Shown: one piece after another, positions 1-64,000 of the stretch
Layout: each line of letters starts with the position of its first letter
Position numbering within the stretch: the stretch's first letter is position 1
Assembly (NCBI GenBank): GCA_965661285.1
Contig: CBFIDD010000001.1
Coordinates: 224,001-288,000 of the forward strand
Direction of reading: 5' to 3'
DNA: 64,000 bases
Source of the DNA: Poseidonia sp.
GTDB taxonomy: Archaea > Thermoplasmatota > Poseidoniia > Poseidoniales > Poseidoniaceae
The notes under the pieces: generated by a model
Told to the model about the DNA's origin: nothing
Database searches by the model: none
Seen by the model: only the letters and a program-made list of their open reading frames with translations
Made by a program: the position numbers and the translations under genes

Positions 1-1
1 C

Positions 2-661
2 TTCGAAGCAACAGTGCAACTCCGCTCGAGTGCACGCCGCTTGAGCGAAGATGAATTCAAGCGCCTGCGAGCCACCCTCGAAGACGTTCTGGACAAATTG
101 TCCGACGACCCCATGTTCTTCATCACCTCTGAAGGCCCTGTGACCGGCGGCTACGATGTCGTGTTGGGCAGCAAAGGCCTCGCCAGGGCATGGGGGCGAC
201 ATCTCACCGCCGAGTACGGCGGCATGGTGGTTGAAACGAACTCCACCGTGGGGCGAAAAGACGGGGTGGATGTCACTCGACTGACGCTGCTCTATCGCAA
301 ACCTGGCTACGAGATTGGCGACGTCGTGCAGTGGAGAAATCATTTCTGGCGACCCTCATCGTGGACGAAGGAAGGGGCCATCATGGAACGTGTTGACCGC
401 CGTGAGCGGACGGGTGCTTCGTGGCGCGATTTGGAGCAGGCGAAGGTGTTGGCGCAACGCAAGGAATTCATCGAAGTCGATTTCATCAACGAAGATGCAT
501 CTGCGGGCGAATTCCTCGATCCCACCACATGGAAGATGAGCCTTGTTCGACTCCCCTACGACCACGACCCGGGACGAAAGGGGTTGTTGATGCGACACGA
601 CGAGGACTGGATCGCGCTGCCCTACATGGCCATCGACACCCCCGAACTGCAGGAGGATTGA
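2..661 (+). CDS. NMD3-family protein, 5'-truncated by window edge
   Basis: Frame open from position 2 (FEATVQLR...), resembles the NMD3 YEAxxQLR motif; GGYDVVLGSK...L.....GG and TLVG-like segment. Confidence 0.75.
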   Translation, partial: FEATVQLRSSARRLSEDEFKRLRATLEDVLDKLSDDPMFFITSEGPVTGGYDVVLGSKGLARAWGRHLTAEYGGMVVETNSTVGRKDGVDVTRLTLLYRKPGYEIGDVVQWRNHFWRPSSWTKEGAIMERVDRRERTGASWRDLEQAKVLAQRKEFIEVDFINEDASAGEFLDPTTWKMSLVRLPYDHDPGRKGLLMRHDEDWIALPYMAIDTPELQED

Positions 662-663
662 GC

Positions 664-1767
664 ATGCAAACCGATGAGACAGCACCCGTACCAACCCTGG
701 CCGACCTCGCAGCGCGGTATGACAACGAGGGCATGGTGGGGTTCACGCAACGGTTCCATGATGACCTGAGAAGAGGTTTTGAGGCCGTCAACGAGACCCG
801 TTTTCCCTGGCTGAGCGAACTCAAACAGGCCCCTTGGAGCGGTGTGCTGTGTCTGGGCATGGGCGGCAGCGCAGCGGGAGGCGATTTCCTCGCAGCGTTA
901 ACGGCGAATTCCGGAGGATGTCCTGTAATGGTGCATCGAGACTACTCGCTCCCGGCGTGGTTCGACGCCACGTGGCTGGTGCTCGCAACAAGCCACAGTG
1001 GAAACACCGAAGAGACGGTGGCTGCGGCCGAAGCGGCTTTGCAACACGGCGCAACCGTCATCGTCATCGCAACGGGCGGTGTGTTGGCGGGTTTGCCCGA
1101 ACTCTCACCCCGCTGCCACCTTCTTCCCACGATCGGAGGGCAACCCCCTCGCACCGCGTTTGGTCATATTTTCAGCCGCCAAGTGGCGTGTTTGGAACAC
1201 CTCGGCCTGCTGACATCGCAGACCGCCGAAGATCGAGAAGCCATGCTCAAGCGGTTGGAAGCGAGCAACGAGCACTTCGATGTCCTGGCGCAACCCGAGG
1301 GCGACATTGCCCTGCTGGCTGCGGCTCTGCTCAACCAACCGCTCGCCGTGGTCGGACCGAGTGAATTGGCTCCTGCGCTCAACCGCTTCAAGAACCAGAT
1401 GAATGAAAACGCTGCACGCTTTGTTCGAGTTGGCGTCCTGCCCGAGATGAACCACAACGAAAGCGTGGCGTGGGGCGGTGTTGGACCGGATGGCGATGAG
1501 CGCGCCTCCGAACAAGCCTTGCTGTTGTTGACGTGGCCGGGCATGCACGGGCGAGTTCAACAGCGATTGGACTGGATGGTGGCGCACTCACCGACCGAAA
1601 CCGCTTGGAATTTAGCCGGCGAAGGCGAGTCGCTGTTGGAATGCATGCTCTATCACTGCCTCGTGATGGATTGGCTCTCCATCACGCTGGCCTTTTTGCA
1701 CGGCAAAGACCCGGCCGCCATCGCTCCCATCAACGCCCTCAAGGCTCATCTCAACAGCGTTCAGTAG
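664..1767 (+). CDS. Bifunctional phosphoglucose/phosphomannose isomerase (SIS domain)
   Basis: GMGGSAAGG, SHSGNTEET, QPPRTAF, NQMNENA, LPEMNHNE motifs; ATG at 664 follows the upstream stop. Confidence 0.85.
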   Translation: MQTDETAPVPTLADLAARYDNEGMVGFTQRFHDDLRRGFEAVNETRFPWLSELKQAPWSGVLCLGMGGSAAGGDFLAALTANSGGCPVMVHRDYSLPAWFDATWLVLATSHSGNTEETVAAAEAALQHGATVIVIATGGVLAGLPELSPRCHLLPTIGGQPPRTAFGHIFSRQVACLEHLGLLTSQTAEDREAMLKRLEASNEHFDVLAQPEGDIALLAAALLNQPLAVVGPSELAPALNRFKNQMNENAARFVRVGVLPEMNHNESVAWGGVGPDGDERASEQALLLLTWPGMHGRVQQRLDWMVAHSPTETAWNLAGEGESLLECMLYHCLVMDWLSITLAFLHGKDPAAIAPINALKAHLNSVQ

Positions 1768-2384
1768 AGCGGTCCGCAGATCAGCCGAGGGTCAGGGTAC
1801 CGATTGAGGGCCTCTGAGCGGTCATCTTGACGAACCACGCCGGGCAAATCGCCGTTCTCCGGCGCTTCCCACGACATCTGAACGTGAACATGGGGGGGCC
1901 AACCGCCGTTTTCCTCCTCGTGCCCCATCAAGGCAAGGACATCGCCCTGTGCAAACGCATCGCCGCTCTTCCAGTGGGCAATGCTGTCCCAACTGAGGTG
2001 CCCGTAAAGGACCCAAAAGGTGCTTTCCTCGTCGCTGAGGGGACCGCCTACCTCAGTTGGTAGCGGAAGGGTGTGCTTCGTGATGAGGGTTGGGCCGTAG
2101 GATCCGTCCTCGTCGTTGACGGTCACGTGGACGATTTCGCCCGCACCAAAAGCATGGACCGGCGTCTGGACCGGCCCGCCCAAATCCAAACCCACGTGAT
2201 GGTCCCGTTCACCGGCGAACAATTCGGTGGTGTACATCGACGGCCGGTGTTCGTCGTACCTGCCGACCGAATAGGGATAGGGTGCCTGCCAAGCCACTGG
2301 GCTTGGTTTGGTGAAATCATGAACCCAGTACGGACCGTCAAACACCACGGTTGGGTGATAATGGAAGGTCGTGATGGAGGTCAT
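1761..2384 (-). CDS. M23-family metallopeptidase
   Basis: HxxxD (HVGLD), YGHL and HxH (PHVHVQ) motifs. Confidence 0.8.
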   Translation of the reverse strand: MTSITTFHYHPTVVFDGPYWVHDFTKPSPVAWQAPYPYSVGRYDEHRPSMYTTELFAGERDHHVGLDLGGPVQTPVHAFGAGEIVHVTVNDEDGSYGPTLITKHTLPLPTEVGGPLSDEESTFWVLYGHLSWDSIAHWKSGDAFAQGDVLALMGHEEENGGWPPHVHVQMSWEAPENGDLPGVVRQDDRSEALNRYPDPRLICGPLY

Positions 2385-2457
2385 CGGTCCGGCGAGGGCG
2401 TGTTTCTACTTGAGTTTTCGGCGAATCATCAAAACATGGCTTGGGCGTGGTGGGTCC

Positions 2458-4758
2458 ATGCTCGGTAGTGCCGTGGTCGTGTTGACCCCGAGTATGCTGC
2501 CCGGTTGGGCCCTCAGCACGGTCCTGGATGGAAGCAGTGACCGTTTTCGCAAGGTACTGCTTGCTCCGGCGTTGGGTCTGCTCTTGCTGTACGGCCTTTC
2601 GGGCACGCTGGTGCTGCTTGACCTGTGGTCGCCGTTGTTGCTGGGCCTGGGTCTCCTCGCCGCCAATGCCGTGGCGTATCGGCTGATTCATCAGCGGCAC
2701 GAGGTGTTGGCCAAACGAACGCGGTGGCAACAGCTTGAAGCCGCCATGCACGGGGAGATTTCCGAAGAAACCGATGCGCCATCGTTGAGCAAGGAAGCCG
2801 AAATTCAACTCGAATTCCAACGCCACCGGTCAACGCCGTTGATGGCGCTGAGCGTGGTCATCGCCGCCACAGCCATGCTCTCACCGTTGATTCAACGCCT
2901 GCCCTTTGGCGTGGATTGGATTGGATTTGCCATGCTCACACAACAGTTGGTGTTGGAGGGCAATCTCAGCCTGCCGGGCACCAACGAAGGCTTCTGGACC
3001 TACCCACCTGCCTTTCCCTCGGTCGCTGCATGGGTGGCGACACTCACCGGCCAAGACGCCGGCACGGCGGTGTTTCATCTCGGGCATTACACCCTGTTTG
3101 TCCTGCTGGTGGGACTCATGGGCTCGCTTGACCGCCACGGGGCGGGAGCCCACGCCATGTTGGCGATGGGCTTGGGGCTCGGATTGTTTGCCAAGACCTT
3201 TGATTCGGGTTTTCCGAGCGTGGCCAGTCAACTGGGTTTGGTCGTGGGGATATTGGTGCTCTTCCGCCATGCCGACCAGCGACAAAAACACCACACCATC
3301 GGCATGTGCGTCGCCTTGTTTTCCGTCGCGCTGATTCATCCCACCGGCGCCATTTACCTCGCCCTTCTGTTGTTCAGCCACGTCATGCACGGCCTGGCGC
3401 TGGAAAACGAAGAACATCGGGACCTCGTTCGACGGCTGGCGTACATCGCATCGGCGTTCATCACCGTGGGCTTTGCTGTGGCCCTTCTCGTCATCGCCCC
3501 GCGACTGTTCGACGAAGCGGTCTTTTCCGAATACGGCTGGCAGGGCGGACGGCCGCTGCTGGTGTACAACGGCGTGCTGCTGGCGTTTGGAGGGGTGGCC
3601 GCCGTGGCGCTTCGAACAACACTCGAAGGACGCATCGCCATCACATGGTTTGCACTTCTTTGGTTGCTAAGCATCGTCCATCTCGTGGAAGGGTTACGCT
3701 ACATCCCCGTCCTCTCGTTGTTGTCCTACACGTTGTATTCCATGGCGCTGCACGCCTTCCATGTCCCCCTGGCCGTTTTGGTGGCGCTGTGGTGGTCGCC
3801 CCACACCAACCTCACCCCGCATCTGGAAACCTCCTCCACGCCCACGGCCATGCCCCGCGCCCTCTCCGTCACCCTAGTGGTTGCAGTGCTTGCGGGCACC
3901 CTGATGGCGCAGTCCGTGGCCTTCTCCCTCGCACAGCATGAAGAACTCATGGCGGTCTCTCCTGGCGATCTGGAACTGCGCCGTTCACTTGACACCATCA
4001 GCGGGGCGGTCTACACCGAAAACATGCATTGGGGCTACATTTGGGACGCCCCTTCGAGCATCCAAACCACCTCGATTCCGACGCTGGGGTTGGTCCACCT
4101 GACGGCCAGCGAACACGCCAACGCCACCCAAGCCATGTTCCTCAACAACATCTCGTACTTTGAAGATCACAACATGCGACATGCGCTGACCTCACCGCTG
4201 GGCACCATGCAGTGGACGCTGGCCGGTTCCCCCTACTGGAACGTCGGCCTTCGCACCGACGGCGCCACCCTGTGGGTGCTGCAACCAGACGGTGATGCGC
4301 CGGTGGATGTGCTGACCGGTATCGATGAGGAGGATTGCTCAGCGTGTGAGGCTCGCCTTGACCCGTGGAGAAACCACAAGTTCCGCGACCCACTCGAGTT
4401 GGGCGAAGACCGGCCCTTCCTGCACGAAGGTACGGTGGGCGACCTTGCCATTGAAGCGCCTGAGGACGCCCAAAGCATGTGCCTTATCTACGAGGTCATC
4501 GGGCAAACCGGAGGCCTCTATCTTCAGTCCTCCGCTGGCCTAGAGCGACCGTTTCACGCACTGCGTTCGGACGCCGGCTACCACCAAGCGTGCTTTGATG
4601 TTGAAAACGCCAGTGAACTGACGACCGTACGCTTGGAATGGGACGAGACAAAAGCATCGAGGTGGCTCAATCCACTCGGGCTATCGGGACGGGATACGGT
4701 GTTGTTTGACCGGACCGGCGTCAAACTTCAGTGGTTGAGCTGGTCCACCGGCACATGA
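2458..4758 (+). CDS. Polytopic membrane protein, possibly GT-C-like glycosyltransferase
   Basis: More than 10 hydrophobic segments; DW motif in an early loop and YPPAF; adjacent to a GT2 gene. Confidence 0.6.
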   Translation: MLGSAVVVLTPSMLPGWALSTVLDGSSDRFRKVLLAPALGLLLLYGLSGTLVLLDLWSPLLLGLGLLAANAVAYRLIHQRHEVLAKRTRWQQLEAAMHGEISEETDAPSLSKEAEIQLEFQRHRSTPLMALSVVIAATAMLSPLIQRLPFGVDWIGFAMLTQQLVLEGNLSLPGTNEGFWTYPPAFPSVAAWVATLTGQDAGTAVFHLGHYTLFVLLVGLMGSLDRHGAGAHAMLAMGLGLGLFAKTFDSGFPSVASQLGLVVGILVLFRHADQRQKHHTIGMCVALFSVALIHPTGAIYLALLLFSHVMHGLALENEEHRDLVRRLAYIASAFITVGFAVALLVIAPRLFDEAVFSEYGWQGGRPLLVYNGVLLAFGGVAAVALRTTLEGRIAITWFALLWLLSIVHLVEGLRYIPVLSLLSYTLYSMALHAFHVPLAVLVALWWSPHTNLTPHLETSSTPTAMPRALSVTLVVAVLAGTLMAQSVAFSLAQHEELMAVSPGDLELRRSLDTISGAVYTENMHWGYIWDAPSSIQTTSIPTLGLVHLTASEHANATQAMFLNNISYFEDHNMRHALTSPLGTMQWTLAGSPYWNVGLRTDGATLWVLQPDGDAPVDVLTGIDEEDCSACEARLDPWRNHKFRDPLELGEDRPFLHEGTVGDLAIEAPEDAQSMCLIYEVIGQTGGLYLQSSAGLERPFHALRSDAGYHQACFDVENASELTTVRLEWDETKASRWLNPLGLSGRDTVLFDRTGVKLQWLSWSTGT

Positions 4759-4795
4759 ACGGCAAATACATGTGGAAGAAGCCCGAGGCGTAACC

Positions 4796-5497
4796 ATGCA
4801 ACACCTCGTTGTTATGCTCCCCGTCCTCAACGAGGCGTTGGGGTTGGCGTGGGTGTTGGAGCGCCTGCCTTACAGGCGTTTGAAGGCCATGGGGTACACG
4901 ACAACAGTGCTGGTCATGGACGGCCACAGCACCGACGGAACCGTTGAGGTGGCGCGTGAATACGATGCGGTGCTGGTCGACCAGGACGACATCGGCAAAG
5001 GAAGCGCCATACGCCATGGATTTCGCGAAGCACTCCGTCTTGAGGCGGATGCTGTGGTCATGCTGGATGCTGACGGCACCTATGCGCCCAGTGAAATGAC
5101 CCGATTGCTGAACCGTCTTGATGAGGGAGGTGTCGTCATTGGAGACCGATTGAACGGAAGGATGGCCCCTGATGCGATGACCCGCTTGAATTTCATCGGA
5201 AACCACATGCTGACCTGGTTCGCGACGGCCCTCTTTGGAGTGACCACCTCCGACGTGTGCTCGGGGTATTGGGCGTTCAGCAGCGAGGCGATGCACACCC
5301 TCCGACTCAACAGCAGCTCGTTCGAAATTGAGGCCGAGATGTTTGCAAGCATGGTCCACCTTGGCGTCCCGTTTTCGTTTGAACCCATCAGTTATGGCCC
5401 TCGAATTGGCGAGGCAAAACTCGGCTCCACCGCCGACGGTTGGCAAATTCTGCGGAAGTTGATCACCCGTCGCATCTTCCCTGAACCGCTGCCATAA
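4796..5497 (+). CDS. Glycosyltransferase family 2 (dolichol-phosphate sugar synthase-like)
   Basis: LPVLNE, DGHSTDGT, GKGSA, LDADGTY motifs. Confidence 0.9.
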   Translation: MQHLVVMLPVLNEALGLAWVLERLPYRRLKAMGYTTTVLVMDGHSTDGTVEVAREYDAVLVDQDDIGKGSAIRHGFREALRLEADAVVMLDADGTYAPSEMTRLLNRLDEGGVVIGDRLNGRMAPDAMTRLNFIGNHMLTWFATALFGVTTSDVCSGYWAFSSEAMHTLRLNSSSFEIEAEMFASMVHLGVPFSFEPISYGPRIGEAKLGSTADGWQILRKLITRRIFPEPLP

Positions 5498-5537
5498 CCT
5501 TGGAAGCCCTCAAATCCCAAGCGAGGCTCCGAGGACC

Positions 5538-6611
5538 ATGGAACGCCTCAAGGTCGCTGTCCTCGGTGCTGGCGGCCTTGTGGCTCAACGCCTGCAGCAG
5601 CGCCTCGCAAACCACCCGTGGTTTGAACTGGCGGCGGTGGCCGGCTCGCCACGGTTCTGCAACCTCGCCCTAAACGAGGTCCCGTGGGTGCTCGATGAGC
5701 CACGACCCCCACTTCCCGACCTGAAGGTGCTCGATGTCGCTCACCCCAGCACCGTCTCGCAACTCGCCGACGAAGGCATCGCCGTGGCGTTCTCTTCGCT
5801 TCCCCGTGAACAAGCGACCACCCTTGAGCCACTTTGGGCCAACGGCGGCGTGGCGGTGTTTTCCAACGCCAGTGCGTTTCGGGGCAAAGAAGGCGTGCCG
5901 CTGGTGATTCCCGAAGTGAATCCAGCAGCGCTGGAGGCAGCCGAAGGACGCCTGGCTCATGTGTGCGCCACCAATTGCACGCTGCTCCCGCTCATTCTCC
6001 CGTTGGCGGCGCTTCACGACGCCTACGGACTGCAACACTACACCATGCGCAGCGAACAAGGGTTGTCTGGAGGAGGGTTCGACCACCTGCAGTCGGCGCT
6101 CAACGCCGGGCGGGTGTCGCCGGACATTCCTGGTGAGGCGGCAAAAACCGAAGCCGAATTCAGACACATTTTGGGATGGAAAGGCGAGGCTTCGTTGACG
6201 TGTCAGCGCGTGATGCGGGCCGATGGCCATCACGTCTTCGTGGACGCCGCCTTTGACCGCCCCGTCGACGTGCACGCCGTTGCAGAAACGCTCAGAACAT
6301 GGTCGCAGCAACACGCCATGAACGACCTTCCCAGTGCACCTGCCCAACCCCTCATGCTGGTGGAAACCATCGACCCGATGGGCCATCTGTTCGCTGACGG
6401 TAACGGATTTCCGACCGACGTCAATCCAGCCGATGACCTCGGTGCTGGCATGGCTGTCGTGGTCGGTGCGCTCTCCTGCCCAACCTCGACCTCCGTGCGG
6501 TTTGAGGCCTTCAGTCACAACACGATTCGAGGGGCGGCTGGTGGTGTCATCTATCTGGCAGAATTGGCGTACTGGAAGGGATTGCTTCCAAGCAAAACGG
6601 TCAACCCGTAG
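5538..6611 (+). CDS. asd: Aspartate-semialdehyde dehydrogenase (archaeal type)
   Basis: VLGAGGLVAQ Rossmann motif, SNASAFR, IPEVN, TNCT catalytic Cys, HNTIRGAAG. Confidence 0.8.
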   Translation: MERLKVAVLGAGGLVAQRLQQRLANHPWFELAAVAGSPRFCNLALNEVPWVLDEPRPPLPDLKVLDVAHPSTVSQLADEGIAVAFSSLPREQATTLEPLWANGGVAVFSNASAFRGKEGVPLVIPEVNPAALEAAEGRLAHVCATNCTLLPLILPLAALHDAYGLQHYTMRSEQGLSGGGFDHLQSALNAGRVSPDIPGEAAKTEAEFRHILGWKGEASLTCQRVMRADGHHVFVDAAFDRPVDVHAVAETLRTWSQQHAMNDLPSAPAQPLMLVETIDPMGHLFADGNGFPTDVNPADDLGAGMAVVVGALSCPTSTSVRFEAFSHNTIRGAAGGVIYLAELAYWKGLLPSKTVNP

Positions 6612-6651
6612 GGTAAAAGGTCGGGACCGCCTCCTCCCCATCGGTGCTGAG

Positions 6652-7734
6652 ATGGGAATAACCGCCATGATTCCGGACATGACCATCGGTCAACTCACCA
6701 CAGAAGCCACCGCACGCTGGGGAGAGATATGGGACGCCCGCGCCACCCGAATGACCATTCTGCTGCTTTGCCCGCGCAAAGAGCGCAAAATGATGGAACT
6801 GCACGGCGACATGATCGAACACGGCCAACCGGTCATGGCGGTCTTCCACCGACCACGCGCTGAGGCGGACCTCCTGAAAGAGCAGGGCTTTGACACCCGA
6901 GCGGCATCGTTCCAATTCGTGAACCTCGCCACGGCCGATCTCGGCCCGTGGATGCAACAACTCGTCAATAACGAGGGATGGTTGAGAAGTTCCATCGCCC
7001 TCACCTCGACACCGTTCTCTGTTGGCTTGCCCTCGCAACGCCCGTTTGAGGCCGTTCAAACCCTGTGTTTCCGTCACCCGTCGCTGCCCGCTTTGGAACG
7101 CTACTACCTGCCCTATCCCGTTGAATCGCTTCCCGGAAAATGCTTCGTGAGCCTCCCTCGAAGGGGCGCCGCAGAGATGGCTCGCCAGCAGGCAGAAGTG
7201 TTGGGTGTTGGCCGACTTGAGAAACCAAAACCCGAACCCGTACCGGAACCCACACCAGCACCGGAACCTCAACCCGCACCGGTTGCAGAAGCACCGGCCG
7301 AACCAGCCCCGCAGCCCGCACCAGAAGAAACCGTGGAAGCGCCTGCCGAGGCCTCCGAGCCAGAACAAGCCGCCGTCCCACTGCCTCCTGCCACTACGAA
7401 ACCCACGGATGAGTCACCGGCCGAGGAGGTGGCCGTGCCGTTGCCCCCAGCCGCCGACGACGCAGCGGAACAGCAGAAGAACGCGGCCGAACCCTCCGAG
7501 GAGACCACCACGGAGCAGGCGAATTTGGAACTGCCCGAGGTTGAGGACGAAGAGAAACCCGAGATTTCGGAGATCGAAACCGAACTGCGGGCTTTCTTCC
7601 AGGAACTCATTGAAGCTGGCGTTGAACCTTCGGCCTTCATGGACGATCCCCGCTGGGAAGACATCAGTGAACGGGCGATTGCAGAGGGCTTGGAAACGTG
7701 GCCCATTCTTTTGCAAATGACCGCCATGAACTGA
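6652..7734 (+). CDS. Hypothetical protein with Pro/Glu/Ala-rich linker
   Basis: Long ORF co-oriented with neighbours; start uncertain (6652/6667/6679). Confidence 0.7.
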   Translation: MGITAMIPDMTIGQLTTEATARWGEIWDARATRMTILLLCPRKERKMMELHGDMIEHGQPVMAVFHRPRAEADLLKEQGFDTRAASFQFVNLATADLGPWMQQLVNNEGWLRSSIALTSTPFSVGLPSQRPFEAVQTLCFRHPSLPALERYYLPYPVESLPGKCFVSLPRRGAAEMARQQAEVLGVGRLEKPKPEPVPEPTPAPEPQPAPVAEAPAEPAPQPAPEETVEAPAEASEPEQAAVPLPPATTKPTDESPAEEVAVPLPPAADDAAEQQKNAAEPSEETTTEQANLELPEVEDEEKPEISEIETELRAFFQELIEAGVEPSAFMDDPRWEDISERAIAEGLETWPILLQMTAMN

Positions 7735-7780
7735 GAAGGTCTAAATCCAACGACGAACCGACACAAACCGAGGGCGTGCC

Positions 7781-7975
7781 ATGGGATTCTGCATCAACTG
7801 CGGCCAACAACATCCTGACGGCACCCGCTTTTGCCGTTTCTGCGGCAACCAGCAACCCGGCGAGCAACTGCTTCAGCGTCTGCGCATTGAGGCGCAACAA
7901 ATCCACAGCATGCGTTTGCAAATGCAGTCCCAACAACCCCAACAGGGCAACCCCTACCAACAACGTCGCTGGTGA
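7781..7975 (+). CDS. Small zinc-ribbon protein
   Basis: FCINCG...FCRFCG; Gln-rich tail; stop overlaps next gene. Confidence 0.8.
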   Translation: MGFCINCGQQHPDGTRFCRFCGNQQPGEQLLQRLRIEAQQIHSMRLQMQSQQPQQGNPYQQRRW

Positions 7976-7980
7976 GGCGA

Positions 7981-8634
7981 ATGCGCCCAAAGCACCTGGC
8001 GATGACGCTGTCCAAACTGAAACCCCACCCGTGCTCCGAGGTCGGTCTTGAGCAATACGCCACGGAGGGCGACCTCGCCGCCTATTGGATGCTCGCCGTC
8101 GACCAACTCGACGGTTTGGAAGGGCGCCATGTGGTTGACCTCGGCGCAGGCAACGGCATTCTGGGCATCGCTGCGCTCATGTTGGGGGCACAAAGCGTGG
8201 TGTTTGTTGAGGCCCACGAGGCGACCGCTGCCGTCCTCCAGCAGAACATCGACGAACTGGATGATGAACTGAAGGGACGCGCTCAAATCATCACCGCCCA
8301 CATTGGAGCCGATGAGGTCGACCTCGGCCACGCCGAACTGATCGTCATGAATCCGCCCTGGGGCGTTCAGCGAGCCAAGGCCGACCGCCCTTTTTTGGAA
8401 CTCGGGTTCGCATCGAGCGCCACCGCTGTTCACGTGCTCCACAGCGACCATGCTGCCCATCTCGAAGCCATGGCAAACGAAGCCGGGTGGGAAGGCGAGG
8501 TGGTGCTTCGCACGACGTTTCGACTCCCACCAACCTACGCGCACCACGGCCAGCGGAAAGGCGCAACCGACGTCAAATGCTGGCGGTTTCATCGCCCAGG
8601 CGACGCCCGATTGCCCCCTGAAAGCGATGATTGA
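7981..8634 (+). CDS. METTL5-family RNA m6A methyltransferase
   Basis: LEQYAT, VDLGAGNGIL, MNPPWG, YAHH motifs; next to csl4 as in other archaea (start 7972 or 7981). Confidence 0.85.
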   Translation: MRPKHLAMTLSKLKPHPCSEVGLEQYATEGDLAAYWMLAVDQLDGLEGRHVVDLGAGNGILGIAALMLGAQSVVFVEAHEATAAVLQQNIDELDDELKGRAQIITAHIGADEVDLGHAELIVMNPPWGVQRAKADRPFLELGFASSATAVHVLHSDHAAHLEAMANEAGWEGEVVLRTTFRLPPTYAHHGQRKGATDVKCWRFHRPGDARLPPESDD

Positions 8635-8732
8635 CCCATATGGGGGGTTCAAAAGGAAGAAACCCTCGCCTCAATTCAGCGAACGGTGTGCGACCCATCT
8701 CGGGCCATGCCTGCGAAAAAGGAATGAGCATC

Positions 8733-10187
8733 ATGACGGCGAGCCTCGTCACCCCCGGAAGCATCATCGCCAAAGAGGGCGACCACGAACACGGCGAAGG
8801 AACCGCCCTCGCTGACGGCAACATCGTCTCCACCGTAATCGGTTATGTCCACGTCGACAACGGCTCCATTTCCGTCTCCGCCTCAAAGCCCATCGTGGAA
8901 CCCGTCGTGGGCGACACCGTGCTTTGCGAAGTGGTGAAGCTCAACGAAAAGCACGGTGAAGCGATGATCCTCGCCGTTGAAGGCAAGCCCGGCTCCATTC
9001 AGCCTCAGCACCTCTACGGCCAGTTCTTCGTGACCGGTCTGGTTGACCGTTTCATGCACCAAACCTCGGACGCCATGCGCCGACGGGATGTTTGCCGTGC
9101 CGTGGTGAAAGAGGTTGAACCGGTCGTCCGCCTCGACTTCCGAGAGCGGGACGACTGCGGTGTGCTCCACGCCATCTGCCCGCCTTGTGGCGACACCCTG
9201 CAAGCCGAACTCGACGGCGATTGGAACGTCATGTGCCCCACCTGTGGCTACCAAGGCTACCGAGCCCTGGCCGACAACTTTGGTGCAGGTTGGGCGGAAC
9301 TCGACCAAGGGGCGAGTGCGCTGAACAACGCCGGCAAGCGCTGGGGCGCTGCTGCCGAAGCCATGTTCGCCAAAGGTCCAGCCGGCCGAGCCACCTTCAT
9401 CGCAGCCGATGTTCGTGAAGACGGACGAGAGCGCACCTACTTCCGCTTCGAAGGCCAAGACGGCGGACGCGGCGGTGGTCGCGGCGGGCGTCAGCGAGCC
9501 GCACCCGGCACCCGACTCTTTGTTGGCGGCCTGCCTCGAGATGTTGGCACCGATGAGCTCAGTGAACTCTTCAAGTCCCACGGGGACATGACCGATTGCG
9601 TCGTGTTGACCGATGATGCCGGCGTCAACCGAGGCTTTGGCTTCGTCACCTACGCCGAGAAATCCATGGCCGAAGCCGCCATCAAGGCCCTTGATGGCCA
9701 CCGCATCAATGGACGCCGCATCGGTGTTCGCGATGCTGATGACGACAAGAAGAAAGGCGGGAGAACGGAACGAAAGGAGCCAGAAGGTCTCAAGCTTTAC
9801 ATCGGAAACTTGCCGTTCTCCGCAACGCAAGACCAACTCAAGGCGATGGTCGCCGCTCACGCCACGGTGAACGAAGTTATTCTCGCCACCGGCCCCGGTG
9901 GGAAGGCCAAGGGCTTTGGCTTCGTCTTCATCGCAGAGAAGGACAAGGGCGAAGATGTCGTCAAGGCGCTCAACAACAGTGAAGTTGAGGGCCGCAAGAT
10001 CAAGGTCGACATCGCCAAATCCAAGGGCGGCAAAGGTGGAAACCGACGCGGTGGCCGTGATGGCAACCGACGCAGCGGCCGTGATGGCGATGGTGGAGGA
10101 AAATCCTCTCGCGAACTCCAAGCGCTCCGAGAAGAAGGCGAAGGCGGGAAGAAGCGCAAGCGACGCCCTCGCCCGAAGAAGGATTGA
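8733..10187 (+). CDS. csl4: Exosome cap protein Csl4 fused to two RRM domains
   Basis: VTPG...GEGT N-domain, S1 domain, CPPC/CPTC zinc ribbon; then LFVGGL/RGFGFVTY and LYIGNL/KGFGFVFI RNP motifs. Confidence 0.8.
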   Translation: MTASLVTPGSIIAKEGDHEHGEGTALADGNIVSTVIGYVHVDNGSISVSASKPIVEPVVGDTVLCEVVKLNEKHGEAMILAVEGKPGSIQPQHLYGQFFVTGLVDRFMHQTSDAMRRRDVCRAVVKEVEPVVRLDFRERDDCGVLHAICPPCGDTLQAELDGDWNVMCPTCGYQGYRALADNFGAGWAELDQGASALNNAGKRWGAAAEAMFAKGPAGRATFIAADVREDGRERTYFRFEGQDGGRGGGRGGRQRAAPGTRLFVGGLPRDVGTDELSELFKSHGDMTDCVVLTDDAGVNRGFGFVTYAEKSMAEAAIKALDGHRINGRRIGVRDADDDKKKGGRTERKEPEGLKLYIGNLPFSATQDQLKAMVAAHATVNEVILATGPGGKAKGFGFVFIAEKDKGEDVVKALNNSEVEGRKIKVDIAKSKGGKGGNRRGGRDGNRRSGRDGDGGGKSSRELQALREEGEGGKKRKRRPRPKKD

Positions 10188-10212
10188 AGGCGGCACCCCC
10201 GCCCCTTGAGCC

Positions 10213-11976
10213 ATGGTTGAATCGTCCGAGCCACGCTGGTTGGTCTTGGACGGCTACGAAGACGAACCCGCTGCCTTCGGTGTTCCCCCCTACGTTGGCT
10301 TCCATGTCCGCTATGTTTGTGGGGTGCTGGAATCCGCCGGCCTTGACTACGAATACCTGACCGTGGACCGTTATCGCCAAGCCCTGAAGTCCGACCCCGA
10401 GTCGATCGCCAAGCGCCTGAAGGATTGCCTCGGCGTGGTGTGCCTTGCCGGTGCGGTGGTCCCTGGAAAATACCTGCGGGGCACCCCCATTTCACTCAAA
10501 GAAACGCAGACGCTGATACGAAGTCTACCCCATGGCACGCCGGCCCTGTTTGGCGGATGGGCCATTCGTGGCTGGAAGCAGCAGGGCTGGACACCGCTTC
10601 GACCCAACCTTTTCCTCGCCGTTCAGGACACGGATGCCACTCTTGCACACTTCCTCGAAAAGGGGGAGTGGAAACACCAGCGCAGGACGGCCGAGCAATG
10701 GACGGCGTGGGCCCAAGCCGGTGCTGCAAGCAAAGCAGTGAGCGACCATCCCGACCTCGGAAGCGAATCGCAGGCCGGTCCGCTGACCTACGAAGTGGAG
10801 GTCTACCAGGGCTGTGTTCGCTACAAGCGAGGGTGCAAATTCTGCATTGAGCCGAAAAAAGGCGTCCCGATTTGGCGGACGCCAGAGGACATCATCCAGG
10901 AGGTTCGCATCGCCCACAACGCCGGCGTGCACCATGTCCGCCTCGGCGGCATGACCGACACCTACACATACATGGCCGATGGCGTGCGCGAGTTGGAATA
11001 CCCCGTGCCAAATCCTGAACCGATTGCGAAGTTGCTTCACGGGCTTCGTGAGGACGAGCGGCTCGGTATCCTCCACACCGATAACGGCAACCCGTCCATC
11101 ATCGCAGAGAACATGGAGCCATCTGAGGAAATCACGAAGACGCTCGTTGAAACGTTGTCCGACGGCGCCGTCCTCTCCTTCGGTTTGGAATCAGCCGACC
11201 CGAGCGTTCACGAGGCCAACTGGCTCAACTGCGACCCCACCCAACTCAAGACGGCGATTCGCCTCATCAACAAATACGGTAGCGTGCGTGGCGAGCGAGG
11301 CCTGCCCAAACTGCTGCCCGGACTCAACTTCATCGCCGGCCTGTACGGCGAAACCGAAGCGACCTACGGCATGAACATGGACTTGCTTCGAGACATCCGC
11401 AGCGAAGGCTTGCTGCTTCGCCGCATCAACATCCGCCAAGTAGAGGGCGAAGGCTTCCAAGAGGTCCCGTCAAACGCCTTTGCTTCGTTCAAGACCGCTT
11501 GCAGGGACGAGATCGACAAGCCGCTTCTCGAAGAATTGTTCCCGCTGGGCCAGGTGATTCATGACGTCCACTGGGAGTCCCACGACGGGCGAACCCGCTT
11601 GCCGGTTCATGAAACGGACCTCCATCGCGCCCCGGAGGTTCACGGGAAGGCCGGCATCACCTTTGGACGGCAAATCGGGGCCTACCCCATTCTGGTGGGC
11701 GTGGAATACAAGATTCCGCTCGAGACCCAGTCCAGCGTGATGATCACCGGCCATGGCGCCCGTTCCATCACCGGCGTGGAGGTGGGGCTGAGCATGGACA
11801 CCATCACCCAAAAACAACTTGAGGCCATTCCCGGAATCGGGAAAAAAACGGCATGGAATCTGATCAGTTCTCGGGCAAAGGCGAAATCGAAAGGACGAAA
11901 TCTGTCGCTGGAGGCATGGCTGGGAGGGGAATGTTCCGCCCATAACGAGGAATGGATACGGCGGATTATCAGTTGA
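10213..11976 (+). CDS. Radical SAM protein with C-terminal helix-hairpin-helix (COG1031-like)
   Basis: LDGYEDEPAAFGVPPY, GCxxxxxxCKFC, LEAIPGIGKK. Confidence 0.85.
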   Translation: MVESSEPRWLVLDGYEDEPAAFGVPPYVGFHVRYVCGVLESAGLDYEYLTVDRYRQALKSDPESIAKRLKDCLGVVCLAGAVVPGKYLRGTPISLKETQTLIRSLPHGTPALFGGWAIRGWKQQGWTPLRPNLFLAVQDTDATLAHFLEKGEWKHQRRTAEQWTAWAQAGAASKAVSDHPDLGSESQAGPLTYEVEVYQGCVRYKRGCKFCIEPKKGVPIWRTPEDIIQEVRIAHNAGVHHVRLGGMTDTYTYMADGVRELEYPVPNPEPIAKLLHGLREDERLGILHTDNGNPSIIAENMEPSEEITKTLVETLSDGAVLSFGLESADPSVHEANWLNCDPTQLKTAIRLINKYGSVRGERGLPKLLPGLNFIAGLYGETEATYGMNMDLLRDIRSEGLLLRRINIRQVEGEGFQEVPSNAFASFKTACRDEIDKPLLEELFPLGQVIHDVHWESHDGRTRLPVHETDLHRAPEVHGKAGITFGRQIGAYPILVGVEYKIPLETQSSVMITGHGARSITGVEVGLSMDTITQKQLEAIPGIGKKTAWNLISSRAKAKSKGRNLSLEAWLGGECSAHNEEWIRRIIS

Positions 11977-12007
11977 GTTTAAAAAAACAACATTCTCCCC
12001 CTCAAAC

Positions 12008-15000
12008 ATGAGAACCAGAGTTTTTGCCTTGGTGGCCTTGTTGTTGCTCACGTCACTGTCAGCCGTTCTTGACCAGCGTTCACCGTTCGTCCTTGACCAA
12101 GATAAGGTGTCAATGGAGTCCGGAAACAACAGCACGGGATGTGGGTACAACACCACCTACTTTTCGGTCTATGGCTCCTATGCCCCCTTCCCAGTCTACG
12201 ATGGTGATACCCTCAACACAACCGTTTCAACCAGCTGCAACATGCTGAACCAAACCATGACGGCCTCCTACGGTCTCTCGAACTCGACCACCTACCTTGC
12301 CAGTGGTAACTGGAGTTGGACAGCGACGACTCTCAGTGATAACCTCTCGTTTGAGGTGGCCAACATCCCTGCGGGGACCTATGTTCTCACGGTAGACGTT
12401 TACTACGGTTCGAATTATACCTCCCTGACGAGTTACAACACCACCATCACCGTGTTGACAAGTAACAACAGCGGGGGGGGCACCGGTTGTGGGTATGATG
12501 TGAACAACACCATGCTGATGGCGTACGCTGGGATGTACATGTACGACAACGACCCGTTCACCTCCTGGATCAGCACCTCTTGCGATCTCATCGGCACCCC
12601 GATGCTTATCACGGTGAACATCACGAACACATCGGGCACCATGGCCTCGACCAACTTCACCTACAATGGTTCAACCACCGGCTTCAGCGGCAACTTCAAC
12701 CTGTCCGCTGGCACCTTGAGTGCGGGTAACTACTCCTTCGCAGCCTCGCTATACTATTACCACAACACATCTGGATGGACTCATGTTGAAACGGACAGCA
12801 CCACCATCACGGTGTTGGCGTACACCTCTACCTCCTGCGGATTCCAAGCCTCCTCGGCCAGCGTCTTCGCCTACTCCACTTACGGCGGCTACGATGTCGG
12901 TGAAGACTTCGAAGGTGTCATCGCAACCTACTGTGCCATCTACAACGCCACCATGATGCTCGACTGGACGCTTCATGACGATGATAACAACCAGTCCGTT
13001 GACTCAGGCACCTACAATTGGACAGCACAGCAAACTCAGGAAGTGCACTATGTCAACTCAACTGCGCTCTCGACTGCTACAGTTGGCAACTATTCCTTCC
13101 ACGTTGAGTATTCCTGGTATAACAACTCCTCGATGAGCGTTGAGGTATTGGACACAGACAGCGACAGCTTCTGGGTCTACAACTACACCAGCGGTGGCGG
13201 CAACCAATCCAGCGGTTGTGGCAGCGACCCCGTGCATGCAACAGTCTATGCGTACTCCGACTTCTACGCCTACGACCTCGGCGAGGATTTCGACGGAACC
13301 ATCTCCACGTACTGTGCCATGACCAACGAAAGCATGATGCTTGATTGGGTGCTTTACGACGATGACAACAACCAATCCATCGATTCGGGTTCCTTTAACT
13401 GGACGGCCCAGCTAACCAGTGAGCAGCACAATGTTACGTCCACTTCGCTTGCCACGGCTGCAGAAGGAAACTACTCCTTCACCGTTGAATTTTCCTGGTA
13501 CAACACCTCGTCAATGGCCTGGGAGGTGCTCGATAGCGACACTGACGGCTTCTTTGTGATGAACATGAGCAGCGGTGGCGGCAACCACAGCAGCGGTCCT
13601 TCCTGCTCCGTTTACGCATGGTCCGACTATTACTGGTTCTCCGTTGGAGACAATTTTACCGGTGAAGTGGACTCGTATTGTTCCTTGACCAACGAGACGC
13701 TGATGATCGAGTGGGCCATCCTCAACACCGTCACCAACATGACGGTGGATGCAGGAAACATAAGCTGGACCACCACCATGTTCTCCGAGACGCAAAACGT
13801 CTCCTCCACGGCTCTCGCCAACCAAAACGCTGGCAACTACTCCTTCGCAGTCATGCTCTCGTGGTACAACACCTCGTCAATGGCATGGGAACTTCTTGAC
13901 AGCGACAGTGATCCGTTCTCCATCTACAGCGGGAGCACCGGCGGTGGCGGCAACCACAGCACAGGATGTGGAAGCGACCTTGCCTACACCATGGTGATGG
14001 CCTACGCGTCCTCCTCCTACAACGTCGGCGACACCCTCTATGGCGCCATCGACACCTACTGCCCGGTCAGCGGTGAAGCCTTCATGGTGGACTGGTCGGT
14101 TTATTCGTGGGACGCCGGTTACAACCTGACCCAAAGTACCTTTTTGTGGACGGCCAACAACAGCACCCACTACCACAATGTCGAAGTCACCAACCTGTCA
14201 GAAGGCAACTGGTCCCTCATTGCAACCCTGTACCACTACAACACCTCGAGCATGAGCTATGACGGAATTGACCAATCCATGGCAAACTTCTCGGTGTTCA
14301 ACACAACGCAACCCTCCATCGACGGGGTTGTGGCGGCTAGCATGACAGAATCGAATTACGCCAGCGGCGACACCGTTTCGTGGTTCATCGAAAGTTCCGA
14401 ACTTGTCATGGGCGAGGACTACCACCTCGAGTGGGCCGTCGTTGAAATCATGAGCAACACCACCGTTGCTACTGGCAACGCTTCGTGGACTGCCTACAAC
14501 AACATGAGTGGCGAACAAGGCAACCTTTCCGGTCTTTCCGATGGCATGTACTGCCTCGATGCTTCCCTGTACCAGCAGGTGGACACATACGCCTACTGGG
14601 TGGACTACGACTACGCTTGCTTCAACGTGGGCAGCAGCACCTCCGGTAATCACAGCGACGCCTTCATGAACATCGACTTCGACTACCAGATCACTCAAAT
14701 TGATGACGACACCATCGGTCTCACTTACACCGTCAACAACTCAGGTGACTGGGCGGGCAACTTCTACTACCAAGCCTATCTGAACCCTGGCGATATCATC
14801 GTTGACCACGTTTATGGCAACGTGAGCATCAATGGCATGGGCGTCCACACCGACAGCGTGACCTACGACATCGACGAACTTACGGACGGTGCAGAGGTTT
14901 GCATTGAAATGGCCTTTGTGAACATCAACGGCACCACGGAAGCAGAAGGCAACGAGTGCCTCACCATCGACATCGATAATGGCTCCAATACAGGCAATGA

Positions 15001-15664
15001 AACCGGCAACAACACCGGCGGAAACACCACCATCGACACCGACGGCGACGGCGTGTTCGACCAAGACGACCTCTGCCCCAACACCGCTGCTGGCGTGATG
15101 GTCGACGAGGACGGTTGCGAGGTCATTACGGCCCCAACCGATAATGACGGCGACGGCGTTATGGACGCTGATGATCTCTGTCCCAACACCCCTGCCGGCA
15201 CCACGGTGGACGCCACGGGGTGCGAGGTCGTTGACCCTGTGGACAACAACACGGACAACAACACCGGCAACACCAACGTTGCACCGAGCATCACCAACGT
15301 ATCGATCACCCCCCTCCTGCCGGAGATGGGCGACACCCTGACCTGCGCCTTCACGGCCAGCGACGACAACGGCGATACGCTCGCTGGCACCTATGTGTGG
15401 ACCGTGAACGGTACCATTGTAGCCGAACTTTCCAACACACTAAGCGATGGCTTCGATGTTGGCGACACTGTCACCTGCACGGTCTTGGTCACCGACGGAA
15501 CGAATTCCACCGAAGGAACGGCGACCACCGTCATCTTGCCCGCAGGCACCAACGATATTGTTGATGACCTCGAAGAGGGCGGCCTGCTGCCCTCGGTAGG
15601 CACCATCGGTACGCTCGTGGCCATCGCCTTCGGTGTTGGTCTGACCCGCCGCCAGGACGACTGA
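12008..15664 (+). CDS. Large secreted/surface glycoprotein with internal repeats and TSP3-like Ca-binding repeats
   Basis: Signal peptide; ~130-aa repeats (GCG...YAYS...TYC); DTDGDGVFDQDDLCPNT; C-terminal LPSVG-TM-RR anchor. Confidence 0.85.
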   Translation: MRTRVFALVALLLLTSLSAVLDQRSPFVLDQDKVSMESGNNSTGCGYNTTYFSVYGSYAPFPVYDGDTLNTTVSTSCNMLNQTMTASYGLSNSTTYLASGNWSWTATTLSDNLSFEVANIPAGTYVLTVDVYYGSNYTSLTSYNTTITVLTSNNSGGGTGCGYDVNNTMLMAYAGMYMYDNDPFTSWISTSCDLIGTPMLITVNITNTSGTMASTNFTYNGSTTGFSGNFNLSAGTLSAGNYSFAASLYYYHNTSGWTHVETDSTTITVLAYTSTSCGFQASSASVFAYSTYGGYDVGEDFEGVIATYCAIYNATMMLDWTLHDDDNNQSVDSGTYNWTAQQTQEVHYVNSTALSTATVGNYSFHVEYSWYNNSSMSVEVLDTDSDSFWVYNYTSGGGNQSSGCGSDPVHATVYAYSDFYAYDLGEDFDGTISTYCAMTNESMMLDWVLYDDDNNQSIDSGSFNWTAQLTSEQHNVTSTSLATAAEGNYSFTVEFSWYNTSSMAWEVLDSDTDGFFVMNMSSGGGNHSSGPSCSVYAWSDYYWFSVGDNFTGEVDSYCSLTNETLMIEWAILNTVTNMTVDAGNISWTTTMFSETQNVSSTALANQNAGNYSFAVMLSWYNTSSMAWELLDSDSDPFSIYSGSTGGGGNHSTGCGSDLAYTMVMAYASSSYNVGDTLYGAIDTYCPVSGEAFMVDWSVYSWDAGYNLTQSTFLWTANNSTHYHNVEVTNLSEGNWSLIATLYHYNTSSMSYDGIDQSMANFSVFNTTQPSIDGVVAASMTESNYASGDTVSWFIESSELVMGEDYHLEWAVVEIMSNTTVATGNASWTAYNNMSGEQGNLSGLSDGMYCLDASLYQQVDTYAYWVDYDYACFNVGSSTSGNHSDAFMNIDFDYQITQIDDDTIGLTYTVNNSGDWAGNFYYQAYLNPGDIIVDHVYGNVSINGMGVHTDSVTYDIDELTDGAEVCIEMAFVNINGTTEAEGNECLTIDIDNGSNTGNETGNNTGGNTTIDTDGDGVFDQDDLCPNTAAGVMVDEDGCEVITAPTDNDGDGVMDADDLCPNTPAGTTVDATGCEVVDPVDNNTDNNTGNTNVAPSITNVSITPLLPEMGDTLTCAFTASDDNGDTLAGTYVWTVNGTIVAELSNTLSDGFDVGDTVTCTVLVTDGTNSTEGTATTVILPAGTNDIVDDLEEGGLLPSVGTIGTLVAIAFGVGLTRRQDD

Positions 15665-15699
15665 GCAAGCACTATCAGGCCCCTCCGCAAGGAACGGGC

Positions 15700-16467
15700 G
15701 TGAACACGGTGGACCAACTCAAGCAGGCGGCACGCCGCTTGTCGGCAGCGTGCGACAAAGCCATCGCTGGGCTCGAAGCTTCAGGTGCGGTCGCTCACGC
15801 CACCAACCCGCTCAACTATGCGTGGGCGCACCACGAACAATACCTCGAACAGTGGGGCGGACGGGGTGCCACCACCCTGCTGCTGGGCATGAATCCCGGG
15901 CCGTGGGGCATGGCACAGACGGGCGTGCCCTTTGGGGCGACACAGGTGGCGAAAGATTTCCTTCGCATCGAAGGGCGGCAACTCAGCACGCCGGCGAACG
16001 CCCATCCCAAGCGACCCATCGTTGGCTTGGGCCTTGAACGTCAGGAAGTCTCAGGAACACGACTGTGGAACCTCATGGAGGAATTGTACGGTAGCCCAGA
16101 GGCGACCTTTGCCAACCTGTTTGTCGTCAACCACTGCCCGCTCTTGTTGCTGGGTGACCGCGGCCAGAACATCACGCCGGACAACCTTCCCAAAGGGCTG
16201 ATTGAACCGGTGCTGGAAGCCTGCGACGACCACCTTCGAGAGGTCGTTGAGGTGATGGGCATCACCCGCATTGTCGGGGTTGGCAAGTACGCCGAAAAGC
16301 GTGCTCGGATGGCCTTCAACGCCGGAAAAAAAGGGCCAGGAACGACCAGCAGCGGGCGGGAGATCGAGATCACCACCTGCTGGCATCCAAGTCCGGCCAG
16401 CCCGCTGGCGAACCGAAACGACGGGGCCGACTGGCGCGAAAATGTTCGAAACGTCCTCATCGGCTAA
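15700..16467 (+). CDS. SMUG1-family uracil-DNA glycosylase
   Basis: GMNPGPWGMAQTGVPFG, EVSGTRLW, HPSPASP. Confidence 0.9.
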   Translation: MNTVDQLKQAARRLSAACDKAIAGLEASGAVAHATNPLNYAWAHHEQYLEQWGGRGATTLLLGMNPGPWGMAQTGVPFGATQVAKDFLRIEGRQLSTPANAHPKRPIVGLGLERQEVSGTRLWNLMEELYGSPEATFANLFVVNHCPLLLLGDRGQNITPDNLPKGLIEPVLEACDDHLREVVEVMGITRIVGVGKYAEKRARMAFNAGKKGPGTTSSGREIEITTCWHPSPASPLANRNDGADWRENVRNVLIG

Positions 16468-16507
16468 CGGGGTGATGTTCAAATGCTCAACCCGACACTC
16501 AAGGCGC

Positions 16508-18415
16508 ATGGAACCCTTTGAACTTGCATGGGAACGCCAGCCCGACGACCGACAGTGGGAAAAGCCCGAAGGCGACGACCCCCGAACACTCTACCAGATG
16601 TTGATGACCAGCGTGGACCGCTTTGGCGACCTCAACTGCTTTGGCTATATCCCCGAAGCTGGCATGCCCCGAACCCACATGTCCTACACCGAATTTGGCG
16701 GCCTCGCCACCGCCGTGGGCAAGCAACTCGCTGCTGTTGGCATCAAGACCGGCGACCGCGTGGCCCTGATTCTCAACAATTCCGTGGAATGGGCTGCGCT
16801 CTCCTACGGTGCCAACGGCATCGGTGCTGCTTACACCGCCATGTACACCCACCAGCACGGCAGCGAATGGGCCTACATCCTTAACGATTCAACCCCTGCA
16901 CTGCTCGCTGTGGCTGACACCGGTGTGCTCGACAAACTGGTTGAGCACATGCCAAAGGAAGCGAGTGGATGGCCAGCGTGCGGCGTGCTGCTGCTCGGCA
17001 GCGAACCTGCCAACGAACTTCCCCCCGAAGGTGTCACCGTTCATGCGTGGACCGAATTTGTTGCCGCCGGTCGAGAAGCCGAGATGTTTGAAATCGCTGA
17101 CGACCCGTTTGCGCTCAACACGCTGATTTACACCTCCGGTACGACGGGCAACCCCAAGGGTGTCATGCTCTCCAACTGGAACACGTTGTCCAACATCCTG
17201 TGCGTGCAGTCAGCCTTCACCATCTATGTGGGCGACAAGAACGCCGCGTTCCTGCCCTGGGCACACTCCTTTGGGTCCACCTTTGACCTGCACTGGATGA
17301 TTCGCTGTGGTGTGCACATCAACCTGATCTCTGACTTGACCAAGATCGCCGACGAGTGTATCGAGATCAAGCCCGCCGTCTTGCTGGCCGTCCCCCGTGT
17401 TTGGAACAAGTTCTACGACCGTGTGAACGCTCAGTTTGAATCTGCGACCGGCCTCAAGAAGGTCTTCATCAAGAATGCTCAGAAGTCCGCCGCCAAGCGC
17501 ATCGCCAAGGCCGGTGTGGAATGCGACAAAGTGCCACCCAGTGGTTTCTTCGACAAGCTGTGGGACAAGCTGGTGTGGTCCAAGGTCCGTGCTCGATTCG
17601 GTGGCAACATCCGCTTCTGCATGTCCGGTGCTGCCGCCCTTTCCCCCGATGTGGCTGCCTTCATCCAGATGGTCGGCTTCAACTGCTACGAAGGCTACGG
17701 TTTGACCGAAACCTCCCCGCTCGTGTCCGCCAACGGCTGGTCTGGACCCGGAACCAGCCGCCTGAACACCGTCGGCAAGGTTGCCAACGGCGTGAAGGTC
17801 ACCATCGACACGGATGCTTGGGACGACCCTGAGCGCCCCGACGAGGGTGAAATCGTGGTCACGGGCCCCAACGTCATGATGGGCTACTGGAACAACGAGG
17901 AAGCCACCAAGGAAGTCATCATCGAACCTGGCACCTTCCGTACCGGTGACCTTGGCAAGTTGACCAACGGCTACCTCTCCATCACCGGTCGCGTGAAGTC
18001 GCAGTTCAAGTTGGAGAACGGCAAGTACGTCGCGCCCTCCGGCCTTGAAGAGACCATCACCCTCAACCCGCTGGTGGAGCAGTGCGTCCTCGACGGCCGA
18101 AACATGCTGAACACCTTCCTCATCGCCCACCCGAACATGGAAGCCCTCCGTGCCGCCCTCAAAGGCGCTGGCAAGGACGCCTCGGGCGACGATGCCGCAC
18201 TCTGTGCCAGCTCTGAAGTACGAACCTTCGTACTTGAGGACCTCAAGAAGAACAACATGGTTGCTCCCGACTGGAAGGGCTACGAGGTCGCCAAGACCCT
18301 CATCCTCGACCCCGAGGAGTGGACCACCGACAACGAGATGCTTACGCCCTCGTTCAAGGTCAAGTTGCGCAACCTGCTCGCCAAGCACGAAGACGAAATC
18401 AAGGCTATCGCTTGA
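16508..18415 (+). CDS. Long-chain fatty acid-CoA ligase
   Basis: YTSGTTGNPKG AMP-binding motif, EGYGLTET, FRTGDLG, LTPSFK. Confidence 0.9.
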   Translation: MEPFELAWERQPDDRQWEKPEGDDPRTLYQMLMTSVDRFGDLNCFGYIPEAGMPRTHMSYTEFGGLATAVGKQLAAVGIKTGDRVALILNNSVEWAALSYGANGIGAAYTAMYTHQHGSEWAYILNDSTPALLAVADTGVLDKLVEHMPKEASGWPACGVLLLGSEPANELPPEGVTVHAWTEFVAAGREAEMFEIADDPFALNTLIYTSGTTGNPKGVMLSNWNTLSNILCVQSAFTIYVGDKNAAFLPWAHSFGSTFDLHWMIRCGVHINLISDLTKIADECIEIKPAVLLAVPRVWNKFYDRVNAQFESATGLKKVFIKNAQKSAAKRIAKAGVECDKVPPSGFFDKLWDKLVWSKVRARFGGNIRFCMSGAAALSPDVAAFIQMVGFNCYEGYGLTETSPLVSANGWSGPGTSRLNTVGKVANGVKVTIDTDAWDDPERPDEGEIVVTGPNVMMGYWNNEEATKEVIIEPGTFRTGDLGKLTNGYLSITGRVKSQFKLENGKYVAPSGLEETITLNPLVEQCVLDGRNMLNTFLIAHPNMEALRAALKGAGKDASGDDAALCASSEVRTFVLEDLKKNNMVAPDWKGYEVAKTLILDPEEWTTDNEMLTPSFKVKLRNLLAKHEDEIKAIA

Positions 18416-18448
18416 GGCGTTTATATCCCCTCGAACGCTCATAATTTC

Positions 18449-18754
18449 ATGAGCAACAACAGCGATGGAGGCAGGACGCCCGAAGCCCTTCGGGCACGCT
18501 TTGAACCCCACCTCATGGAAACCTTTCACGAGCAGCGCGTGCTGTTTGAGGAAGGCCGCATACGCCTTCATGCCACCGCCAGATTGGAATGCGATGCGTG
18601 GGGCGTGAGTGTGCGCCTTGAGCCCGAAACCGATCGAGATCCGTTCACCGTCTCGGGCGCTTGGGAAATCCTCTCGGTGTGGAAGAACCGGCTGGGTGCG
18701 GCTTACGTGAGTTGGGGTATTTCGTTGCCTGAGGACGAAGAAACAGACCCTTGA
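18449..18754 (+). CDS. Hypothetical protein
   Basis: Fills intergenic gap; TTTATA about 25 nt upstream of ATG (leaderless pattern). Confidence 0.6.
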   Translation: MSNNSDGGRTPEALRARFEPHLMETFHEQRVLFEEGRIRLHATARLECDAWGVSVRLEPETDRDPFTVSGAWEILSVWKNRLGAAYVSWGISLPEDEETDP

Positions 18755-18770
18755 ACAGGGTGCTCAGGCA

Positions 18771-21509
18771 TCAACGGTTGTTGAGGTAGTCTTCACCGTA
18801 CCACGCCCACTGCTCCATCGTCCAGCCGGGCGGCAGGCCTTCGGGCGGAAGCGGCGGTCCGGTCTGTGTTGGCGGCGCTACAGCGGGAAGCCCCGGTACC
18901 GCTGGAAGTGCAGGAAGGGTTGGCAGAACCTCGCTCGGTCCACGTCGACGACCCACCATGAACAACAACAGGACGACGACCACGATGAGCGGCACGCCCA
19001 CGGTCAACAGGTTGCCCGAAAGCAGACCCGCCTCGTGCTTGGTGGCGTCTTCAGGGTAGGCGTCAGCGGAGTTCGACCAGCCATCGCTGTCCGTGTCGGG
19101 GCAGCCAAGGGCGTCCTCGGTCGACGTACCGTAGACCTCGGGACAATCATCGGAGAGGGCCGTGCCTTGCTCGTCGGCGTAGCCGTCATCATCGGTATCG
19201 GACCACAAAAGCACGTCATCGGGGAAGGCATCGAAAGCGTCGGCCCAACCGTCTCCGTCGCCGTCAAGGCATCCGAATGCGCCCAAGGTCGACGTTCCCG
19301 CAACATCGGGGCAAGCGTCGGGCTGAACGCCCTCGGCGTTGTCGCCATAACCGTCGCCGTCGGTGTCGAGATGCTGGGTTGGCTCCTCGGGCAGGCCGTC
19401 GTTCGCATCGGACCAGCCGTCGCCATCACCGTCCACACAACCGAAGCGGTCTTGCGTTGAGGTCCCCGCTGTCTGAGGACAAGCATCGGGCTGGAAGCCG
19501 GCGTCGTTATCGCCGTAGCCGTCGCTGTCCGCATCGAGATGCTGGGAGGCGACGGTCGGGAAGGCGTCGTTCGCGTTGGACCAACCGTCGCTGTCGGTGT
19601 CGGCGCAGCCGAACCGGTCGTAGGTGGAGGTCCCCGGACGCCCCGGACAGGCGTCGCCTTGGAAGCCGTCGGGGTTGTCCCCGTAGCCGTCTTCGTCCAC
19701 GTCGGCCCACTGGGTGCCGTCGACCGGAAAGGCGTCGATGTTGTCGCTGTAGCCGTCGTCGTCGCCGTCAGCACATCCAAGCACACCGCCCATGGAACTC
19801 GTACCCGCCACTTGCGGGCAGTTGTCTTCGGCGTCCTGAACACCGTCGTTATCGTCGTCGAGGTCTTCGTTCGAATCTTCACACCCGTCTCGGTCAGCAT
19901 CGTTGCTGTTGGAGGAGGTGAAGCCGAGGGTGCTGTTCGGACAGAGGTCTTCCTCCACGGACGAAACGGTGCAGGCCCACGCAACATCGGTCGTGGTGCC
20001 GTCGCAGATGCCGTCGTTGTCGTCGTCGAGGTCTTCACCTGCGTCCTGGCATCCGTCGCCGTCGTAATCCGTCGCAGTGGACGAGGTCCAGCCGAGTTGC
20101 CCTGCAGCGCAGGCGTCGGCGAAGTCAAACACGCCGTCGTTATCGTCGTCGTTGTCCTCAACGCTGTCTCGACAACCGTCGCCGTCGTGGTCGGTCGCAA
20201 CGCTGGAGGTCCAGCCGAGTTCACCTCGGTCGCAGGTGTCATTAACATCAAGCACGCCGTCGTTGTCGTCGTCATCGTCGCACGCATCTCCCAGTCCATC
20301 CCCGTCGGTGTTGAGCTGGGAAGCGTTGGGCACAAACGGGCAATTGTCGGCCTCATCGCCCACGCCATCGCCGTCCTCATCGGTGAACGGGTCGATGCGA
20401 ACGACCTCGTCCTGACCGTTATCGACGTAGTAGAGATGGCCGTTGGGTCCGAATTCGAGCCCCATGATGGCGGTGGCCGACGTTTGGATTTCGTCAGCGT
20501 AGGTGCCGCCTTTGCCGTCGGAAGGCAAGTCGTAGGCGACGATGTTGCCGTTGCTGTACTCCGAAACAAAGAGGTGGCCGTCGTGGAGGGCGATGCCGGT
20601 TGGACGGTCAAGACCGGTGGCGAGCACACCCCATTCGATGCCGTTGAATCGTTTGTACTCGGCGAGCGGTTCAAGCCGTGAAGGGTCGTTCATGAGGTCG
20701 GTGGAGGTGTAGGTGGCATCGTCGGTGTTGACCCATAGCACGCGGTTCGCGGCGGGGTCGGCAATGTAGAGAATCCCCGTATCGTGGTCGAGTTCCATGT
20801 GGCCGGGGACACCGAGCACGTGGCCGAGTTGGATGTCGGAGTAGCGGTGAACGATGGCGTCGGAGTGGTCGTCGTAGCCCGTGTCGTGGTCTTCAGCGAA
20901 GTCGTAGCGAACCAGTTCACCGTAGTGGCCGTCGTTGTACCAGTACACGTTATCGTAGTCGTGAGCGATGCCCGTGCCGTAAGGGGATTCGTGGTTCATG
21001 TCGATGTGGCTGCCCAGCAAGTTGTTGTTTTGGTTTTCAACGGAGTAGTGGTCAAGTGAGGACGGCCAGAGCGTGGGCCCCATGAAGTTGTTCGCTTCTG
21101 CCTGACCGCAGTAGGTGTTGGCCGTTTCTTGGGCGGAGCCCCACTGCCAGTCAAACTCGGGGTGGTAGGCACCAAAGGCGATGGCGCTGACCTCCTCAAG
21201 GAAGTGGTTGCTGTAGGCATCCTCGCGGTTCTCCGACGTTTGGTTCTCAAGGCCGGTGTTGTGCACAATCGTGATGCTGTCCGTGGCCCGGTTGGCGACC
21301 CACAACTCGCCCGTGCGGCCGGGATGGAATTCCAAATCCCGAGGGTCGTCAAGGTCGTCGAGGTAATCGGCGATGACCGTCTCGACAAATCCGTCGCCAA
21401 ACGCATCCACCGTCTCCGTGTCCTCGGCTTGGGCGGTGTAAATTGGGACAGAAGGGAGAGCGAAGAGGAGAAGGAAGACAAGGGAGAAGGCAAGTTTTCG
21501 CTCCATCAT
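18771..21509 (-). CDS. Membrane-anchored surface protein: beta-propeller-like N-terminus plus TSP3-like repeats
   Basis: Signal peptide; DDPRDLEF/RPTGIAL propeller-type blades; many DxDGDG..D..D.CP repeats; C-terminal TM and LPPGWTMEQW tail. Confidence 0.85.
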   Translation of the reverse strand: MMERKLAFSLVFLLLFALPSVPIYTAQAEDTETVDAFGDGFVETVIADYLDDLDDPRDLEFHPGRTGELWVANRATDSITIVHNTGLENQTSENREDAYSNHFLEEVSAIAFGAYHPEFDWQWGSAQETANTYCGQAEANNFMGPTLWPSSLDHYSVENQNNNLLGSHIDMNHESPYGTGIAHDYDNVYWYNDGHYGELVRYDFAEDHDTGYDDHSDAIVHRYSDIQLGHVLGVPGHMELDHDTGILYIADPAANRVLWVNTDDATYTSTDLMNDPSRLEPLAEYKRFNGIEWGVLATGLDRPTGIALHDGHLFVSEYSNGNIVAYDLPSDGKGGTYADEIQTSATAIMGLEFGPNGHLYYVDNGQDEVVRIDPFTDEDGDGVGDEADNCPFVPNASQLNTDGDGLGDACDDDDDNDGVLDVNDTCDRGELGWTSSVATDHDGDGCRDSVEDNDDDNDGVFDFADACAAGQLGWTSSTATDYDGDGCQDAGEDLDDDNDGICDGTTTDVAWACTVSSVEEDLCPNSTLGFTSSNSNDADRDGCEDSNEDLDDDNDGVQDAEDNCPQVAGTSSMGGVLGCADGDDDGYSDNIDAFPVDGTQWADVDEDGYGDNPDGFQGDACPGRPGTSTYDRFGCADTDSDGWSNANDAFPTVASQHLDADSDGYGDNDAGFQPDACPQTAGTSTQDRFGCVDGDGDGWSDANDGLPEEPTQHLDTDGDGYGDNAEGVQPDACPDVAGTSTLGAFGCLDGDGDGWADAFDAFPDDVLLWSDTDDDGYADEQGTALSDDCPEVYGTSTEDALGCPDTDSDGWSNSADAYPEDATKHEAGLLSGNLLTVGVPLIVVVVLLLFMVGRRRGPSEVLPTLPALPAVPGLPAVAPPTQTGPPLPPEGLPPGWTMEQWAWYGEDYLNNR

Positions 21510-21593
21510 GAATCGTATGTGTGGCGCTTCGCATTTGATACCTTGCTTTTCCTGCGCTCAAACGTAGCTGCTGTGTGCGGATTGGCCCGGTGT

Positions 21594-23270
21594 TCACACT
21601 TCGGAGACTTCACCTTCAGCCAAGGGCGGCAGGCCCTTCTTGGCTCGGACATAATCGGTGTAGTTGCCGTAATACACGGAGACCACGCCGTCTTGAAGTT
21701 CCCAAATGCGGTTGACGACCTGGTCGAGGAACCAGCGGTCGTGGGAGACGGTGATCAGCGAACCCGTGTAGTTGATGAGCGCCTCTTCAAGGGTGGCTTT
21801 GGAATCCATGTCCAGGTGATTGGTCGGCTCGTCCATCAGCAGGAGGTTGTTTTCCTCGAGCAGGAGTTTGAGCAGGGCCACACGCGCCCGCTCGCCACCG
21901 GAGAGTTGGGAGAGTTTGGTCGAGACCTGTTCGCTGGAAAATTGGAAGCGACCCAAGGCTGCACGGATGTCGCCGTACTGGAAGTCGGGACGGAGTTTCT
22001 GAATTTGCTCGACCGGATTGAGGTTGAAGTCAAGGGTCGCGTGGTCCTGATGGAAGTAGCCAATTTCACAGCCCGGGGCCAAATCCATCTTGCCGCTGGT
22101 CAATTTCTCGTCGCCGTTGATGAGTTTCAACAACGTGGTTTTCCCTTGCCCGTTGCCGCCCACGATGCCGATGCGGTCGCCCTTGCGGACTTCCAGCGAT
22201 TGGTTGTCGAGGATCTTGCGGTCCAGTCCTTCAAACGCCTTCGTTCCGCCGTCAATGGTGAGCACATCCATGCTGGCCTTGTCCGTCGCTTCGAGGGAAA
22301 GGATGAGAGGTTTGCGCTTCTTGGGCACGCGGGCTTTGAGCGCCTTCAATTCCTGCTGCATGCGCTCGATCATCTTGTGCTTGGCCGAGATGGACTTGTC
22401 GTACTTGTTCGCCCGCTTCATCTGCGCCATGGCGCCCATGGTGGATTGGATTTTCTTCTCAATGTTGGCGATGGCTTCGCCAAGTGCTGCCTCGCTGGCG
22501 GTCTTCTGCACGAGGAACTGGCTGTAGTTGCCCTTCCACGGCCACGCCCGAAGGTTGTCGATTTCCACGATGCGGTTGCAGACTTGGTCGAGGAAGTAGC
22601 GGTCGTGGGAGACGATGAGTTGGGCGCCTTTGAATTCGGTCAGGAAGGTTTCGAGCCACTCGGTCGTGTGGATGTCGAGGTGGTTGGTCGGCTCGTCAAG
22701 GAAGATGACGTCGATGCCGTTGAGGCCGACGAGTTGGCGAGCGAGCGCCAGTTTGGCCTGCTCGCCGCCCGAGAGTTTGTTGACGGGCATGTCCATGGGG
22801 TGCTGGTCGAGGCCGAGGCGCTCGAGAATGCCCTTGGCGATGCCTGCGACGTTGCCCCCACCGCTGGAGGCGAGGGTTTGCTGGAGTTCGCTGTAGCGTT
22901 CCATCACCGGTTCCCAATCGCCCTCGTAGAAGGCGGGGTCAACCATTTGGGCTTCGATGGCGGCGATCTCGTCCTCGAGTTCTTGGAATTGACGACCTTT
23001 GCGACCGAGTTCCTCTTCGATGGTTGAATCCGATTCAAGGTCTCGAATCTGTGTCAAGTAGGCGAGACGGATGCCAGGGGCGAATTCAACGTCGCCCGTG
23101 TCTTGCTTTTGCTCGCTGATGGTGTTGAGCAAGGTCGTCTTTCCCGCACCGTTGTGACCGACGATACCGATGCGGTCGCCGTCGTTGACTTTGAGGTTGA
23201 TGTCCTGAAGCACATCGACTGCACCAAAGGAGCGGTCAACCGCTTCGACGTTGATGAGTTCGCGTGCCAT
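21594..23270 (-). CDS. ABC-F family ATPase
   Basis: Two NBDs (GHNGAGKTT, GGNGQGKTT), LSGGE x2, DEPTNHLD x2, no TM segments. Confidence 0.93.
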   Translation of the reverse strand: MARELINVEAVDRSFGAVDVLQDINLKVNDGDRIGIVGHNGAGKTTLLNTISEQKQDTGDVEFAPGIRLAYLTQIRDLESDSTIEEELGRKGRQFQELEDEIAAIEAQMVDPAFYEGDWEPVMERYSELQQTLASSGGGNVAGIAKGILERLGLDQHPMDMPVNKLSGGEQAKLALARQLVGLNGIDVIFLDEPTNHLDIHTTEWLETFLTEFKGAQLIVSHDRYFLDQVCNRIVEIDNLRAWPWKGNYSQFLVQKTASEAALGEAIANIEKKIQSTMGAMAQMKRANKYDKSISAKHKMIERMQQELKALKARVPKKRKPLILSLEATDKASMDVLTIDGGTKAFEGLDRKILDNQSLEVRKGDRIGIVGGNGQGKTTLLKLINGDEKLTSGKMDLAPGCEIGYFHQDHATLDFNLNPVEQIQKLRPDFQYGDIRAALGRFQFSSEQVSTKLSQLSGGERARVALLKLLLEENNLLLMDEPTNHLDMDSKATLEEALINYTGSLITVSHDRWFLDQVVNRIWELQDGVVSVYYGNYTDYVRAKKGLPPLAEGEVSEV

Positions 23271-23413
23271 GGTGGGTCCCTCACTTCGACGGCCGCCGTT
23301 GACCGTTGATAAATCACCCTCATCGCGCCAAGCGACCGGGCGCATTGCATCGGCGACCAGCATGAGGGAAGGGCCACCCTTGAATTGATGAACCAAAGGC
23401 TGCTGGAAGGAGC

Positions 23414-26400
23414 ATGGCCGAAGACGAAGAGGTCGTGTTCACGACGAGCACCGGTCCCGTCCGTGTCATCACGGCAGCGTCTCTGTTTGACGGCCACGAC
23501 GCCGCCATCAACGTCATGCGACGGCTCATCCAGTCCTCGGGGGCTGAAGTCATCCACCTCGGCCATGACCAGTCGGCCAAAGCGGTCGTTGACTGTGCCA
23601 TTCAGGAAGACGCCCACGCCGTGGCCCTGACCTCGTACCAGGGCGGCCACGTTGAGTACTTCACCTACATTCGCCAGCTGCTCGATGAAGCCGGTTGCCA
23701 GCACGTCCGCATCTTTGGCGGTGGCGGCGGCACCATCACGCCGCCCGAAATTCGCACCCTCCACCAGTCGGGCATCTCCAAGATTTACTCGCCCGACGAC
23801 GGCCGAACGATGGGCTTGATGGGCATGATTCACCACCTGATGGGAATGGCGAGCGACGTCGATTTGGTCGGGAAGGCGCGCATGGACAGCCTGAACGGGC
23901 CGGTAACGCCTGAGGATATGGCGAAGGTCGGCTTGTTGTTGACGCTCTCAGAATCGGCCGATGAGAAGACCTTCAAGGCCGCTGTGGAAGCGTGCCGCTC
24001 CTCGGACAAGGACGTCCCCGTTATCGGGTTCACCGGAACGGGCGGGGCAGGAAAATCCAGCCTGCTCGACGAATTGATGCTGCGCATTCAACGGGATAAC
24101 CCCGGCAAGAAGGTCTGCCTGCTGTGCGTTGACCCTACACGAAAGCGAACCGGTGGCGCCCTTCTTGGGGACCGCATCCGCATGAACTCGCTTTCCAACA
24201 ACGACCTCTACATGCGCAGCCTCGCCAGCCGTGGCAGCGGCTCGGAGATCAGCGCAAACCTCGACCGAGCCATCGAGGTCGCCAAAGCGGTCGGCTTCGA
24301 CCTCATTTTCTGCGAGACCAGCGGCATCGGCCAGGGCAGCGACGCCATCACGACGGTGGCCGACCATTCCCTCTATGTCATGACCGCCGAGTTCGGTGCT
24401 CACACCCAACTCGAGAAGATCGAGATGCTCGATGTCGCCGATGTTGTCGTTCTTAATAAGTATGAGAAGCGGGGCAGTGAAGACGCCTTGCGAGCCATTC
24501 GCAAGCAGGTGCGTCGCAACCGCAACATGTTCGACGTGGCCGATGAGGAACTCCCCGTTGTCGCCACCATCGCCAGCCAGTTCGCTGACGGTGGCGTTGA
24601 CCGCCTGTGGCAGAAAGTCGCCGGACTTGTGGGCTTTGAGGCCAGCCAGCCCGTCGACGCCATGGGCGAGCGCAAAGGCGTGATTCCGCCCGAGCGCATT
24701 CACTACCTGTCGGAAATCGCCGCCACGGTGCGCGACTACCACGCCGCCAACACCGAAGTCGCCGAGAAGTTGCGCCTGTGCCAGCATTTGGAGACGGCTG
24801 CCGCCAATGCTGAAGAGCGCGGTGTGAAGGCGACGGCGAAGGATGTGCGGGCCCAGATTGGCGAGATCATGGAAGGGCTCGATGAGGCGAAGGAGGCCTT
24901 GGAAAACTTCCGGGCGTTGGCCGAGGAATACGCTTCAGGCCAGTACACCTACCACGTGCGTGGCAAGCCGTTCAAGGTTCAGACCACGACCGAATCGCTG
25001 GCGCACTCGAACATTCCTCGTGTCGCTTTGCCCAAGACCCGGGATGACGGCGAGTTGTACCAGTTCATCACCAAGGAAAACGCTCCCGGCCATTTCCCCT
25101 ACACCGCCGGCGTCTTCCCGTTCAAGCGAACCGACGAGTTGTCGGCCCGCATGTTCGCCGGTGAAGGCGAGCCCGAGCGCACCAACCGTCGCTTCCACTA
25201 CCTGAGCCAAGGCCAGGACTACGTCCGCCTCTCGACCGCCTTTGACTCGGTCACGCTCTACGGGCGGGACCCCGCTCGCCGCCCTGACATCTGGGGCAAA
25301 GTGGGCAACTCCGGCGTCTCCATCGCCACCACCGACGACGCCAAGCGCCTTTACTCCGGCTTTGACTTGTGCAACGCCAACACCTCGGTCTCGATGACCA
25401 TCAACGGGCCGGCGCCCATCATCTTGGCCTTCTTCCTCAACGCTGCTATTGACCAGCAGGTGGAAGCGTATCTTGCCGAACAGGGCAAGCCGGCGAAGTT
25501 GTTGGATTCCGCCTACCGGGGAGAACTCCCGGAAGGGCACAACGGGTTTGGACTGGCGACCGTGGGACGACGGGGCGACGAAATGGTGGACCCCAAGACC
25601 TACGCTGAGATCAAGGCACGAACCCTGCAGACGGTGCGTGGAACGGTCCAAGCCGACATCCTCAAGGAAGACCAGGCGCAAAACACCTGCATCTTCTCCA
25701 CGCCCTTTGCGCTCAAACTCATGGGCGACGTGCAGCAGTACTACATCGACCACGGCGTTCGCAACCACTACTCCGTGTCCATCTCGGGCTACCACATCGC
25801 TGAGGCTGGAGCGAACCCCATCACGCAACTTGCCTTGACGCTCGCCAACGGATTCACCTACGTGGAGTACTACCGCAGTCGGGGCATGGACATCAACAAG
25901 TTCGCACCGAACCTTTCCTTCTTCTTCTCCAACGGTCTTGACCCCGAATACACGGTCATCGGCCGGGTCGCACGCCGCATTTGGGCGGTCACCATGCGCG
26001 ACATGTACGGGGCCGACGAGCGCAGTCAGAAACTCAAGTACCACATTCAGACGAGTGGACGCAGCCTTCACGCCCAGGAGATCGACTTCAATGACATCCG
26101 AACGACCCTACAGGCTCTGCTTGCGATTCAAGACAACGCCAACTCCCTCCACACCAACGCCTATGACGAGGCCATCACCACCCCCACCGAAGAATCGGTG
26201 CGACGCGCCCTGGCAATTCAGCTCATCGTCAACAAGGAGAGCGGCTGGACCAAGACGGAGAACCCGATGCAGGGCGCCTACATCGTGGACGAACTGACCG
26301 ACCTCGTCGAGGATGCCGTGCTTCAGGAATTCGAAGCGATTTCCCGTCGTGGCGGCGTGCTCGGGGCCATGGAGACCATGTACCAGCGAGGCAAGATTCA

Positions 26401-26755
26401 GGACGAATCGATGTACTACGAGCACCTCAAGCACGACGGGACGCTGCCCATCATCGGCGTGAACACCTTCCAGAACCCCAACGCCGCCGCCTTTGACGAA
26501 TCAGCGGCGGACGACTTCGAGATGGAACTCGCTCGTGCGACGCCCGAGGAGAAGGAAGCCTGTTTGGAGCGGGTGGTCCACCGACAAACGGTGGACGGTG
26601 AGGCCACGCAGGCGGCCCTTGCGCAGCTGCAAGAAGTCGCACGCCAAGGCGGGAACGTGTTCGAGGAACTGATGGAGACCGTCAAGGTGGCGAGCTTGGG
26701 TCAAATCACGGATGCGCTGTTCAACGTGGGTGGGCAGTATCGGCGAAACATGTGA
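23414..26755 (+). CDS. icmF: Fused isobutyryl-CoA mutase/GTPase (B12-dependent)
   Basis: FDGHDAAIN B12 domain, GTGGAGKSS MeaB-type GTPase, RMFAGEG mutase motif, C-terminal GGQYRRNM. Confidence 0.92.
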   Translation: MAEDEEVVFTTSTGPVRVITAASLFDGHDAAINVMRRLIQSSGAEVIHLGHDQSAKAVVDCAIQEDAHAVALTSYQGGHVEYFTYIRQLLDEAGCQHVRIFGGGGGTITPPEIRTLHQSGISKIYSPDDGRTMGLMGMIHHLMGMASDVDLVGKARMDSLNGPVTPEDMAKVGLLLTLSESADEKTFKAAVEACRSSDKDVPVIGFTGTGGAGKSSLLDELMLRIQRDNPGKKVCLLCVDPTRKRTGGALLGDRIRMNSLSNNDLYMRSLASRGSGSEISANLDRAIEVAKAVGFDLIFCETSGIGQGSDAITTVADHSLYVMTAEFGAHTQLEKIEMLDVADVVVLNKYEKRGSEDALRAIRKQVRRNRNMFDVADEELPVVATIASQFADGGVDRLWQKVAGLVGFEASQPVDAMGERKGVIPPERIHYLSEIAATVRDYHAANTEVAEKLRLCQHLETAAANAEERGVKATAKDVRAQIGEIMEGLDEAKEALENFRALAEEYASGQYTYHVRGKPFKVQTTTESLAHSNIPRVALPKTRDDGELYQFITKENAPGHFPYTAGVFPFKRTDELSARMFAGEGEPERTNRRFHYLSQGQDYVRLSTAFDSVTLYGRDPARRPDIWGKVGNSGVSIATTDDAKRLYSGFDLCNANTSVSMTINGPAPIILAFFLNAAIDQQVEAYLAEQGKPAKLLDSAYRGELPEGHNGFGLATVGRRGDEMVDPKTYAEIKARTLQTVRGTVQADILKEDQAQNTCIFSTPFALKLMGDVQQYYIDHGVRNHYSVSISGYHIAEAGANPITQLALTLANGFTYVEYYRSRGMDINKFAPNLSFFFSNGLDPEYTVIGRVARRIWAVTMRDMYGADERSQKLKYHIQTSGRSLHAQEIDFNDIRTTLQALLAIQDNANSLHTNAYDEAITTPTEESVRRALAIQLIVNKESGWTKTENPMQGAYIVDELTDLVEDAVLQEFEAISRRGGVLGAMETMYQRGKIQDESMYYEHLKHDGTLPIIGVNTFQNPNAAAFDESAADDFEMELARATPEEKEACLERVVHRQTVDGEATQAALAQLQEVARQGGNVFEELMETVKVASLGQITDALFNVGGQYRRNM

Positions 26756-26813
26756 AGCTTCAACCCTCAGCATGCCGGAGAATTCTTTATCTGTCTCACA
26801 TTGAACCAATCAC

Positions 26814-27491
26814 ATGGAGACCCCACCTCCATCCTCTGATTCCAAGCCAAAGGCGATCACCATTGGAAATGTGAATATCTCGCCAATGGCCCTCGAAGAG
26901 CAGACGCAGGACACTCCCCCATCCATCGAACCCACCGTGAATCGTTTTGATGGGAACGAACATTCTGATCTTCACGGCCTCGTACGAACCAGAACCGATT
27001 CAACGATCAAAACCAGCACTTCTCCCGGCCTCTTCGTGATGTTCCTGTATTACCTTCCTTCTCTTTACCTCTGCATGGCTATTTTTGTTGTCCCTGACAG
27101 GATCAATGTAGAGGCTTTCATCGTGGGGATCATGGCACCCATTATTGGATTCATTGTTGGCCTTTTTCACCTGAGATGGGAATTTTTCAGAGGCTTTCTT
27201 TTGCAGATTGGTCTCTCTTTTCCCGTTGCTGTTCTTTGGTGCGTCGCAGGTGCTGCCGGTCTGTTTGGGAATTCCAGTGCTGCCGATCTGTTGGGGGAAA
27301 ACTATCTGCATGAGAAATTCACCATGGCCTTGCTGGCCACCCTTCTTGCAACCCTCATTCTCCCCTTCAACTACCACACGAAGTCTTTGCATGGCCGAGC
27401 GCTGGGCGCCTTATACGGTGCTCCTTTCGGGGTTTGTCTCTTGTTGATCGGCCTCTTGATTGGTGTCATCAGTCGGTTTGGCATTGTCTGA
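26814..27491 (+). CDS. Hypothetical membrane protein
   Basis: Low-complexity N-terminus then ~5 hydrophobic helices; lies between the two icmF-end copies. Confidence 0.75.
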   Translation: METPPPSSDSKPKAITIGNVNISPMALEEQTQDTPPSIEPTVNRFDGNEHSDLHGLVRTRTDSTIKTSTSPGLFVMFLYYLPSLYLCMAIFVVPDRINVEAFIVGIMAPIIGFIVGLFHLRWEFFRGFLLQIGLSFPVAVLWCVAGAAGLFGNSSAADLLGENYLHEKFTMALLATLLATLILPFNYHTKSLHGRALGALYGAPFGVCLLLIGLLIGVISRFGIV

Positions 27492-27542
27492 TGAATACGG
27501 GCACTCAAACGATGGGTGAGGGCCGCGAAAATGGCGAGCCAC

Positions 27543-27599
27543 GGTCAGATCACCGATGCGCTGTTCAACGTGGGTGGGCAGTACCGGCGCAATATGTGA
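27543..27599 (+). repeat. 57-bp direct repeat of the icmF 3' end (26699-26755)
   Basis: 52/57 identical; all 5 differences are synonymous third positions (GQITDALFNVGGQYRRNM*). Confidence 0.95.
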
Positions 27600-27669
27600 T
27601 TGATTTTCCTCCTATAGTTTGCCGCCTGCGCGTGTGCTTCGTTATTTTATGAAGTTTTCAACCGAAGCC

Positions 27670-27677
27670 TTTATAAA
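27670..27677 (+). promoter_or_regulatory. TATA box
   Basis: TTTATAAA upstream of the 27747 gene cluster. Confidence 0.6.
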
Positions 27678-27746
27678 GGTGGTAGTCCCGACACCATAAT
27701 GCCCGCACCAACAAATAGGACCCATATACAAAAGGAGGCGAACACC

Positions 27747-27965
27747 ATGCAAACGAATACAATAACCGAAAACCTAGCACTGACCGAGCTGATGAACCAC
27801 GACGGAGGCGTTGACGCTGACATGGTGGACATTTACTTCCACTCTCCAGACTTAATCAAGGCTCTTACCATGGCCGTGAAGCAAAACCTTGTGATTTGGG
27901 ACAATGACAGAATCCACATTGAACCCAAGCTGTTCTTCGCCATGGTTCAGGGGGTGGCGTTCTGA
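27747..27965 (+). CDS. Small hypothetical protein
   Basis: AAGGAGG Shine-Dalgarno before ATG 27747 (alternative leaderless start 27699). Confidence 0.65.
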   Translation: MQTNTITENLALTELMNHDGGVDADMVDIYFHSPDLIKALTMAVKQNLVIWDNDRIHIEPKLFFAMVQGVAF

Positions 27966-29095
27966 TTACGCTCACGCTCTCATGTTCCAATCCACAATGC
28001 GGAAGCGCCATGCGACTGCCGTTCACAACCCACTCGGTTTTTCCGAACATCGAAAACCGTTGCGCAGTGTGTAATCAAGGCGTCCTCATCATTTCACAGA
28101 TTGAAAATGAGGACCCTCCTCTTGCAACCACGGCAGCCATCCATGCAGAAGCACCCGCCAGCGATGTCTCATTGAACGAGAGTCTTGGAGGAAACCGCAT
28201 TTTCACAGCATTCCAAAACCGATTGGCGCCTCTTGTCGTCATCCTTCAACTCATTGATGAACTGAGTGAGGAAACCGGAGACGTTGAGATTTCAGCCCTG
28301 GTTGAAGCCTTCAAAGAGCGCTCGGGATTCTTGCGAAAGCACCTCTCCGACCGTCTCGAGCACCCGCTTGGCGTCAAGCGAGGCCAGAAACTGTCGGACG
28401 GCTTTCCGGCCGTTGACCGCCCTGGCCCATTGAACATCACCCTTCGAAACTACATCGGTTGCGATGAAAAACGATTGTTGGTAGGCCGTGGGCTCATCCA
28501 GGAGTTTGACCTGGTGACCATTGTTGACGATACCAAACTCAAGCTGACAGAGAAAGCAAAGCCGTTCCTCAAACTTCCTCACCTCGCTGACAAAATTGAG
28601 ACCACACAGGAGTTGGTAGCGTTCTACTCCAATCCAGTTCTACCGAAGTACTACGAAGAAGCGTTTGCGTTCGAACTCGCTCATGCAGTTGGAACGTTAG
28701 CTCCCGATCAGCACGATTGGATGATGCACATTCTCGGAAAAATCATCGCTTGCGAACACAAGAACGGTTGGGATTCCAACGCCTATGCTGCCGATGAAAC
28801 GCAACTCGCCAGTGTTGGGAAGGCTCATGCGCGGTGGAGGCTCATCGACCACACGTTCGGAACCTTGTATGAGAAATTCGAAGCCCAGGCGGTGCGAAAG
28901 GCTCACCATGACCCTGAGGGACAAGCCAGGAGTCGTCATGAGAGCCACGTCAATGGGAAGCTTGGCAGCGTTTTGAGTCATCTCAAGGAACTCGGGTTCA
29001 TTGTACCCGTGGCTGTGGGGAACACGAAGAATTTCGCAGCAACGGAGCGTGGGCACAGATACCAAGATTCAATGTCCAAAGGAGTTGAAAAGTGA
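27962..29095 (+). CDS. Zinc-ribbon plus winged-helix-like hypothetical protein
   Basis: Extending upstream of ATG 28010 to CTG 27962 gives CSNPQC...CAVC; C-terminal LSHLKELGFI...ATERG is wHTH-like. Confidence 0.65.
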   Translation: MITLTLSCSNPQCGSAMRLPFTTHSVFPNIENRCAVCNQGVLIISQIENEDPPLATTAAIHAEAPASDVSLNESLGGNRIFTAFQNRLAPLVVILQLIDELSEETGDVEISALVEAFKERSGFLRKHLSDRLEHPLGVKRGQKLSDGFPAVDRPGPLNITLRNYIGCDEKRLLVGRGLIQEFDLVTIVDDTKLKLTEKAKPFLKLPHLADKIETTQELVAFYSNPVLPKYYEEAFAFELAHAVGTLAPDQHDWMMHILGKIIACEHKNGWDSNAYAADETQLASVGKAHARWRLIDHTFGTLYEKFEAQAVRKAHHDPEGQARSRHESHVNGKLGSVLSHLKELGFIVPVAVGNTKNFAATERGHRYQDSMSKGVEK

Positions 29096-29147
29096 TGATT
29101 TTTAGAACCCAAGGTAGATATACCTGTTTTGAAAGTTAGGTGGATGC

Positions 29148-31280
29148 ATGACGATTGAGTGGGTTTTTGATAAAGCGGGAGCGAACATGACCAAGCACCG
29201 TGACATGGAGGAAGGAATCGTCCAAGCCACAAGCACGATGACTCGCCTCGAGATTCTAGCTCGGGAAAACGAACAAAATCTTGTGGACCATCCTGCAGAC
29301 AACACAAAGCCCACACGATGCACCTATGAGGTGAAAAAACTCTCAGGGTCTGTCAAAGATGATTTTTATGCCACACTATGTATGAGTGATTATGGACCTC
29401 ACATAGATGGGGCAATAAAACCGCCCATTGCTGATTTCCCTGTTGCAACGAACCTTGTTTCAGATACCAGTGAAGACCTAAATCTTTTGATAATCCGCCA
29501 CGACAATGGAATTGGTTTACTCGGTGGTGAATTCATTGATGAGGGGACGGTCGACAAAAATTTTCGGGCGCTCGTGAAATCTTACGGACTTAATGAGAAG
29601 GGCGCAGATGGCGGCGGAGGTTCTCACGGTGTTGGGAAAAACGTTTACTGGCAGTGGTCCAAACACGGAATTGTCCTTTTTTATTCAAGCCTGTCAAAAG
29701 ATTACAAGGGCCACACTCGCAGATTCATTGGTACAGGCCGAGTGAAGGTGGCTCACATGGAGAAGGTAGGAGGGCCAACTTACCACCCCTATGGCCTCCT
29801 TGGAACAAAAACTACTCATGGAGGCGTTGATGCCTGTGTTTCGTTGTATGATGATGACGCAGATACCCTTGCGAAAAAACTCGGGCTAAATGTAAGGTCT
29901 CCAACTGAACCAGGTACAACCATCGTCATTGTAGGATTCAGGGACCCATTGGATCCAACAAAAGATTGGGTTGATGAAGCAATCAATGGAGAAACAACCT
30001 TGCGATTTTCGTCTGAGAAGAGTTGGTTTCCCGCAAAACTATCTAATGCACTCGAGGTATCTTATGTTGACGCATCAGGACCAGAAAACTGGGACCCAAC
30101 CGTAGGTAAAAGTTTTCGATTGTTGAAATGGTTGGAAAAGGGCCTTGATGAGGAGAAAGGGGCGGATGAATTAGTCCCCGGTCGCCCAAAACGTTGTCCT
30201 ACAACTTTGAAGAGAATTGAACTCGACTTGTCCATCCCAAGAGATTACCCAGGAAACAGCACAACTGGAGTCTTACGGTCAAAGGCCGTGCTGGCACTGA
30301 TGATTGTTGATGATGAAGAATTCGACCAACCGAACCCAGAACTTGGAGATGACAAATGGGGGACTACGGCGTGTATCAGACACACGGGCATGGTGGTCAC
30401 ATACAAACCATTCATTCAAAAACCTACAAAGTTTTATCGAGGCGTCCTGTTAGTTGGTAAGAGCGTTGATACTTTTGACAAAAAACTCCGGGGCACGCTC
30501 AATGCTGATGCACAGAAATTGGCAGAAGAAATGATGAAGTTCAGTGAGCCCGCAGTGCATGATGACTGGCAACCCAAAAATTTCAGCGCATACGTCGCAG
30601 GAAACGGTTCACTAGAATCTGGGTACAGAGCAGTCGCATCCGTTGGTGAAAGAAGAATTTCAACCTTCCTCAAAGATGTTGAGAAAGCAACAAGAGAAGC
30701 ACTTGGCCTTCTCGCACCACCGAAGGCCAAGAAATCTGCTGACTGGGCAGATTTGTCAAAAGAACTCGATTTTGGCTCAAGCAACTCTGATTCTGGAGGC
30801 AGGATCATCAGCATTACATCTTCAAAGGTGGTCAAAACTGATGGAAATAAAGCTAAACTTTCATTCAATGTTGATGTGCCTAGATTGGGGCCTGCAAACG
30901 GATGGAATTCGAAGACCACACATTGGTGGCTCAAAATCGTACCCAAACTGTTGTGGCCAAACGGGAAAAAGCAGACACCTCCCACAGAGATTGTCTGTAT
31001 TGACTTTGCTAATTTGCTGGATGATGCAAACAACTCAACATGGAAGAACCTAGCAAAGGTGAATTATGCTACTCGCAAAGCGGAGTGGAAGAAGAAAGCC
31101 AGCCGTCAAGCAAAAGCCATGAAAATTGATGAATGGGTTGGCAAGGTGAACCACTTGGAAAAGGCAGAAGTATTGACAAAAAACATCTCGTTGTCTTTCA
31201 AGAACATTGAAATTGACTTAACAGGATATGAGAATGCTATGTTGGTATTGTCTATCGAAGCTGGAGAGGTGAGACCATGA
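29148..31280 (+). CDS. GHKL-family ATPase-domain protein
   Basis: Bergerat motifs RENEQNLVD, HDNGIGL, GGGSHGVGK, PGTTIVI. Confidence 0.75.
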   Translation: MTIEWVFDKAGANMTKHRDMEEGIVQATSTMTRLEILARENEQNLVDHPADNTKPTRCTYEVKKLSGSVKDDFYATLCMSDYGPHIDGAIKPPIADFPVATNLVSDTSEDLNLLIIRHDNGIGLLGGEFIDEGTVDKNFRALVKSYGLNEKGADGGGGSHGVGKNVYWQWSKHGIVLFYSSLSKDYKGHTRRFIGTGRVKVAHMEKVGGPTYHPYGLLGTKTTHGGVDACVSLYDDDADTLAKKLGLNVRSPTEPGTTIVIVGFRDPLDPTKDWVDEAINGETTLRFSSEKSWFPAKLSNALEVSYVDASGPENWDPTVGKSFRLLKWLEKGLDEEKGADELVPGRPKRCPTTLKRIELDLSIPRDYPGNSTTGVLRSKAVLALMIVDDEEFDQPNPELGDDKWGTTACIRHTGMVVTYKPFIQKPTKFYRGVLLVGKSVDTFDKKLRGTLNADAQKLAEEMMKFSEPAVHDDWQPKNFSAYVAGNGSLESGYRAVASVGERRISTFLKDVEKATREALGLLAPPKAKKSADWADLSKELDFGSSNSDSGGRIISITSSKVVKTDGNKAKLSFNVDVPRLGPANGWNSKTTHWWLKIVPKLLWPNGKKQTPPTEIVCIDFANLLDDANNSTWKNLAKVNYATRKAEWKKKASRQAKAMKIDEWVGKVNHLEKAEVLTKNISLSFKNIEIDLTGYENAMLVLSIEAGEVRP

Positions 31281-32347
31281 GCAACACATCAAAAACACCT
31301 GCAATTATGCTGCCACACGAAACCGGAGAAATTACACTTACAAAGGCAATTGTTGAATTCAAAGATACATCCGGGAATCCTTGTTGGGACAAATATGAGT
31401 GGGTTAATTCTGATGATGATTCTCCCCGAGTGGATGCTCGCGAGTCGTATCCAAACTATTCAGAAGATCAACTCTATTCACCCGTTGATACCTGCGAGGT
31501 TTCCTTGACATTTTCTGCTGATACGGAGGATTGTCTCATGGATGTTGACGATGAATTCCAATATTGGGTCAAAATTATTAGCAGTGCATCAAAGTACCAG
31601 ATTGTGAGGCCTGGAGTAGAATCCAAGCGAGGGAAATATAATACCACGATGTCCGTCACCCTACTCCGAGATGAGTTTCTGAACCTCAAAGGACTTGTAG
31701 AGTGTGAGATTATCCTAATTAAATCAGGAGACGGCACGTCCGTCGGTACGAATCCTGTCAAGACTACCAGCGGAGTTTTTGCGACCTCTGACGGAGCAAT
31801 TCTTGCTACTTCCGATTCAGATTCAACGTTACAAATTGTGTTGGACGACCCATCCGCCCCGACATCAAAGGGAATGGAACTTGAATGGATTGACATGAGC
31901 GATACTCCAAACGCACAATATGTCTTGAATTATTTGAATTGTGAAAATCCCAATGAAACGAACTTCAAAATCACACTCCAATTGAATGACAAGTCTCACC
32001 TATTTTCACTTCGAAATGCACTTGGTGGCAGAAAAAAAGATCTGAAGAAATTGGTCATCAGCCAAATATCTTCAACTGTGTCAATGAATCTTCTCTATGA
32101 CCTCTGCAATACTCATGAAGCATTTATCCAATCCGTAATTGATGGTACAGCAACGCCAGTGGATGATTCTCTTCTAGAGTTCTGTATATCTGTTTTAACA
32201 GGTGTGGCAAAATCAATTAGCATGGATTACGAAGAGATTTTTTCGGCATTCGTGGGAGACATAGACAAGGTCAGAGAAATAGCACTCAAGATTCAAAATT
32301 CCAAAGCAATGGATGCTCTGTTGACTGAATTGGTGAGTTCTTTTTGA
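31277..32347 (+). CDS. Hypothetical protein, translationally coupled to the GHKL gene
   Basis: ATGA overlap and GGAGAGGTGA SD; acidic 356-aa ORF. Confidence 0.8.
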   Translation: MSNTSKTPAIMLPHETGEITLTKAIVEFKDTSGNPCWDKYEWVNSDDDSPRVDARESYPNYSEDQLYSPVDTCEVSLTFSADTEDCLMDVDDEFQYWVKIISSASKYQIVRPGVESKRGKYNTTMSVTLLRDEFLNLKGLVECEIILIKSGDGTSVGTNPVKTTSGVFATSDGAILATSDSDSTLQIVLDDPSAPTSKGMELEWIDMSDTPNAQYVLNYLNCENPNETNFKITLQLNDKSHLFSLRNALGGRKKDLKKLVISQISSTVSMNLLYDLCNTHEAFIQSVIDGTATPVDDSLLEFCISVLTGVAKSISMDYEEIFSAFVGDIDKVREIALKIQNSKAMDALLTELVSSF

Positions 32348-32356
32348 GGTGAAAAT

Positions 32357-33229
32357 ATGGCATTAGTATCAGTAAAAAAATTGCAATTGCAAAAAGACAG
32401 CACAGCCTCGCGCTCAAAGTTTGTTGAGGGCAAGATCAAACCATTGCACGACCCAACCAAAATATGGGCGAATCCCTTGTGGCCTCTTCCGACCAACGAC
32501 GAGGTTGTAGAAGTTGACGGAGTGGAATACAATGAGAATGAAGTTATCAAACTGCTTGACAAAGCGGGTGGTGACTTGAAAAAACTAATTCCTCTATCAA
32601 CAACGGAAGAGGCTGCAAGAGTCGCACTAGAAGCGGCAATAGAAGCGCGGAAAATTGCACCATCTGGGGCGAACAAAAAAGCTGCTAAGGCAGTGGAAGC
32701 AAAGGCAAAGAAAGTACAGGAAAAGGCGACTGAGGATAAAAATAGTGCCAAAATAAAGATTGAAACAAAACTTGGAATTGCGCTTCATGAATACTTGAAA
32801 GACCTGCCAAGGAAGATTCTCTTTGACAACGCTTTTTGGTTCTATCTTTTTTGGAAATCACCAATTTATGGCGTCCATCGATATGAGACTTGGGACCCTC
32901 ATGAAAATCAAATAAAGAGCGAGGTCAGAATGTACGGAGGGTGGACAAGAGCGAGTATTCCTGCTGCCTACCTTTCGTATTATCTCGCCAACGAATGCGG
33001 AATTTCTGATGCGGACTACAAGAAGAAGAGATGTGGTGCTCGGTTGCGGATGTGGATTCTTGACGAGTCGCCTCTCATCTCAAACAAACTAAGAAAGAGT
33101 TTTGTATCCGCCGTCATAGGCGGGAAAAACCTTGATGACACATGGAAAGCCTTGTTTCAAAAATTGGGCGCCCTTGATGTTGACACACTGACTCAAGCCC
33201 AGATTGACACTCTGATTGCAGGGCTGTGA
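32357..33229 (+). CDS. Hypothetical protein, DUF6339-like
   Basis: GAGGTGA SD; LHEYLKDLP...DNAFWFYL resembles my recollection of the DUF6339 motif (unverified). Confidence 0.55.
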   Translation: MALVSVKKLQLQKDSTASRSKFVEGKIKPLHDPTKIWANPLWPLPTNDEVVEVDGVEYNENEVIKLLDKAGGDLKKLIPLSTTEEAARVALEAAIEARKIAPSGANKKAAKAVEAKAKKVQEKATEDKNSAKIKIETKLGIALHEYLKDLPRKILFDNAFWFYLFWKSPIYGVHRYETWDPHENQIKSEVRMYGGWTRASIPAAYLSYYLANECGISDADYKKKRCGARLRMWILDESPLISNKLRKSFVSAVIGGKNLDDTWKALFQKLGALDVDTLTQAQIDTLIAGL

Positions 33230-33231
33230 TG

Positions 33232-34386
33232 TCAGGATTCTCCTAAGAGAATTATGGCAATGTGCTTGGCCATAAGAGGTGGCACGGCGTTGCCAAGCAT
33301 CTTGTTCAGATTGGTCCGTTTCTGATTGCGGAAGTCGAAGAAGTCCGGGAAGGATTGCACCCTGGCCGCCTCTCGAACAGTGAGGCAGCGTGCCAGCTTC
33401 GGGTGGGTGAACCGACCTCGGCCGTTACACGAGTAGCCGGTCGTGATGGTGGGGGCCGGTCGATCCCAATACATTCGCCCGTACACCGCAGGGTAGGTAT
33501 TGCCGCTTGGCCCGTGTTCGTCGTACTTCTGATGACATTCGGGTCGAAGCTCGGGAGGAAGTTCGTACTCATCGTTCTCAATGAGGTAATCCATACGAGC
33601 CTGGTTCACTTCCTTGGCTGTAGAGGCTGAATTGAGCACATCGTTTTCATCATACACCTCAAGGAGATCCCCAATCGCCCAAGATATGGGCCGCTCTTCA
33701 ATCCCCTGTCGGTGCTGGAATGACGAAAGATTGAGCGTCGAAACCCTGCTGGCGATTGAGAAATGTCGCTTTCGCATTTGTGGCACGCCAACATTTCGGC
33801 CGTCAATCAGGCCTTCAACGGTAGAATAACCCTCAGTCTCCAGCCAATTTTTCGTCTCGCTTACGACGTTTTGTTGCGCCCTTCGAACACCAGCAACATT
33901 CTCAATAATGGCGTATTCTGGCTTGAGTATCTCAATCATTCGAGCCATTCGGAGGTAGAGGAGGTTTCGTTCGTCTGTTCCTCGGGTGTGATTGTTCAGG
34001 TTGGAATTGCCTTGACAAGGGGGGCCACCAACGATGAGATTGATCTCACCAACCGATTCCATGAATTTACGTTCAGATTCGGTCGGAGGTTGCCCGCGTT
34101 CGCCGTCAATCACCGTCTCAATAGGCTCCGATCGAATTTCAACACCGGTGAAATTTTTTGCATAGACCTCTGTTGCGGCCGTGAAAATGTCCCATGCAAT
34201 GACGGGTTGCAATTGGATGTTCAGATCCAAACACGCTGCTTGTACGCCCATGCTGATGCCGCCACACCCAGAAAAAAGGTCAATCATTCGGAGAGTCCGC
34301 TGCGGTAAAGAGCGCAATCCAGGGCGGCGTTTTCTTCGGAGCCACTTCCAGTCTTGGTCCATCTTGGGCCGCTGAACTGACTCCAT
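33232..34386 (-). CDS. dcm: DNA (cytosine-5) methyltransferase
   Basis: DLFSGCGG, GGPPCQG, ENV, PQMRKRHF, GNAVPP. Confidence 0.95.
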   Translation of the reverse strand: MESVQRPKMDQDWKWLRRKRRPGLRSLPQRTLRMIDLFSGCGGISMGVQAACLDLNIQLQPVIAWDIFTAATEVYAKNFTGVEIRSEPIETVIDGERGQPPTESERKFMESVGEINLIVGGPPCQGNSNLNNHTRGTDERNLLYLRMARMIEILKPEYAIIENVAGVRRAQQNVVSETKNWLETEGYSTVEGLIDGRNVGVPQMRKRHFSIASRVSTLNLSSFQHRQGIEERPISWAIGDLLEVYDENDVLNSASTAKEVNQARMDYLIENDEYELPPELRPECHQKYDEHGPSGNTYPAVYGRMYWDRPAPTITTGYSCNGRGRFTHPKLARCLTVREAARVQSFPDFFDFRNQKRTNLNKMLGNAVPPLMAKHIAIILLGES

Positions 34387-34491
34387 GTTATCCTAACGAC
34401 ACCGACAGCATTTAGAGGTTGAGCAGACAATGGTTGAAGTGGAATCTCTCATTGATTAACACTTCAAATAGTCTGGTTGGACATCTCTACC

Positions 34492-35022
34492 ATGACACAC
34501 AAACTGGACCCTGTACTGGACGCTGGACTGCGCTCCAAGGCAAGCTTCATGAAATCTCAAAACGGAGAGAAGTGGGGCTACATTGACACCTTCAAGCACG
34601 AGCAAGGACACTCGAAGTGCGTGTTCGAAACCGATGAAAACGGTTCGTTCCTCCAACTGACCCTGATGAACGAGGACGTCGGTGATGAGCACGTCCCCGA
34701 ACTTCTTGAAGTGATCAACATCATGAACGGCATTCAGGACCAGGTTCGCTTCTTCTATCATCTCGGCAACGGTTCCCTCTTCGCCAAGCGCGAGTTCATC
34801 GTTGAGGGGCGCAAGCCAAAGCAAATTCAGGAGATGGTGTTTGAACGCTACGACCGCATGAAGGACATCTTCGACGACCTGCTCTGGTCCTATGATTGGA
34901 AAGTCAAAACCGGTGGGGATTTCGAAGCCCTCTTCGAGGCCCTTGCCAAGCACAACGAAGACCGCAAAAAACGCAAAGACCGCAACAAAGGAAAGGAAGG
35001 CTTTGACCCTGCTTACGCTTGA
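34492..35022 (+). CDS. Hypothetical protein, possibly YbjN/T3SS-chaperone-like fold
   Basis: Host-like codon usage; VPELLEVINIMN helix followed by beta strands; fold call tentative. Confidence 0.6.
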   Translation: MTHKLDPVLDAGLRSKASFMKSQNGEKWGYIDTFKHEQGHSKCVFETDENGSFLQLTLMNEDVGDEHVPELLEVINIMNGIQDQVRFFYHLGNGSLFAKREFIVEGRKPKQIQEMVFERYDRMKDIFDDLLWSYDWKVKTGGDFEALFEALAKHNEDRKKRKDRNKGKEGFDPAYA

Positions 35023-35140
35023 CGCTGGTGCTTCGCCCGCCCTGCACTGGGACAACCGGAAAGGGTGTTGGTTGAGGAATCGTGTTGAGCAGCCGTGAAT
35101 GGAGAGTCAATGTTTTTACTTGTTCCCAAAAGCGAACGCC

Positions 35141-36121
35141 ATGAACGGCAGTGAAAAAGGCCTGCAGGCCCTCAGTCTCGCTGCCATCGTGATCTTGTCA
35201 GCGGTCGTCATGGACCTGTTGAGCGAGCCCGACCAAGACCCTGAAATCGTCTATGTGATGGTTGACAACCGCATCATCATCGATGAAAACACCACTGTGG
35301 AAGAATTGAGCAGAGACGATGTTGCCAGGGTGGCTTCCTTCAACATCAAGGTGTTTGGCGACACCAAGATAAGCAACGCCACCGTCGTAGAGGAACTGGT
35401 GGACCTCTTCCAGCACTACGATTTGGTCGCCGTCCAAGAGATCAAAGACATCGACGAGGAGGTCCCTTTCCTCTTCCTTGATGAGTTGAACGATGTGGGC
35501 GCACAACGCGATGTTCTCAACCAAACGCTCCCGTGGAACATGGTTCTCTCCCAACGAAGTGGCTTGCAAGAGGATGACAGAAACTCTCAGGAGCAGTACG
35601 CCTACTACTACAACCCAACCGTGTTCCGGCCAATGGACAACGGCACCTTGTACGATGACAGCGTGAATGATTCCTTCCAGCGCGAGCCCTTCCTTGCGCG
35701 CTTCATGCTGCTTGATCATGATGGAAATGACACGGGCACCGACATGGTGTTCGTCAACATTCACACCAAACCCACCCGGGCCGTTGAGGAGATGAGCGCC
35801 TTGGGCGATGTCCATGCCTGGGGGCAAACAAACTATTCCGACGACGACGATTACGTCATCCTTGGCGACTTCAACGGCGATTGCTCCTACGCCTCATACA
35901 ACGAGTTGATTGAACTCTCCATCGCTTCGGAGAACTACACGTGGCTGATTCCCGACGATGCTGACACCACGATGGGTGATTCACGATGTGCGTACGACCG
36001 CATCGTGGCCTCAAGCGATTTGGACGGCCGCCTCACAGGCAACTGGGGTATCGATGAACGGGTGAGCAGCGGCGCAGTCTCCGACCACAAACCGGTGTGG
36101 TTTGACATCAAGCGAAGTTGA
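35141..36121 (+). CDS. Membrane-anchored DNase I-like EEP nuclease
   Basis: N-terminal TM; SFNIKVFG, QEIKD, FQREPF, GDFNGDCSY, WLIPDDADTT, CAYDRIV, SDHKPV. Confidence 0.9.
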   Translation: MNGSEKGLQALSLAAIVILSAVVMDLLSEPDQDPEIVYVMVDNRIIIDENTTVEELSRDDVARVASFNIKVFGDTKISNATVVEELVDLFQHYDLVAVQEIKDIDEEVPFLFLDELNDVGAQRDVLNQTLPWNMVLSQRSGLQEDDRNSQEQYAYYYNPTVFRPMDNGTLYDDSVNDSFQREPFLARFMLLDHDGNDTGTDMVFVNIHTKPTRAVEEMSALGDVHAWGQTNYSDDDDYVILGDFNGDCSYASYNELIELSIASENYTWLIPDDADTTMGDSRCAYDRIVASSDLDGRLTGNWGIDERVSSGAVSDHKPVWFDIKRS

Positions 36122-36226
36122 CCTGGCCAAATCGTCTCGAAGGTCATGCCCTTACCTGAATCGAACCGCTCTTGTGCTGACACAATGCTCGCACTCAGGA
36201 AGAGGGAGACACGGGCGGCCTGACGG

Positions 36227-37054
36227 TTAGCCACCCAAGATGAGACTCAGCACCGAAAGGATGAACCCTATGACCATCAGCACCATGAAGCCAGCGATGA
36301 TCACAAAGGATGTACCGAGCCCTTTGGCGAGGGACCAACGCCCGGTGACCGCAGAATATCCAATCATGCCGATAAGCGCAATGGGAACGATGGTGAAGGC
36401 CAGCTGCTGATTTCGAGGTTGTTCAACGTCGTAGTAGTGAGCTTCAGCGCCAAAGTCATGGTAATCAATCCGAAGGCCGATGGATTCGTTGGCTTTACCG
36501 TTGAGTACAAATTCAGCCGTGTGGTTGAGCTGGTCGTATTCGCCGAGTTTGGTCCATTCATACTCCCCACCGCCCACAGCCATGTAGGAGTACATGCACA
36601 CACTTTGCAAGGTTTCAACCTCACAGTTTGCGTAGTAATCGTCTTGATGGAAGTTGTTTAGACCGATGAAAATTTCCGGACGGTAAGCCATGGAGAAGGT
36701 GTTGTAAGAAGGATCGATGAAAATGATGTACACGGATTCTTCCACGCCGTGCGACACCTTGGGGTCTGCATCAAACTGGAAAACGCCGTTGTCATCGCTG
36801 TAAATCGTCCATTCCACCCGTCGATCAAATTCCCAAGCACCTGGCGAAAACAGGCTGCTGTTGGTGAGGAAGAGAACAACGAGTATTGGAATCAAAATAC
36901 CCAACAAAAACAGGGGGCCATTGGCTTCAGGCTCCTGTTGTTCCGGTTCTTCTTCCACCATCGGCGCCGCCTTGACCTCGACTGCGCTCTTGGCTTCCTC
37001 GGGTGAAGAGGCGATGATGACGGGAGCTGGGGCGCTTTCAACCTCATCTGGCAT
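36227..37054 (-). CDS. Hypothetical membrane protein
   Basis: Acidic N-terminus, one TM, soluble domain, two C-terminal TMs. Confidence 0.75.
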   Translation of the reverse strand: MPDEVESAPAPVIIASSPEEAKSAVEVKAAPMVEEEPEQQEPEANGPLFLLGILIPILVVLFLTNSSLFSPGAWEFDRRVEWTIYSDDNGVFQFDADPKVSHGVEESVYIIFIDPSYNTFSMAYRPEIFIGLNNFHQDDYYANCEVETLQSVCMYSYMAVGGGEYEWTKLGEYDQLNHTAEFVLNGKANESIGLRIDYHDFGAEAHYYDVEQPRNQQLAFTIVPIALIGMIGYSAVTGRWSLAKGLGTSFVIIAGFMVLMVIGFILSVLSLILGG

Positions 37055-37166
37055 GGATTTTCTACGGTTGGGACTGCTATAATGCTGGCCCCTTCAACCG
37101 TCGTTTCATCGAGGTTTCAGGTTCCTTCACGGTGACCACCTGCGATGCACCAACGGATGGAGGTCG

Positions 37167-37230
37167 GGTGGCCCTGGCCGGAATTGAACCGGCTCCTCTG
37201 CTCGCGCAGCGTGCACCTTACACCAAGGGC
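37167..37230 (-). ncRNA. tRNA-like element with truncated anticodon arm
   Basis: GCCCT/AGGGC acceptor-like stem, D-arm GTGT-AAGGT-GCAC, CTGC-GCGA-GCAG hairpin, perfect T-arm GCCGG-TTCAATT-CCGGC. Confidence 0.6.
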
Positions 37231-37301
37231 GGGCCGTAGCTCCTCCACCATTCCTCAACCCGAGACACCTGCGTTCGCTTGCCCGTGTGCGAACACCGAC
37301 C

Positions 37302-38846
37302 TCAGTCGGCGCACGAGCCATCGTCAGGGAGGAATTGGAATTGATGCGGCATGGTCGTAACGTCCGTGTAATCGTCCTCGTCCAAGCACACGATGGTCAT
37401 CTCCATCGGCGCTCTGCCCATCATCGGTGGCAGGCAGTCGTAGTACGCCACAACGGCCCTCATCACTTCGCCAAGCGAAGCCGTGCCGTGGGATACGGTC
37501 ACGATGTGCCTGACCTGCATCGATGTGATGCTCGGATACGCCCTGCTGTAGGGTTGTGATTTGGCCAACTCGAGCATCGTTTTGGCGAGCTGCGGCGTGG
37601 CATCCTCGCCCGACCACTTCAGCCTCTTGACGGGATTGCTCATCCACGGCGCTGGCGACTGCAACTCCAGCGTTTGACCAAGCCATCTTGCACACCTTCC
37701 GACGACCTTCTGTCTGAGACTTTCCCTGACCGCCAGCACGGTGTTGGGGCCATGGAGGGCAGGGGCAAGCCTAAGCAGGTCACCGTGGACGATGTGGAGC
37801 TTGAACGCTTCACCCAACAGCCTGTAGGTCCTTTTTGGAAACCCGCCGAGCAAGAGTGAAGGATGGTCGAGCAACCACCTCAGGTAGTCGGCGTAAGCGC
37901 CCGGCGGCCACGCATGCAACGGAGGTGTGGGCCCGAGAAAGGCGGGACCCGGCTCGTGTTCGTCGTGAAACCTTACCCAGTCCCTCATCCACTGTTCATG
38001 TGTCGGTGCATCGGGATGAACGGGCGGGGTGGGTTCGCTGCTGAGCAGGTCGGCCACCGCTTCGGGCGACATCGACACTTCGGGCATGGTCGTCCAAAAC
38101 CAAGGCTGCATGGCGTCGTCCCAGTCTTTCTGCGCGAGGGGACCTTCCACACCGTGATGCACCTCAAACACGCTGGCGCTGTGGGTTTGCATGTTGCCGT
38201 AGAAGTCGGGCGACATCCACTCAACGGGCCCTTTGTTCACGAGCATGGAACCGTTCTCCAGGTGAAGCACGGCCTCACCGCTTGAGGAAAACCACGGATG
38301 TTCCCCGTCAAGGAAATGGGCGTGCTTGAGGTCGAGCACCACGAGACCGCCTTCCCTGATCTTGTGCACGTAAGCACCGATGAGGTGGGGAAACGCTCTG
38401 TCGTCGCCCGTGCTGTGCGGGTCCAACCACTCGAGCCAGTCCACGTAGAGGATGTCCACGGGCGGCGAGGCGGTCAGTTTCGAGAAGGCCTCGTGTTGAA
38501 TGTGAACCTGCCAGTGGGGTGTGGAAAGCGCCGCCTTCCTGTAGACGGCGTGGCCCTGCGACGTGTCTGAAATCCTTTGCCAGGTCGCCATCCCCGCCTC
38601 GTTGGCGTTGATGCCCCAACCATCGGGCGTGTACTCGCTGTACTCCACCACGACATGGATGAAGGGATGACCTGCATCGCTGACCAAACCAAAACTGGCG
38701 TGGTGGTGCATGGCGGCTGCGGGATGGACGATGACCAGCGGCCTTCCCTCAGGCGGCTCGATGGGCAAACCGATGCCAGCGGGCGGCCCGTAAGCCACGC
38801 ACCCACCGAATCCTTGGGGTGCTCTTCTGCTAGCTGCCATGCTCAT
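37302..38846 (-). CDS. Hypothetical protein: degenerate methyltransferase-like N-half, macrodomain-like C-terminus
   Basis: TGATG overlap with upstream stop; VDILYVD...KIREGGLVVLD; LHIVHGDL...TIVCLDEDDY; 22/22 Arg codons AGR. Confidence 0.7.
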   Translation of the reverse strand: MSMAASRRAPQGFGGCVAYGPPAGIGLPIEPPEGRPLVIVHPAAAMHHHASFGLVSDAGHPFIHVVVEYSEYTPDGWGINANEAGMATWQRISDTSQGHAVYRKAALSTPHWQVHIQHEAFSKLTASPPVDILYVDWLEWLDPHSTGDDRAFPHLIGAYVHKIREGGLVVLDLKHAHFLDGEHPWFSSSGEAVLHLENGSMLVNKGPVEWMSPDFYGNMQTHSASVFEVHHGVEGPLAQKDWDDAMQPWFWTTMPEVSMSPEAVADLLSSEPTPPVHPDAPTHEQWMRDWVRFHDEHEPGPAFLGPTPPLHAWPPGAYADYLRWLLDHPSLLLGGFPKRTYRLLGEAFKLHIVHGDLLRLAPALHGPNTVLAVRESLRQKVVGRCARWLGQTLELQSPAPWMSNPVKRLKWSGEDATPQLAKTMLELAKSQPYSRAYPSITSMQVRHIVTVSHGTASLGEVMRAVVAYYDCLPPMMGRAPMEMTIVCLDEDDYTDVTTMPHQFQFLPDDGSCAD

Positions 38847-39394
38847 CAGATGCACCTCGGATGATAGAGCGGGACAACCCTGAAGATTCTCTTGGTTTGC
38901 CTCTCAAGTCTGCTGTACGCCTCAGCCTTGCACACACCGCCTGACGTAGCCGACTTGGCCGTGTCGTAGATGGTATCACCGTGCAAGGTGATGATGTGAG
39001 CCGTGCACAACTTCCCCGAAGGTTGCGGGTCGGAAGGCGGGTCCTTGGAGTAGAAGCAGAGGAAGAAGAGGTCGTCGTAGGTCACCAATTCGTCCACGAA
39101 GTATTCCAGTCTCCTGACATCGTTGTTGCAATAGGCCAACTGCATCCCGTAGGGCTTTAGCGCCTCCGACCATGTGTGGGGTGCCTGTGAATTGGTCACC
39201 GCCTTGAAGTCCTCTGGCGTGGTGTTCGCTCCCGTGGCGTTGGCCACCATCGACAGCGTCGTGGCGACGCACGAAGGACCGACCTGCTTGATGTGCTCAA
39301 TGGTCACGTCGCCAAAGAAGGGGCCGTGGGGTTCGCCGTGTCTCTCGCTGTACCACAATGGTGCGGAGGGGTTCGGTCTCCAAGTGACGGTCAT
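38846..39394 (-). CDS. Peptidase C39-like (papain-fold) protein
   Basis: QVGPSCVATTLSMV (Q-x4-C), AHIITL (His), IYDT (Asp); GGAGG SD and ATGA overlap; 9/9 Arg codons AGR. Confidence 0.75.
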   Translation of the reverse strand: MTVTWRPNPSAPLWYSERHGEPHGPFFGDVTIEHIKQVGPSCVATTLSMVANATGANTTPEDFKAVTNSQAPHTWSEALKPYGMQLAYCNNDVRRLEYFVDELVTYDDLFFLCFYSKDPPSDPQPSGKLCTAHIITLHGDTIYDTAKSATSGGVCKAEAYSRLERQTKRIFRVVPLYHPRCI

Positions 39395-39618
39395 TCCCAT
39401 TCCTCCCTGAAAGCGTCGTCGAACTCTTGCCACTGCTTTTCGTCGTCGGGCAAGGGTTGTTCGGTCAGGGCTTTCATGATGCAATCTGGGCACGAGCACG
39501 GTCTCTCGATGTACTCGCTCATGTCTTGCACCCTCAGTTTGGTCAACTCGTTCTGGAGCCTGAAAAACTCCATCACCAGCATCATCAGTTTCGTCCATTC
39601 GTTCTCATTTTTCTTCAT
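39391..39618 (-). CDS. Small protein with CxCxxC motif
   Basis: AAGGAG SD; stop overlaps next start; 4/4 Arg codons AGR. Confidence 0.7.
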   Translation of the reverse strand: MKKNENEWTKLMMLVMEFFRLQNELTKLRVQDMSEYIERPCSCPDCIMKALTEQPLPDDEKQWQEFDDAFREEWE

Positions 39619-39634
39619 CTTTTCATCTCCTTGT

Positions 39635-40456
39635 TCATTGATACTCAAAATCCTCGGGTCTTCCACCCGGCCATTCCCTCTCCATCTCTTCCACATACGC
39701 CTGCCTGTTCTGCGCCTCCTCGTACTGCATCACCCAGATGTGCTGGTCCTCCAAACAGAGGTGAATGAGCGACAAGAGGTTGGAAGGAAAGGTGCCCTCC
39801 AGGTGGTCGATGCAAAAATACTGGTCGTGGGTGTAGACCGTGGTTTGGCCCCCGTATTCGGGAATGTGTTCGGGGCAGGTCCAGTACTCGCCCAGCGAGT
39901 GAGCGACGTTGTTGGCGTACATGTAAGGGGGCGGCGCCCACTTCCACGCCATCGGTTTTGACGCAGCGGCCTTCTTCCTTGCCTGGTATGCGACAAAGGT
40001 CCCGGGCGCACCCCACTTCTCGAGGTCAAGACAGAAATCAAAGGCAAATTCGTGCCCGTTCTTCCCCTGAACGGTGATGGTGTAGCCGTCCATGGAAACG
40101 GTAGGATGGTCATGCACCGTCTCCGCTAAGGCAAGCCAGTGCTCTCTTTGCACCCAATCCTCGTGCGTGTCGATTTCAGGCATCAGGAAATGAAGCCCGA
40201 TGTCCATTGAGGTCAAGCACAACTCCCAGCTGGGCCATGTGTCCCACCTCGTCTTGTTCGCGATGTTGTGCTGGTTGTAGGCCGCAAAGATGCCAAAGAA
40301 GGCTGCAGGCTCGTCCAAGTTGGCGTTATGGTCAATCAGTTCGTCGGGATGGGTGTAGCCGTTGGCCACAAACCACTCCCCTTCTCTGCCAACCACGAAG
40401 GTATCGGGCTTGGCGTGGTGGTTCTTCTCGTTGTTCTGTTCATGTTCGTTGTTCAT
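39635..40456 (-). CDS. Hypothetical protein
   Basis: CAGGAG SD just downstream of tRNA-Arg(GCG); 7/7 Arg codons AGR. Confidence 0.75.
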   Translation of the reverse strand: MNNEHEQNNEKNHHAKPDTFVVGREGEWFVANGYTHPDELIDHNANLDEPAAFFGIFAAYNQHNIANKTRWDTWPSWELCLTSMDIGLHFLMPEIDTHEDWVQREHWLALAETVHDHPTVSMDGYTITVQGKNGHEFAFDFCLDLEKWGAPGTFVAYQARKKAAASKPMAWKWAPPPYMYANNVAHSLGEYWTCPEHIPEYGGQTTVYTHDQYFCIDHLEGTFPSNLLSLIHLCLEDQHIWVMQYEEAQNRQAYVEEMEREWPGGRPEDFEYQ

Positions 40457-40501
40457 AGGTCTCGCTCCTGTGTTGCGTTTATGCACCGCCGTGCGTCGAA
40501 T

Positions 40502-40576
40502 TGGCTGGGGCACCGGGATTCGAACCCGGGTCAAAGGTCTCGCAAACCAATATGCTCTCCACTACACCATGCCCCA
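40502..40576 (-). tRNA. tRNA-Arg(GCG), CCA encoded, two U-U mismatches in anticodon stem
   Basis: TGGGGCA/TGCCCCA acceptor, loop TT-GCG-AG, T-arm CCGGG-TTCGAAT-CCCGG, A20, G73, CCA. Confidence 0.85.
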
Positions 40577-40588
40577 ATGGTCGGGAAC

Positions 40589-40663
40589 TGGCAGAGGCAC
40601 CCGGATTCGAACCGGGGTCCAGGGATCCGAAGCCCCTGATGCTATCCGCTACACCATGCCTCC
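40589..40663 (-). tRNA. tRNA-Arg(TCG), CCA encoded
   Basis: GGAGGCA/TGCCTCT acceptor, AGGGG-CTTCGGA-TCCCT anticodon arm, canonical T-arm, A20, G73, CCA. Confidence 0.92.
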
Positions 40664-40666
40664 TTG

Positions 40667-40812
40667 CAGTTCCCAACGAAACGGCGGTTGCACTCAGGGT
40701 GTCAAACGCCGGTTCGCTTGTGCCGTGAATCGTTGGATCAACGGCGATGTCGGGAGGGTCGCTTGGTGTCATTTCGGACGCTGTTGTGTTCATCCATCAT
40801 GCTCGACCCTCC
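40667..40812 (-). promoter_or_regulatory. Putative attenuator-like structured leader
   Basis: Alternative helices 40736-45:40722-31, 40722-37:40671-85 and 40667-77:40580-90; SD 40804-12 complementary to 40753-61. Confidence 0.6.
40738..40800 (-). CDS. Putative Arg-sensing leader peptide MMDEHNSVRNDTKRPSRHRR
   Basis: GGAGG 7 nt before ATG; Arg codons CGA, CGA, CGA, CGC, CGT, four of them in the last 7 codons. Confidence 0.7.
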   Translation of the reverse strand: MMDEHNSVRNDTKRPSRHRR

Positions 40813-40839
40813 GGAGTAAAGTGTGGAATGGGCATCAAA

Positions 40840-40847
40840 TATTTAAA
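40840..40847 (-). promoter_or_regulatory. TATA box of the leader/tRNA-Arg operon
   Basis: TTTAAATA on the minus strand, ~28 nt upstream of the leader SD. Confidence 0.65.
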
Positions 40848-40997
40848 CCTTTGTGCTACTTTTCATATACTCATCCCACATGAACGCATCATATTTTCCC
40901 AAATCCTCCCCCCAGAACGAGGAAAAGACGCGCAAAAACGCTTGTAACCGACAATGAAGGGTGTATCATTATAACCTCAACGGCCCGAGGTTCGTTC

Positions 40998-43691
40998 ATG
41001 ACAACTGGAATGTCACCCCGAAACATGCTGATTGCCGGAATCGTCTTGGTTCTGCTGAACGTTGCTGCGCTTGCTCCATTGGCCACCGGTGCCGTTGAAG
41101 ACGTGGTGGACGAAACCTTCGAAGATTACTCCAAGGACGCCGTCTGCGCCAACGATGACTGTACCGAAGCCGAGGAAGACTGGGCTTCGTCCACGGCCCA
41201 GCGCGACTACTACGCGTGGGACGTCACCAACCTCGCTGAGGTCATGGGCGGTGCGGCACCGATCACCGAAAAGGTCGGACCCTTCACCTACGACATCACC
41301 ACCACCCGCACCATCAACAACTACGATGCAAATGCCGGTGAATTGACCTACAACGCCGTGAAGACCTTCGAGTGCGCTGCCGACAGCGCCGTCTCCTGCG
41401 ACACCGAGGTCACCCAACTCAACATCCTCTTCCAGGCCCAAGTGATCGGTGCGACCGGTATGGCCATGGGCGGCATCATGGACTTGACCAAGGTCGGGTT
41501 CGCCGTTCAAATGGTCCTTCAGGACATGAACACCACGCAGGCCGGCACCGCCAGTGTGGGCGACATGTGCATGGCCGACATGAACGGCGACGGAACGCCC
41601 GATGCGATTCCATGCCACTCTTGGGCCAACGGTGGACAAGCTGCACTCGCAGTGTCCGAAACCGGCATGGGCATCAAGATGATGAACAACGATGACACTC
41701 TCAACACCACCATGGATTCGGGTGATGCCTTTTCCGAGGGCAGCCTCGACGCCGCCATGACCGGCACGTCCCACCCAGCCGACCCGAACTTCAACATCTC
41801 GTTGATGACGCCGCTCGGCTCTGTGGCCTTCATGGGCCTGGGCGCACCAGAGACGCTAATCTCTGACGTGTTCGCTGACCCTTCCAATTCCACCGTGATG
41901 GCACGAGCCACCACCTATGGCTATCTTGCGATGGCCGACGCCACCACGCCCGACTTCTACACGACCTTTGTTCGAGACTGGGCCATGTACGCAACGGTGG
42001 GTGCCAGTTTCCAGGCTTACGGCGGCGGCAGCGACGCCAACCTCACGAACAACGACGACCTTGCCATGCGACTCCACAACCTTGTCGGCGTCGACATGAC
42101 CGGCGTGAACGCCGTTGGCCTGATGACCGCTGGCCACATGACCGACACCCCAACGGGGATTGTCGCCACCAACGCTGAGGGCACATCCTTCGGCATGGCC
42201 GCTTTCCTCGGCATGGAAGCCGGTGACGTGATGACCTCCTACAACATGACCGCAGAGCAGTACGGCGCTGTAGCAAGTTGGGTCGGAGGATGGGCCACCT
42301 CCCAATCATCTGCACAACTCGGCCTCCTTGGCGGCGTGGGCACCATGAACGCAGAACAATTTGTGAACCAAACCTTCGGAGGCATGAGCCCCGTTGGCGA
42401 CCCCTACCTCGAGCGCTCACTGAACCTCGGCGGCGCCTGGAGCAGCCTGTACGGCAACGAACCGGTTGACTTGACACAGGAACAATCCGCCAAGATCCTC
42501 TACGACCCCATGATTGGACTGACCACGCGAGGCGGTGCAACCCTGTTCATTTACGGCGAGTTGGCCGGCATGACCCCGCCGATTGACTTCACCACGATGG
42601 AATCCGGCACCCCTATGGTCTGGGACGCAGCCACCATCGGCGCCCTCTACGGCATCGACACCAACGCTGCCACCGCCCTGCGAGCCCTCATCATGGGACC
42701 CATCTACGGCACGACGGATGATTCGTTCGTGCCCGACTACCTCATGTCCACGTTTGGCACGACGCCCTACCTCACGCAATCCTTCAACAACTGGCTCATC
42801 GGCTGGCACGACCCCGTCAACGCCTTCCTCGCCACGGGCAACCCGATGGACATGAGCGTCGGGTGGTCATCGCTTGAAAGCAACGCCACCTACTTTGGTT
42901 CGGGCGGCATCGCTAACGGCGACGGCACCAACTACACGATGTGTACGGGTGAAGTGGCCGGATGCGACAAGGGCGAAACCCTGGCTGAAGACGGTTCAAC
43001 GCAACTTTCGTGGCGCAACGACGCCATGATGGCCGCCACCTACGGCCTCATCATGCCCGAGCCCCTCGTCGGCACCACCGGTGGCTTCCTAACCGGCACC
43101 GAGGACAAGGTTGACGTCAGCGGCTACGTGATTGCGGACGTTGAGCGAACCGGCGACAGCACGCTGAAGGGTATCCCCGTCTATGACTACGAAGCCAAGC
43201 AGGACGCACCCGGACGGAGCATCCAAGCCAACCTCATGGAGACCTTCAGTCTGCTCGACGCCACCCCCGGCGCCCTCCCCGTGTACTTCTCCACGGAGAT
43301 CACCATGCAGGCTGAACAACTCTCCGGCCTCATCATCGCTGGCTCCTCGACCAACACCTTCTACCTTGACAACCGTGCACACACGGACCAAGCCAGCACG
43401 CCAACGATGGACGACCTAGATCCCGTGTTCGAGATTCAGTCCTCCTCGATGATCGAAGACGACGACGCAGAAGAGATGGAAAGCGCCATCGTGCAAAACC
43501 AAAACAGTTTGACCTATTGGACGAACTTTGACTCGTGGATTGACTTCGTCACCCTCCTGTTCTGGGTCGGTGGCATCGCCATGATCGGTATCGGCATGGT
43601 TGGCGCAGCCAACACACCCGCCGAGGACGAAGGCAAGGACTTCTCAGCCTCTGCTGGGGACGAAGCTGCTCCAGAAACTGTTCAAGAGTAG
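40998..43691 (+). CDS. CD36/scavenger-receptor-class-B-like membrane protein
   Basis: TM helices at both termini; WDVTNLAEVMGGAAPITEKVGPFTY, WLIGWHDP, KGIPVYDY resemble CD36-family blocks. Confidence 0.65.
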   Translation: MTTGMSPRNMLIAGIVLVLLNVAALAPLATGAVEDVVDETFEDYSKDAVCANDDCTEAEEDWASSTAQRDYYAWDVTNLAEVMGGAAPITEKVGPFTYDITTTRTINNYDANAGELTYNAVKTFECAADSAVSCDTEVTQLNILFQAQVIGATGMAMGGIMDLTKVGFAVQMVLQDMNTTQAGTASVGDMCMADMNGDGTPDAIPCHSWANGGQAALAVSETGMGIKMMNNDDTLNTTMDSGDAFSEGSLDAAMTGTSHPADPNFNISLMTPLGSVAFMGLGAPETLISDVFADPSNSTVMARATTYGYLAMADATTPDFYTTFVRDWAMYATVGASFQAYGGGSDANLTNNDDLAMRLHNLVGVDMTGVNAVGLMTAGHMTDTPTGIVATNAEGTSFGMAAFLGMEAGDVMTSYNMTAEQYGAVASWVGGWATSQSSAQLGLLGGVGTMNAEQFVNQTFGGMSPVGDPYLERSLNLGGAWSSLYGNEPVDLTQEQSAKILYDPMIGLTTRGGATLFIYGELAGMTPPIDFTTMESGTPMVWDAATIGALYGIDTNAATALRALIMGPIYGTTDDSFVPDYLMSTFGTTPYLTQSFNNWLIGWHDPVNAFLATGNPMDMSVGWSSLESNATYFGSGGIANGDGTNYTMCTGEVAGCDKGETLAEDGSTQLSWRNDAMMAATYGLIMPEPLVGTTGGFLTGTEDKVDVSGYVIADVERTGDSTLKGIPVYDYEAKQDAPGRSIQANLMETFSLLDATPGALPVYFSTEITMQAEQLSGLIIAGSSTNTFYLDNRAHTDQASTPTMDDLDPVFEIQSSSMIEDDDAEEMESAIVQNQNSLTYWTNFDSWIDFVTLLFWVGGIAMIGIGMVGAANTPAEDEGKDFSASAGDEAAPETVQE

Positions 43692-43798
43692 GCCCAATGT
43701 TCGAGAAAAGGTCGCAAAACCGGCCTTTTCCCCCCGACTATAGGGGGAAGAACATATAGGGACTCAAACAACGGTAGCACGAAGAGAACATCTCTTCG

Positions 43799-44965
43799 GT
43801 GAACAGCTTGAGTTGCAAGTTGAACCTCCCCCTCGGCCCTTCGCTGCGCGACCAATCCCTCGAGGCTGACCTCCAAGCCCGTTTGGACGATGGACATCGT
43901 CTCTTCGTCGTGGGCGATGTTCACGGGCACATGGCCACCTTCCGAGCGCTTCTCCATCGACTCAACCTCAAGCCGGAGGACCGTGTGGTGTGCCTGGGCG
44001 ATATGATCGACCGTGGTCCAAACGCTGCGGGCCTTGTGGAGCTGCTGCGAAGCCATCCCCAAGTGATTTGCATCAAGGGCAACCACGAGCAGATGGCGGC
44101 ACAATCGATTCAGGCCGACGGCTCTTTTGAAGCGTGGCAGCCGTGGATGCAGCGGGGTGGTAAGTCGACCTACGCCTCCTACATCGTTCAAGCCGAAGGC
44201 GATTTGTGGCAGGCCAAACGGAACATGGTGGACGATTTCATGTGGCTTGACAACCTCCCAACCCAAATCGTGCTTGACGATGTTCGCTTCGTTCACGCCG
44301 GCTATGACCCACGCATGCCTCTGGACATGCAGGGTGAGAAGGAACTCCTCTGGATTCGCAAGGCTTGGACCCAACACGAAGGTGCCGTTGACCCGGCAAG
44401 GACCGTGTTCTTCGGCCACACGACCACCACCAAACTGGGTGACGCTGCCGGAGAAGTCGCCCGCAGCGCAACCTTGCTGCCCGACGGCCGCCCCTCTTGG
44501 GTTGGTTTGGATGTTGGCGCCTACAATCATGTCTCGCCGGCCCTCGCCGCCATGGACGTGCGAACGCTTCGTGTGGTCATGCAGCCCACCCTGCGATGCG
44601 ACCGATGGTTTGAGCGGATCAACCGGCAAAAAGGAAAGAAGGACGCCCTCTGGAAGGGGGAAGGGAACCTCCGTGAAGCAGAAGTCTCCCTCAGTTTTGG
44701 TCTCAAAGCCTTGGCGACACGGGCAAAGAAGGCTCGGGTCTCCACGCACAGAGCCCAGCGAGAACTCGAAGAGGCGGGCGTGGTGTTTCCGCATTCCCAC
44801 GTGAACCAAACCACAGAGGGTTATCGTATCTTCAAACGGGCGGCGCAACGGGCCAAAGAAGCCTCTCTCCCTCGCGGACCCACCTCGTTTCGCGTGTACC
44901 GAAAGCGAACGATGAACGCCAACACGGCAGCAGAACAACGGCGTCGCCTTTCCGGTGTAAGTTAA
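43799..44965 (+). CDS. Metallophosphoesterase (PrpA/ApaH-like Ser/Thr phosphatase) with basic C-terminal extension
   Basis: GDVHG, GDMIDRG, GNHE, VHAG, FGHT. Confidence 0.88.
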   Translation: MNSLSCKLNLPLGPSLRDQSLEADLQARLDDGHRLFVVGDVHGHMATFRALLHRLNLKPEDRVVCLGDMIDRGPNAAGLVELLRSHPQVICIKGNHEQMAAQSIQADGSFEAWQPWMQRGGKSTYASYIVQAEGDLWQAKRNMVDDFMWLDNLPTQIVLDDVRFVHAGYDPRMPLDMQGEKELLWIRKAWTQHEGAVDPARTVFFGHTTTTKLGDAAGEVARSATLLPDGRPSWVGLDVGAYNHVSPALAAMDVRTLRVVMQPTLRCDRWFERINRQKGKKDALWKGEGNLREAEVSLSFGLKALATRAKKARVSTHRAQRELEEAGVVFPHSHVNQTTEGYRIFKRAAQRAKEASLPRGPTSFRVYRKRTMNANTAAEQRRRLSGVS

Positions 44966-45082
44966 ACACCGAAGTTTCTTTTTACGGAAACTATTTTCCA
45001 CAAATGATTTGATTTCGTCGTTGATGCATCCATGATGCACAGAAAACAACATTAAAGAGGGTGTAACGCATTTTCTTGTTTC

Positions 45083-45253
45083 ATGAAGAACCAATCTGAA
45101 CAAGCCGGTTCCATTCGTGCACTGCAGAAGGCCTACCTCCGTGTGATGGAACAGCGCCATGCGAACGCCTCGATGTTGCGGTGGAGTCTTGACTTCGCTC
45201 GTGCTGAAAAGGAACGCAACTCGGGCTCGGGCGTCACCCTCTACCTGTTGTAG
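45083..45253 (+). CDS. Small hypothetical protein (56 aa, below ORF-track cutoff)
   Basis: MKNQSEQAGSIRALQKAYLRVMEQRH...TLYLL* fills the gap after an AT-rich promoter-like stretch. Confidence 0.45.
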   Translation: MKNQSEQAGSIRALQKAYLRVMEQRHANASMLRWSLDFARAEKERNSGSGVTLYLL

Positions 45254-45295
45254 TGGATGCGCCAACTTTGATGGCCGGCACAACGTGGGTAGAGC

Positions 45296-45910
45296 ATGGA
45301 GCCGCTGGCGTGGGATGTGCTTCTCGCTGCGGGCACCGTGTTTTTCCTCGGCGCCATTTCCCCCGGGCCGAGCCTCATGGTCGTGCTGCGCAACACGATG
45401 ATCGGTGGTCGTCGTCAAGGCGTCATGTGCGCCTTGGGCCACGGTTTAGGCTTCGGCATGTACGCTGGGCTGGCCGTCTTCGGTCTCATCGTCCTGCTCG
45501 AACAAGCCCCGACCGTCTTTACCGGCCTGCAACTGATCGGCTGCGCGTTGCTGGTCTGGTACGGCGTCTCCATGTGGAATGCCAACCACGACGCCCTGTT
45601 CAGCGAAGACACCGGTTCGGGCGCTCAGGGCTTTGCTGAAGGGTTTGCGATTGCGTTTTTCAATCCAAAAATCGCCTTGTTTCTCGTGGCCGTGCTCGCT
45701 CAAGTACTTCAGCCCGACATGAACCTGCTTTCGAAAACCGCCGTTGGCCTGCTCGGCATGACCATCGATGCCCTCTGGTACCTCTTGGTGGCCGTGGTCT
45801 TGACCGGTACACCGTGGCTGGACCGCTTGAAGGACCGAGCCGCCTTCATCCACCGACTGACCGCCCTTGTGCTGTGGGGCTTTGCGGCCAGTGTACTGCT
45901 GAATCTCTGA
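45296..45910 (+). CDS. LysE/RhtB-family translocator
   Basis: ISPGPS, GF...FNPK motifs, ~6 TMs. Confidence 0.9.
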   Translation: MEPLAWDVLLAAGTVFFLGAISPGPSLMVVLRNTMIGGRRQGVMCALGHGLGFGMYAGLAVFGLIVLLEQAPTVFTGLQLIGCALLVWYGVSMWNANHDALFSEDTGSGAQGFAEGFAIAFFNPKIALFLVAVLAQVLQPDMNLLSKTAVGLLGMTIDALWYLLVAVVLTGTPWLDRLKDRAAFIHRLTALVLWGFAASVLLNL

Positions 45911-46825
45911 TCATCGCTGGCACGAGGGGCAGAAAAACGTTGAACGGTTGCTCTGAACGATGCGCCGAACCACACCGCCACAGCCCGCCTTCTCACATGG
46001 CTGGCCTTCTCGGCCGTAAACCGAGAAACGGTGGGCGAAATACCCCAAGGTTCCGTCAACGCTGGCGAAATCGTTGAGCGTCGAGCCACCGGCTTGAATC
46101 GCTTCAGCGATGACGTCTTTGATGTGCCCGACCAGGACCTCCAAGCGTTTGGTCGGCCTGCCGTTCTTTCGGACCAGTCCACCGGCTTCACGGCGAGGTG
46201 AAATCCCGGCGCGATGAAGGGATTCGCAGACGTAGATGTTGCCCACGCCAACCACGGTTTTCTGGTCGAGCAAGGCGAGTTTAATGGCGGTTTTTCGGCC
46301 CTTCAAGCGTTGAGCGAGGTCTTCGGCGCCCCACGGGTCGAACGGTTCGGGACCCAGCGATGCCAGCAGCTTGTGGCCGGCTTCGTCCTCGGCTGGAAAG
46401 AGGTCGATGATACCGAAACGACGAGGGTCGGTGTAGACGGCGCGCGAGCCATCGGTGAAGATGAATTCGAGGTGGTCGTGTTTGCCGCCGTGTCCGGTTT
46501 GGTCGCCAAACGAGGACACGGGAACCCCACCGTTGACCGTCCTCAAGAGGGGTTTCGCAGAGGCCGCTTCCTCGCTGTCAAACAGCGTGTAGCGTCCGCT
46601 CATGCCAAGGTGAGAAAGCAGGACGCGGTCGTCATCAAGGTCGATGAGGAGATACTTGGCCCGTCGGCGAATGTCCACCACGGTGGTCCCTGCGAGGGTG
46701 GGCAAGGCATCGGGGAAGGGATAGCGCAGGCCTTCTCGTCGAATCAGCACGTCGTCGAATGTTTTGTTCAGCATGCCTTGAAGAAGACCTTGACGGACGG
46801 TTTCGACCTCAGGAAGTTCGGGCAA
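45911..46825 (-). CDS. mutM: Formamidopyrimidine-DNA glycosylase
   Basis: MPELPEVE, RRAKYL, HLGMSG, DPRRFG, GVGNIY, C-terminal zinc finger. Confidence 0.95.
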   Translation of the reverse strand: MPELPEVETVRQGLLQGMLNKTFDDVLIRREGLRYPFPDALPTLAGTTVVDIRRRAKYLLIDLDDDRVLLSHLGMSGRYTLFDSEEAASAKPLLRTVNGGVPVSSFGDQTGHGGKHDHLEFIFTDGSRAVYTDPRRFGIIDLFPAEDEAGHKLLASLGPEPFDPWGAEDLAQRLKGRKTAIKLALLDQKTVVGVGNIYVCESLHRAGISPRREAGGLVRKNGRPTKRLEVLVGHIKDVIAEAIQAGGSTLNDFASVDGTLGYFAHRFSVYGREGQPCEKAGCGGVVRRIVQSNRSTFFCPSCQR

Positions 46826-46827
46826 GG

Positions 46828-47556
46828 TCAGACCTCCGGCTTTCTGACCACAAACAGGCGATGGTTGTCCTCATAACCCGTTAACTCAATGGCTTCGTCC
46901 ACCGAATAGCCCGCTTGGTGAAGCCGGTCTTCAACACCCTGGAAAAGCGCCGTTTCCCCTTCGCCGGTCCAGCGTTCACTGGCCGCTTTGAGGGAGAGCA
47001 GACCGGTGCCGCCTGCCTGAAGGAATCGCTCACAGGCTGAAAGGAAAATGTCGACTTGACCGGCTTGTGCGACATCTTGGAAGAGCCACGGTACCTTGGT
47101 GGGCAGCAGCACACCCCATGCAGCATGCTTGCGAGCATCACCGAGGACGGGTACCAAACCCGGCCGCCCCTTGGCCATGAAGGTCAAGTCCCGAAGGCAT
47201 CGAGGCGCCAAATCAACGCAAACCAGTCGCCCACCGAACCGATTTTCACTCCCGCAGAGATGGTCGTAGAGATGACTGACCGACGTACCGTGGCCTGCCC
47301 CGAGGTAGAGCACGGTCTCACCTTGCACCGGCAAAAGGTGGGCGGGGTCGCCCTTGGTGCGCAGCATACCGGCACCTAATTTCGAGCGACTCGGGTCCCA
47401 GCGACGGTGTTCCTTCCCCGAAAACCGTCGAAGTGATTCCCCGTACACCGCCTGGCCAGGAACAGCGTTGCGTGTCCAAAGCGTACGGCGGTCGAGGCGA
47501 ACCGTTGAGGAGAGTTGTTGCGGGCCACGCTGGCGGCGCTTCTTTCCTCCACCCAT
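46828..47556 (-). CDS. flpA: Fibrillarin-like rRNA 2'-O-methyltransferase
   Basis: VYGE, RWDPSRSKLGA, VLYLGAGHGTSVSH, QDVAQ. Confidence 0.92.
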   Translation of the reverse strand: MGGGKKRRQRGPQQLSSTVRLDRRTLWTRNAVPGQAVYGESLRRFSGKEHRRWDPSRSKLGAGMLRTKGDPAHLLPVQGETVLYLGAGHGTSVSHLYDHLCGSENRFGGRLVCVDLAPRCLRDLTFMAKGRPGLVPVLGDARKHAAWGVLLPTKVPWLFQDVAQAGQVDIFLSACERFLQAGGTGLLSLKAASERWTGEGETALFQGVEDRLHQAGYSVDEAIELTGYEDNHRLFVVRKPEV

Positions 47557-47568
47557 GATGTCAGCCCC

Positions 47569-48576
47569 TCAACGCCGAGACGGTGGTTGCTTGTTCGCTT
47601 CGCGAAGTGCTTCCACGCGCGCCTCCACCTTCGCCACGTCATCTTCGCCCCAAGGCTCACCCTCGAACGCGTCAATTTTTGCAGCGATGCTGATTTTTCC
47701 AGCGAGCATCCGGGCGATTTTTCCACGTACCCAGCGAGGGGAACGGCTGATCCACGGATGCATGAAGATATGGCCGTGCTTGGGCGAGGGGGCACCCGTT
47801 TTGAGATGGTGGAAAAACGCCTTCTCCGCCCCCAAAATCTGAACCGTTCCCGAAGGGAGGCGGGCCAGTCGTGCTCGGCCGTGGGCTTCAACGCAGAGGC
47901 GAGCGGCAAGAAGGGGGCCAACAAGCGCAGAGACCGAGGGCAGGTGTTCTTCGGCCAGCCAGCGCAGTGCGTTCTCCATCCGGTCCAGTCGACCGTTGGC
48001 TTGGGCTGCGTTTTCTGCCCATTCCACGAGGGAGTTCCATTCCTTTTGTGAAGGAAGTTCAGCTGGGACCTCGATGTCCATGGCTTCAGCAAAGGCGGCC
48101 GGTTCCTTACTCTGAGTGACGGTGCGCACGTAGGCTGCACGGTCGGTGACCGTGGTCATCGGGAAAAACAACCCCGCCCACTCGATGAGTCGGGATTCCA
48201 TGGTCAAATGACTCGCCCGCAGTTCATCGCTACCACGCACCAGATGTTCCAAGCGACGGTCGGGGTCGTTGGCAGCGGCTTGCACGCCCTCAACGGCCAG
48301 GCGCAGGGCGGCTGCGTCGGCCACGGCCTGTTGCTCGGCTGTCGGCACTGGATAGGACGCATCGGGGAGTCGGGGGTCACCGTGGACGCACAGCACCGCC
48401 TCGGGGAAGCGCTGCTTCAATTCCTCTGCTTCTCGTACGGGCTGCCCAGCAGCGATGCGCCGCAGGCGCTCAACGGCGGCATGCTCGGTCATGTGACCGC
48501 CCCATTCGAGGGCATCAACGATGTTGCCGTGCTCGTCCACGACGGCCGCAGCCCGCCAGTCGTACCACAACCACAT
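47569..48576 (-). CDS. Nop5 (Nop56/58) box C/D RNP protein
   Basis: LARLPSGTVQILGAEKAFF, PKHGHIF, RGKIARMLA; adjacent to fibrillarin. Confidence 0.92.
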   Translation of the reverse strand: MWLWYDWRAAAVVDEHGNIVDALEWGGHMTEHAAVERLRRIAAGQPVREAEELKQRFPEAVLCVHGDPRLPDASYPVPTAEQQAVADAAALRLAVEGVQAAANDPDRRLEHLVRGSDELRASHLTMESRLIEWAGLFFPMTTVTDRAAYVRTVTQSKEPAAFAEAMDIEVPAELPSQKEWNSLVEWAENAAQANGRLDRMENALRWLAEEHLPSVSALVGPLLAARLCVEAHGRARLARLPSGTVQILGAEKAFFHHLKTGAPSPKHGHIFMHPWISRSPRWVRGKIARMLAGKISIAAKIDAFEGEPWGEDDVAKVEARVEALREANKQPPSRR

Positions 48577-48693
48577 AGGCGACCCTCGGAGCGGTTGATT
48601 TTGACCCTTGCCCTCCACCACAGGCCAGAAAAAGTGGAACGGTGATTCAGCGTTTATAACCAACCTAATATAGGCGCAATTGGAGGCTACCCC

Positions 48694-49044
48694 ATGTTTT
48701 GCCCCAAGTGTGGAACCTTATCCTTCCCTACACCCGCTGGTGACATCTCCTGTACGAATTACAAGTGTGGGTACAACGGGCCAGCCAAACTGAAAGCCAA
48801 AATCGGTGGCAAAGAGGTGGACTTGTCCAAGGCAAGCTCAAGCACAAAGGTGGAGTCTCGAGACTTTGAAATCATCAAAGATTCCGACAACATGCAAGGG
48901 ATTCTGACGACGGGCGACTACATGTGCCCGAAATGCGATTGTATGGAAGTCTACGCCTACCTCGAACAAACCCGGTCGTCGGATGAACCTGAAACTCGGA
49001 TGTTGACCTGCAAAGACTGCGGGAACGGTTGGCGCGAGTACTGA
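48694..49044 (+). CDS. tfs: Transcription factor S (TFS/RpoM family)
   Basis: MFCPKCG; CPKC...QTRSSDEP...CKDCG.GWRE. Confidence 0.9.
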   Translation: MFCPKCGTLSFPTPAGDISCTNYKCGYNGPAKLKAKIGGKEVDLSKASSSTKVESRDFEIIKDSDNMQGILTTGDYMCPKCDCMEVYAYLEQTRSSDEPETRMLTCKDCGNGWREY

Positions 49045-49046
49045 AA

Positions 49047-49787
49047 TCAGTAGTCGGATTCCACACGTGGCGCCAGGAAGTACAGCACTTCAGCCGCTCC
49101 GTCGTTGAAGGTGAATTCAAGGCTGAGCGGGAAGCTTTCGCCGAAGCCCAGTTTGACGGTGCCCAGCGAGCCGAACACCTTTGACAGCGGCACGAGGTAG
49201 GTCAAGGAGTATTGACTTCGGGCGGGTTTGGAGCAGTTGAGCGACTCCAATTCGTCCTTCGAAAAGCTGACCGTGACCGAGTCGGTTTGGCCCTGGACGT
49301 GGACGGTGAAGTCGTTGGCGTCAATGCTGAACGTCACCAAATCGCCGACCTGCTTGGCTGCTCGTAGTGCTTGAGCAAGGGAGGCCCCGTTGATCTCAAT
49401 CGAGGAGGGGATGTCGATGTTGGGCAGGTTGGGCGAGGTGACCGTGCTCGGGTCCAACGGTCGAATGTTTCGATCAATCTTGCCGAGGTTCAGCGTCAAC
49501 ACGCCAGAATCCTTGGTGTAGGCCATTTCAATCAAATCGTCGGCGCCGCCCAAACTGATGAGTTCCTTCACTTTGCGCAACTCCAGAGCGAGGTCGTTTT
49601 CCTCGATCTCCCACGTGTCAAAGGCGGCAGCGTCGACCTTCATGTCGATCATCGCAACGTGCGATGCATCAACCACCGTGGCCTTCATTTGGTTTTCTTT
49701 GAACTCGAAGCGTGCGTCCTCGACGACCACGCCCAAAGTTTCTACAATCTTGTTCATCAAGTCCTGTCGGGCTGTGACGTTCAACAT
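49047..49787 (-). CDS. pcn: DNA polymerase sliding clamp PCNA
   Basis: VDASHVAMID, YSLTYL, YFLAPRVE. Confidence 0.93.
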   Translation of the reverse strand: MLNVTARQDLMNKIVETLGVVVEDARFEFKENQMKATVVDASHVAMIDMKVDAAAFDTWEIEENDLALELRKVKELISLGGADDLIEMAYTKDSGVLTLNLGKIDRNIRPLDPSTVTSPNLPNIDIPSSIEINGASLAQALRAAKQVGDLVTFSIDANDFTVHVQGQTDSVTVSFSKDELESLNCSKPARSQYSLTYLVPLSKVFGSLGTVKLGFGESFPLSLEFTFNDGAAEVLYFLAPRVESDY

Positions 49788-49964
49788 GAGTTCATCCCTC
49801 TCTGCATCAAAAGCCCACCGCGACGGCTTATGAACTTAGCACAAACGCAAGCATGAACGGACGCGTTCGTGCGCGGTTCTAATCACCCACGTAATTCTCC
49901 GCGCATGGCGCTTGTGCGTCAGGTTTCCCTTGATTTCTTATGAGGCGGGCGTGTGGCCTGTTCC

Positions 49965-51101
49965 ATGGGCGAAGGTGAAACCGTCCCCGTTTTGCTCAAA
50001 GAGGACGGGACGCCGTACAAGACGGCCGTGCTGATTCCCACCATCAACAACGCCGATGAACTCGACATCGTCCTCGAGCGCCTCGGCAAGCAAACCTACC
50101 CGCATTTTGAGATCGTCATCTCCGACTCCAAGTCCAAGGACCACACCAAGGCTGTGTGCGAGAAGCACGGCGCCACGTGGATTGACGACCCGTCCCGCAA
50201 CCGTGCCGATGCGTGTAACTTTGCTCTACGCCAAATGGACCACGACCTCGTGTTGTTCACCGACGACGACACCGTCCCGCCCTTGGACTGGGTGGCCAAA
50301 CTCGTGCGATGGTTCGACAACCCCGAGGTCGGCGCCGTGGGCGGCCCCAATTTCGCTCCCGACGACGATCCGTTCGGGGCCAAGTGCGCTGACGTGGCGT
50401 TCTGCACGAAATTCATGACCGCCGGAACACGATACGGTGCCCAGCCGAAGGGTGAACTCGTGCCCATCACCCACAACCCGGGCGTCAACTGCGCTCACCG
50501 CATGGCCAACCTGCGAGAAGTGGATTTCTTTGAGGAAGGCTGCATCGGCGCCGAGGACGTGGTGCTCGACGCCAAGATTCAACGCAAGGGCCACAAGTTG
50601 TTCATCGACCCTTCCAACGTGATGCCCCATCGCCGCCGACGTCCGTTCAAACCCTACATGAAGCAGATGCGAAACTACGGTTACACCCGCATGGTCGCCA
50701 ACAAGCGTTGGCCCGAAATCGCCACCTGGTCGCACACGGCCATCGGGTTCTTCCCGCCACTCGTGGTCCTGGCACTCGCCGCGATGCTCTACGGCGGCCT
50801 GTCGGGTGGTGCTGAAGCCGACCTTTGGTTCACGCTCGCCGGTGATTGGAACCTCGCCCGCATCGCCTTCCACATCCCTTTGGGACTGGTGTGCGCCTAC
50901 ATCGCCATCTCGTGGTTGGGCGCCGCCATCGGCACCTCGCCCCATCGCTCCCTCGGTACCGTGTTTCTCGCGCCACTCTTCGTTTTCCTCGCACAGTGGG
51001 CTTACGGTCAGGGCGTCATCAAAGCCTGGCGTGAAATTCGTCAAACCGGTGGACGGGCTGGCGAAGGCGCCCAAATCGACGACAGGGTCCGAACCGCTTG
51101 A
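49965..51101 (+). CDS. Glycosyltransferase family 2 with C-terminal TMs
   Basis: IPTIN, DSKSKDHT, FTDDD, AEDV. Confidence 0.88.
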   Translation: MGEGETVPVLLKEDGTPYKTAVLIPTINNADELDIVLERLGKQTYPHFEIVISDSKSKDHTKAVCEKHGATWIDDPSRNRADACNFALRQMDHDLVLFTDDDTVPPLDWVAKLVRWFDNPEVGAVGGPNFAPDDDPFGAKCADVAFCTKFMTAGTRYGAQPKGELVPITHNPGVNCAHRMANLREVDFFEEGCIGAEDVVLDAKIQRKGHKLFIDPSNVMPHRRRRPFKPYMKQMRNYGYTRMVANKRWPEIATWSHTAIGFFPPLVVLALAAMLYGGLSGGAEADLWFTLAGDWNLARIAFHIPLGLVCAYIAISWLGAAIGTSPHRSLGTVFLAPLFVFLAQWAYGQGVIKAWREIRQTGGRAGEGAQIDDRVRTA

Positions 51102-51179
51102 GCACCGACGCTGTGAAAGAGGCTCGGCTACCGCCTCAGCAGTGCGAAATTTCATGACGGCGTTCAGATTCTCTCGCTC

Positions 51180-51479
51180 ATGGCCCGACCGTCCCTCGCT
51201 GAACGCCTGTCAGCGATGGACCAGCCCTACCATGCCAACGACGCCGATGCGATTTGGGGCTCCGTGCGCCCGTTGCTGGTGCTCGGGCGCATTGTGATGG
51301 TGGGTTTGATCATCGTCATCGGTGAAGTGTTTGACGACGTGCGCTTGGTAGGATTGACCATTGGCGTGTGGGCCCTCATCCTCGGCATACCCCTGTTTTT
51401 GTTGATGTCCATGGTCATCACTTACGGTGACCGGTTCGTGAACAAAACCGGTGAAGGAACCGAAGATTCAACCCCTTAG
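51180..51479 (+). CDS. Small two-TM hypothetical protein
   Basis: Two hydrophobic helices; fills intergenic gap. Confidence 0.7.
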   Translation: MARPSLAERLSAMDQPYHANDADAIWGSVRPLLVLGRIVMVGLIIVIGEVFDDVRLVGLTIGVWALILGIPLFLLMSMVITYGDRFVNKTGEGTEDSTP

Positions 51480-51520
51480 AAGAGACGAAGGATGAAAAGG
51501 AAAGCACACGATTTCTAACC

Positions 51521-54016
51521 ATGCGCCAAGGTGCTGCAGTGCTGGTGGTCTTTCTCCTCCTCGCTTTAGCGCCGCTCTCTCTGGTCAACGCCAAGGACGA
51601 CGGCATCTACAATCGGTCCAACGGTTGCGGATGTCATGGCGGCTCAGGCAGCGTCACGGCGCAATTGACGGGGCTGCCCACCGCCTACACCCCCTCAACC
51701 ACCTACAGCCTGACCGTTGCGATGAGCACATCACCCAACACCGGCGGATTCAACCTCGAAGTGAACAGGGGTGCCCTGTCCAACCCCGGCCCCAACGCCC
51801 AAGTGTCCTCCAACGGATTCCAAGCCACCCACGGTTTTTCCCCGGGCACCACCTCGTGGACCGTGCAGTGGACCGCGCCCGCCAGCGGGTCGGGCGTTGC
51901 GCTGTTTGACCTCGCCGTGCTTTCAGCCAACGGCAACGGCGGCACCAGCGGCGACATCTACGACACCCTGTCCATTTCCGTGGGTGAAGACATCAACGCC
52001 AATGCGCCCCCGACCGCGTCCGAACTCACCATCAGCCCCAGCACCCCCCTCACGGGCGACGACCTCACGCTCACCTACGCCTACACCGACGAAGACGGGG
52101 ACGCCGAAAGCGGCACCGTGGTGGCCTGGCACCTCAACGGCGTGGCCGTACCGGGACAGACATCCCTGACCCTTCCAGCATCAGCGACCACGAAAGGCGA
52201 TGCGTGGCATGCCGTGGTCACCCCCTCGGATGGCGAAGATGCTGGGGCCTCGGTGGCTTCGAGTTCCGTTGTGGTCGCCAACACTGCACCAGAGGTGGTC
52301 GCCATCGACGTCAGCAGCGAATCCCCGGACACCAACGACGATGTGTCGTTCACCTTCCAAACCGCCGATGCCGACGGCGATACCATCACCGCATCCGAGG
52401 CTCGATGGTTGTTGGACGGCGCCGTCGTATCCTCCCTCGACAACGCCAGCACCCTCCCCGCCGTGGCCTCGCGTGCTGGCGACATCTGGACCGTGGAGGT
52501 TCGGGTTTCCGACAGCGAGGACTTCTCTGCTTGGTTCGCTTCCGCCGATGTGCTCGTCGGGTCGAGTAACCAACCTCCGGTGGTCAGTGACGTGATGGTT
52601 GGGCCGGAAGGCGCCACCAGCCTCGACGAATTAACCGCCAATTGGACAGCATCGGATGCTGACGGCGACGCTCTGGTCCGAACCGAGCTGATGTGGATGA
52701 AGGACGGCGTCCATCAAGCCGAACTCGACGATGTGAATCCTCTCCCGTCATCATACACGGCGAAAGGGGAAGCCTGGACCGCCGTTGTACGGGTCTCGGA
52801 CGGCGAGGCTTGGTCTCCGACTACCAGCAGTGAGGCGCGCGTGGTCGCCAATGCTGCGCCAACCGTGCTGAACGCTCATCTCATTTCGCCCTCGTTCAGT
52901 GCGCTTCACCCGTTGACCGTGAAGTTGACGACCGATGATGTGGATGGCGATGATGTCGACGTGGCCGCTGTCCGCTGGCACCTGAACGGTGTCGAACAAA
53001 GCGATGGCATCGACAGTCTCGTCTTGAACGCCACCCATCTTCGGCGAAGCGATGCGTGGCATGCGGTCATCACCGTTGATGACGGCATCGACCAGTCCAC
53101 CTTCACCACCGATGCTGTCGTTGTTCTCAACGCCGCACCGCAGGTTGACATCGAGTGGCCTGCAGACGCCAATTCCCTGGTTGATTTGGCTCCCACCATC
53201 CAGGTTCTCGACCTCGATGGTGACGCCACTTCGATGACCACGACATGGTACAAGAACGGGTTCCGAGATGCCGGACAGACCAACGCCTCCTCGGTGGAAG
53301 CAGCAAAACTCGCACCCAACCAAGACTGGCGGCTGGTCGTCGAGGTGTCGGACGGGGAACTCACGACGGTGAGCGAGGCGAGCATCGTCCTCATGAACCT
53401 CGAACCGGTTGCGGACATCGGCGTAGCTTCCTCCCATGTGTGGTACAACGAAACCACCGTGCTGTCCGCTGAAGCCTCGAGCGACAGCGACGGAACGCTT
53501 GTTGAATACGCATGGTCGTGGAACGGCGGCGTTGCACGAGGCGCGACCGTCGCCTTGGTCCTCACCGAAGACACCGAAGTTCGATTGGTGGTCAGCGACG
53601 ACTCGGGTGCCAGCGATGAAACCACCCTGCTTGTTGAGGTCGAGGCCGGACCGACGGTACAGAACCTTCGCCTGGTCAACGACGGGGCCGGGAACATCGA
53701 CCTCGCGTGGGCGTGGCCCGGCGACGAGGTGACGTTCAACATCCTGCGCAACGGCGAGCCGATCGCCACCACGAGCAGCCCCGCCTATCGAGACCAACCC
53801 CCCATGAGCGGGGTCAACACCTACGCCGTTCAGCCCGTCAACGACGAGCGCGTGTTCCTCAACGGCATGGACACGATTTCGACCTCGGTGGAGCCCGTTG
53901 TTGTTGAGGCTCCCGGTCCGGCAACAGGCCTCGGGCTCAGCCTTGGTGGCCTGATGTTGCTGGCGCTCGTGGCCGCACCGTTGCTCGGAAAACGGGAAGG
54001 AGGTGCGTTGGAATGA
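51521..54016 (+). CDS. Surface protein: reeler-like N-domain with CGCH motif, Ig-like repeats, PKD-like domain, C-terminal TM
   Basis: Signal peptide, GCGCHG, WTAP..GSG, repeated N.PP...D.DGD...W, SSDSDG..Y.W. Confidence 0.8.
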   Translation: MRQGAAVLVVFLLLALAPLSLVNAKDDGIYNRSNGCGCHGGSGSVTAQLTGLPTAYTPSTTYSLTVAMSTSPNTGGFNLEVNRGALSNPGPNAQVSSNGFQATHGFSPGTTSWTVQWTAPASGSGVALFDLAVLSANGNGGTSGDIYDTLSISVGEDINANAPPTASELTISPSTPLTGDDLTLTYAYTDEDGDAESGTVVAWHLNGVAVPGQTSLTLPASATTKGDAWHAVVTPSDGEDAGASVASSSVVVANTAPEVVAIDVSSESPDTNDDVSFTFQTADADGDTITASEARWLLDGAVVSSLDNASTLPAVASRAGDIWTVEVRVSDSEDFSAWFASADVLVGSSNQPPVVSDVMVGPEGATSLDELTANWTASDADGDALVRTELMWMKDGVHQAELDDVNPLPSSYTAKGEAWTAVVRVSDGEAWSPTTSSEARVVANAAPTVLNAHLISPSFSALHPLTVKLTTDDVDGDDVDVAAVRWHLNGVEQSDGIDSLVLNATHLRRSDAWHAVITVDDGIDQSTFTTDAVVVLNAAPQVDIEWPADANSLVDLAPTIQVLDLDGDATSMTTTWYKNGFRDAGQTNASSVEAAKLAPNQDWRLVVEVSDGELTTVSEASIVLMNLEPVADIGVASSHVWYNETTVLSAEASSDSDGTLVEYAWSWNGGVARGATVALVLTEDTEVRLVVSDDSGASDETTLLVEVEAGPTVQNLRLVNDGAGNIDLAWAWPGDEVTFNILRNGEPIATTSSPAYRDQPPMSGVNTYAVQPVNDERVFLNGMDTISTSVEPVVVEAPGPATGLGLSLGGLMLLALVAAPLLGKREGGALE

Positions 54017-54984
54017 GACGCTTGTCGGTGCTGGCTTTGGTGCTGGCCTTGTTGATGGCGCCCACCTTCGGGTCAGCCAACCCCAACGGTGTCGGGTCGG
54101 GCACCTTTGATGCCCAATGCGGCGGAGCATGCCACGGCGACGCCGATATGAATCGCTCCTCCTCCGCTTCGGTGTCGGTTCACGCACCCAGCATCGCCTA
54201 CGAGGGATTGCTCACCAGCGTCTCCGTCACCGTCTCCAACATCGAGACCACCCAAACCGGCTTGCTCGGTTTCTTCCTTCTCTCCGACCTCAGCGGTGCC
54301 GAAGATACGCCAGCGGATGCAGGGTGGACCATCGTTTCCAACAGCGAAGGCGGAAGCGAGAACTACGTCGAAGCCACGATTGCTCCCGGACAGACCGAGC
54401 ACACCGTTCACTGGACGCTGCGCGCCCCGCAGGTCGGCACAGCCACGCTCTACGCCGCCATCCATCACGGCACTGAGGACGGCAGCGAAGCCCCGTTCTT
54501 CGGAGCCTCAACACAACCGGCGACCGTTGAGGTTCGCGAGGTCCCCGAAAACCTCCCCCGTCTTGCTGCAGACTTCGAGCCGCCGGTGCGAAGAGATGTG
54601 GGCAAGTCCACCATGCTACGCCTACCAACCGAGGACGTCTCCGCCGTTTCGGTTGAATGGCGGATTGCCGGTGGAGAGGTTAGGGCCGCTTCGGTTTCAT
54701 CGGTTGATGAGGCCGTCTGGGCGCTTGAACTTCCAGCCAGTCTTCAACCGGTTCAACTGGAATGGCGAGCGGTCCTGAAAGGGGAAGGCCCCGCACAGAC
54801 GACCCCGTGGTTCCAACTCCAAAGCGATGAGCCTGCCTGGACGGTGGATGAAACCGCAGCCTATGTCCAATCCTTTGCCATGCTTCTGGTGTTCATGGTC
54901 GCCTTCCTGTCCCTCCAGCGGCAGCCCATCGATGGGCCAAAGGCGTTCGATGACGCCTTCCTTGACGACGAGGTGATGGACTGA
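54013..54984 (+). CDS. Surface protein with reeler-like domain and CGGACH motif
   Basis: ATGA overlap; signal peptide, CGGACHG, WTLRAP, C-terminal TM. Confidence 0.75.
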   Translation: MRRLSVLALVLALLMAPTFGSANPNGVGSGTFDAQCGGACHGDADMNRSSSASVSVHAPSIAYEGLLTSVSVTVSNIETTQTGLLGFFLLSDLSGAEDTPADAGWTIVSNSEGGSENYVEATIAPGQTEHTVHWTLRAPQVGTATLYAAIHHGTEDGSEAPFFGASTQPATVEVREVPENLPRLAADFEPPVRRDVGKSTMLRLPTEDVSAVSVEWRIAGGEVRAASVSSVDEAVWALELPASLQPVQLEWRAVLKGEGPAQTTPWFQLQSDEPAWTVDETAAYVQSFAMLLVFMVAFLSLQRQPIDGPKAFDDAFLDDEVMD

Positions 54985-55544
54985 TGGTGTCGGCAGCGAC
55001 CCTTCACGTGGTCACGACCGAACTGGCCGTTGGCTCCTACGCTCTGGCCGGCCTTGGCTTTCTTCTCGCTGGCCTCGCCAGTCATGGATGGCTTGGCATG
55101 AAACGACATCTGCAACTCGCAGACCATGTCGCTCACTTCGCCTTGGCGTTCGGACTGCTTGCACTCCCCTTCGCCATCATTACCGGCATTCAGTCCAGTC
55201 CGGGCGAGGGCATCGACCACCCCTTGCTCATCAACAAGATGCTCCTCGGCTCGTCCGCCTTTGGGCTTGCCCTCGGTGTGCTCTTCGCTCGTCGGGCCCA
55301 CGGCGCTGGCATCTGGCATCGTGCTGCTGGACGACGATGGCAGACGCTCGGTGGATTGGCTGCGGTGGGTATGGTGCTCTTGACCGCTTCACTGGGTGGC
55401 ACTTTCACTCGGGGTGAATCGCTGTTGTCGTGGCTGCCGATGTCCTTTGACAGCGTTCCCTTGATGCCGATGTGGTTCTCGGGATTGCTGGTCATCACGG
55501 CCCTGGTGAACCTCGGCCTGATGCGCAGAGCGAACTCAGCGTGA
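54984..55544 (+). CDS. Membrane protein, DUF2231-like
   Basis: TGATG overlap; ~5 TMs; LHVVTTELAVG and TASLGG pattern (family call tentative). Confidence 0.6.
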   Translation: MVSAATLHVVTTELAVGSYALAGLGFLLAGLASHGWLGMKRHLQLADHVAHFALAFGLLALPFAIITGIQSSPGEGIDHPLLINKMLLGSSAFGLALGVLFARRAHGAGIWHRAAGRRWQTLGGLAAVGMVLLTASLGGTFTRGESLLSWLPMSFDSVPLMPMWFSGLLVITALVNLGLMRRANSA

Positions 55545-57398
55545 TCACAGGCCCGCCATATCGCCGGTTTGAATGGTCCACTGGCTGGCATACACACCGC
55601 CCGACGCCACCAAATCATCGTGCAAGCCTCGCTCGACGATGGCGCCGTCAACCATGGAGAGAATTTCGTTGGCGTTGCGAATGGTGCTCAAGCGGTGAGC
55701 AACGGCGATGGTGGCTCGTTCCTTGCCAGAAGAGAGAAGATTCTCCTGAATGCGACGTTCGGTTTCGGCGTCCAAGGCGCTGCTGGCCTCGTCGAGGATG
55801 AGCAGACTTGGAGCCTTCAAAATGGCACGAGCAAGCGAAACACGTGCACGCTGCCCTCCACTAAGCATGGCGCCACGGTCACCGACCATGGTGTTGACAC
55901 CGTCTTCCAATTCTTGGACGAAATCCCATGCGCCGGCCATTTTGAGCGCTTCAACGAGTTGGTCCTCGCTGGCCTCTTGGTTGTAGACGACGTTGTCCTT
56001 GACGCTGCCGTAGAACAAGAAGGGGTCCTGACTCACGAAACCGATGGCTTCGCGCAGCGAGTACAGCGTGAAGTCGGTAATGGGGCGGCCGTTGACCAGC
56101 ACGTCGCCACTGTCAGGCGTGTAGTATCGCATCAAGAGTTTGAGAATCGTCGTTTTACCCGCACCGGTGTGGCCCATAACGCCGAGGAACTCACCCTCGC
56201 TGAGCTTGAAGGAAATGCCGTTCAGGACCTTGATGGTGGTGTTGGGGTAGGTGAAGTACACATCGCTGAATTCAACGGTTTTGATGCCGCCTTCCAGCTC
56301 GATGGCGTTCTCGTCGTCAACGATGGTCGGCTCGAGGTCGATGGCAGCAAACACCCGACGAGCAGCAGCCTCGCCGCGTTGAAGTTGGTTGACGAGGATG
56401 CCGAAGATGAACATCGGCATGGTCATGCGCGTGCTGATGAGCAGGAAGGTGACCAGTTGACCGGTGGTGATGTCCCCTTCACTCGCAAGGTAGCCACCGC
56501 CTGTCACGAGCAAACCGAAGGCCACACCTGCCGTGGCGTAAATCATCGGAATGAAGCGATTGCGGTCTTTGCTCGCGCCCATGGCTTGGTCCCGGTAGGA
56601 GCCCGACTCGGAGGCGACGCGGTCAGCCTCCCACGATTCAGCGTTGTAGGCCTGGACTACGGCGATACCTGAAATGAGGTTTTCAAGAACGGCGTGGATG
56701 TCCCCGGTCGATTCCCGTTGCTTCCGGTACTTTCGCTGTACACGGGTCGAAAACCAATAAACAGCGGGCACGATGAACAAGATGGGCGTGAACAACACGG
56801 CCGCCAACCTCCACGACATCAGCACGAGGATGAGAAAGGCGGTGGCAAAGGTGATGATGATTCGGATGATCGAGGTGGATGAATCCGATACCACGTCTTC
56901 GAGTTGGTTGACGTCGCTTGAGAGCACAGACATGATTTGCCCTGTTTGCCTCAAATCGTAATAGGAGGCTTCCATGGCGATCAGCGACCGCGTGGCGTCC
57001 ATCCGAAGATCGTGTTGGATGTTGTAGCCAAGGGTCTGCCAGGCGTACTCCGAGATGCCTTGGAACACAGCCAAACAGAGGAACCCGAGGAAGATAAGCA
57101 CCCCATAACCGATGGCGGGATTGCTGTGGAGCGTGGTCACGGCGTCCTGAACGATTTGAGGTCCAGAGAGCATATCGGTGGTGAAATAATCCACCGCCAG
57201 TCCGATGGCGACGAAGGGCATGAGGTCAAAGAAACGAGCAGCAGCGTTGGCGAAAATGCCCGTAAGGGCCCGTTTTGGGTATTTCTTGGCGTAGGGAACA
57301 ACACGCCAAATCTGTCTTCCAAGAACGTCAGCGCCCTTGTTGATGTCTTCGGGAGACATCTTGTCGCTGTTGGCTTTTGCAGCGTGGGCCCTCGTCAT
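55545..57398 (-). CDS. ABC exporter, fused TMD-NBD (MsbA-like)
   Basis: 6 TMs, GHTGAGKTT, LSGGQR, LDEASSALD, AHRLST. Confidence 0.93.
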   Translation of the reverse strand: MTRAHAAKANSDKMSPEDINKGADVLGRQIWRVVPYAKKYPKRALTGIFANAAARFFDLMPFVAIGLAVDYFTTDMLSGPQIVQDAVTTLHSNPAIGYGVLIFLGFLCLAVFQGISEYAWQTLGYNIQHDLRMDATRSLIAMEASYYDLRQTGQIMSVLSSDVNQLEDVVSDSSTSIIRIIITFATAFLILVLMSWRLAAVLFTPILFIVPAVYWFSTRVQRKYRKQRESTGDIHAVLENLISGIAVVQAYNAESWEADRVASESGSYRDQAMGASKDRNRFIPMIYATAGVAFGLLVTGGGYLASEGDITTGQLVTFLLISTRMTMPMFIFGILVNQLQRGEAAARRVFAAIDLEPTIVDDENAIELEGGIKTVEFSDVYFTYPNTTIKVLNGISFKLSEGEFLGVMGHTGAGKTTILKLLMRYYTPDSGDVLVNGRPITDFTLYSLREAIGFVSQDPFLFYGSVKDNVVYNQEASEDQLVEALKMAGAWDFVQELEDGVNTMVGDRGAMLSGGQRARVSLARAILKAPSLLILDEASSALDAETERRIQENLLSSGKERATIAVAHRLSTIRNANEILSMVDGAIVERGLHDDLVASGGVYASQWTIQTGDMAGL

Positions 57399-57502
57399 GT
57401 CTGCGTGGCAATGACCGAGACTCTTGAACCCTCGCGAGACGAGCAAGGTTGGGCTGACCGTTCAACCAATCTTTGATGAGGTTCTCCGGTTTGGTTCGTC
57501 TC

Positions 57503-60500
57503 ATGCAGACGCAACGCCGCAGAACCTCACTCGTTTTCTTTGCGCTTCTTTTGGTTCAGGTGTTGTCGCCGTTGGCGTTTGTCCAAGCGGACCAATCGAC
57601 CTACCAACCCGATACCGATGCGGCGTTGGAGTGGCTCGAGCAGGTCGGTGTTTCTCCCACCACCACCGCTGAACACGGGTGGATGAATGCAGATGAAGCG
57701 GCCGGTTCCAGCGCCCTGCTCTATCGAGACGTGCAACTGGTGGCCACCGAAGAATGGCGTGAGCGCACCGGGGAAACGCAGGTGGACGGCTACCACATTT
57801 TGGGCCATACCTACCCCGTGCCCAGCGAGTGGTTCAACGAGCTCGCTGATGCGGGCATCGATTGTTTCTCCTTCCTTCCTCCGGCGAGTTTCCACTGCCA
57901 CGTCAACGGCCAGACGCCGGCTCAACTGGAACAACTCGATGTGCTCGGATTGGCGGCCATGGACGCCAGCGACAAAGTCCAAACCGACCTGCTTCGCGGC
58001 CTCCTCGGTCTTGACATGGTGGCCTACAACCCCTTCGTGAACGACGAAGGAGCCATCGTGAACGTCGTCTTGTCGGGTGAAACCCTCCCGGAAGGCTTGA
58101 CGCAACGCAGCGATATCGTCCTCGACACGCACAGCGGCCGATTCGCCACGATGGCCATTGACACCGATGGTTTGGCGTGGTTGGTTCAACAAGATGCGGT
58201 CGAGTGGGTTGAGCCCCGTCCGTTCTATGAGATCATGAACTCAAAGGGCATCGAAGTGATGAACGTCGACGACATGTGGAGTTCCACCAACATGGCCAAC
58301 ATCGACAGTTCGTGGGCCGGGCTGGACGGCAGTGGCATCATTGTGACCGTCGCCGACACCGGATTGGACAACGGCGTGAACAACAGTAACATGCACCCGG
58401 ATTTCAGCGACCACATCACGGGCATTCTCTCGTTCCCCCCGCCCGCATCGGTGTGCACGGCCTTCAGCCTGAGTCCTTGCGGCGACGATGCTGAAGACCA
58501 CGACGGACACGGAACCCACGTGGCGGGCTCGGTCCTTGGTGACGGCACCCACAGCAACGGCGACATCATCGGTGCGGCGCCCGAAGCCCACCTGTTGTTC
58601 CATGCCATTGCCACCACCCACAACAGCGAGGAGAAACTTCTCGGCATTCCAAACGATCTTGACGACATGTTCGCACTCGCCTGGGAGAACGACAGCCGGA
58701 TTCACACCAACTCGTGGGGGTCAGCGGTTGCAGGACAATACACCTCCTCATCCATGCAAGCGGACGCCAGCGCCCGAACGCACGACGAGATGGTGATTCT
58801 CTTTGCTGCAGCCAATGAAGGTGCGGACGCCGACCGCAACGGTGAGATCGACCTCGATTCCATGGGTTCACCGGCGACAGCCAAAAACGTCCTCACCGTG
58901 GGTGCGAGTGAAAACGACCGCGGGAACATGACCTGGGTTTGGGGCAGCACCGATTACGGCTCACCCATCTCCAACGACCGTCTAGCGGATAATCCGGAAG
59001 GCATGGCGGCGTTTTCCTCCCGAGGACCCACCGACGACGGCCGCCTAAAGCCCGATTTCTCAGCACCGGGCACCATGATTCTCTCTGCAAAGAGTCGAAG
59101 CACAACCGATACGGGTTGGTTGGCGCACAACGCCAGCTACACCTACATGGGCGGGACGAGCATGGCCACGCCGCTCACGGCCGGTGCATCGGCGCTGTTG
59201 CTTGAGCACCTGATGGAAAACCTCGGGGAAAGCAACCCAACCTCTGCGCTGGTGAAGGCCATCTTTACCGCCAGCGCTCACGACATGACCGGACAATATT
59301 CCTCCTCCACCAACGGAGCGGGCGAAGCGGCACCCAACGACCACGAAGGCTGGGGTCGAATCAACATGTCCCAAGCCATCAACACGTCCTATCTGTACAA
59401 CCACTCGGTGACCACCGACGCCGACTCAGGGTGGTCGTTCAACGTCCCAGCAAGTGCGGATGACATCAACATCGCCCTGGCATGGACCGACCCGGCCTCA
59501 ACGCCGGCGGCCTCCACCAACTTGGTCAACGACCTTGATTTGGCCCTCAAGAGCCCATCAGGCACCTGGACGAATTTGAGCAACAACCTCGACAATTTGC
59601 GAGGACTGACGCTCGCCTCACCGGCCCAAGGCACATGGGAGGTCCACGTGGTGGGCACCAGCGTGCCAACCGGCCCGCAATTCTTCGCTTTGGCCATGAC
59701 GGGAGACTACACCCTCACGAATCTGACGCAGGACGCCGACATGGACGGTTACGAAGACGATGATGATGACTGCAACAACACGGCGGGCACCTCAACCGCT
59801 GATCGAACCGGGTGCCCCGACACCGACGGGGACGGCTATTCCAACCCGGACAGCAACTGGACCGTCAACCAAGGTGCGGATGCCTTCCCAAGCGAACCGA
59901 CGCAGTGGGCCGACAGCGATTACGACGGCTACGGCGACAACGCCGTTGGCGATGAGCCGGACGCTTGCACCTCCACGGCTGGAAACTCCACCGGCGACCG
60001 GTTCGGCTGTACCGATACCGATGGCGATGGGTATTCCGATCCCGATAGCGGTTGGACCGTCGCCAACGGAGCAGACGCGTGCACGAGCGTCGCCGGCCCC
60101 TCAAGCCAAGACCGCAACGGCTGCGCTGACCAAGACGGTGATGGCTACTCCGACCCTGACGGTTCGTGGGGTACAACCAACGGTGCGGATGCTTTCCCCA
60201 CCGATGCCACCCAATGGGCGGACGCCGACGGCGATGGCTACGGCGATAACCCGCCGCCGGCGACATCAGGTGATGCCTGCCCGAGCACCAACGGCGGGTC
60301 CGATCAAGACCGCTACGGATGCACGGACACGGACGGCGACGGCTACTCCGACCCCGACAGCGGTTGGACCGTCGCCAACGGGGCCGACGCTTTTGCCTCC
60401 GATGCGACCCAGTGGGTCGACACCGACGGTGACGGTTATGGCGACAACGCCAGCGGAAACAGTCCTGACGCCTGCCCGACACAGGCCGGCACCTCCACAC

Positions 60501-63094
60501 AAGCGGGCCGCTTAGGATGCGCCGACACCGATAGCGACGGGTACGCCGATGTTGACGATGCCTTCCCCAACGAAGGAACGCAATGGGCCGACAGCGACGG
60601 CGATGGTTACGGCGACGAGGCCTCTGGATTCCAAGGCGATGCGTGCCCCTCGACCGTTGGTACGTCCTCCCGAGACCGGTTCGGGTGCACCGATTCGGAC
60701 AACGACGGCTCTTCAGACGGCGACGCGACGTGGACGGTGGCCAACGGTGCCGATGCGTACCCCAGCGACAGCACCCAATGGGCGGACACCGACGGCGATG
60801 GCTACGGCGATAACCCATCGGGCACCAACGGCGATGCATGCCCCTCACAAGCAGGAAACTCCACGTCCGACCGACTCGGATGTCCCGACACCGACGGCGA
60901 TGGTTATTCCGACCCCGATGGGGCATGGGGCGTGAACGAAGGCGCCGATGCTTATCCCAACGACCCGAACCGTTGGGGCGACATCGATGGCGACGGCTAC
61001 GATGACGGCTTGGACGATGACTGTCCAGCCCTCTACGGCACATCCATGCACGACCGAAACGGCTGTCCCGACCAAGACGGTGATGGCTATTCCGACCCTG
61101 ACAGCGTCTGGACAACAGCCGAGGGAGCTGATGCATTCATGACCGATGCCACGCAATGGAACGACACCGACGGCGATGGCTACGGCGATAACCCCGGTGG
61201 AACCCTTCCCGATGCGTGCCCTGCAGTGTTTGGTTCTTCGTGGCAAAACAACACCTACGGCTGCCCAGACGGCGACCTCGACGGTTGGGCCGATAGCGAA
61301 GATACCCATCCCGACGACAACACGCAATGGGCCGATAGCGATGGGGATGGCTACGGCGACAATCCTGGCGGCACCCTACCCGATGCCTGCGTCAACCAGT
61401 GGGGCAATTCCACGCTCGGAAACCGCATGGGTTGCCCCGATAACGACGGCGACGGGTGGGAAAACAACATCGATGCCTTGCCCGAACTACCAACCCAGTG
61501 GCTGGACCAGGACGGAGACGGCTACGGCGACAATGCGACGGGCCTGCAACCCGATGCGTGCCCCGGTGAAGCAGGAACGTCTTCCATCGGTTTACTGGGT
61601 TGTGTCGACGATGACGGAGACGGCCATGCCAACCTCACCGACGATTTCCCGAACGACCCAACACGATGGATCGACACGGACAACGACGGATTTGACGACG
61701 CTGAGGACAACTGTCCGCTCCTTTTCGGAAATTCCACCACCGACCGCACCGGCTGTGTTGACAGCGACGGTGACGGGGTCTCGGACCCCACGCTCCCCGT
61801 CGGAAACACCAGCGGATGGAACACCACAGACGGTGCCGATGCCTTCCCGGCTGACCCCACGCAAAGCGCCGACGCCGATGGCGATGGCTTCGGAGACGAC
61901 CCTGCCGGTTATCAGGCGGACGTGTGCCCTTCCGAAGCCGGCTTTTCAAACGTGGACCGGTTTGGCTGCGTGGATGAGGACGGCGACGGCATCTCAGATG
62001 CCAACGATGCCTTCCTCGCCGATGCCACGCAGTGGAGCGACGGTGACGGCGATGGCTACGGCGACAACCCCAACGGAAGCCAACCCGATGGTTGTCCTGC
62101 GGTCTCCGGGACGTCCACCCTCGGCACTTTCGGTTGCCCTGACGGAGATGGCGATGGGGCCGGCGATGCTGAGGACTTGTGGCCAAGCGATGCAAGCCAG
62201 TGGTTTGACAGCGACGGCGACGGTTACGGCGATGAAACGAGCGGTACGGACGGAGATGCTTGCCCCAACCAAATGGGGACCTCGGCCGCTGGTGGCACCT
62301 TTGGATGTCCGGACCAAGACGGCGATGGCTGGGCCGACAGCGATGATGCCTTCCCAGAGCAACGCAGCCAATATACTGACAGCGATGGCGATGGATGGGG
62401 CGACAACGCCTCCCTTGGCGCACACAAGCCCGACCACTGGCCCAACGACGCCTCTCGGAGTTCGGCTGAAGCGTCCATGACCTGTACGCCCCTCACCATC
62501 GATGTGGACCTCGCCGCTAGCGGCTGGTTCACCTTTACGTGCACCATCACCACCTCCATGAGTTCGGCCTTTGCTGCGAATGTGAATTGGCAAGCGACCG
62601 CGAGCATCGCCGGAGAAACCTCTGGCCACCTGCTGACCTTTACTTCAGCGACAGGCAACACGCAGACGGTCACCTTCTCTGGAAATGCCAAAGATGTCGG
62701 GAATCATCAGTTGTTGCTCTCAGCGACCGAGCCCGGTGCAGAATACCCGATGGACACCGTCACCGTGGTCATCAAAGCCAGCGATTCCAATGCGCCCGTC
62801 GAGGTGGCCGATGAAACCGAAAGTTCCCTTATCACCGTCATGACCGAGAACACGATGGTTCAGGCCGCCCTTGCCGGCCTGGTGCTCTTTGTCCTGATGG
62901 GGACCTTGATGATTCGAGGGCAGAACAGGAAGGCTCGGGAAGACGACCGCCGCATGATGCGCGCTGCAGAACTGCGCCAGTCCCGCGGACTGGCGGACCT
63001 GCCCGCTCGCAACCTGGTGCAAAACCAATCGCAGCCACGCGTCCCACGAGAGCGTACGGACTCCGTGTTCAGTGATTTCAGGAGAAAACGGTGA
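57503..63094 (+). CDS. Secreted S8 subtilase with long TSP3-like repeat stalk and membrane anchor
   Basis: Catalytic DTG, HGTHVAG, GTSMATP; ~950 aa of DxDGDG repeats; C-terminal TM. Confidence 0.93.
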   Translation: MQTQRRRTSLVFFALLLVQVLSPLAFVQADQSTYQPDTDAALEWLEQVGVSPTTTAEHGWMNADEAAGSSALLYRDVQLVATEEWRERTGETQVDGYHILGHTYPVPSEWFNELADAGIDCFSFLPPASFHCHVNGQTPAQLEQLDVLGLAAMDASDKVQTDLLRGLLGLDMVAYNPFVNDEGAIVNVVLSGETLPEGLTQRSDIVLDTHSGRFATMAIDTDGLAWLVQQDAVEWVEPRPFYEIMNSKGIEVMNVDDMWSSTNMANIDSSWAGLDGSGIIVTVADTGLDNGVNNSNMHPDFSDHITGILSFPPPASVCTAFSLSPCGDDAEDHDGHGTHVAGSVLGDGTHSNGDIIGAAPEAHLLFHAIATTHNSEEKLLGIPNDLDDMFALAWENDSRIHTNSWGSAVAGQYTSSSMQADASARTHDEMVILFAAANEGADADRNGEIDLDSMGSPATAKNVLTVGASENDRGNMTWVWGSTDYGSPISNDRLADNPEGMAAFSSRGPTDDGRLKPDFSAPGTMILSAKSRSTTDTGWLAHNASYTYMGGTSMATPLTAGASALLLEHLMENLGESNPTSALVKAIFTASAHDMTGQYSSSTNGAGEAAPNDHEGWGRINMSQAINTSYLYNHSVTTDADSGWSFNVPASADDINIALAWTDPASTPAASTNLVNDLDLALKSPSGTWTNLSNNLDNLRGLTLASPAQGTWEVHVVGTSVPTGPQFFALAMTGDYTLTNLTQDADMDGYEDDDDDCNNTAGTSTADRTGCPDTDGDGYSNPDSNWTVNQGADAFPSEPTQWADSDYDGYGDNAVGDEPDACTSTAGNSTGDRFGCTDTDGDGYSDPDSGWTVANGADACTSVAGPSSQDRNGCADQDGDGYSDPDGSWGTTNGADAFPTDATQWADADGDGYGDNPPPATSGDACPSTNGGSDQDRYGCTDTDGDGYSDPDSGWTVANGADAFASDATQWVDTDGDGYGDNASGNSPDACPTQAGTSTQAGRLGCADTDSDGYADVDDAFPNEGTQWADSDGDGYGDEASGFQGDACPSTVGTSSRDRFGCTDSDNDGSSDGDATWTVANGADAYPSDSTQWADTDGDGYGDNPSGTNGDACPSQAGNSTSDRLGCPDTDGDGYSDPDGAWGVNEGADAYPNDPNRWGDIDGDGYDDGLDDDCPALYGTSMHDRNGCPDQDGDGYSDPDSVWTTAEGADAFMTDATQWNDTDGDGYGDNPGGTLPDACPAVFGSSWQNNTYGCPDGDLDGWADSEDTHPDDNTQWADSDGDGYGDNPGGTLPDACVNQWGNSTLGNRMGCPDNDGDGWENNIDALPELPTQWLDQDGDGYGDNATGLQPDACPGEAGTSSIGLLGCVDDDGDGHANLTDDFPNDPTRWIDTDNDGFDDAEDNCPLLFGNSTTDRTGCVDSDGDGVSDPTLPVGNTSGWNTTDGADAFPADPTQSADADGDGFGDDPAGYQADVCPSEAGFSNVDRFGCVDEDGDGISDANDAFLADATQWSDGDGDGYGDNPNGSQPDGCPAVSGTSTLGTFGCPDGDGDGAGDAEDLWPSDASQWFDSDGDGYGDETSGTDGDACPNQMGTSAAGGTFGCPDQDGDGWADSDDAFPEQRSQYTDSDGDGWGDNASLGAHKPDHWPNDASRSSAEASMTCTPLTIDVDLAASGWFTFTCTITTSMSSAFAANVNWQATASIAGETSGHLLTFTSATGNTQTVTFSGNAKDVGNHQLLLSATEPGAEYPMDTVTVVIKASDSNAPVEVADETESSLITVMTENTMVQAALAGLVLFVLMGTLMIRGQNRKAREDDRRMMRAAELRQSRGLADLPARNLVQNQSQPRVPRERTDSVFSDFRRKR

Positions 63095-63154
63095 GCAAAC
63101 CATCCGAACCGATTGCCTCAAAGAGGAGAGGCTTGTCGCCGTGATTACCACACT

Positions 63155-63226
63155 GCGGATATGGTGAAGTGGTTATCATCTGAGGTTTCCAACCTTATGT
63201 CGTGGGTTCGACTCCCGCTATCCGCA
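63155..63226 (+). tRNA. tRNA-Gly(TCC), CCA not encoded
   Basis: GCGGATA/TATCCGC acceptor, TGAGG-TTTCCAA-CCTTA anticodon arm, GTGGG-TTCGACT-CCCGC T-arm. Confidence 0.95.
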
Positions 63227-63326
63227 CCTCCCAATCGGTCAAGAGAGCGCCCGTTTTCGCGGGTCAACCGGGCAAGCATGAAAGGCTCAACAGCACAACG
63301 AGCATCCAACACCTCGGTGATGATGC

Positions 63327-63980
63327 ATGGATTTCCTCTCGCTTTGTTTGCTCACGCTTTGGCTCTACCTTCCCGGCTTTTTGGCCAACACCTTCGCCAT
63401 GATGTGGGGGAAATGGTTGCCCAAAACCGGCTACGGCCCCTGGCCCATCGACGGGGGGCGCGTGCTTGCTGACGGCAACCGGATGTTGGGGGACGGAAAG
63501 ACATGGAACGGGCTGATCGGCGGCTCCCTCACATCAGGCCTGTTGTGCATGCTTCTGGCTTCCTTGGTCAGCACGGGGGACATGGCAACCGCCTTCGATG
63601 ATGGGGCAACGGTCTTTGCCCACCCCCTGACGGGTTCCGAGGGGGCGTGGTTTTCCATCGGGGGCGCCAACACCACGGCTTTTGTTCTGGGAAGCTTCCT
63701 CGGATTTGCATGTCTGGTCGGCGACAGCACGGGCTCCTTTTTCAAGCGCCGACGAGGGCTGAAGCGAGAGGGTGACATCTCCTCCAAAGCACCGCTTTTG
63801 GACACCCTGCCCTTCGCCATCATGGTCTTCCTATGGGGCCAATTATTCCTCGGCTCATCCATTCTGGCAGCCGAGGAATTGCGCCTTCCTATGTTGGCAC
63901 TGGTGGCCATCACGCCGGTGCTGCACCGTTCGTTCAACCTCATCGGGTACAAAATTGGGTGGAAAGATGTCCCCTACTGA
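63327..63980 (+). CDS. carS: CDP-archaeol synthase
   Basis: PIDGGR...DG.R.LGDGKTW.G, GD..GSFFKRR, LH...NLIGYKIG.KDVPY. Confidence 0.92.
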   Translation: MDFLSLCLLTLWLYLPGFLANTFAMMWGKWLPKTGYGPWPIDGGRVLADGNRMLGDGKTWNGLIGGSLTSGLLCMLLASLVSTGDMATAFDDGATVFAHPLTGSEGAWFSIGGANTTAFVLGSFLGFACLVGDSTGSFFKRRRGLKREGDISSKAPLLDTLPFAIMVFLWGQLFLGSSILAAEELRLPMLALVAITPVLHRSFNLIGYKIGWKDVPY

Positions 63981-64000
63981 ACCTGGACTTAGGACCGAAG

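What the first reader, a model, noticed from the sequence alone, without database searches (positions are those of the whole stretch)
37098..37301. Structured 3' RNA containing a tRNA mimic with a GCGA tetraloop
After the last CDS come a hairpin (GTTCGC/GCGAAC), then a cloverleaf-like unit (37230-37167) with intact D- and T-arms but the anticodon arm reduced to CTGC-GCGA-GCAG, then a long interrupted stem (CCGTTG/CGACGG, CATCG/CGATG, CAGGT/ACCTG; 37156-37098). The loop still shows GCG-A as in tRNA-Arg(GCG). Intact pairing around a neatly shortened arm suggests function (decoy, processing signal, or Y-RNA/mascRNA-like mimic) rather than decay. This is inference.
Basis: partly seen in the sequence, partly recalled or inferred. 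Interest (0 to 1): 0.72.

Follow-up and report, generated by a model that had tools for sequence, protein, structure and literature searches.

The report
Conserved anticodon-less tRNA mimic in archaea
A marine archaeon carries, at the tail of a three-gene operon, a conserved RNA shaped like a tRNA but lacking an anticodon loop; it is most likely a cutting signal for tRNA-processing enzymes, not a dead tRNA gene.

Summary
The cloverleaf at 37230-37169 (minus strand) is real. It is the only sub-threshold tRNA-model hit in the 1.98-Mb genome (23.9 bits, E 0.0115). The genome is a Poseidonia / Marine Group II archaeon. My covariance model finds it in 26 of 60 genomes of the genus and in two sister genera. 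All 40 aligned copies keep the 4-bp stem plus 4-nt loop; none has a normal anticodon arm. T-stem and acceptor pairs covary. The core is 81% identical between genera, against 52% for the adjacent gene, and identity falls to 25% just past the acceptor stem. So it is not a decaying pseudogene.

It ends a conserved module: tRNA-Arg genes, ORF299, a papain-like ORF250, a methyltransferase-like ORF517, a structured leader, then the mimic. A flexible gene island begins directly after it.

Best reading (0.42, inferred): a t-element / mascRNA-type RNase P and tRNase Z processing signal that sets and protects the operon mRNA's 3' end.

No RNA data were available.

The parts
37169..37230 (-). Anticodon-less tRNA-like element. 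Acceptor 5' strand 37230-37225, one linker base, D-arm 37223-37211, purine 37210, 4-bp stem CUGC/GCAG with 4-nt loop 37209-37198, 4-nt variable region, T-arm 37193-37177, acceptor 3' strand 37176-37171.
   Evidence: Rfam tRNA model 23.9 bits, full length. 40 homologues all share this design. Covariation in T-stem and acceptor.
37239..37254 (-). Most conserved leader block (begins GGAATGGTGG). Within the genus it is predicted to be the 3' arm of a long helix; in the sister genus it is predicted unpaired.
   Evidence: Unique in the window and not an enriched genome motif (17 hits seen against about 10 expected). Identity 98.5% within the genus and 89% between genera. Pairing prediction.
37231..37240 (-). 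Short leader hairpin between the block and the acceptor stem. It is replaced by a longer hairpin (14-15 nt insert) in 7 copies.
   Evidence: RNAalifold pair G:C changes to C:G in 9-10 sequences. Insert variants are visible.
37329..37340 (-). 5' arm of the leader helix P1, lying inside the last codons of ORF517. It pairs with 37256-37243.
   Evidence: RNAalifold on 18 genus sequences. Minimum-energy fold of the window sequence. Codon identity among same-residue pairs in the last 14 codons is 0.85-0.87, against a gene mean of 0.60.
37285..37309 (-). Hairpin that holds the ORF517 stop codon (37309-37296), followed by a conserved 12-nt motif (37296-37285).
   Evidence: RNAalifold pairs with changes on both sides. 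The motif is found with at most 2 mismatches in 27 of 36 leaders examined.
37302..38855 (-). ORF517, last gene of the module. No family hit. The N-terminal part of about 230 residues has a class I methyltransferase-like fold (weak).
   Evidence: no hits. Model pLDDT 78. Foldseek TM 0.35-0.46 to methyltransferases.
38846..39400 (-). ORF250 core (184 aa, from the Met at 39400). Papain/C39-like cysteine-peptidase fold (weak), with invariant Cys and His.
   Evidence: Alignment A6. Model pLDDT 65. Foldseek hits to C39 peptidase domains, TM 0.43-0.55.
39635..40456 (-). ORF299 (likely start is the ATG at 40456). No known family. Present in one or two copies in the sister genus.
40502..40663 (-). tRNA-Arg(GCG) and tRNA-Arg(TCG) at the head of the module. 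They are second copies: other genes with the same anticodons lie on contigs C5 and C4.
   Evidence: The same synteny holds in the sister genus.
37098..37156 (-). It is not part of the conserved element.
   Evidence: z -2.51. It lies in the non-homologous trailer (25% identity) and is broken in the closest relative.
36227..37083 (-). Downstream fast-evolving membrane-protein gene (ORF275) with its own TATA-like box at 37083-37078. It is the first gene of the variable region.
   Evidence: DNA-level homologues occur in only 4 genus genomes.

Best explanation
The element is a tRNA-derived, non-decoding RNA module forming the last part of the structured 3' untranslated region of a conserved Poseidoniaceae operon (ORF299, ORF250, ORF517).

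Proposed mechanism, all steps inferred:
1. Transcription runs from the operon through the roughly 70-nt leader into the cloverleaf.
2. The intact D/T-loop elbow and the coaxial acceptor/T stack are recognised by the cell's tRNA-maturation enzymes.
3. RNase P cuts at about 37231/37230 and tRNase Z just past 37171-37169.
4. The operon mRNA is left with a defined 3' end closed by the leader helix and small hairpin, which would protect it from 3' exonucleases.
5. It is thereby uncoupled from whatever gene follows in the variable island.
6. A free tRNA-like RNA of about 62 nt is released as a by-product or with a role of its own.

This is how Haloferax t-elements, plant mitochondrial t-elements and the MALAT1/mascRNA pair work.
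For: Shown:
(1) A tRNA-shaped fold with D-loop GG and T-loop UUCRAUU invariant in 40 copies and no anticodon loop in any.
(2) Selection on the RNA. 96.2% of cells are paired against 90.9% in shuffles, and the covariation score is 0.197 against 0.100 (0 of 500 shuffles reach it). Three of 5 T-stem pairs and 3 of 6 acceptor pairs change on both sides. RNAalifold finds the same cloverleaf on an independent MAFFT alignment of 34 of the 40 sequences.
(3) Core identity between genera is 81%. ORF517 DNA is 52% identical (third codon positions 34%), and the 9 nt after the acceptor stem are 25% identical.
(4) Position: same strand, starting 71 nt after the ORF517 stop. In all 12 genus genomes of the order sample whose ORF517 3' end is on the contig, the element is present.
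(5) The leader is itself structured and reaches into the coding sequence, whose last 14 codons have suppressed synonymous change. The sister genus has an equivalent roughly 80-nt stem domain with compensatory changes.
(6) By my reading, most true tRNA genes of this genome show an AT-rich box about 30 nt upstream and the leader shows none. The downstream gene has its own TATA-like box.
(7) ORF517 orthologues that lack the element have T-rich terminator-like stretches after the stop instead.
(8) The genome encodes archaeal RNase P RNA (227.6 bits) and an RNase Z-like protein, the latter below the family cut-off.

Precedent: in Haloferax, tRNA-like t-elements are cut by RNase P and tRNase Z (PMC4326828, passages read).
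Against: - No RNA evidence at all: no RNA run holds the locus, so co-transcription and cleavage are untested.
- The element is dispensable for the operon. ORF517 orthologues in G087, G105 and G175, and distant modules in G096, G117 and G185, have none when searched with filters off.
- Two loci (G101, G128) keep the element without ORF517 next to it, which hints at a role of its own.
- The D-arm and the short stem never vary across three genera. That is more constraint than a mere shape signal should need.
- Linker positions 8-9 are missing. Whether archaeal RNase P or tRNase Z accepts such a substrate is unknown.
- The conserved leader block is predicted to be paired in one genus and unpaired in the other, so its role is not explained.
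- The archaeal CCA-adding enzyme family was not found in this 93%-complete genome.
Confidence: 0.42

Rival explanations
1. It is a stand-alone, trans-acting small RNA. The tRNA shape recruits a tRNA-binding partner (an enzyme of the module, a synthetase, an elongation factor or a modification enzyme), so that the RNA works as regulator, scaffold or decoy. Its place at the operon end would only be how it is expressed.
For: The D-arm and short-stem sequences are invariant across three genera, while the T and acceptor stems are free to covary, as expected for a sequence-specific partner. The element persists without ORF517 in 2 of 40 loci. The leader block is the most conserved stretch of all. 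The neighbouring ORF517 has a methyltransferase-like fold whose structural matches include RNA methyltransferases (fibrillarin, weak). Precedents: a pseudo-tRNA flanking a Bacillus cereus island acts as a regulator (PMC3399842, search listing and start of abstract only); bacterial Y RNAs mimic tRNA (10.1101/312249, listing only).
Against: No promoter-like box of its own was seen (by eye). It is single-copy and almost always tied to one operon. There is no Ro60/TROVE protein and no second GluRS-type catalytic domain that could charge it without an anticodon. No partner has been identified.
Confidence: 0.22
2. It matters at the DNA level. It would be a tRNA-derived recombination anchor (attachment site or homologous-recombination landing pad) that marks one edge of a flexible genomic island whose other edge is the 3' end of icmF.
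For: More than 20 genus-wide DNA matches start exactly at window 37169-37178, while icmF matches stop exactly at its stop codon, 26755. Gene content beyond the element differs among genomes whose upstream block is 75-84% identical, with the nuclease gene or ORF199 directly abutting it. In G011 icmF and the element lie 24 kb apart on one contig, against 10.4 kb here. The same break is seen in the sister genus. The icmF 3' end is duplicated at 84% identity. The interval 26756-34490 has no match in the other 59 genus genomes, its G+C falls to 44-50%, and it carries defence-type genes.
Against: There is no tyrosine recombinase near the element in this genome or in 5 others checked. No second copy of its 3' segment exists in the window, whereas the genuine tRNA-Val(CAC) of this genome carries two tandem repeats each ending in the tRNA's 3' end. 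An insert of about 360 nt next to it in two genomes has no flanking repeat. Compensatory changes in stems are not needed for a DNA site. In several loci the 'unrelated' downstream DNA still encodes a diverged homologue of the same gene, so part of the break is simply the end of constraint. A DNA role could coexist with an RNA function.
Confidence: 0.15
3. It is an uncleaved cis-acting 3'-UTR domain. The leader helix, which sequesters the last codons and the stop codon of ORF517, together with the tRNA shape, would tune termination, ribosome recycling or mRNA decay without any endonucleolytic processing.
For: A long helix pairs the last codons of ORF517 with the leader block, and the stop codon sits in a hairpin. 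Synonymous sites of the last 14 codons are constrained.
Against: The helix that involves the coding sequence is predicted only in one genus. Nothing explains why a full tRNA elbow would be kept for such a role. Support for the helix rests mostly on invariant columns.
Confidence: 0.1
4. It is a decaying tRNA pseudogene or a chance cloverleaf with no function.
For: The score is below Rfam's gathering threshold and ARAGORN does not call it. Folding energy is no better than shuffles.
Against: The same shortened design is found in 40 copies from three genera and no intact tRNA at the orthologous site. There is covariation and much higher conservation than at the neighbouring gene's synonymous sites. 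It is the only sub-threshold tRNA-model hit in the genome.
Confidence: 0.03

Closest known systems
t-elements of Haloferax volcanii (tRNA-like structures; one lies upstream of 5S rRNA)
   Same: An archaeal, non-decoding tRNA-like fold placed next to another RNA on the same transcript. In Haloferax such elements are cut by RNase P and tRNase Z, which defines the neighbour's ends (PMC4326828, passages read).
   Different: Here the neighbour is a protein-coding operon, not rRNA. The anticodon arm is replaced by a 4-bp stem with a tetraloop. A conserved structured leader precedes the element. Cleavage has not been shown. There is no sequence relationship, and no Rfam family other than tRNA matched.
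MALAT1 / mascRNA (and MEN-beta) of vertebrates
   Same: A tRNA-like element with a reduced anticodon arm at the 3' end of a long transcript. RNase P cleavage makes the upstream RNA's 3' end, which a conserved upstream structure protects, and a small tRNA-like RNA is released.
   Different: Eukaryotic nuclear lncRNA versus an archaeal mRNA. The upstream protecting structure there is a triple helix; here it is a predicted long helix plus hairpin. This is an analogy only, with no homology.
Plant mitochondrial t-elements
   Same: tRNA-like structures that contribute to 5' and 3' end formation of mRNAs (PMC1920247, title and start of abstract only).
   Different: An organellar system. Those elements are usually poorly conserved partial tRNA shapes; this one keeps a full elbow and is highly conserved.
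tRNA-Other, the pseudo-tRNA flanking a Bacillus cereus genomic island
   Same: A non-translating tRNA-like gene that sits at the edge of a genomic island and has a cellular role of its own (PMC3399842, listing and start of abstract only).
   Different: Bacterial. As far as I recall, tRNA-Other keeps an anticodon arm. No link to an operon 3' end is described in what I saw.
Canonical tRNA genes as island integration sites
   Same: A flexible island starts exactly at the element's 3' end.
   Different: There is no integrase and no duplicated 3' segment. The same genome shows such repeats at tRNA-Val(CAC).
Bacterial YrlA / Y RNAs and tmRNA
   Same: Non-decoding RNAs with a tRNA-like domain.
   Different: No Ro60/TROVE gene. 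ARAGORN finds no tmRNA in the genome. The permuted-tmRNA model scores only 12.2 bits, E 3.3. Here the acceptor stem is local and not formed by distant 5' and 3' ends.

Membership tests
Canonical tRNA (Rfam RF00005) | Score at or above the curated gathering threshold (29 bits) | tested here: not met
   23.9 bits. The 45 true tRNAs of the genome score 45.8-74.4 bits.
Canonical tRNA (Rfam RF00005) | 5-bp anticodon stem with a 7-nt loop carrying an anticodon | tested here: not met
   A 4-bp stem with a 4-nt loop in all 40 copies. ARAGORN calls no tRNA here or in 20 homologous loci (8, 12).
Canonical tRNA (Rfam RF00005) | Acceptor, D and T arms with the elbow nucleotides (D-loop GG, T-loop UUCRA) | tested here: met
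   Alignment to the model. These positions are invariant in 40 copies. Positions 8-9 are missing.
t-element / mascRNA-type processing signal | tRNA-like fold directly adjoining another RNA on the same strand and transcript | tested here: inconclusive
   Same strand, 71 nt after the ORF517 stop, with no promoter-like box seen in between. Co-transcription was not shown because no RNA data were available.
t-element / mascRNA-type processing signal | Cleavage by RNase P at its 5' end and tRNase Z at its 3' end | not testable with these tools
   Only the presence of the enzymes could be checked: RNase P RNA at 227.6 bits, and an RNase Z-like ORF at 109 + 62 bits, below the 293-bit cut-off.
tRNA-gene attachment site of an integrative element | Direct repeat of the tRNA 3' segment at the far end of the inserted DNA | tested here: not met
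   No second copy in the window at up to 3 mismatches and no repeat family. Positive contrast: tRNA-Val(CAC) on contig C6.
tRNA-gene attachment site of an integrative element | Integrase gene next to the site | tested here: not met
   The only PF00589 hit in this genome lies about 270 kb away on the same contig. None lies on the element's contig in the 5 other genomes checked. Other recombinase classes were not searched.
tRNA-gene attachment site of an integrative element | Homology between genomes breaks at the 3' end of the gene | tested here: met
   More than 20 matches start at 37169-37178. Trailer identity is 25%. The same holds in the sister genus.
Y RNA / YrlA | Ro60 (TROVE) protein encoded in the genome, usually adjacent | tested here: not met
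   No PF05731 match in the 93%-complete genome.
tmRNA | tRNA-like domain formed with a tag-peptide reading frame; detected by ARAGORN or Rfam | tested here: not met
   0 tmRNA genes in the genome. The permuted-tmRNA model gives 12.2 bits, E 3.3.

The most novel reading that the evidence does not exclude
The leader domain plus cloverleaf (about 175-190 nt) is a stable 3'-UTR-derived RNA. It would work together with the module's own enzymes (papain-like peptidase, methyltransferase-like ORF517, ORF299) and the module's private tRNA-Arg genes. For example, it could be an anticodon-independent, CCA-tailed carrier or scaffold in a tRNA-dependent peptide or amino-acid transfer pathway. That would be a new class of archaeal tRNA-mimic ribonucleoprotein and not a passive cutting signal.
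Probability: 0.1. Interest if true: 0.85.

Novelty: new variant of a known kind. Interest (0 to 1): 0.55.

Why it matters
Marine Group II archaea are among the most abundant uncultured microbes of the surface ocean, and almost nothing is known about their RNA biology. This element is a new conserved structured RNA family, in no Rfam family, with a clean design: a full tRNA elbow, the anticodon arm replaced by a capped mini-stem, and a structured leader that reaches into a coding sequence.

If it is cut by RNase P and tRNase Z, tRNA punctuation of mRNAs would extend from organelles, vertebrate lncRNAs and haloarchaeal rRNA to archaeal protein operons. It would also offer a ready-made processing module for archaeal genetics.

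It marks the exact edge of a flexible, defence-gene-bearing island. It is therefore a good place to ask whether conserved RNA genes anchor island exchange without integrases.

If it is only a processing signal, it is a modest addition to a known theme.

Tried and rejected
- RNA evidence: the look-up of sequencing runs listed no RNA holder. Six runs of unknown kind, kept as contigs, held 0.26-0.40 of the sampled words. I did not lay reads, because contigs cannot show RNA ends.
- Coding reading: an ATG inside the leader block opens a frame through the cloverleaf. Copies differ there by 1-nt and 14-15-nt indels, and substitutions follow stems, not codons. Rejected.
- Viral origin: no relative of ORF250 in viral contigs, no PHROG hit for 7 proteins, and no exact match of a degenerate core pattern in viral contigs.
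- Parent tRNA: crude global alignment to the genome's ARAGORN-called tRNAs puts Val-CAC, Pro and His within a few points of each other. My model scores Val-CAC at 19.3 and the module's Arg-TCG at 18.3 bits in this genome, but tRNA-Phe with its upstream leader scores best in the sister family. Origin left open.
- Leader block as a repeated motif or promoter: not enriched in the genome. Its distance to the cloverleaf varies by 14-15 nt.
- Function of neighbours: Pfam, NCBIfam, PHROGs and PADLOC gave nothing for ORF299, ORF250 or ORF517. The PDB sequence search gave only E of 0.1 or worse. The Atlas gave no usable hit for ORF299 and only hypothetical-protein clusters plus a 0.88 methyltransferase lead for ORF517.
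- Earlier notes of this scan: nothing was found by place or by sequence.
- Literature: no paper holds both 'tRNA-like' and 'Poseidoniales'. 'Marine Group II' + 'genomic island' + 'tRNA' listed 12 of 15 papers, and none concerned such an element by title or abstract start. Supplementary files were not consulted.
One search included a reference containing a stop codon; I re-ran it as without two rows. One search had a bad search term; I re-ran it.

Full report
WHAT IS THERE

On the minus strand, 71 nt after the TGA stop of ORF517 (37304-37302), lies a 62-nt cloverleaf at 37230-37169. The Rfam tRNA model aligns to it over its full length at 23.9 bits, below the gathering score of 29. The alignment deletes positions 8-9 and puts 4 nt where the model has 9 at the tip of the anticodon arm. 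ARAGORN and Rfam at gathering score find only the three real tRNAs of the window.

Over the whole 1.98-Mb genome the tRNA model gives 46 matches at E up to 5. Forty-five are tRNAs scoring 45.8 bits or more. The 46th is this element, at E 0.0115. It is therefore the only tRNA look-alike of its kind in the genome, and the match is beyond chance. Folding energy alone does not single it out (z -0.21 to -0.39), which is usual for tRNA-sized RNAs.

ORGANISM

The genome has 8 contigs, is 93% complete, has about 60% G+C and carries no tmRNA. Record titles of relatives of ORF517 name Poseidonia or Candidatus Poseidoniales, that is Marine Group II archaea.

CONSERVATION

A DNA search of 41 related genomes gave strong matches (E 4e-36 or better) at 9 loci in 8 other genomes of the genus. 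It also gave 27-30-nt matches that turned out to be the T-arm of tRNA-Val.

I built a covariance model from 10 copies.
- In the genus it finds 29 matches in 26 of 60 genomes; one of them is partly masked.
- In a 151-genome sample of the order it finds matches of 60 bits or more in 11 of 20 further genomes of the genus, 11 of 24 of a second genus and 1 of 10 of a third. No such match occurs in the other 96 genomes.
- I examined five of the weak matches (22-31 bits). Four are tRNA-Phe genes and one is a degenerate look-alike.

All 40 aligned copies (39 distinct) keep the 4-bp stem and the 4-nt loop. None has a normal anticodon arm. The 14-15-nt length differences in 7 copies lie in the leader, not in the arm.

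The loop is GCAA in 19 copies, GAAA in 8, GGAA in 2 and GCGA in 2 (the window and one relative). In 9 copies it is not GNRA. The resemblance to the Arg anticodon is therefore not a conserved feature.

STRUCTURE SUPPORT

On the 40-sequence alignment 96.2% of cells pair, against 90.9% in shuffles. The covariation score is 0.197 against 0.100, and 0 of 500 shuffles reach either value. Sliding the partners by 1-3 columns drops pairing to 32-58%. Three of 5 T-stem pairs and 3 of 6 acceptor pairs show changes on both sides. The D-stem never varies and the mini-stem shows only G-U wobble changes, so they are uninformative about pairing but are under strong sequence constraint.

That alignment was fitted to my model. 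RNAalifold on it, and on an independent MAFFT alignment of 34 of the 40 sequences (six near-duplicate or truncated rows left out), predicts the same cloverleaf.

Identity of the core is 90% within the genus and 81% between genera. ORF517 DNA is 73% and 52% identical, and its third codon positions 56% and 34%. The 9 nt after the acceptor stem are 25-27% identical, which is random.

CONTEXT

The element ends a module that is syntenic in two genera: tRNA-Arg(TCG), often tRNA-Arg(GCG), one or two copies of ORF299, ORF250, ORF517, a leader, then the element.
- The two tRNA-Arg genes are second copies. The genome has other genes for both anticodons elsewhere.
- The proteins match no family in Pfam, NCBIfam, PHROGs or PADLOC.
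- Predicted folds suggest a papain/C39-like cysteine peptidase for the 184-residue core of ORF250 (pLDDT 65; TM 0.43-0.55) and a class I methyltransferase-like domain at the N-terminus of ORF517 (pLDDT 78; TM 0.35-0.46). Both assignments are weak.

In the order sample all 12 genus genomes with the ORF517 3' end on a contig have the element. In the second genus 10 of 12 do. G087, G105 and G175, and more distant modules in G096, G117 and G185, lack it even with filters off. Two of these show T-rich stretches after the stop. Conversely, G101 and G128 have the element without an ORF517 neighbour.

THE LEADER

The stretch before the cloverleaf is not a spacer. A 16-nt block at 37254-37239 is the best-conserved part of all, 98.5% identical within the genus and 89% between genera over its first 10 nt.

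Within the genus, RNAalifold on 18 sequences and the minimum-energy fold of the window sequence pair this block (37256-37243) with 37340-37329, inside the last codons of ORF517. The helix encloses a hairpin that holds the stop codon. In agreement, codon identity among same-residue pairs is 0.85-0.87 over the last 14 codons, against 0.60 for the gene. One lineage shows a synonymous C-to-U change matched by G-to-A in the block (my reading).

The second genus has a stem domain of about 80 nt directly after the stop, with compensatory changes in its closing helix, and there the block is predicted to be single-stranded.

The conserved RNA is therefore about 175-190 nt long: a leader domain, the block, a small hairpin whose G:C pair switches to C:G in 9-10 sequences, and then the cloverleaf. 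The role of the block is not settled.

THE ISLAND EDGE

In a search of 60 genus genomes with 18 kb of the window:
- More than 20 matches begin at window 37169-37178 and run rightwards through the module.
- icmF matches end at its stop codon, 26755.
- The interval 26756-34490 matches nothing in the other 59 genomes.
- ORF199 and an endonuclease/exonuclease/phosphatase-family gene (34456-36121) are present in many genomes and in some directly abut the element.

G011 carries icmF and the element 24 kb apart on one contig. The sister genus shows the same break.

However, there is no tyrosine recombinase nearby in 6 genomes checked. No repeat of the element's 3' segment exists. An insert of about 360 nt beside it has no flanking repeat. 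By contrast, tRNA-Val(CAC) of the same genome is followed by two tandem repeats of about 95 nt, each ending in the tRNA's 3' end. In several loci the non-alignable downstream DNA still starts, after a TATA-like box, with a diverged homologue of ORF275.

I read the sharp break as two things at once: the end of strong constraint and a favoured crossover anchor. I do not read it as a classical att site.

MECHANISM

Best-supported reading (0.42): a tRNA-shaped processing signal at the 3' end of the operon transcript. RNase P and tRNase Z would cut it. The genome has RNase P RNA and an RNase Z-like ORF. The mRNA would be left closed by the leader structure.

The precedent I read is Haloferax t-elements (PMC4326828, passages). 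For plant mitochondrial t-elements I saw only a listing. The mascRNA comparison is recalled.

What is shown is the fold, its conservation, its position and the leader structure. What is inferred is co-transcription, cleavage and stabilisation.

Against this reading: no RNA data; the element is dispensable in some lineages; it survives alone in two loci; the D-arm, mini-stem and block are over-conserved; and the 8-9 linker is missing.

Rivals:
- a trans-acting tRNA-mimic RNA (0.22);
- a DNA-level recombination anchor (0.15);
- an uncleaved cis-regulatory 3' UTR (0.10);
- pseudogene or chance (0.03).

COMPARISON AND NOVELTY

The element works most like a t-element or mascRNA. It is not a member of the tRNA, tmRNA or Y-RNA families by the tests above. 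It is not in Rfam. My searches found no paper linking tRNA-like elements to this order. I rate it a new variant of a known kind, of moderate interest. The interest would rise sharply if the RNA proved to be a working partner of the module's enzymes.

Noticed in passing
window 26679-26755 and 27523-27599: The last 77 nt of the fused icmF-type methylmalonyl-CoA mutase gene are duplicated 844 nt downstream at 84% identity. This looks like the scar of an insertion that brought its own copy of the gene's 3' end.
   Followed up: partly
window 26756-34490: A segment whose G+C falls to 44-50% has no match in the other 59 genomes of the genus. It carries a C5 cytosine methylase (33232-34386) and a 710-aa protein matching the candidate defence family PDC-M33A at E 6.7e-10 (29148-31280), plus four ORFs of no known family. 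It is probably a recently acquired defence island.
   Followed up: partly
genome contig C6:117343-117612 (outside the window): tRNA-Val(CAC) is followed by two tandem repeats of about 95 nt, each ending in the last ~30 nt of the tRNA. This is the classic footprint of elements integrating at a tRNA 3' end. Similar extra partial copies lie near tRNA-Val in other genus genomes.
   Followed up: partly
window 40502-40663: The module's tRNA-Arg(GCG) and tRNA-Arg(TCG) are diverged second copies of anticodons also encoded on contigs C5 and C4. By my reading they have unusual first acceptor pairs (U-A and G-U) and encoded CCA. The pair heads the module across the family and beyond.
   Followed up: partly
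window 40998-43691 (+): An 897-aa protein has a Pfam CD36-family match (E 7.6e-15, residues 56-173). That family is otherwise typical of eukaryotic scavenger receptors, so it is odd in an archaeon.
   Followed up: no
L080-L082 (tRNA-Phe genes of the sister family): The 23 nt directly upstream of tRNA-Phe(GAA) resemble the element's leader block plus the following bases (about 16 of 23 identical by my count). The T-arm and 3' end are also close. The element may descend from a tRNA-Phe gene together with its leader. In the window's own genome tRNA-Phe is not the best match.
   Followed up: partly
L083:998-1080 (G099) and L089:1701-1797 (G096): Weak model hits (24.1 and 14.7 bits) that are not tRNAs. 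One keeps a block-like leader followed by a degenerate body, in a genome without ORF517. The other lies between tRNA-Arg and an ORF517-like gene in the sister family. They are possible decayed or distant relatives.
   Followed up: no
L071 and L070 (second genus), end of ORF517: Relative to other genomes, a 5-nt gap puts the last ~24 conserved codons in another frame, overlapping the apparent stop. This could be a frameshift, an assembly error or a separate small ORF.
   Followed up: no
window 36227-37083 and homologous loci: The gene after the element encodes a fast-diverging membrane protein with an acidic, proline-rich N-terminus. It has a TATA-like box about 25 nt before the start codon. 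Homologues are barely alignable at the DNA level between species.
   Followed up: partly

Follow-up and report, generated by a model that had tools for sequence, protein, structure and literature searches.

A leader rich in CGN codons, spare tRNA-Arg genes and CGN-free genes form a candidate rescue operon in Poseidoniales

The two adjacent tRNA-Arg genes in this stretch of a Poseidonia sp. contig are strongly supported as parts of a larger unit, an operon that combines a sensor, accessory tRNAs and protein genes devoid of CGN arginine codons. A first-pass annotation of the window (the whole stretch of 64,000 nucleotides that was analysed) had picked out the pair as atypical tRNAs; these are real accessory tRNAs, but the reason given for their interest was wrong. 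The tRNAs themselves were described correctly, but the annotation overlooked the leader ORF that precedes them, the CGN-free genes that follow and a further RNA that is tRNA-like. The order of the operon is TATA-like box, leader ORF, two tRNAs, four CGN-free genes and an RNA that resembles a tRNA but has no anticodon. At the level of architecture, a conserved operon of sensor, tRNA and codon-free genes is, judged from sequence, very probable. For the combined proposal that this is a rescue operon for the loss of CGN decoding, and that it is triggered by an attack on tRNA-Arg(NCG), we would put the chances at about even. The features of the cassette are the following:

40840..40847, minus strand: TATA-like box, probable archaeal promoter of the cassette, from its sequence and an AT-rich box in homologues
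40808..40812, minus strand: Shine-Dalgarno (SD) sequence of the leader ORF, forming a duplex of -10.6 kcal/mol with the genome's own 16S tail
40738..40800, minus strand: 20-codon leader ORF with five CGN and no AGR codons, ending CGC-CGU-stop
40744-40746, minus strand: anchor CGC of the leader ORF
40682..40691, minus strand: 5' arm of an outer helix around both tRNAs (9 pairs, genus-level)
40667..40674, minus strand: 5' flank of slot 1, which pairs with the first tRNA at its 3' end and with its trailer
40589..40663, minus strand: tRNA-Arg(UCG), slot 1 (ARAGORN and Rfam RF00005); relatives sometimes have ACG
40583..40590, minus strand: 3' arm of the flank helix, covering C75-A76 and the trailer
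40502..40576, minus strand: tRNA-Arg(GCG), slot 2, with a variable anticodon arm (ARAGORN and Rfam RF00005)
40483..40491, minus strand: 3' arm of the outer helix, by eye also complementary to the leader's Arg codons
39635..40456, minus strand: F4, 273 aa, CGN-free with 7 AGR codons; no family, weak UBC/E2/RWD-like fold
39391..39618, minus strand: F5, about 75 aa, CGN-free, with an acidic tail and often a Cys cluster
38846..39394, minus strand: F6, 182 aa, CGN-free with 9 AGR codons; candidate C39-like cysteine peptidase
37302..38846, minus strand: F3, 514 aa, CGN-free with 22 AGR codons; SAM-methyltransferase-like and macrodomain-like domains
about 37172..37300, minus strand: conserved structured RNA with a tRNA-like module at 37172-37229

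The two tRNA genes are separated by 12 nt and score 52.3 bits (UCG copy) and 53.3 bits (GCG copy) against RF00005, well above its gathering cut-off of 29. Arginine tRNAs are recognised by A20 together with C35 and G36; cassette tRNAs have NCG anticodons and, in 143 of 146 cases, an A after the D-loop GG, as required by this identity set. Their D- and T-loop motifs are canonical. The features first reported for the pair are all present: both members finish in discriminator G plus CCA, they have a near-identical 5' segment and A20 in common, the UCG copy has G1-U72 and the GCG copy has U1-A72 and the U27-U43 and U28-U42 mismatches, and the tRNA-Gly at 63155 indeed has no encoded CCA (its 3' end is A-CCT). 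Their accessory status is also borne out. The genome (1.98 Mb, 93% complete) has 46 credible tRNA genes, namely 44 single-copy genes and the cassette pair, with separate core genes for tRNA-Arg(GCG) and tRNA-Arg(UCG) on contigs C5 and C4; moreover, only 16 of the 36 same-genus genomes have the pair, and two others have a divergent form of it. No Ala(CGC) or Pro(CGG) tRNA was called in the genome. The proposed origin by duplication and anticodon change is plausible: among the scored intronless tRNAs of the genome the two are mutual closest relatives (alignment score 53 over 72 nt; runners-up 47 and 45), and in 8 of the 83 slot-1 copies the anticodon is ACG, not UCG.

The suggestion that the pair is special in needing no CCA addition does not stand up, with CCA encoded in 26 of the 46 genomic tRNA genes, both core Arg-NCG counterparts included. 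Among cassette copies, CCA is encoded in 34/75 UCG, 2/8 ACG and 48/63 GCG tRNAs, and among core copies in 20/30 and 14/30. The genome has a class II gene of the CCA/poly(A)-polymerase family, and a search for the archaeal-type CCA enzyme gave no TIGR03671 match (at a genome completeness of 93%). The unusual first base pairs (G1-U72 and U1-A72) vary among genomes and are not conserved. A pattern scan for the U1-A72 stem gave at least 119 matches, nearly all of them Marine Group II-type records, and a cassette protein lies nearby in 104 of the matches listed. A likeness of this stem to bacterial tRNA-Gln was considered and dropped, because position 1 varies and the pattern matches are nearly all of Marine Group II type.

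The F6 gene, used as a marker, was found in 99 of 401 Poseidoniales genomes (21 of the 67 high-quality ones) and in 11 of 26 genera; a search of 237 further genomes of the phylum, outside two families of the order, found no copy. Its occurrence is patchy and island-like. We analysed 96 loci, leaving out eight F6-positive genomes with fragmentary matches alone; 87 loci have one or two tRNA-Arg(NCG) genes, five start near a contig end, and four are orphans. No cassette is a long array of tRNAs for many amino acids, each having one or two tRNA-Arg(NCG) genes and a single one adding Ile(GAU). In that cassette (L094, genome G040), tRNA-Ile(GAU) replaces Arg(UCG) in slot 1, and the leader has two Ile codons and three CGC codons. 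In total there are 75 UCG, 63 GCG and 8 ACG tRNAs. Every one of the 63 slot-2 copies has G34, slot 1 has U34 or A34, and NCU anticodons are absent among the called cassette tRNA-Arg. Between them, the cassette tRNAs (G34 together with U34 or A34) can decode the whole CGN box. Transfer RNAs with A34 are unusual in archaea; the eight ACG cassettes (L035, at 12061-12135, and L036, L111, L112, L118, L119, L135 and L142) fall at four separate places on a quick version of the F6 tree. Two genome bins have two cassette copies each (L040 and L041 in G014; L152 and L153 in G326), which may reflect strain mixing. The cassette is chromosomal and set between ordinary genes, and hence not virus-encoded. 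In the window, a CD36-family gene (40998-43691, plus strand) lies next to the cassette on its upstream side, a position that it keeps constantly in most genomes of genus g1, and a partly low-GC island at 28010-34386 contains a C5 DNA methylase and a PADLOC PDC-M33A-like gene. The presence of a DNA methylase and of PADLOC candidate matches among the neighbours would favour an attack as the trigger of the operon (see below).

The protein genes of the cassette avoid the dominant arginine codons of their host almost completely. In 811 long ORFs of the genome, 22,475 of 24,703 Arg codons (91%) are CGN; F4, F5, F6 and F3 of this window together have 0 CGN and 42 AGA/AGG codons (F5 being counted over 71 of its codons). 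F3 is the only ORF of 1,219 with an AGR share of at least 0.8, and no comparable exclusion was seen in the other codon families tested in 1,290 ORFs. The profile-matched regions of the 95 other loci contain 64 CGN vs. 2,604 AGR codons, with zero CGN at 78 loci. Moreover, 33 of those 64 CGN codons sit in the four orphan F6 genes, which form two lineages, have no cassette tRNAs and use CGN freely. With the orphans left out, the count is 31 CGN vs. 2,589 AGR in 69,351 codons, and the proteins concerned diverge to about 25% identity; the locus counts overstate independence because the genomes are kin. Avoidance of the CG dinucleotide as such is rejected as the cause: cassette genes have 31, 3,991 and 5,215 CG dinucleotides in the three frames, and since CG is kept in the other two frames the avoidance acts at the level of the codon. 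Frameshifts, stops or a truncated F3 occur in cassettes L140 (G065), L132 (G061) and L116 (G208), and the few CGN codons in L140 and L116 perhaps represent decay. A Poseidoniales-like contig in a bacterial bin (L272), probably mis-binned, has one tRNA-Arg(GCG); its leader is of another kind, with CGU three times in tandem, and its F4-like gene has 5 CGN and 7 AGR codons. The pair could in principle be ordinary accessory tRNAs in a horizontally moved island, with an incidental leader and AGR codons inherited from an AGR-rich donor. While some AT-rich islands in the genome do reach AGR shares near 0.5 to 0.6, F3 has 61% G+C and otherwise host-like codon use, the exclusion is near total over the codons counted above, the orphans use CGN, and the leader outdoes all controls (see below), making this explanation very improbable and indeed close to refuted.

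The leader is the second conserved element. The AT-rich box that probably serves as archaeal promoter occupies the same place in homologues, and 16 aligned upstream regions have zero indels across ~145 nt. The leader frame is kept, with no frameshift, in 16/16 same-genus homologues, each of which has an SD-led ORF of 19-21 codons that ends in CGC-CG(U/A) followed by a stop, with the rest of the peptide variable. An interpretation of the conserved flanks as a large noncoding RNA was abandoned in favour of the ORF because the ORF was found and frameshifts are absent. The divergent cassette (G012 and G006) has an unrelated leader of 15 codons with three tandem CGN codons. For a wider comparison, the ORF was chosen blind, by SD strength alone, at 82 cassette loci (five more were left out for their short flanks), and a pass was defined as 10-50 codons with at least two CGN, criteria that were fixed after leaders had been inspected. 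By this measure 77/82 cassettes pass (71/82 in a stricter version), compared to 4/57 (2/57) regions upstream of core tRNAs, 55/820 (13/820) shuffled sequences and 40/299 (13/299) random genes. Among 67 distinct leaders, selected for at least two CGN, CGN makes up 19% of codons vs. 4.6% genome-wide, and CG dinucleotides are distributed over the frames as 258, 27 and 47, vs. 22,475, 32,578 and 72,364 in the genome. CGC is present in 65/67, and the anchor CGC is in frame at several start distances among unrelated leader sequences. An apparently translatable ORF with clustered cognate codons, as in leader-peptide attenuators, thus lies upstream of the operon in nearly all cassettes tested and in few of the controls.

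Leaders are also more structured than their shuffles (median z -2.5, with 47/69 below -2); the anchor codon pairs downstream in 30/69 leaders, and in one clade a consensus hairpin spans the anchor. In a switch test at 70 loci, folding with a masked ribosome footprint gave no consistent change on average relative to unmasked folding. No terminator consisting of a hairpin and U-tract was found on the minus strand from 40847 to 40456 of the window, between leader and tRNAs; archaea may terminate by means other than hairpin and U-tract. The outer helix enclosing both tRNAs is paired in 98.6% of cells with zero two-sided changes, so that covariation does not prove it. The flank helix of slot 1 has two-sided changes at 6/8 pairs in 16 homologues, and for 70 distinct flank pairs its duplex has a median of -13.5 kcal/mol, vs. 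-5.9 kcal/mol for shuffled flanks and -5.8 kcal/mol with partners swapped from other genomes. Such excess pairing was not seen for slot 2 or for core tRNAs. Given the established requirements of RNase P and RNase Z, the flank helix could hold the slot-1 precursor unprocessed.

From this architecture we propose an inducible operon that rescues the cell when CGN decoding is lost, with the two tRNAs as its replacement parts. When host tRNA-Arg(NCG) is lost, ribosomes would stall on the CGN codons of the leader, and stalling would make the structured leader permit read-through, release the first tRNA from its flank helix, or both. The CGN-free proteins would remain translatable and the spare tRNAs would bring decoding back, after which the leader would be cleared again, closing a negative feedback loop. 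The likeliest trigger would be cleavage or modification of tRNA-Arg(NCG) in a conflict with a virus or toxin, and our guess is that the cassette proteins (peptidase-like, methyltransferase plus macrodomain-like, E2-like and, in many relatives, a GNAT) serve to mend the damage or to counter whatever causes it. An attack on tRNA-Arg(NCG) is probably the trigger, as it would account for the spare tRNAs, the variation of their anticodon arms and the patchy distribution. We rejected loss of m1G37 as the trigger, since the usage of Pro, Leu and His codons is normal.

The anticodon arms deserve attention in this respect, the first-pass annotation having suggested that altered arms could evade a nuclease. 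Across 12 genomes of the same genus, 10/17 positions of the GCG anticodon arm are variable in the cassette copy and 0/17 in the core copy; for UCG, in 11 same-genus genomes, the numbers are 8/17 and 0/17. The core GCG loop is identical in 30/30 genomes, and the cassette copy has eight different 37-38 dinucleotides. Compared with the core loop of this genome, the GCG loop differs in 49/63 cassettes, this window included, and is identical in 14/63, while the UCG loop is identical in 38/75, again including this window, and differs in 37/75. These comparisons with the core loops make escape from a nuclease a plausible property of the slot-2 tRNA but a doubtful one of its slot-1 partner. Outside the anticodon arm the cassette tRNAs are variable too, though less densely (4/26 and 7/29 positions), and U33 is missing in 3/63 GCG copies; variation beyond the anticodon arm and the loss of U33 fit relaxed selection as well. 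Anticodon-stem mismatches, found in 38/63 GCG copies, would also suit tRNAs that serve as non-ribosomal arginine donors for cassette enzymes in peptide modification or arginylation, the more so as a peptidase, GNAT and the small peptide-like F5 recall RiPP clusters. We nevertheless regard such a donor role as extremely unlikely: G34 in 63/63 slot-2 copies, U or A in slot 1, no NCU and canonical D- and T-loops all speak for decoding tRNAs, and the CGN exclusion would be left unexplained.

The main rival for the trigger is under-charging, with a toxin borne by the cassette ranking third. Sensor and codon design would be the same, but arginine starvation or an ArgRS inhibitor would empty the overloaded CGN readers while the AGA/AGG readers, which are little used, stay charged, and the operon would serve scavenging or detoxification. 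ArgG reaches the cut-off in 1/401 genomes (a marginal partial match), compared to 14/14 controls, and its absence across the order makes starvation plausible. Demand is also very uneven, with 12,688 CGU+CGC codons resting on one core gene vs. about 1,100 per AGR gene. Elf et al. (2003) reportedly tied selective charging to the choice of codons in leaders and biosynthetic genes. Taken together, the GNAT, peptidase and methyltransferase of the cassettes are reminiscent of microcin C immunity genes. Isoacceptor-selective charging under starvation is established according to work cited in PMC12799730. On the other hand, cassette proteins are at most mildly Arg-poor (3.95% vs. 5.1%), and no transporter or biosynthetic gene was recognised among those scanned. 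HisD is missing from this genome too, and the other codon families tested show no similar design. An extra tRNA would cure the loss of a tRNA, not a lack of arginine, since it supplies none, and the variation in the anticodon arm would be left unexplained. On balance we consider under-charging an unlikely trigger, but one to be taken seriously.

In favour of an attack, Group B magroviruses encode a tRNA-Arg, the anticodon of which is not stated in the passages of PMC5434244 and 10.1101/101196 that describe it. One virus record of 140 kb with terminal repeats (L223, G407) has a PolB closest to that of haloarchaeal tailed viruses (24% identity); its sole tRNA is an Arg(CCG) that has A37 and a D-arm like those of the cassettes. 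In the 37 kb sampled of this candidate virus, 348 of 580 Arg codons are CGN. A search for viral F6 homologues found none, and the one match in a motif scan of viral contigs was without any tRNA and is due to chance. PF13166 was found in 0/401 genomes, and no attacker emerged from these searches.

The cassette proteins give few leads. No family scores above cut-off for F3-F6 of this window in Pfam, NCBIfam or PADLOC; PHROGs has no match for F3, F4 and F6, and in PADLOC 2.0 F3, F4, F5, F6 and GNAT are without a family at E 0.01, so that the cassette does not correspond to a known defence system in that collection. A single marginal PADLOC match (E 0.009) was obtained among the cassette and accessory proteins tested, none of which matched PHROGs. 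F6 is a candidate C39-like cysteine peptidase from its sequence: Cys42 and His133 are invariant, Asp140 is near-invariant, and PF03412 matches one homologue at E 0.002 with 18.4 bits, below the cut-off of 22; a sequence search of the PDB gave no convincing match. The predicted model of F3 (pLDDT 64) resembles a SAM methyltransferase (Z 8.8, rmsd 3.5, 147 aligned) plus a macrodomain (Z 9.7, rmsd 3.2, 129 aligned), with a Foldseek E of about 1e-4, and of its 53 homologues the one with a taxon name is from Poseidoniaceae. The F4 model (pLDDT 82) weakly suggests a UBC/RWD-like fold, with UBC/UEV/RWD proteins making up most of the top 50 structural rows and bacterial BubB in the first (Z 4.5, rmsd 3.5, 101 aligned); this best Z of 4.5 is within the background range. 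There was no usable Atlas match and no BFVD match for F4, no named family among 68 representative matches, of which the one inspected was a repeat artefact, and the F3 and F4 profiles are unrelated to each other.

These proteins bear on a further explanation, in which the cassette is a defence or toxin-antidote module. Either one of its own proteins would disable host tRNA-Arg(NCG), as GNAT might by acting on the charged tRNA, or the leader would guard against viral tampering and trigger effectors; CGN-free coding would keep the module translated and the tRNAs would allow recovery. GNAT toxins acetylate aminoacyl-tRNA, and a CGN-free GNAT family is present in about 25 cassettes; the E2/UBC-like structural matches of F4, headed by BubB, and the patchy, island-like distribution would fit as well. 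Yet GNAT is absent from this cassette and most others, the F4 score is at background level, and the CGN-free ORFs include no recognisable E1 or ubiquitin-like gene. The CGN use and lone Arg(CCG) tRNA of the candidate virus are compatible with such a module but prove nothing, and overall we judge it improbable.

At its 3' end the operon is closed, in cassettes of genera g1 and g13 only, by the tRNA-like RNA, in which a 4-bp stem and tetraloop stand where the anticodon arm would be. Its T-stem covaries, with 11 and 9 two-sided changes in 20 sequences; ARAGORN calls no tRNA here and no Rfam family is above threshold. A bolder reading, to which we give slightly less than an even chance, is an archaeal, translation-coupled sensor of a single codon box: CGN stalling would switch on spare, partly nuclease-resistant tRNAs and CGN-free enzymes for repair or counter-attack, countering an agent that targets tRNA-Arg in a conflict between Poseidoniales and viruses, with the anticodon-less tRNA mimic acting as a decoy or processing signal.

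If true, this would be leader-peptide control in an archaeon that senses one class of tRNA and answers with that same tRNA. In the literature searched (titles and abstract openings, largely open-access), we found no description of the cassette or of an archaeal leader that controls tRNA genes, and no precedent for the feedback design in which the tRNA class sensed is also supplied. The near-total exclusion of the dominant Arg box across the order implies that CGN decoding fails often enough in nature for selection to act, and would point to a tRNA-targeting agent or stress in abundant ocean archaea. The combination of sensor codons, tRNA and codon-free genes also provides a search recipe for similar systems.

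Several known systems have elements in common with the cassette. Ribosome-mediated attenuation by leader peptides is exemplified by the his, trp, thr and pheST leaders of bacteria, which likewise have a short SD-led ORF, clustered cognate codons and a structured leader in front of an operon that answers the shortage. The cassette, in contrast, is archaeal, would read one codon box (CGN) instead of an amino acid, would control tRNA genes, shows no U-tailed terminator in this window, and is followed by genes that exclude the sensed box almost totally. Starvation-insensitive codon choice, as reportedly described by Elf et al., similarly places sensitive codons in the leader and insensitive ones in the response genes; there it is a bias, whereas the exclusion here is near absolute, the response genes are non-biosynthetic and spare tRNAs are included. 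Bacterial Y RNAs and mascRNA are tRNA mimics which, like the 3' RNA, have D- and T-like arms and no anticodon loop, but the 3' RNA has a short acceptor stem, and none of the cassette proteins scanned was recognisable as Ro60. Spare tRNAs with anticodon loops unlike those of the host are also known from phages, where they evade anticodon nucleases (PMC10264068). The cassette differs from these in being chromosomal and sensor-linked, with a UCG loop that is often unchanged and no nuclease candidate found. Finally, the cryptic trn operon (L-array) of Anabaena PCC 7120 contains accessory tRNAs proposed as a reserve for translational stress (PMC8421152). According to that paper, the L-array comprises dozens of tRNAs under promoter-repeat control, is co-regulated with rtcB, and has no codon match with stress genes; the cassette, on the other hand, combines one or two tRNAs of a single codon box with a leader ORF and strict codon exclusion.

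Follow-up and report, generated by a model that had tools for sequence, protein, structure and literature searches.

The DNA considered here is a stretch of 64,000 nucleotides (referred to as the window), which derives from Poseidonia, a Marine Group II archaeon. On its minus strand, a reading frame of 20 codons is followed by a tRNA-Arg(UCG) gene, a tRNA-Arg(GCG) gene and four protein genes, in this order. The question raised by this locus is why such a short, arginine-rich reading frame should precede genes for arginine tRNAs. Leader-peptide sensing is a textbook mechanism in bacteria and, to our knowledge, archaeal examples are almost undocumented.

The leader reading frame and its conservation

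The initial annotation had described a 20-codon frame on the minus strand with GGAGG placed 7 nucleotides upstream, and this description was borne out by direct reading and by the list of open reading frames (Table 1). The frame consists of the codons ATG ATG GAT GAA CAC AAC AGC GTC CGA AAT GAC ACC AAG CGA CCC TCC CGA CAT CGC CGT TGA. Five of these are CGN arginine codons (three CGA, one CGC and one CGT), and the probability of finding five CGN codons among 19 is 0.002 at the genomic rate of 0.0496 CGN per codon, a rate that was taken from a crude ORF set. The spacing between the SD and the ATG corresponds to the genome-wide mode. Indeed, GAGG begins at position -11 in 129 of the 1521 ORF starts of the genome (background of about 12), the genome-wide peak of GGAGG lies at -12 relative to ORF starts, and the 16S rRNA ends at its 3' side with ...GGATCACCTCCT. 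The TATA-like A/T octamer occupies the identical position in all Poseidonia leaders and, as judged by eye, a similar octamer is located about 50 nucleotides 5' of the ATG in other genera. Transcription is predicted to start near position 40817, about 22 nucleotides 3' of this box.

Table 1. Position and description of the features of the leader, the tRNA genes and the protein genes in the window.
Feature	Position	Strand	Description	Basis
TATA-like box	40840-40847	minus	TTTAAATA; ~47 nt 5' of leader ATG	
SD	40812-40808	minus	GGAGG; 7 nt 5' of leader ATG	
Helix P1, 5' arm	40812-40804	minus	GGAGGGTCG; includes the SD	reading, minimum-free-energy fold
Leader ORF	40800-40738	minus	20 codons and TGA; MMDEHNSVRNDTKRPSRHRR	direct reading, ORF list
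Helix P1, 3' arm	40761-40753	minus	CGACCCTCC; spans codons 14-16	reading, fold, pair counts
Hairpin P2	40722-40745	minus	5' arm holds CGC-CGT-TGA (final Arg codons plus stop)	minimum-free-energy fold
Hairpin P3	40677-40716	minus	near-invariant apical GAGTGCAACCGC	alignment, pair counts
Bracket helix P4, 5' arm	40667-40674	minus	GGGAACTG; just 5' of tRNA1	pair counts
tRNA-Arg(UCG), tRNA1	40663-40589	minus	CCA encoded; 53 bits	
Bracket helix P4, 3' arm	40583-40590	minus	CA of CCA and GTTCCC of the inter-tRNA spacer	pair counts
tRNA-Arg(GCG), tRNA2	40576-40502	minus	operon copy	
Conserved hairpin	40483-40494	minus	GCACGGCGGTGC; 3' of tRNA2 and 5' of the following gene's SD	all trailers examined
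dn273	39635-40456	minus	273 aa, family-less; CGN 0, AGR 7	
p75	39391-39618	minus	75 aa, CxC..C motif; CGN 0, AGR 4	
dn185	38846-39400	minus	~183 aa; CGN 0, AGR 9; start overlaps the p75 stop	
p517	37302-38846	minus	514 aa; CGN 0, AGR 22; start overlaps the dn185 stop	

Of the words that were sampled, a fraction of 0.05 at most was present in any RNA sequencing run. Metatranscriptome contigs from relatives, with 90-98% identity, cover positions 40516-40710 (contig X3) and 40623-40773 (contig X1), and contigs X1 and X2 extend from tRNA2 to the first part of dn273 in a relative. Gaps in this coverage carry no meaning. As sequences that define no starts, ends or strand, and that may include DNA carry-over, these contigs give a weak hint of a co-transcript.

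The initial annotation had made its reading dependent on the preservation of the ORF and its CGN codons at homologous loci, and such preservation was found both within and beyond the genus. The leader frame is open in all of the 28 distinct Poseidonia leaders, and the other two frames contain variable stops. Beyond Poseidonia we inspected 16 loci from eight genera, 15 of which have an SD and a CGN-rich ORF of 15-26 codons 5' of the first tRNA-Arg gene. A rearranged variant of the operon also possesses a leader ORF, MTNYIWSNHFKRRRS, with the codons CGA-CGC-CGC. According to a DNA search this variant leader is carried within the genus by G012 and G006 only; 17 further matches were rejected, the similarity being confined to the tRNA, namely to tRNA1 of the main operon type. 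The distant locus L118, with only two CGN codons and a weak SD, represents an exception.

The scan that was applied to these loci searched upstream of the first tRNA of the operon for an SD, an ATG and an ORF of 12-30 codons with at least three CGN codons. The same features were detected in 104 of 5000 random windows of 300 nucleotides (2.1%), and at one of the 42 other tRNAs of this genome. Because an SD with a CGN-rich ORF recurs at 15 of 16 loci as compared to 2% of random windows, the leader ORF is very probably translated.

The leader ORFs differ in their stop codon (TGA, TAG or TAA), in their length (15-26 codons) and in the encoded peptide. A K-R-R / R-H-R core is conserved among the peptides and the remainder is poorly conserved; synonymous substitutions leave the R-H-R core intact, as in CGA CAT CGC versus CGT CAC CGC. 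Altogether, the 46 leaders contain 939 codons, of which 182 are CGN (19%, versus 5% genome-wide). AGR codons occur 42 times, and 27 of these represent codon 2. Furthermore, the dinucleotide CpG is found 182 times in codon positions 1-2 and 46 times in the other phases. The comparative evidence is therefore strong that, as the initial annotation had suggested, a CGN-rich, SD-led short ORF at the 5' end of an archaeal tRNA transcript is real and conserved.

Structure of the leader RNA

For the leader RNA of 157 nucleotides a folding energy of -58.1 kcal/mol was obtained (z=-4.08); none of 200 shuffled sequences folded equally well. A perfect complement of nine nucleotides between the SD region and the ORF had been reported before, and direct reading confirmed that GGAGGGTCG and CGACCCTCC, the arms of helix P1, are complementary and that the latter lies within the leader ORF. 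The further proposal that this helix sequesters the SD was upheld in part. The subclade to which the window belongs comprises 11 sequences; all nine pairs of P1 are present in eight of them, eight pairs in two and six pairs in one, and P1 displays compensatory changes within this subclade. However, the SD-sequestering helix is confined to the window's subclade. Elsewhere, either the codons near the AUG are paired instead, or neither these nor the SD. The initiation region pairs with codons 14-17 in both Poseidonia clades, albeit via different 5' arms. Across genera, between 1 and 13 of the 16 nucleotides that make up the SD and AUG are paired in minimum-free-energy folds and, accordingly, sequestration of the initiation region was dropped as a general feature.

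The register of hairpin P2 varies by clade, as read from the alignment, and a hairpin likewise encloses the final CGN codons and the stop codon in other genera. In the P3 helix (columns 107-116/137-146), five of nine pairs show changes on both sides and 85.9% of the cells are paired. The corresponding values for P4 are six of nine pairs and 88% of the cells, and the P4 arm is wholly swapped among subclades (GGGAAC/GTTCCC, TCAATT/AATTGA, CAAACC/GGTTTG). P4 thus behaves like a leader-trailer processing stem of a pre-tRNA, since the leader pairs past the 3' end of the tRNA and does so with covariation. When all 27 leaders were analysed with RNAalifold, only fragments of P1 and P3 were recovered, because the helix registers vary by clade, and the named structures were therefore counted instead. 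The conserved hairpin behind tRNA2 has no T-run and, by reading, there is no space for a separate promoter and SD. An Rfam scan of positions 39500-42000 with E-values of up to 1 yielded no match for the leader and only the two tRNAs above the cut-off; a sub-threshold match to sul1 stretched across tRNA1, the spacer and tRNA2 (26.4 bits versus a cut-off of 36.2). A box C/D sRNA (ATGATGG...CTGA) was rejected by eye, as its motifs would be much too widely spaced and clade B has not retained them.

In the leader, RNA structure coincides with coding sequence, and the two are, hence, hard to tell apart. An alternative reading is a structured non-coding pre-tRNA leader that serves tRNA processing, the ORF and its 'SD' being by-products of G-rich and C-rich helix arms. 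Such a leader would fit with the covariation of P1/P1', P3 and P4, and with the way in which P4 encloses tRNA1 and hides the CCA end of the latter, as a processing stem would do. It would also fit with the distance of 137 nucleotides between the ATG and the tRNA, which in the Poseidonia leaders is free of indels even outside the ORF, and with codon changes that are explained by pairing: the replacements of Pro by Ser at codon 15, and of Arg by Cys and then Trp at codon 17, follow compensation within the helices and not the function of a peptide. Moreover, the 3' arm CCCUCC resembles an anti-SD and, therefore, any pairing partner of this arm looks like an SD. However, the SD and CGN-rich ORF recur in the rearranged variant and at the 15 of 16 loci of other genera, although these loci differ in fold, in stop codon and in leader length (17-108 nucleotides from stop to tRNA). 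The phasing of CpG with the codons (182 versus 46) also speaks against a non-coding leader, and the same applies to frame 1, which never gains a stop whereas frames 2 and 3 repeatedly do. Clade B keeps an upstream SD-like GAGGG even though this is not the main helix arm there. Lastly, the loss of CGN from the downstream genes, described below, marks CGN decoding as a theme of the operon. We consider it very unlikely that the leader is non-coding.

Spare arginine tRNAs and genes purged of CGN codons

It had been pointed out in the initial annotation that the leader is positioned upstream of tRNA genes rather than biosynthetic genes. This is indeed the case, both tRNA-Arg genes following on the same strand. 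These two tRNAs supplement the regular CGN decoders, from which they diverge in sequence. A housekeeping tRNA-Arg(UCG), divergent from the operon copy, is encoded at C4:26930 and a housekeeping tRNA-Arg(GCG) at C5:27244, and housekeeping-type copies were found elsewhere in five of five genomes for UCG and in four of five for GCG.

The four protein genes of the operon do not contain a single CGN arginine codon, whereas CGN accounts for 89% of the arginine codons genome-wide. The same genes are rich in other CpG codons (NCG) and their GC3 is typical. The flanking genes are normal in this respect, with 13 CGN and 0 AGR codons in a CD36-like gene, and 6 CGN and 0 AGR codons in p275. No other long ORF with the same zero-CGN signature was found genome-wide. 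Over 25 Poseidonia loci, the totals of CGN and AGR codons are 0 and 189 for dn273, 0 and 38 for p75, and 0 and 68 for the portion of dn185 that was retrieved, as compared to 95 and 9 for the divergent upstream gene. For p517, 3 CGN and 193 AGR codons were counted over 12 relatives. The purge is also apparent, with few exceptions, in the 16 loci from eight further genera, the GC3 of which ranges from 0.24 to 0.8. An exception is one genus (L116), in which the operon genes abound in AGR and yet contain CGN (CGN/AGR of 3/9 and 6/12). The purge of CGN codons downstream of the leader therefore identifies CGN decoding as the theme of this operon. Three facts, which are absent from the initial annotation, give the leader ORF its meaning: the downstream tRNAs decode its codons, these tRNAs are spare, and the proteins are purged of the codons concerned. 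As regards gene calling, p75 is masked by a mechanically longer ORF in a different frame.

We also examined what the operon proteins may be. Searches of Pfam (E-values of up to 5) and NCBIfam (E-values of up to 0.1) gave no match for dn273, the dn250 ORF, p517, p275 and p586. The AlphaFold model of dn273 is poor (pLDDT of 52.7). The model of p517 has a pLDDT of 85.7, and its best Foldseek match has an E-value of 1e-5 with a low TM-score, because the match covers the protein only in part. As judged from this model, the N-terminal ~230 residues of p517 represent a class-I SAM-methyltransferase fold; an atlas lead for the same protein, Methyltransf_17 at 0.88, is weak. In a sequence search of the PDB, p517 remained without match and dn185 had chance-level matches only (E-value of about 0.08). 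For dn185 the atlas lead comes from two clusters, in one of which 32% of the members carry DUF261 and in the other 15% carry Peptidase_C39; this is a weak lead towards a papain/C39-like peptidase. A protein of ~145 residues in other genera shows GNAT matches with E-values of 0.03-0.04, under the Pfam cut-offs. An origin from a mobile element or virus was rejected, since PHROGs and PADLOC gave no matches for five proteins and one scan of viral contigs with a leader motif returned 0 matches.

The resemblance of these genes to a peptide-modification cluster, with a methyltransferase fold, a weak C39/DUF261 lead and sub-threshold GNAT matches, would be in line with a leader ORF that encodes a functional small peptide instead of a sensor. 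This could be a RiPP-type precursor or substrate of the operon enzymes, or a small basic partner or antidote, and both the conserved R-H-R / K-R-R core and the invariable position of the ORF as the first in the operon would be consistent with it. However, the family assignments are all weak leads, and the products are only 15-26 residues long with little conservation outside the arginine cluster. There would be no reason for tRNA-Arg genes to lie between a precursor and its enzymes, or for these enzymes to avoid CGN, and the fact that the conserved arginines are encoded by CGN and never by AGR would be left unexplained. We therefore regard a functional peptide as unlikely.

A probable gauge of CGN decoding and its known counterparts

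Because a CGN-rich ORF precedes cognate spare tRNAs and genes without CGN, we consider it probable that the 20-codon ORF is translated and acts as a regulatory leader, which gauges the capacity of the cell to decode the CGN arginine box. Indeed, the locus shares with leader attenuators a ribosome-binding site of its own at the 5' end, the enrichment and conservation of cognate codons, and the maintenance of the ORF while the peptide drifts. According to theory, regulatory leader codons should be sensitive to starvation, and low-usage isoacceptors remain charged (PMC1183508).

The anatomy of the locus, its conservation, the codon pattern and the helices are observed, whereas we infer the translation of the leader ORF, the stalling of the ribosome on it, and the sign and route of the output. 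With ample CGN-reading Arg-tRNA, the single ribosome on the nascent leader would reach the UGA and depart, upon which the initiation region would shut, by the SD helix P1 in the window's subclade and by an AUG-proximal helix in others. When CGN decoding fails, the ribosome would stall at the CGN codons, which are concentrated in the final third of the reading frame, keep P1 and P2 open, and sit on the 5' end of the precursor. Stalling may thereby lead to a higher yield of the precursor. The output would consist of replacement CGN-decoding tRNAs and of proteins that can be made without CGN decoding, namely the four, presumably translationally coupled, operon proteins that use only AGA and AGG for arginine. 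As the route, we prefer protection or stabilisation of the 5' end, or a change in how the precursor is processed, over switching between a terminator and an antiterminator.

Such switching is what a classical transcription attenuator would do, with the position of the ribosome on the Arg codons selecting a terminator or antiterminator 5' of the tRNAs. Transcription and translation are coupled in archaea. The terminal CGN codons and the stop are located in the 5' arm or loop of P2 with the strong hairpin P3 next to it and, by reading, CGCCGTT begins the 5' arm of P2 as well as the 3' arm of P3 in the window. However, intrinsic termination in archaea requires oligo-T, and no T-run is conserved behind P3 or elsewhere from the ORF to the tRNA. 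Masking of the footprint of a stalled ribosome in 26 Poseidonia sequences did not consistently change the formation of P3 and P4, the probabilities of which stayed as before. Upon masking in 22 sequences across genera, in which the tRNA acceptor stem was included, only about five changed, in mixed directions, and no conserved switch was found among them; the other genera also lack a shared hairpin layout. The attenuation that had initially been envisaged is thus not borne out in its classical form, given that no oligo-T terminator was found between the ORF and the tRNA and no conserved alternative pairing under a simulated stall, and we deem it highly improbable.

The gauge of CGN decoding might serve a more specific purpose. 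A tentative proposal, which we hold to be possible but rather doubtful, is that the operon represents a codon-box-specific conflict or self-resistance module for situations in which the housekeeping CGN-decoding tRNA-Arg is inactivated and nearly all translation is shut down. The attacker could be a viral or rival ribotoxin, or the operon's own proteins, candidates being the methyltransferase-fold p517, the peptidase-like dn185 and, in some versions, the GNAT-like protein. The divergent tRNA-Arg copies would then be insensitive replacements of the target, reminiscent of the resistant target copies in antibiotic gene clusters, the CGN-free proteins could be made during the shutdown, and the leader ORF with its many CGN codons would sense the damage and thereby turn on the module.

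Altogether, leader-peptide sensing in archaea is indicated by sequence comparisons throughout a marine order that is abundant and uncultured. Its logic, in which the sensor codons are read by the adjacent downstream tRNAs and every protein of the operon is purged of the box, has so far not been described, and a literature search with limited terms retrieved no account of this element, or of a CGN-free operon with tRNA-Arg in Poseidoniales. If our reading is true, archaea regulate through ribosome stalling on short ORFs, and the supply of tRNAs can be under feedback by their own codons. It would then also follow that CGN decoding in Marine Group II archaea is threatened time and again (by starvation, a ribotoxin or a virus), and that this threat is grave enough to maintain a dedicated back-up module. 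If the self-resistance module were real, it would be the first system that combines target duplication at the tRNA level with a stalling sensor, and its leader-peptide sensor would be the first to be characterised in archaea. Absolute codon avoidance is, moreover, a simple and searchable signature that could reveal similar codon-specific modules elsewhere.

The bacterial attenuators trpL, hisL, leuL, thrL and pheL likewise involve a short, SD-led ORF at the 5' end that is rich in supply-reporting codons and encodes a peptide that is poorly conserved save for the regulatory codons. They differ from the present locus in that the host is archaeal here, that the genes concerned are cognate tRNAs and the four operon proteins instead of amino-acid biosynthesis genes, that no terminator/antiterminator pair was found, and that the genes downstream avoid CGN completely (zero CGN) instead of merely preferring other codons. 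In the ermCL/ermC, cat and cmlA leaders a stalled ribosome reports impaired translation, an SD-containing helix being part of the device, and in B. subtilis a ribosome stalled near the 5' end can stabilise an mRNA. However, the hidden SD in these systems is that of the downstream gene and is freed by stalling. The arrangement at our locus is different, as the sequestered SD or AUG belongs to the leader itself and the next genes are tRNAs; the signal for stalling would here be a missing tRNA and not a drug. T-boxes are bacterial leader RNAs that bind uncharged tRNA directly, without a ribosome, and control synthetase or biosynthesis genes. They would share with the Poseidonia leader the monitoring of the status of a specific tRNA, whereas no Rfam family matched the latter.

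Closer parallels concern the use of codons. In the theory of selective charging (Elf & Ehrenberg 2005, PMC1183508), a sensor uses sensitive codons and the response genes use safe synonyms, as would be the case here. The toxin MazF-mt9 cleaves tRNA-Lys(UUU), upon which ribosomes stall at the corresponding codon and transcripts that lack this codon stay translatable (PMC6620280, PMC7033543). The CGN-free genes of the operon would be such transcripts, although no toxin has been identified here and a whole box of four codons is avoided. The clustering of codon-free genes with spare tRNAs and a sensor ORF, as seen here, is not known from MazF systems. Virus-encoded tRNAs replace host tRNAs that are destroyed by anticodon nucleases (PMC10264068, PMC11555353, PMC11464382). 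They resemble the operon tRNAs in being extra, sequence-divergent copies that substitute for vulnerable housekeeping tRNAs; the operon tRNAs, unlike the viral ones, are chromosomal, syntenic across an archaeal order, and associated with a sensor ORF and codon-purged genes. Lastly, the Streptomyces tRNA-Leu(UUA) encoded by bldA controls genes that contain TTA (PMC2000904), and sinR is a sensor based on TCN serine codons (PMC3862929). In both cases, expression is set by one tRNA or codon class without a dedicated protein or RNA sensor, a trait that our locus would share. However, the sensitive codon is there placed in the target genes, whereas in Poseidonia the targets are purged and the codon is concentrated in the leader ORF.

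The leader ORF and its spare tRNA-Arg genes

Comparative data strongly back the core reading of the initial annotation, a leader peptide with regulatory arginine codons, and place this peptide at the head of what appears from its sequence to be an order-wide Marine Group II operon, in which a leader ORF rich in CGN arginine codons is joined by spare tRNA-Arg genes that decode CGN and by protein genes free of it. No description of such an operon was found in the literature searched. Direct reading and the ORF list showed that the ATG ORF of 20 aa is present; direct reading likewise bore out the GGAGG located 7 nt upstream of the ATG, and showed that the SD region is perfectly complementary over 9 nt to a segment inside the ORF (see the table). 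With the usual archaeal geometry, the upstream TATA-like box predicts a transcription start near 40817, just 5' of the SD. Many relatives show, by eye, a short inverted repeat of the GGTG...CACC type (e.g. GGTGATGCAATAAATGCACC) between TATA box and predicted start (about 40818-40839, minus strand, in the window), which might be a repressor site. SD motifs are in use throughout this genome (1.98 Mb, 8 contigs, 57% GC; 16S rRNA 3' end ...GGATCACCTCCT). Among 1521 crude ORF starts, GAGG begins at -11 in 129 cases, compared to a background of about 12, and the genome-wide peak of GGAGG at -12 is exactly where the leader GGAGG starts.

The tRNA-Args of the operon are spare copies. Among the 44 tRNA calls of the genome are second copies of both, each of 77 nt with an ordinary promoter. 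The operon pair, 75 nt each, share 76% identity and are closer to each other than to the housekeeping copies; the operon GCG copy differs from the second copy at positions 37 and 38 of the anticodon loop as well. In all five other genomes checked, a housekeeping-type UCG copy turned up at another place, and in four of them a GCG copy did too. The other tRNAs of the window genome have short leaders, because a TATA-like box lies only about 30 nt upstream. At five loci in relatives the operon includes a tRNA-Arg with anticodon ACG, which is unusual for archaea, as they normally use GCG and are not known to have the A34 deaminase. ARAGORN also called a 93-nt 'tRNA-???' with a two-letter anticodon outside the window, which may be an intron-containing or aberrant tRNA.

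A DNA search of 60 Poseidonia species genomes (MAGs with a completeness of 55-94%) detected the leader region in 31. The 29 tandem-tRNA loci provided 28 distinct leaders; loci L009 and L010, with the rearranged operon treated below, were left out. The alignment from ATG to tRNA is gap-free and this distance is 137 nt in all leaders. It should be noted that the fixed length alone is no proof of coding, because the constancy runs past the end of the ORF. Frame 1 is open in all 28 distinct leaders, its stop falling on codon 21 or 22, and the two leaders that lost the first ATG retain an in-frame second ATG, while frames 2 and 3 have gained differing stops across lineages. The peptide is weakly conserved except for Arg9, Asn/Asp10 and the C-terminal (K/H)-R-R(-R).

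Features of the operon, its surroundings and related loci, with arginine codon counts
Feature	Position	Strand	CGN	AGA/AGG	Remark
TATA-like TTTAAATA	40847-40840	-			upstream of leader SD
GGAGG	40812-40808	-
9-nt complementarity	40812-40804 / 40761-40753	-
Leader ORF	40800-40738	-
tRNA-Arg(UCG), tRNA1	40663-40589	-			directly 3' of leader ORF
tRNA-Arg(GCG), tRNA2	40576-40502	-			downstream of tRNA1
dn273	39635-40456	-	0	7	first protein gene after tRNA2
p75	39391-39618	-	0	4	small gene
dn185	start about 39400/39394	-	0	9	~183 aa; start overlaps p75 stop
p517		-	0	22	start overlaps dn185 stop
p275			6	0	flanking
CD36-like	40998-43691	+	13	0	flanking, 897 aa
Mechanical 250-aa ORF	38846-39598	-			artefact
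Low-GC stretch	26800-33230
1218-aa ORF	12008-15664	+	3	2
Second tRNA-Arg(UCG)	C4:26930				window genome
Second tRNA-Arg(GCG)	C5:27244				window genome
168-aa ORF	G000 C1:110803-111309	+	3	21	window genome
'tRNA-???'	G000 C1:313805-313897	-			window genome
tRNA-Arg(ACG)	L083 1361-1435; L084 1340-1414; L111 3373-3445; L119 3318-3390; L120 717-789				relatives
93-97-aa ORF	L106 7053-7334; L121 6902-7192; L122 6868-7161				other genera

Arginine codons of the operon proteins

No T-run was found downstream of tRNA2 in the window or in the trailers of relatives, and the space there is too small for a separate promoter; a conserved hairpin is followed by the SD of dn273. Metatranscriptome contigs of relatives covering the leader, tRNA1 and tRNA2, or tRNA2 and the start of dn273, are at most compatible with a co-transcript. 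The gene p75, masked by a mechanically longer ORF, was recognised through the stops that relatives have in the overlying frame; the 250-aa ORF was rejected, as relatives carry stops within its first ~65 codons.

Genome-wide, 89% of the arginine codons are CGN and 10.7% are AGA/AGG (AGR), as counted on a crude set of six-frame ATG-ORFs no shorter than 250 aa. None of the four operon protein genes contains a CGN codon. Avoidance of CpG or GC as the cause was rejected: NCG codons are plentiful (18 in dn273, 53 in p517), and the GC3 of the CGN-free genes, 0.75, is typical of the genome. A genome-wide scan found this signature in no other long ORF, the remaining matches being short, probably spurious frames and one 168-aa ORF outside the window. 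This putative gene (GC3 0.77) is the only other ORF of more than 150 aa in this genome whose arginine codons are strongly biased towards AGR.

The avoidance extends to relatives. Over 25 loci including the window's own, dn273 has 0 CGN and 189 AGR codons; in the relatives the totals are 0 and 38 for p75, 0 and 68 for the part of dn185 that was retrieved, and 95 and 9 for the divergent upstream gene. p517 showed 3 CGN and 193 AGR codons in 12 further stretches, with zero CGN in ten, two at locus L080 and one at L076; in the same comparison the totals were 0 and 84 for dn185, and 16 and 4 for p275.

The functions of these proteins are leads only. The p517 model is a confident one (pLDDT 85.7) and has an N-terminal part of ~230 residues that matches class-I SAM methyltransferases (best E 1e-5), RNA and tRNA methyltransferases among them, with low TM-scores because coverage is partial. 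dn185 gave a weak papain/C39-like lead, and a ~145-aa protein of other genera gave sub-threshold GNAT matches.

Divergent from the leader promoter region lies a gene for a membrane protein with a Pfam CD36 match (E 7.6e-15, residues 56-173), a family unusual in an archaeon. Throughout the genus this gene keeps its synteny with the tRNA operon, and its arginine usage is normal. Elsewhere in the window, genes at 26800-33230 have a GC of 0.41-0.52 and a GC3 of 0.39-0.58, compared to about 0.6 and 0.7 in the rest, and may form an acquired island; the 1218-aa ORF has merely 5 arginine codons.

The operon in other arrangements and genera

Two Poseidonia genomes, G012 and G006, carry a rearranged operon in the order TATA, SD GGGGTGA, ORF MTNYIWSNHFKRRRS (with CGA CGC CGC and a stop TAA 17 nt 5' of the tRNA), tRNA-Arg(ACG), a 116-aa protein with an RGKGYG motif, a 262-aa protein, p71, dn176, dn246, tRNA-Arg(UCG) and a p517-like gene. 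All its proteins have 0 CGN; the upstream gene has 16 CGN and 3 AGR.

Among 301 sampled Poseidoniales genomes, a profile search found the p517 family in 69, which represent 9 of the 26 genera and 2 of the 3 families. Eighteen loci from 8 further genera were taken, two of which were incomplete. At all 16 analysed loci, homologues of the operon proteins follow a tRNA-Arg (UCG or ACG), to which a tRNA-Arg(GCG) may be added. These homologues have 0 CGN at any genome GC3 (0.24 to 0.8), apart from a p517-like gene with 2 CGN (L108), 1 CGN at L114, a few mechanical ORFs overlapping a tRNA or another gene, and L116 of genus g15 (CGN and AGR counts of 3 and 9, and of 6 and 12), which is AGR-rich and not CGN-free. 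Flanking genes have normal CGN usage. In several of the other genera, an extra CGN-free ORF of 93-97 aa (MSNDKYLAWYLEF.../MSDSKYLDAYLKF...) lies 3' of the p517-like gene; the gap 3' of p517 in the window is 247 nt.

An SD-like motif, an ATG and an ORF of 12-30 codons with at least 3 CGN precede the first tRNA at 15 of the 16 loci (e.g. MRGPKFNILFSLMRTLRHRS, MQIGIFTRLGRHRSRVRSYAH, MTEKHSWKYRYRRYFRSRPIR, MHSVFGRSDRHRGETDRGHRR and MCQEKFIRGGRLRRRVRFNECTFEAL); at L118, the one exception, MTTSAYNKKFLRRKIA contains 2 CGN. In the window genome, the same criteria picked out 104 of 5000 random 300-nt windows and 1 of the 42 other tRNAs. By counts that are descriptive, as the related sequences are not independent, 46 leaders contain 182 CGN among 939 codons (19% versus 5% genome-wide) and only 42 AGR codons, of which 27 stand at codon 2 (AGG there belongs to the helix P1'), and CpG falls on codon positions 1-2 in 182 cases versus 46 in the other phases. 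Synonymous changes remain within the CGN box (CGC/CGT, CGA/CGG/CGT), and the R-H-R core is retained through synonymous changes in all three codons.

Leader RNA structure and a possible sensing of CGN decoding

The 157-nt leader folds into three hairpins, P1, P2 and P3 (-58.1 kcal/mol, z=-4.08), and none of 200 shuffles folded as well; an Rfam scan gave no match within the leader. When the named structures were counted on a 26-sequence alignment including tRNA1 and the spacer, 82.9% of the cells were paired versus 73.6% in shuffles and 35-47% in slid controls, and the covariation score of 0.324 (versus 0.172) was reached by none of 500 shuffles. P1, the SD helix of the initial annotation, pairs the SD with codons 14-16 and occurs in the window's subclade only, with 9 of 9 pairs in 8 of 11 sequences, 8 in two and 6 in one. 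In the other 15 sequences the 3' arm of P1 pairs with AUG(U bulged)-GAGGGGC to form P1', which buries the AUG; 8-12 of its 12 pairs are present, and compensations include GAGGGACUG/CAGUCCCUC. These 15 sequences continue to carry an SD-like GAGGG/GGGG upstream. The ORF initiation region thereby pairs with codons 14-17 in both Poseidonia clades. P3 joins columns 107-116 with 137-146, with 5 of 9 pairs changed on both sides. A further helix, P4, absent from the initial annotation, joins leader positions -11..-4 to the spacer and to the last two bases, CA, of the CCA end of tRNA1 (88% paired, 6 of 9 pairs changed on both sides), its entire arm being swapped in subclades. Given the support for P1/P1', P3 and P4, this RNA not only carries an ORF but is also a structured pre-tRNA leader. 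The attenuation and SD sequestration originally proposed can stand as a local variant at most; neither is supported as a general feature, as P1 is restricted to one subclade and the leader alignments contain no conserved oligo-T terminator.

The confinement of CGN to an SD-led head ORF, the spare CGN decoders that come next and proteins that can be made without CGN point to the design of a supply sensor. A hairpin encloses the terminal CGN codons and the stop in most genera, so that a stalled ribosome would keep this hairpin and P1 open. An occupancy effect, in which the 5' part of the precursor is protected or processed differently, would therefore be favoured over classical attenuation as the output; simulated stalled ribosomes caused no consistent change in the predicted folding of P3, P4 or the tRNA. 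P1 and P1' would confine initiation to the brief time before the 3' arm is transcribed, limiting it as in one-shot leader translation.

Because the CGN avoidance is total, it suggests that the condition sensed is a near-complete loss of CGN decoding and not a mild slowdown. Such a loss could come about if the housekeeping tRNA-Arg(NCG) were destroyed or inactivated. The operon may serve as a rescue kit or as a homeostat, or may itself cause the loss. Precedents include tRNA-cleaving toxins, which leave codon-poor transcripts translatable, and viral replacement tRNAs. In selective-charging theory (PMC1183508), regulatory codons should be those whose reading fails first, and response genes should use synonymous codons with readers still available. 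The operon follows the same logic, here taken to total CGN avoidance.
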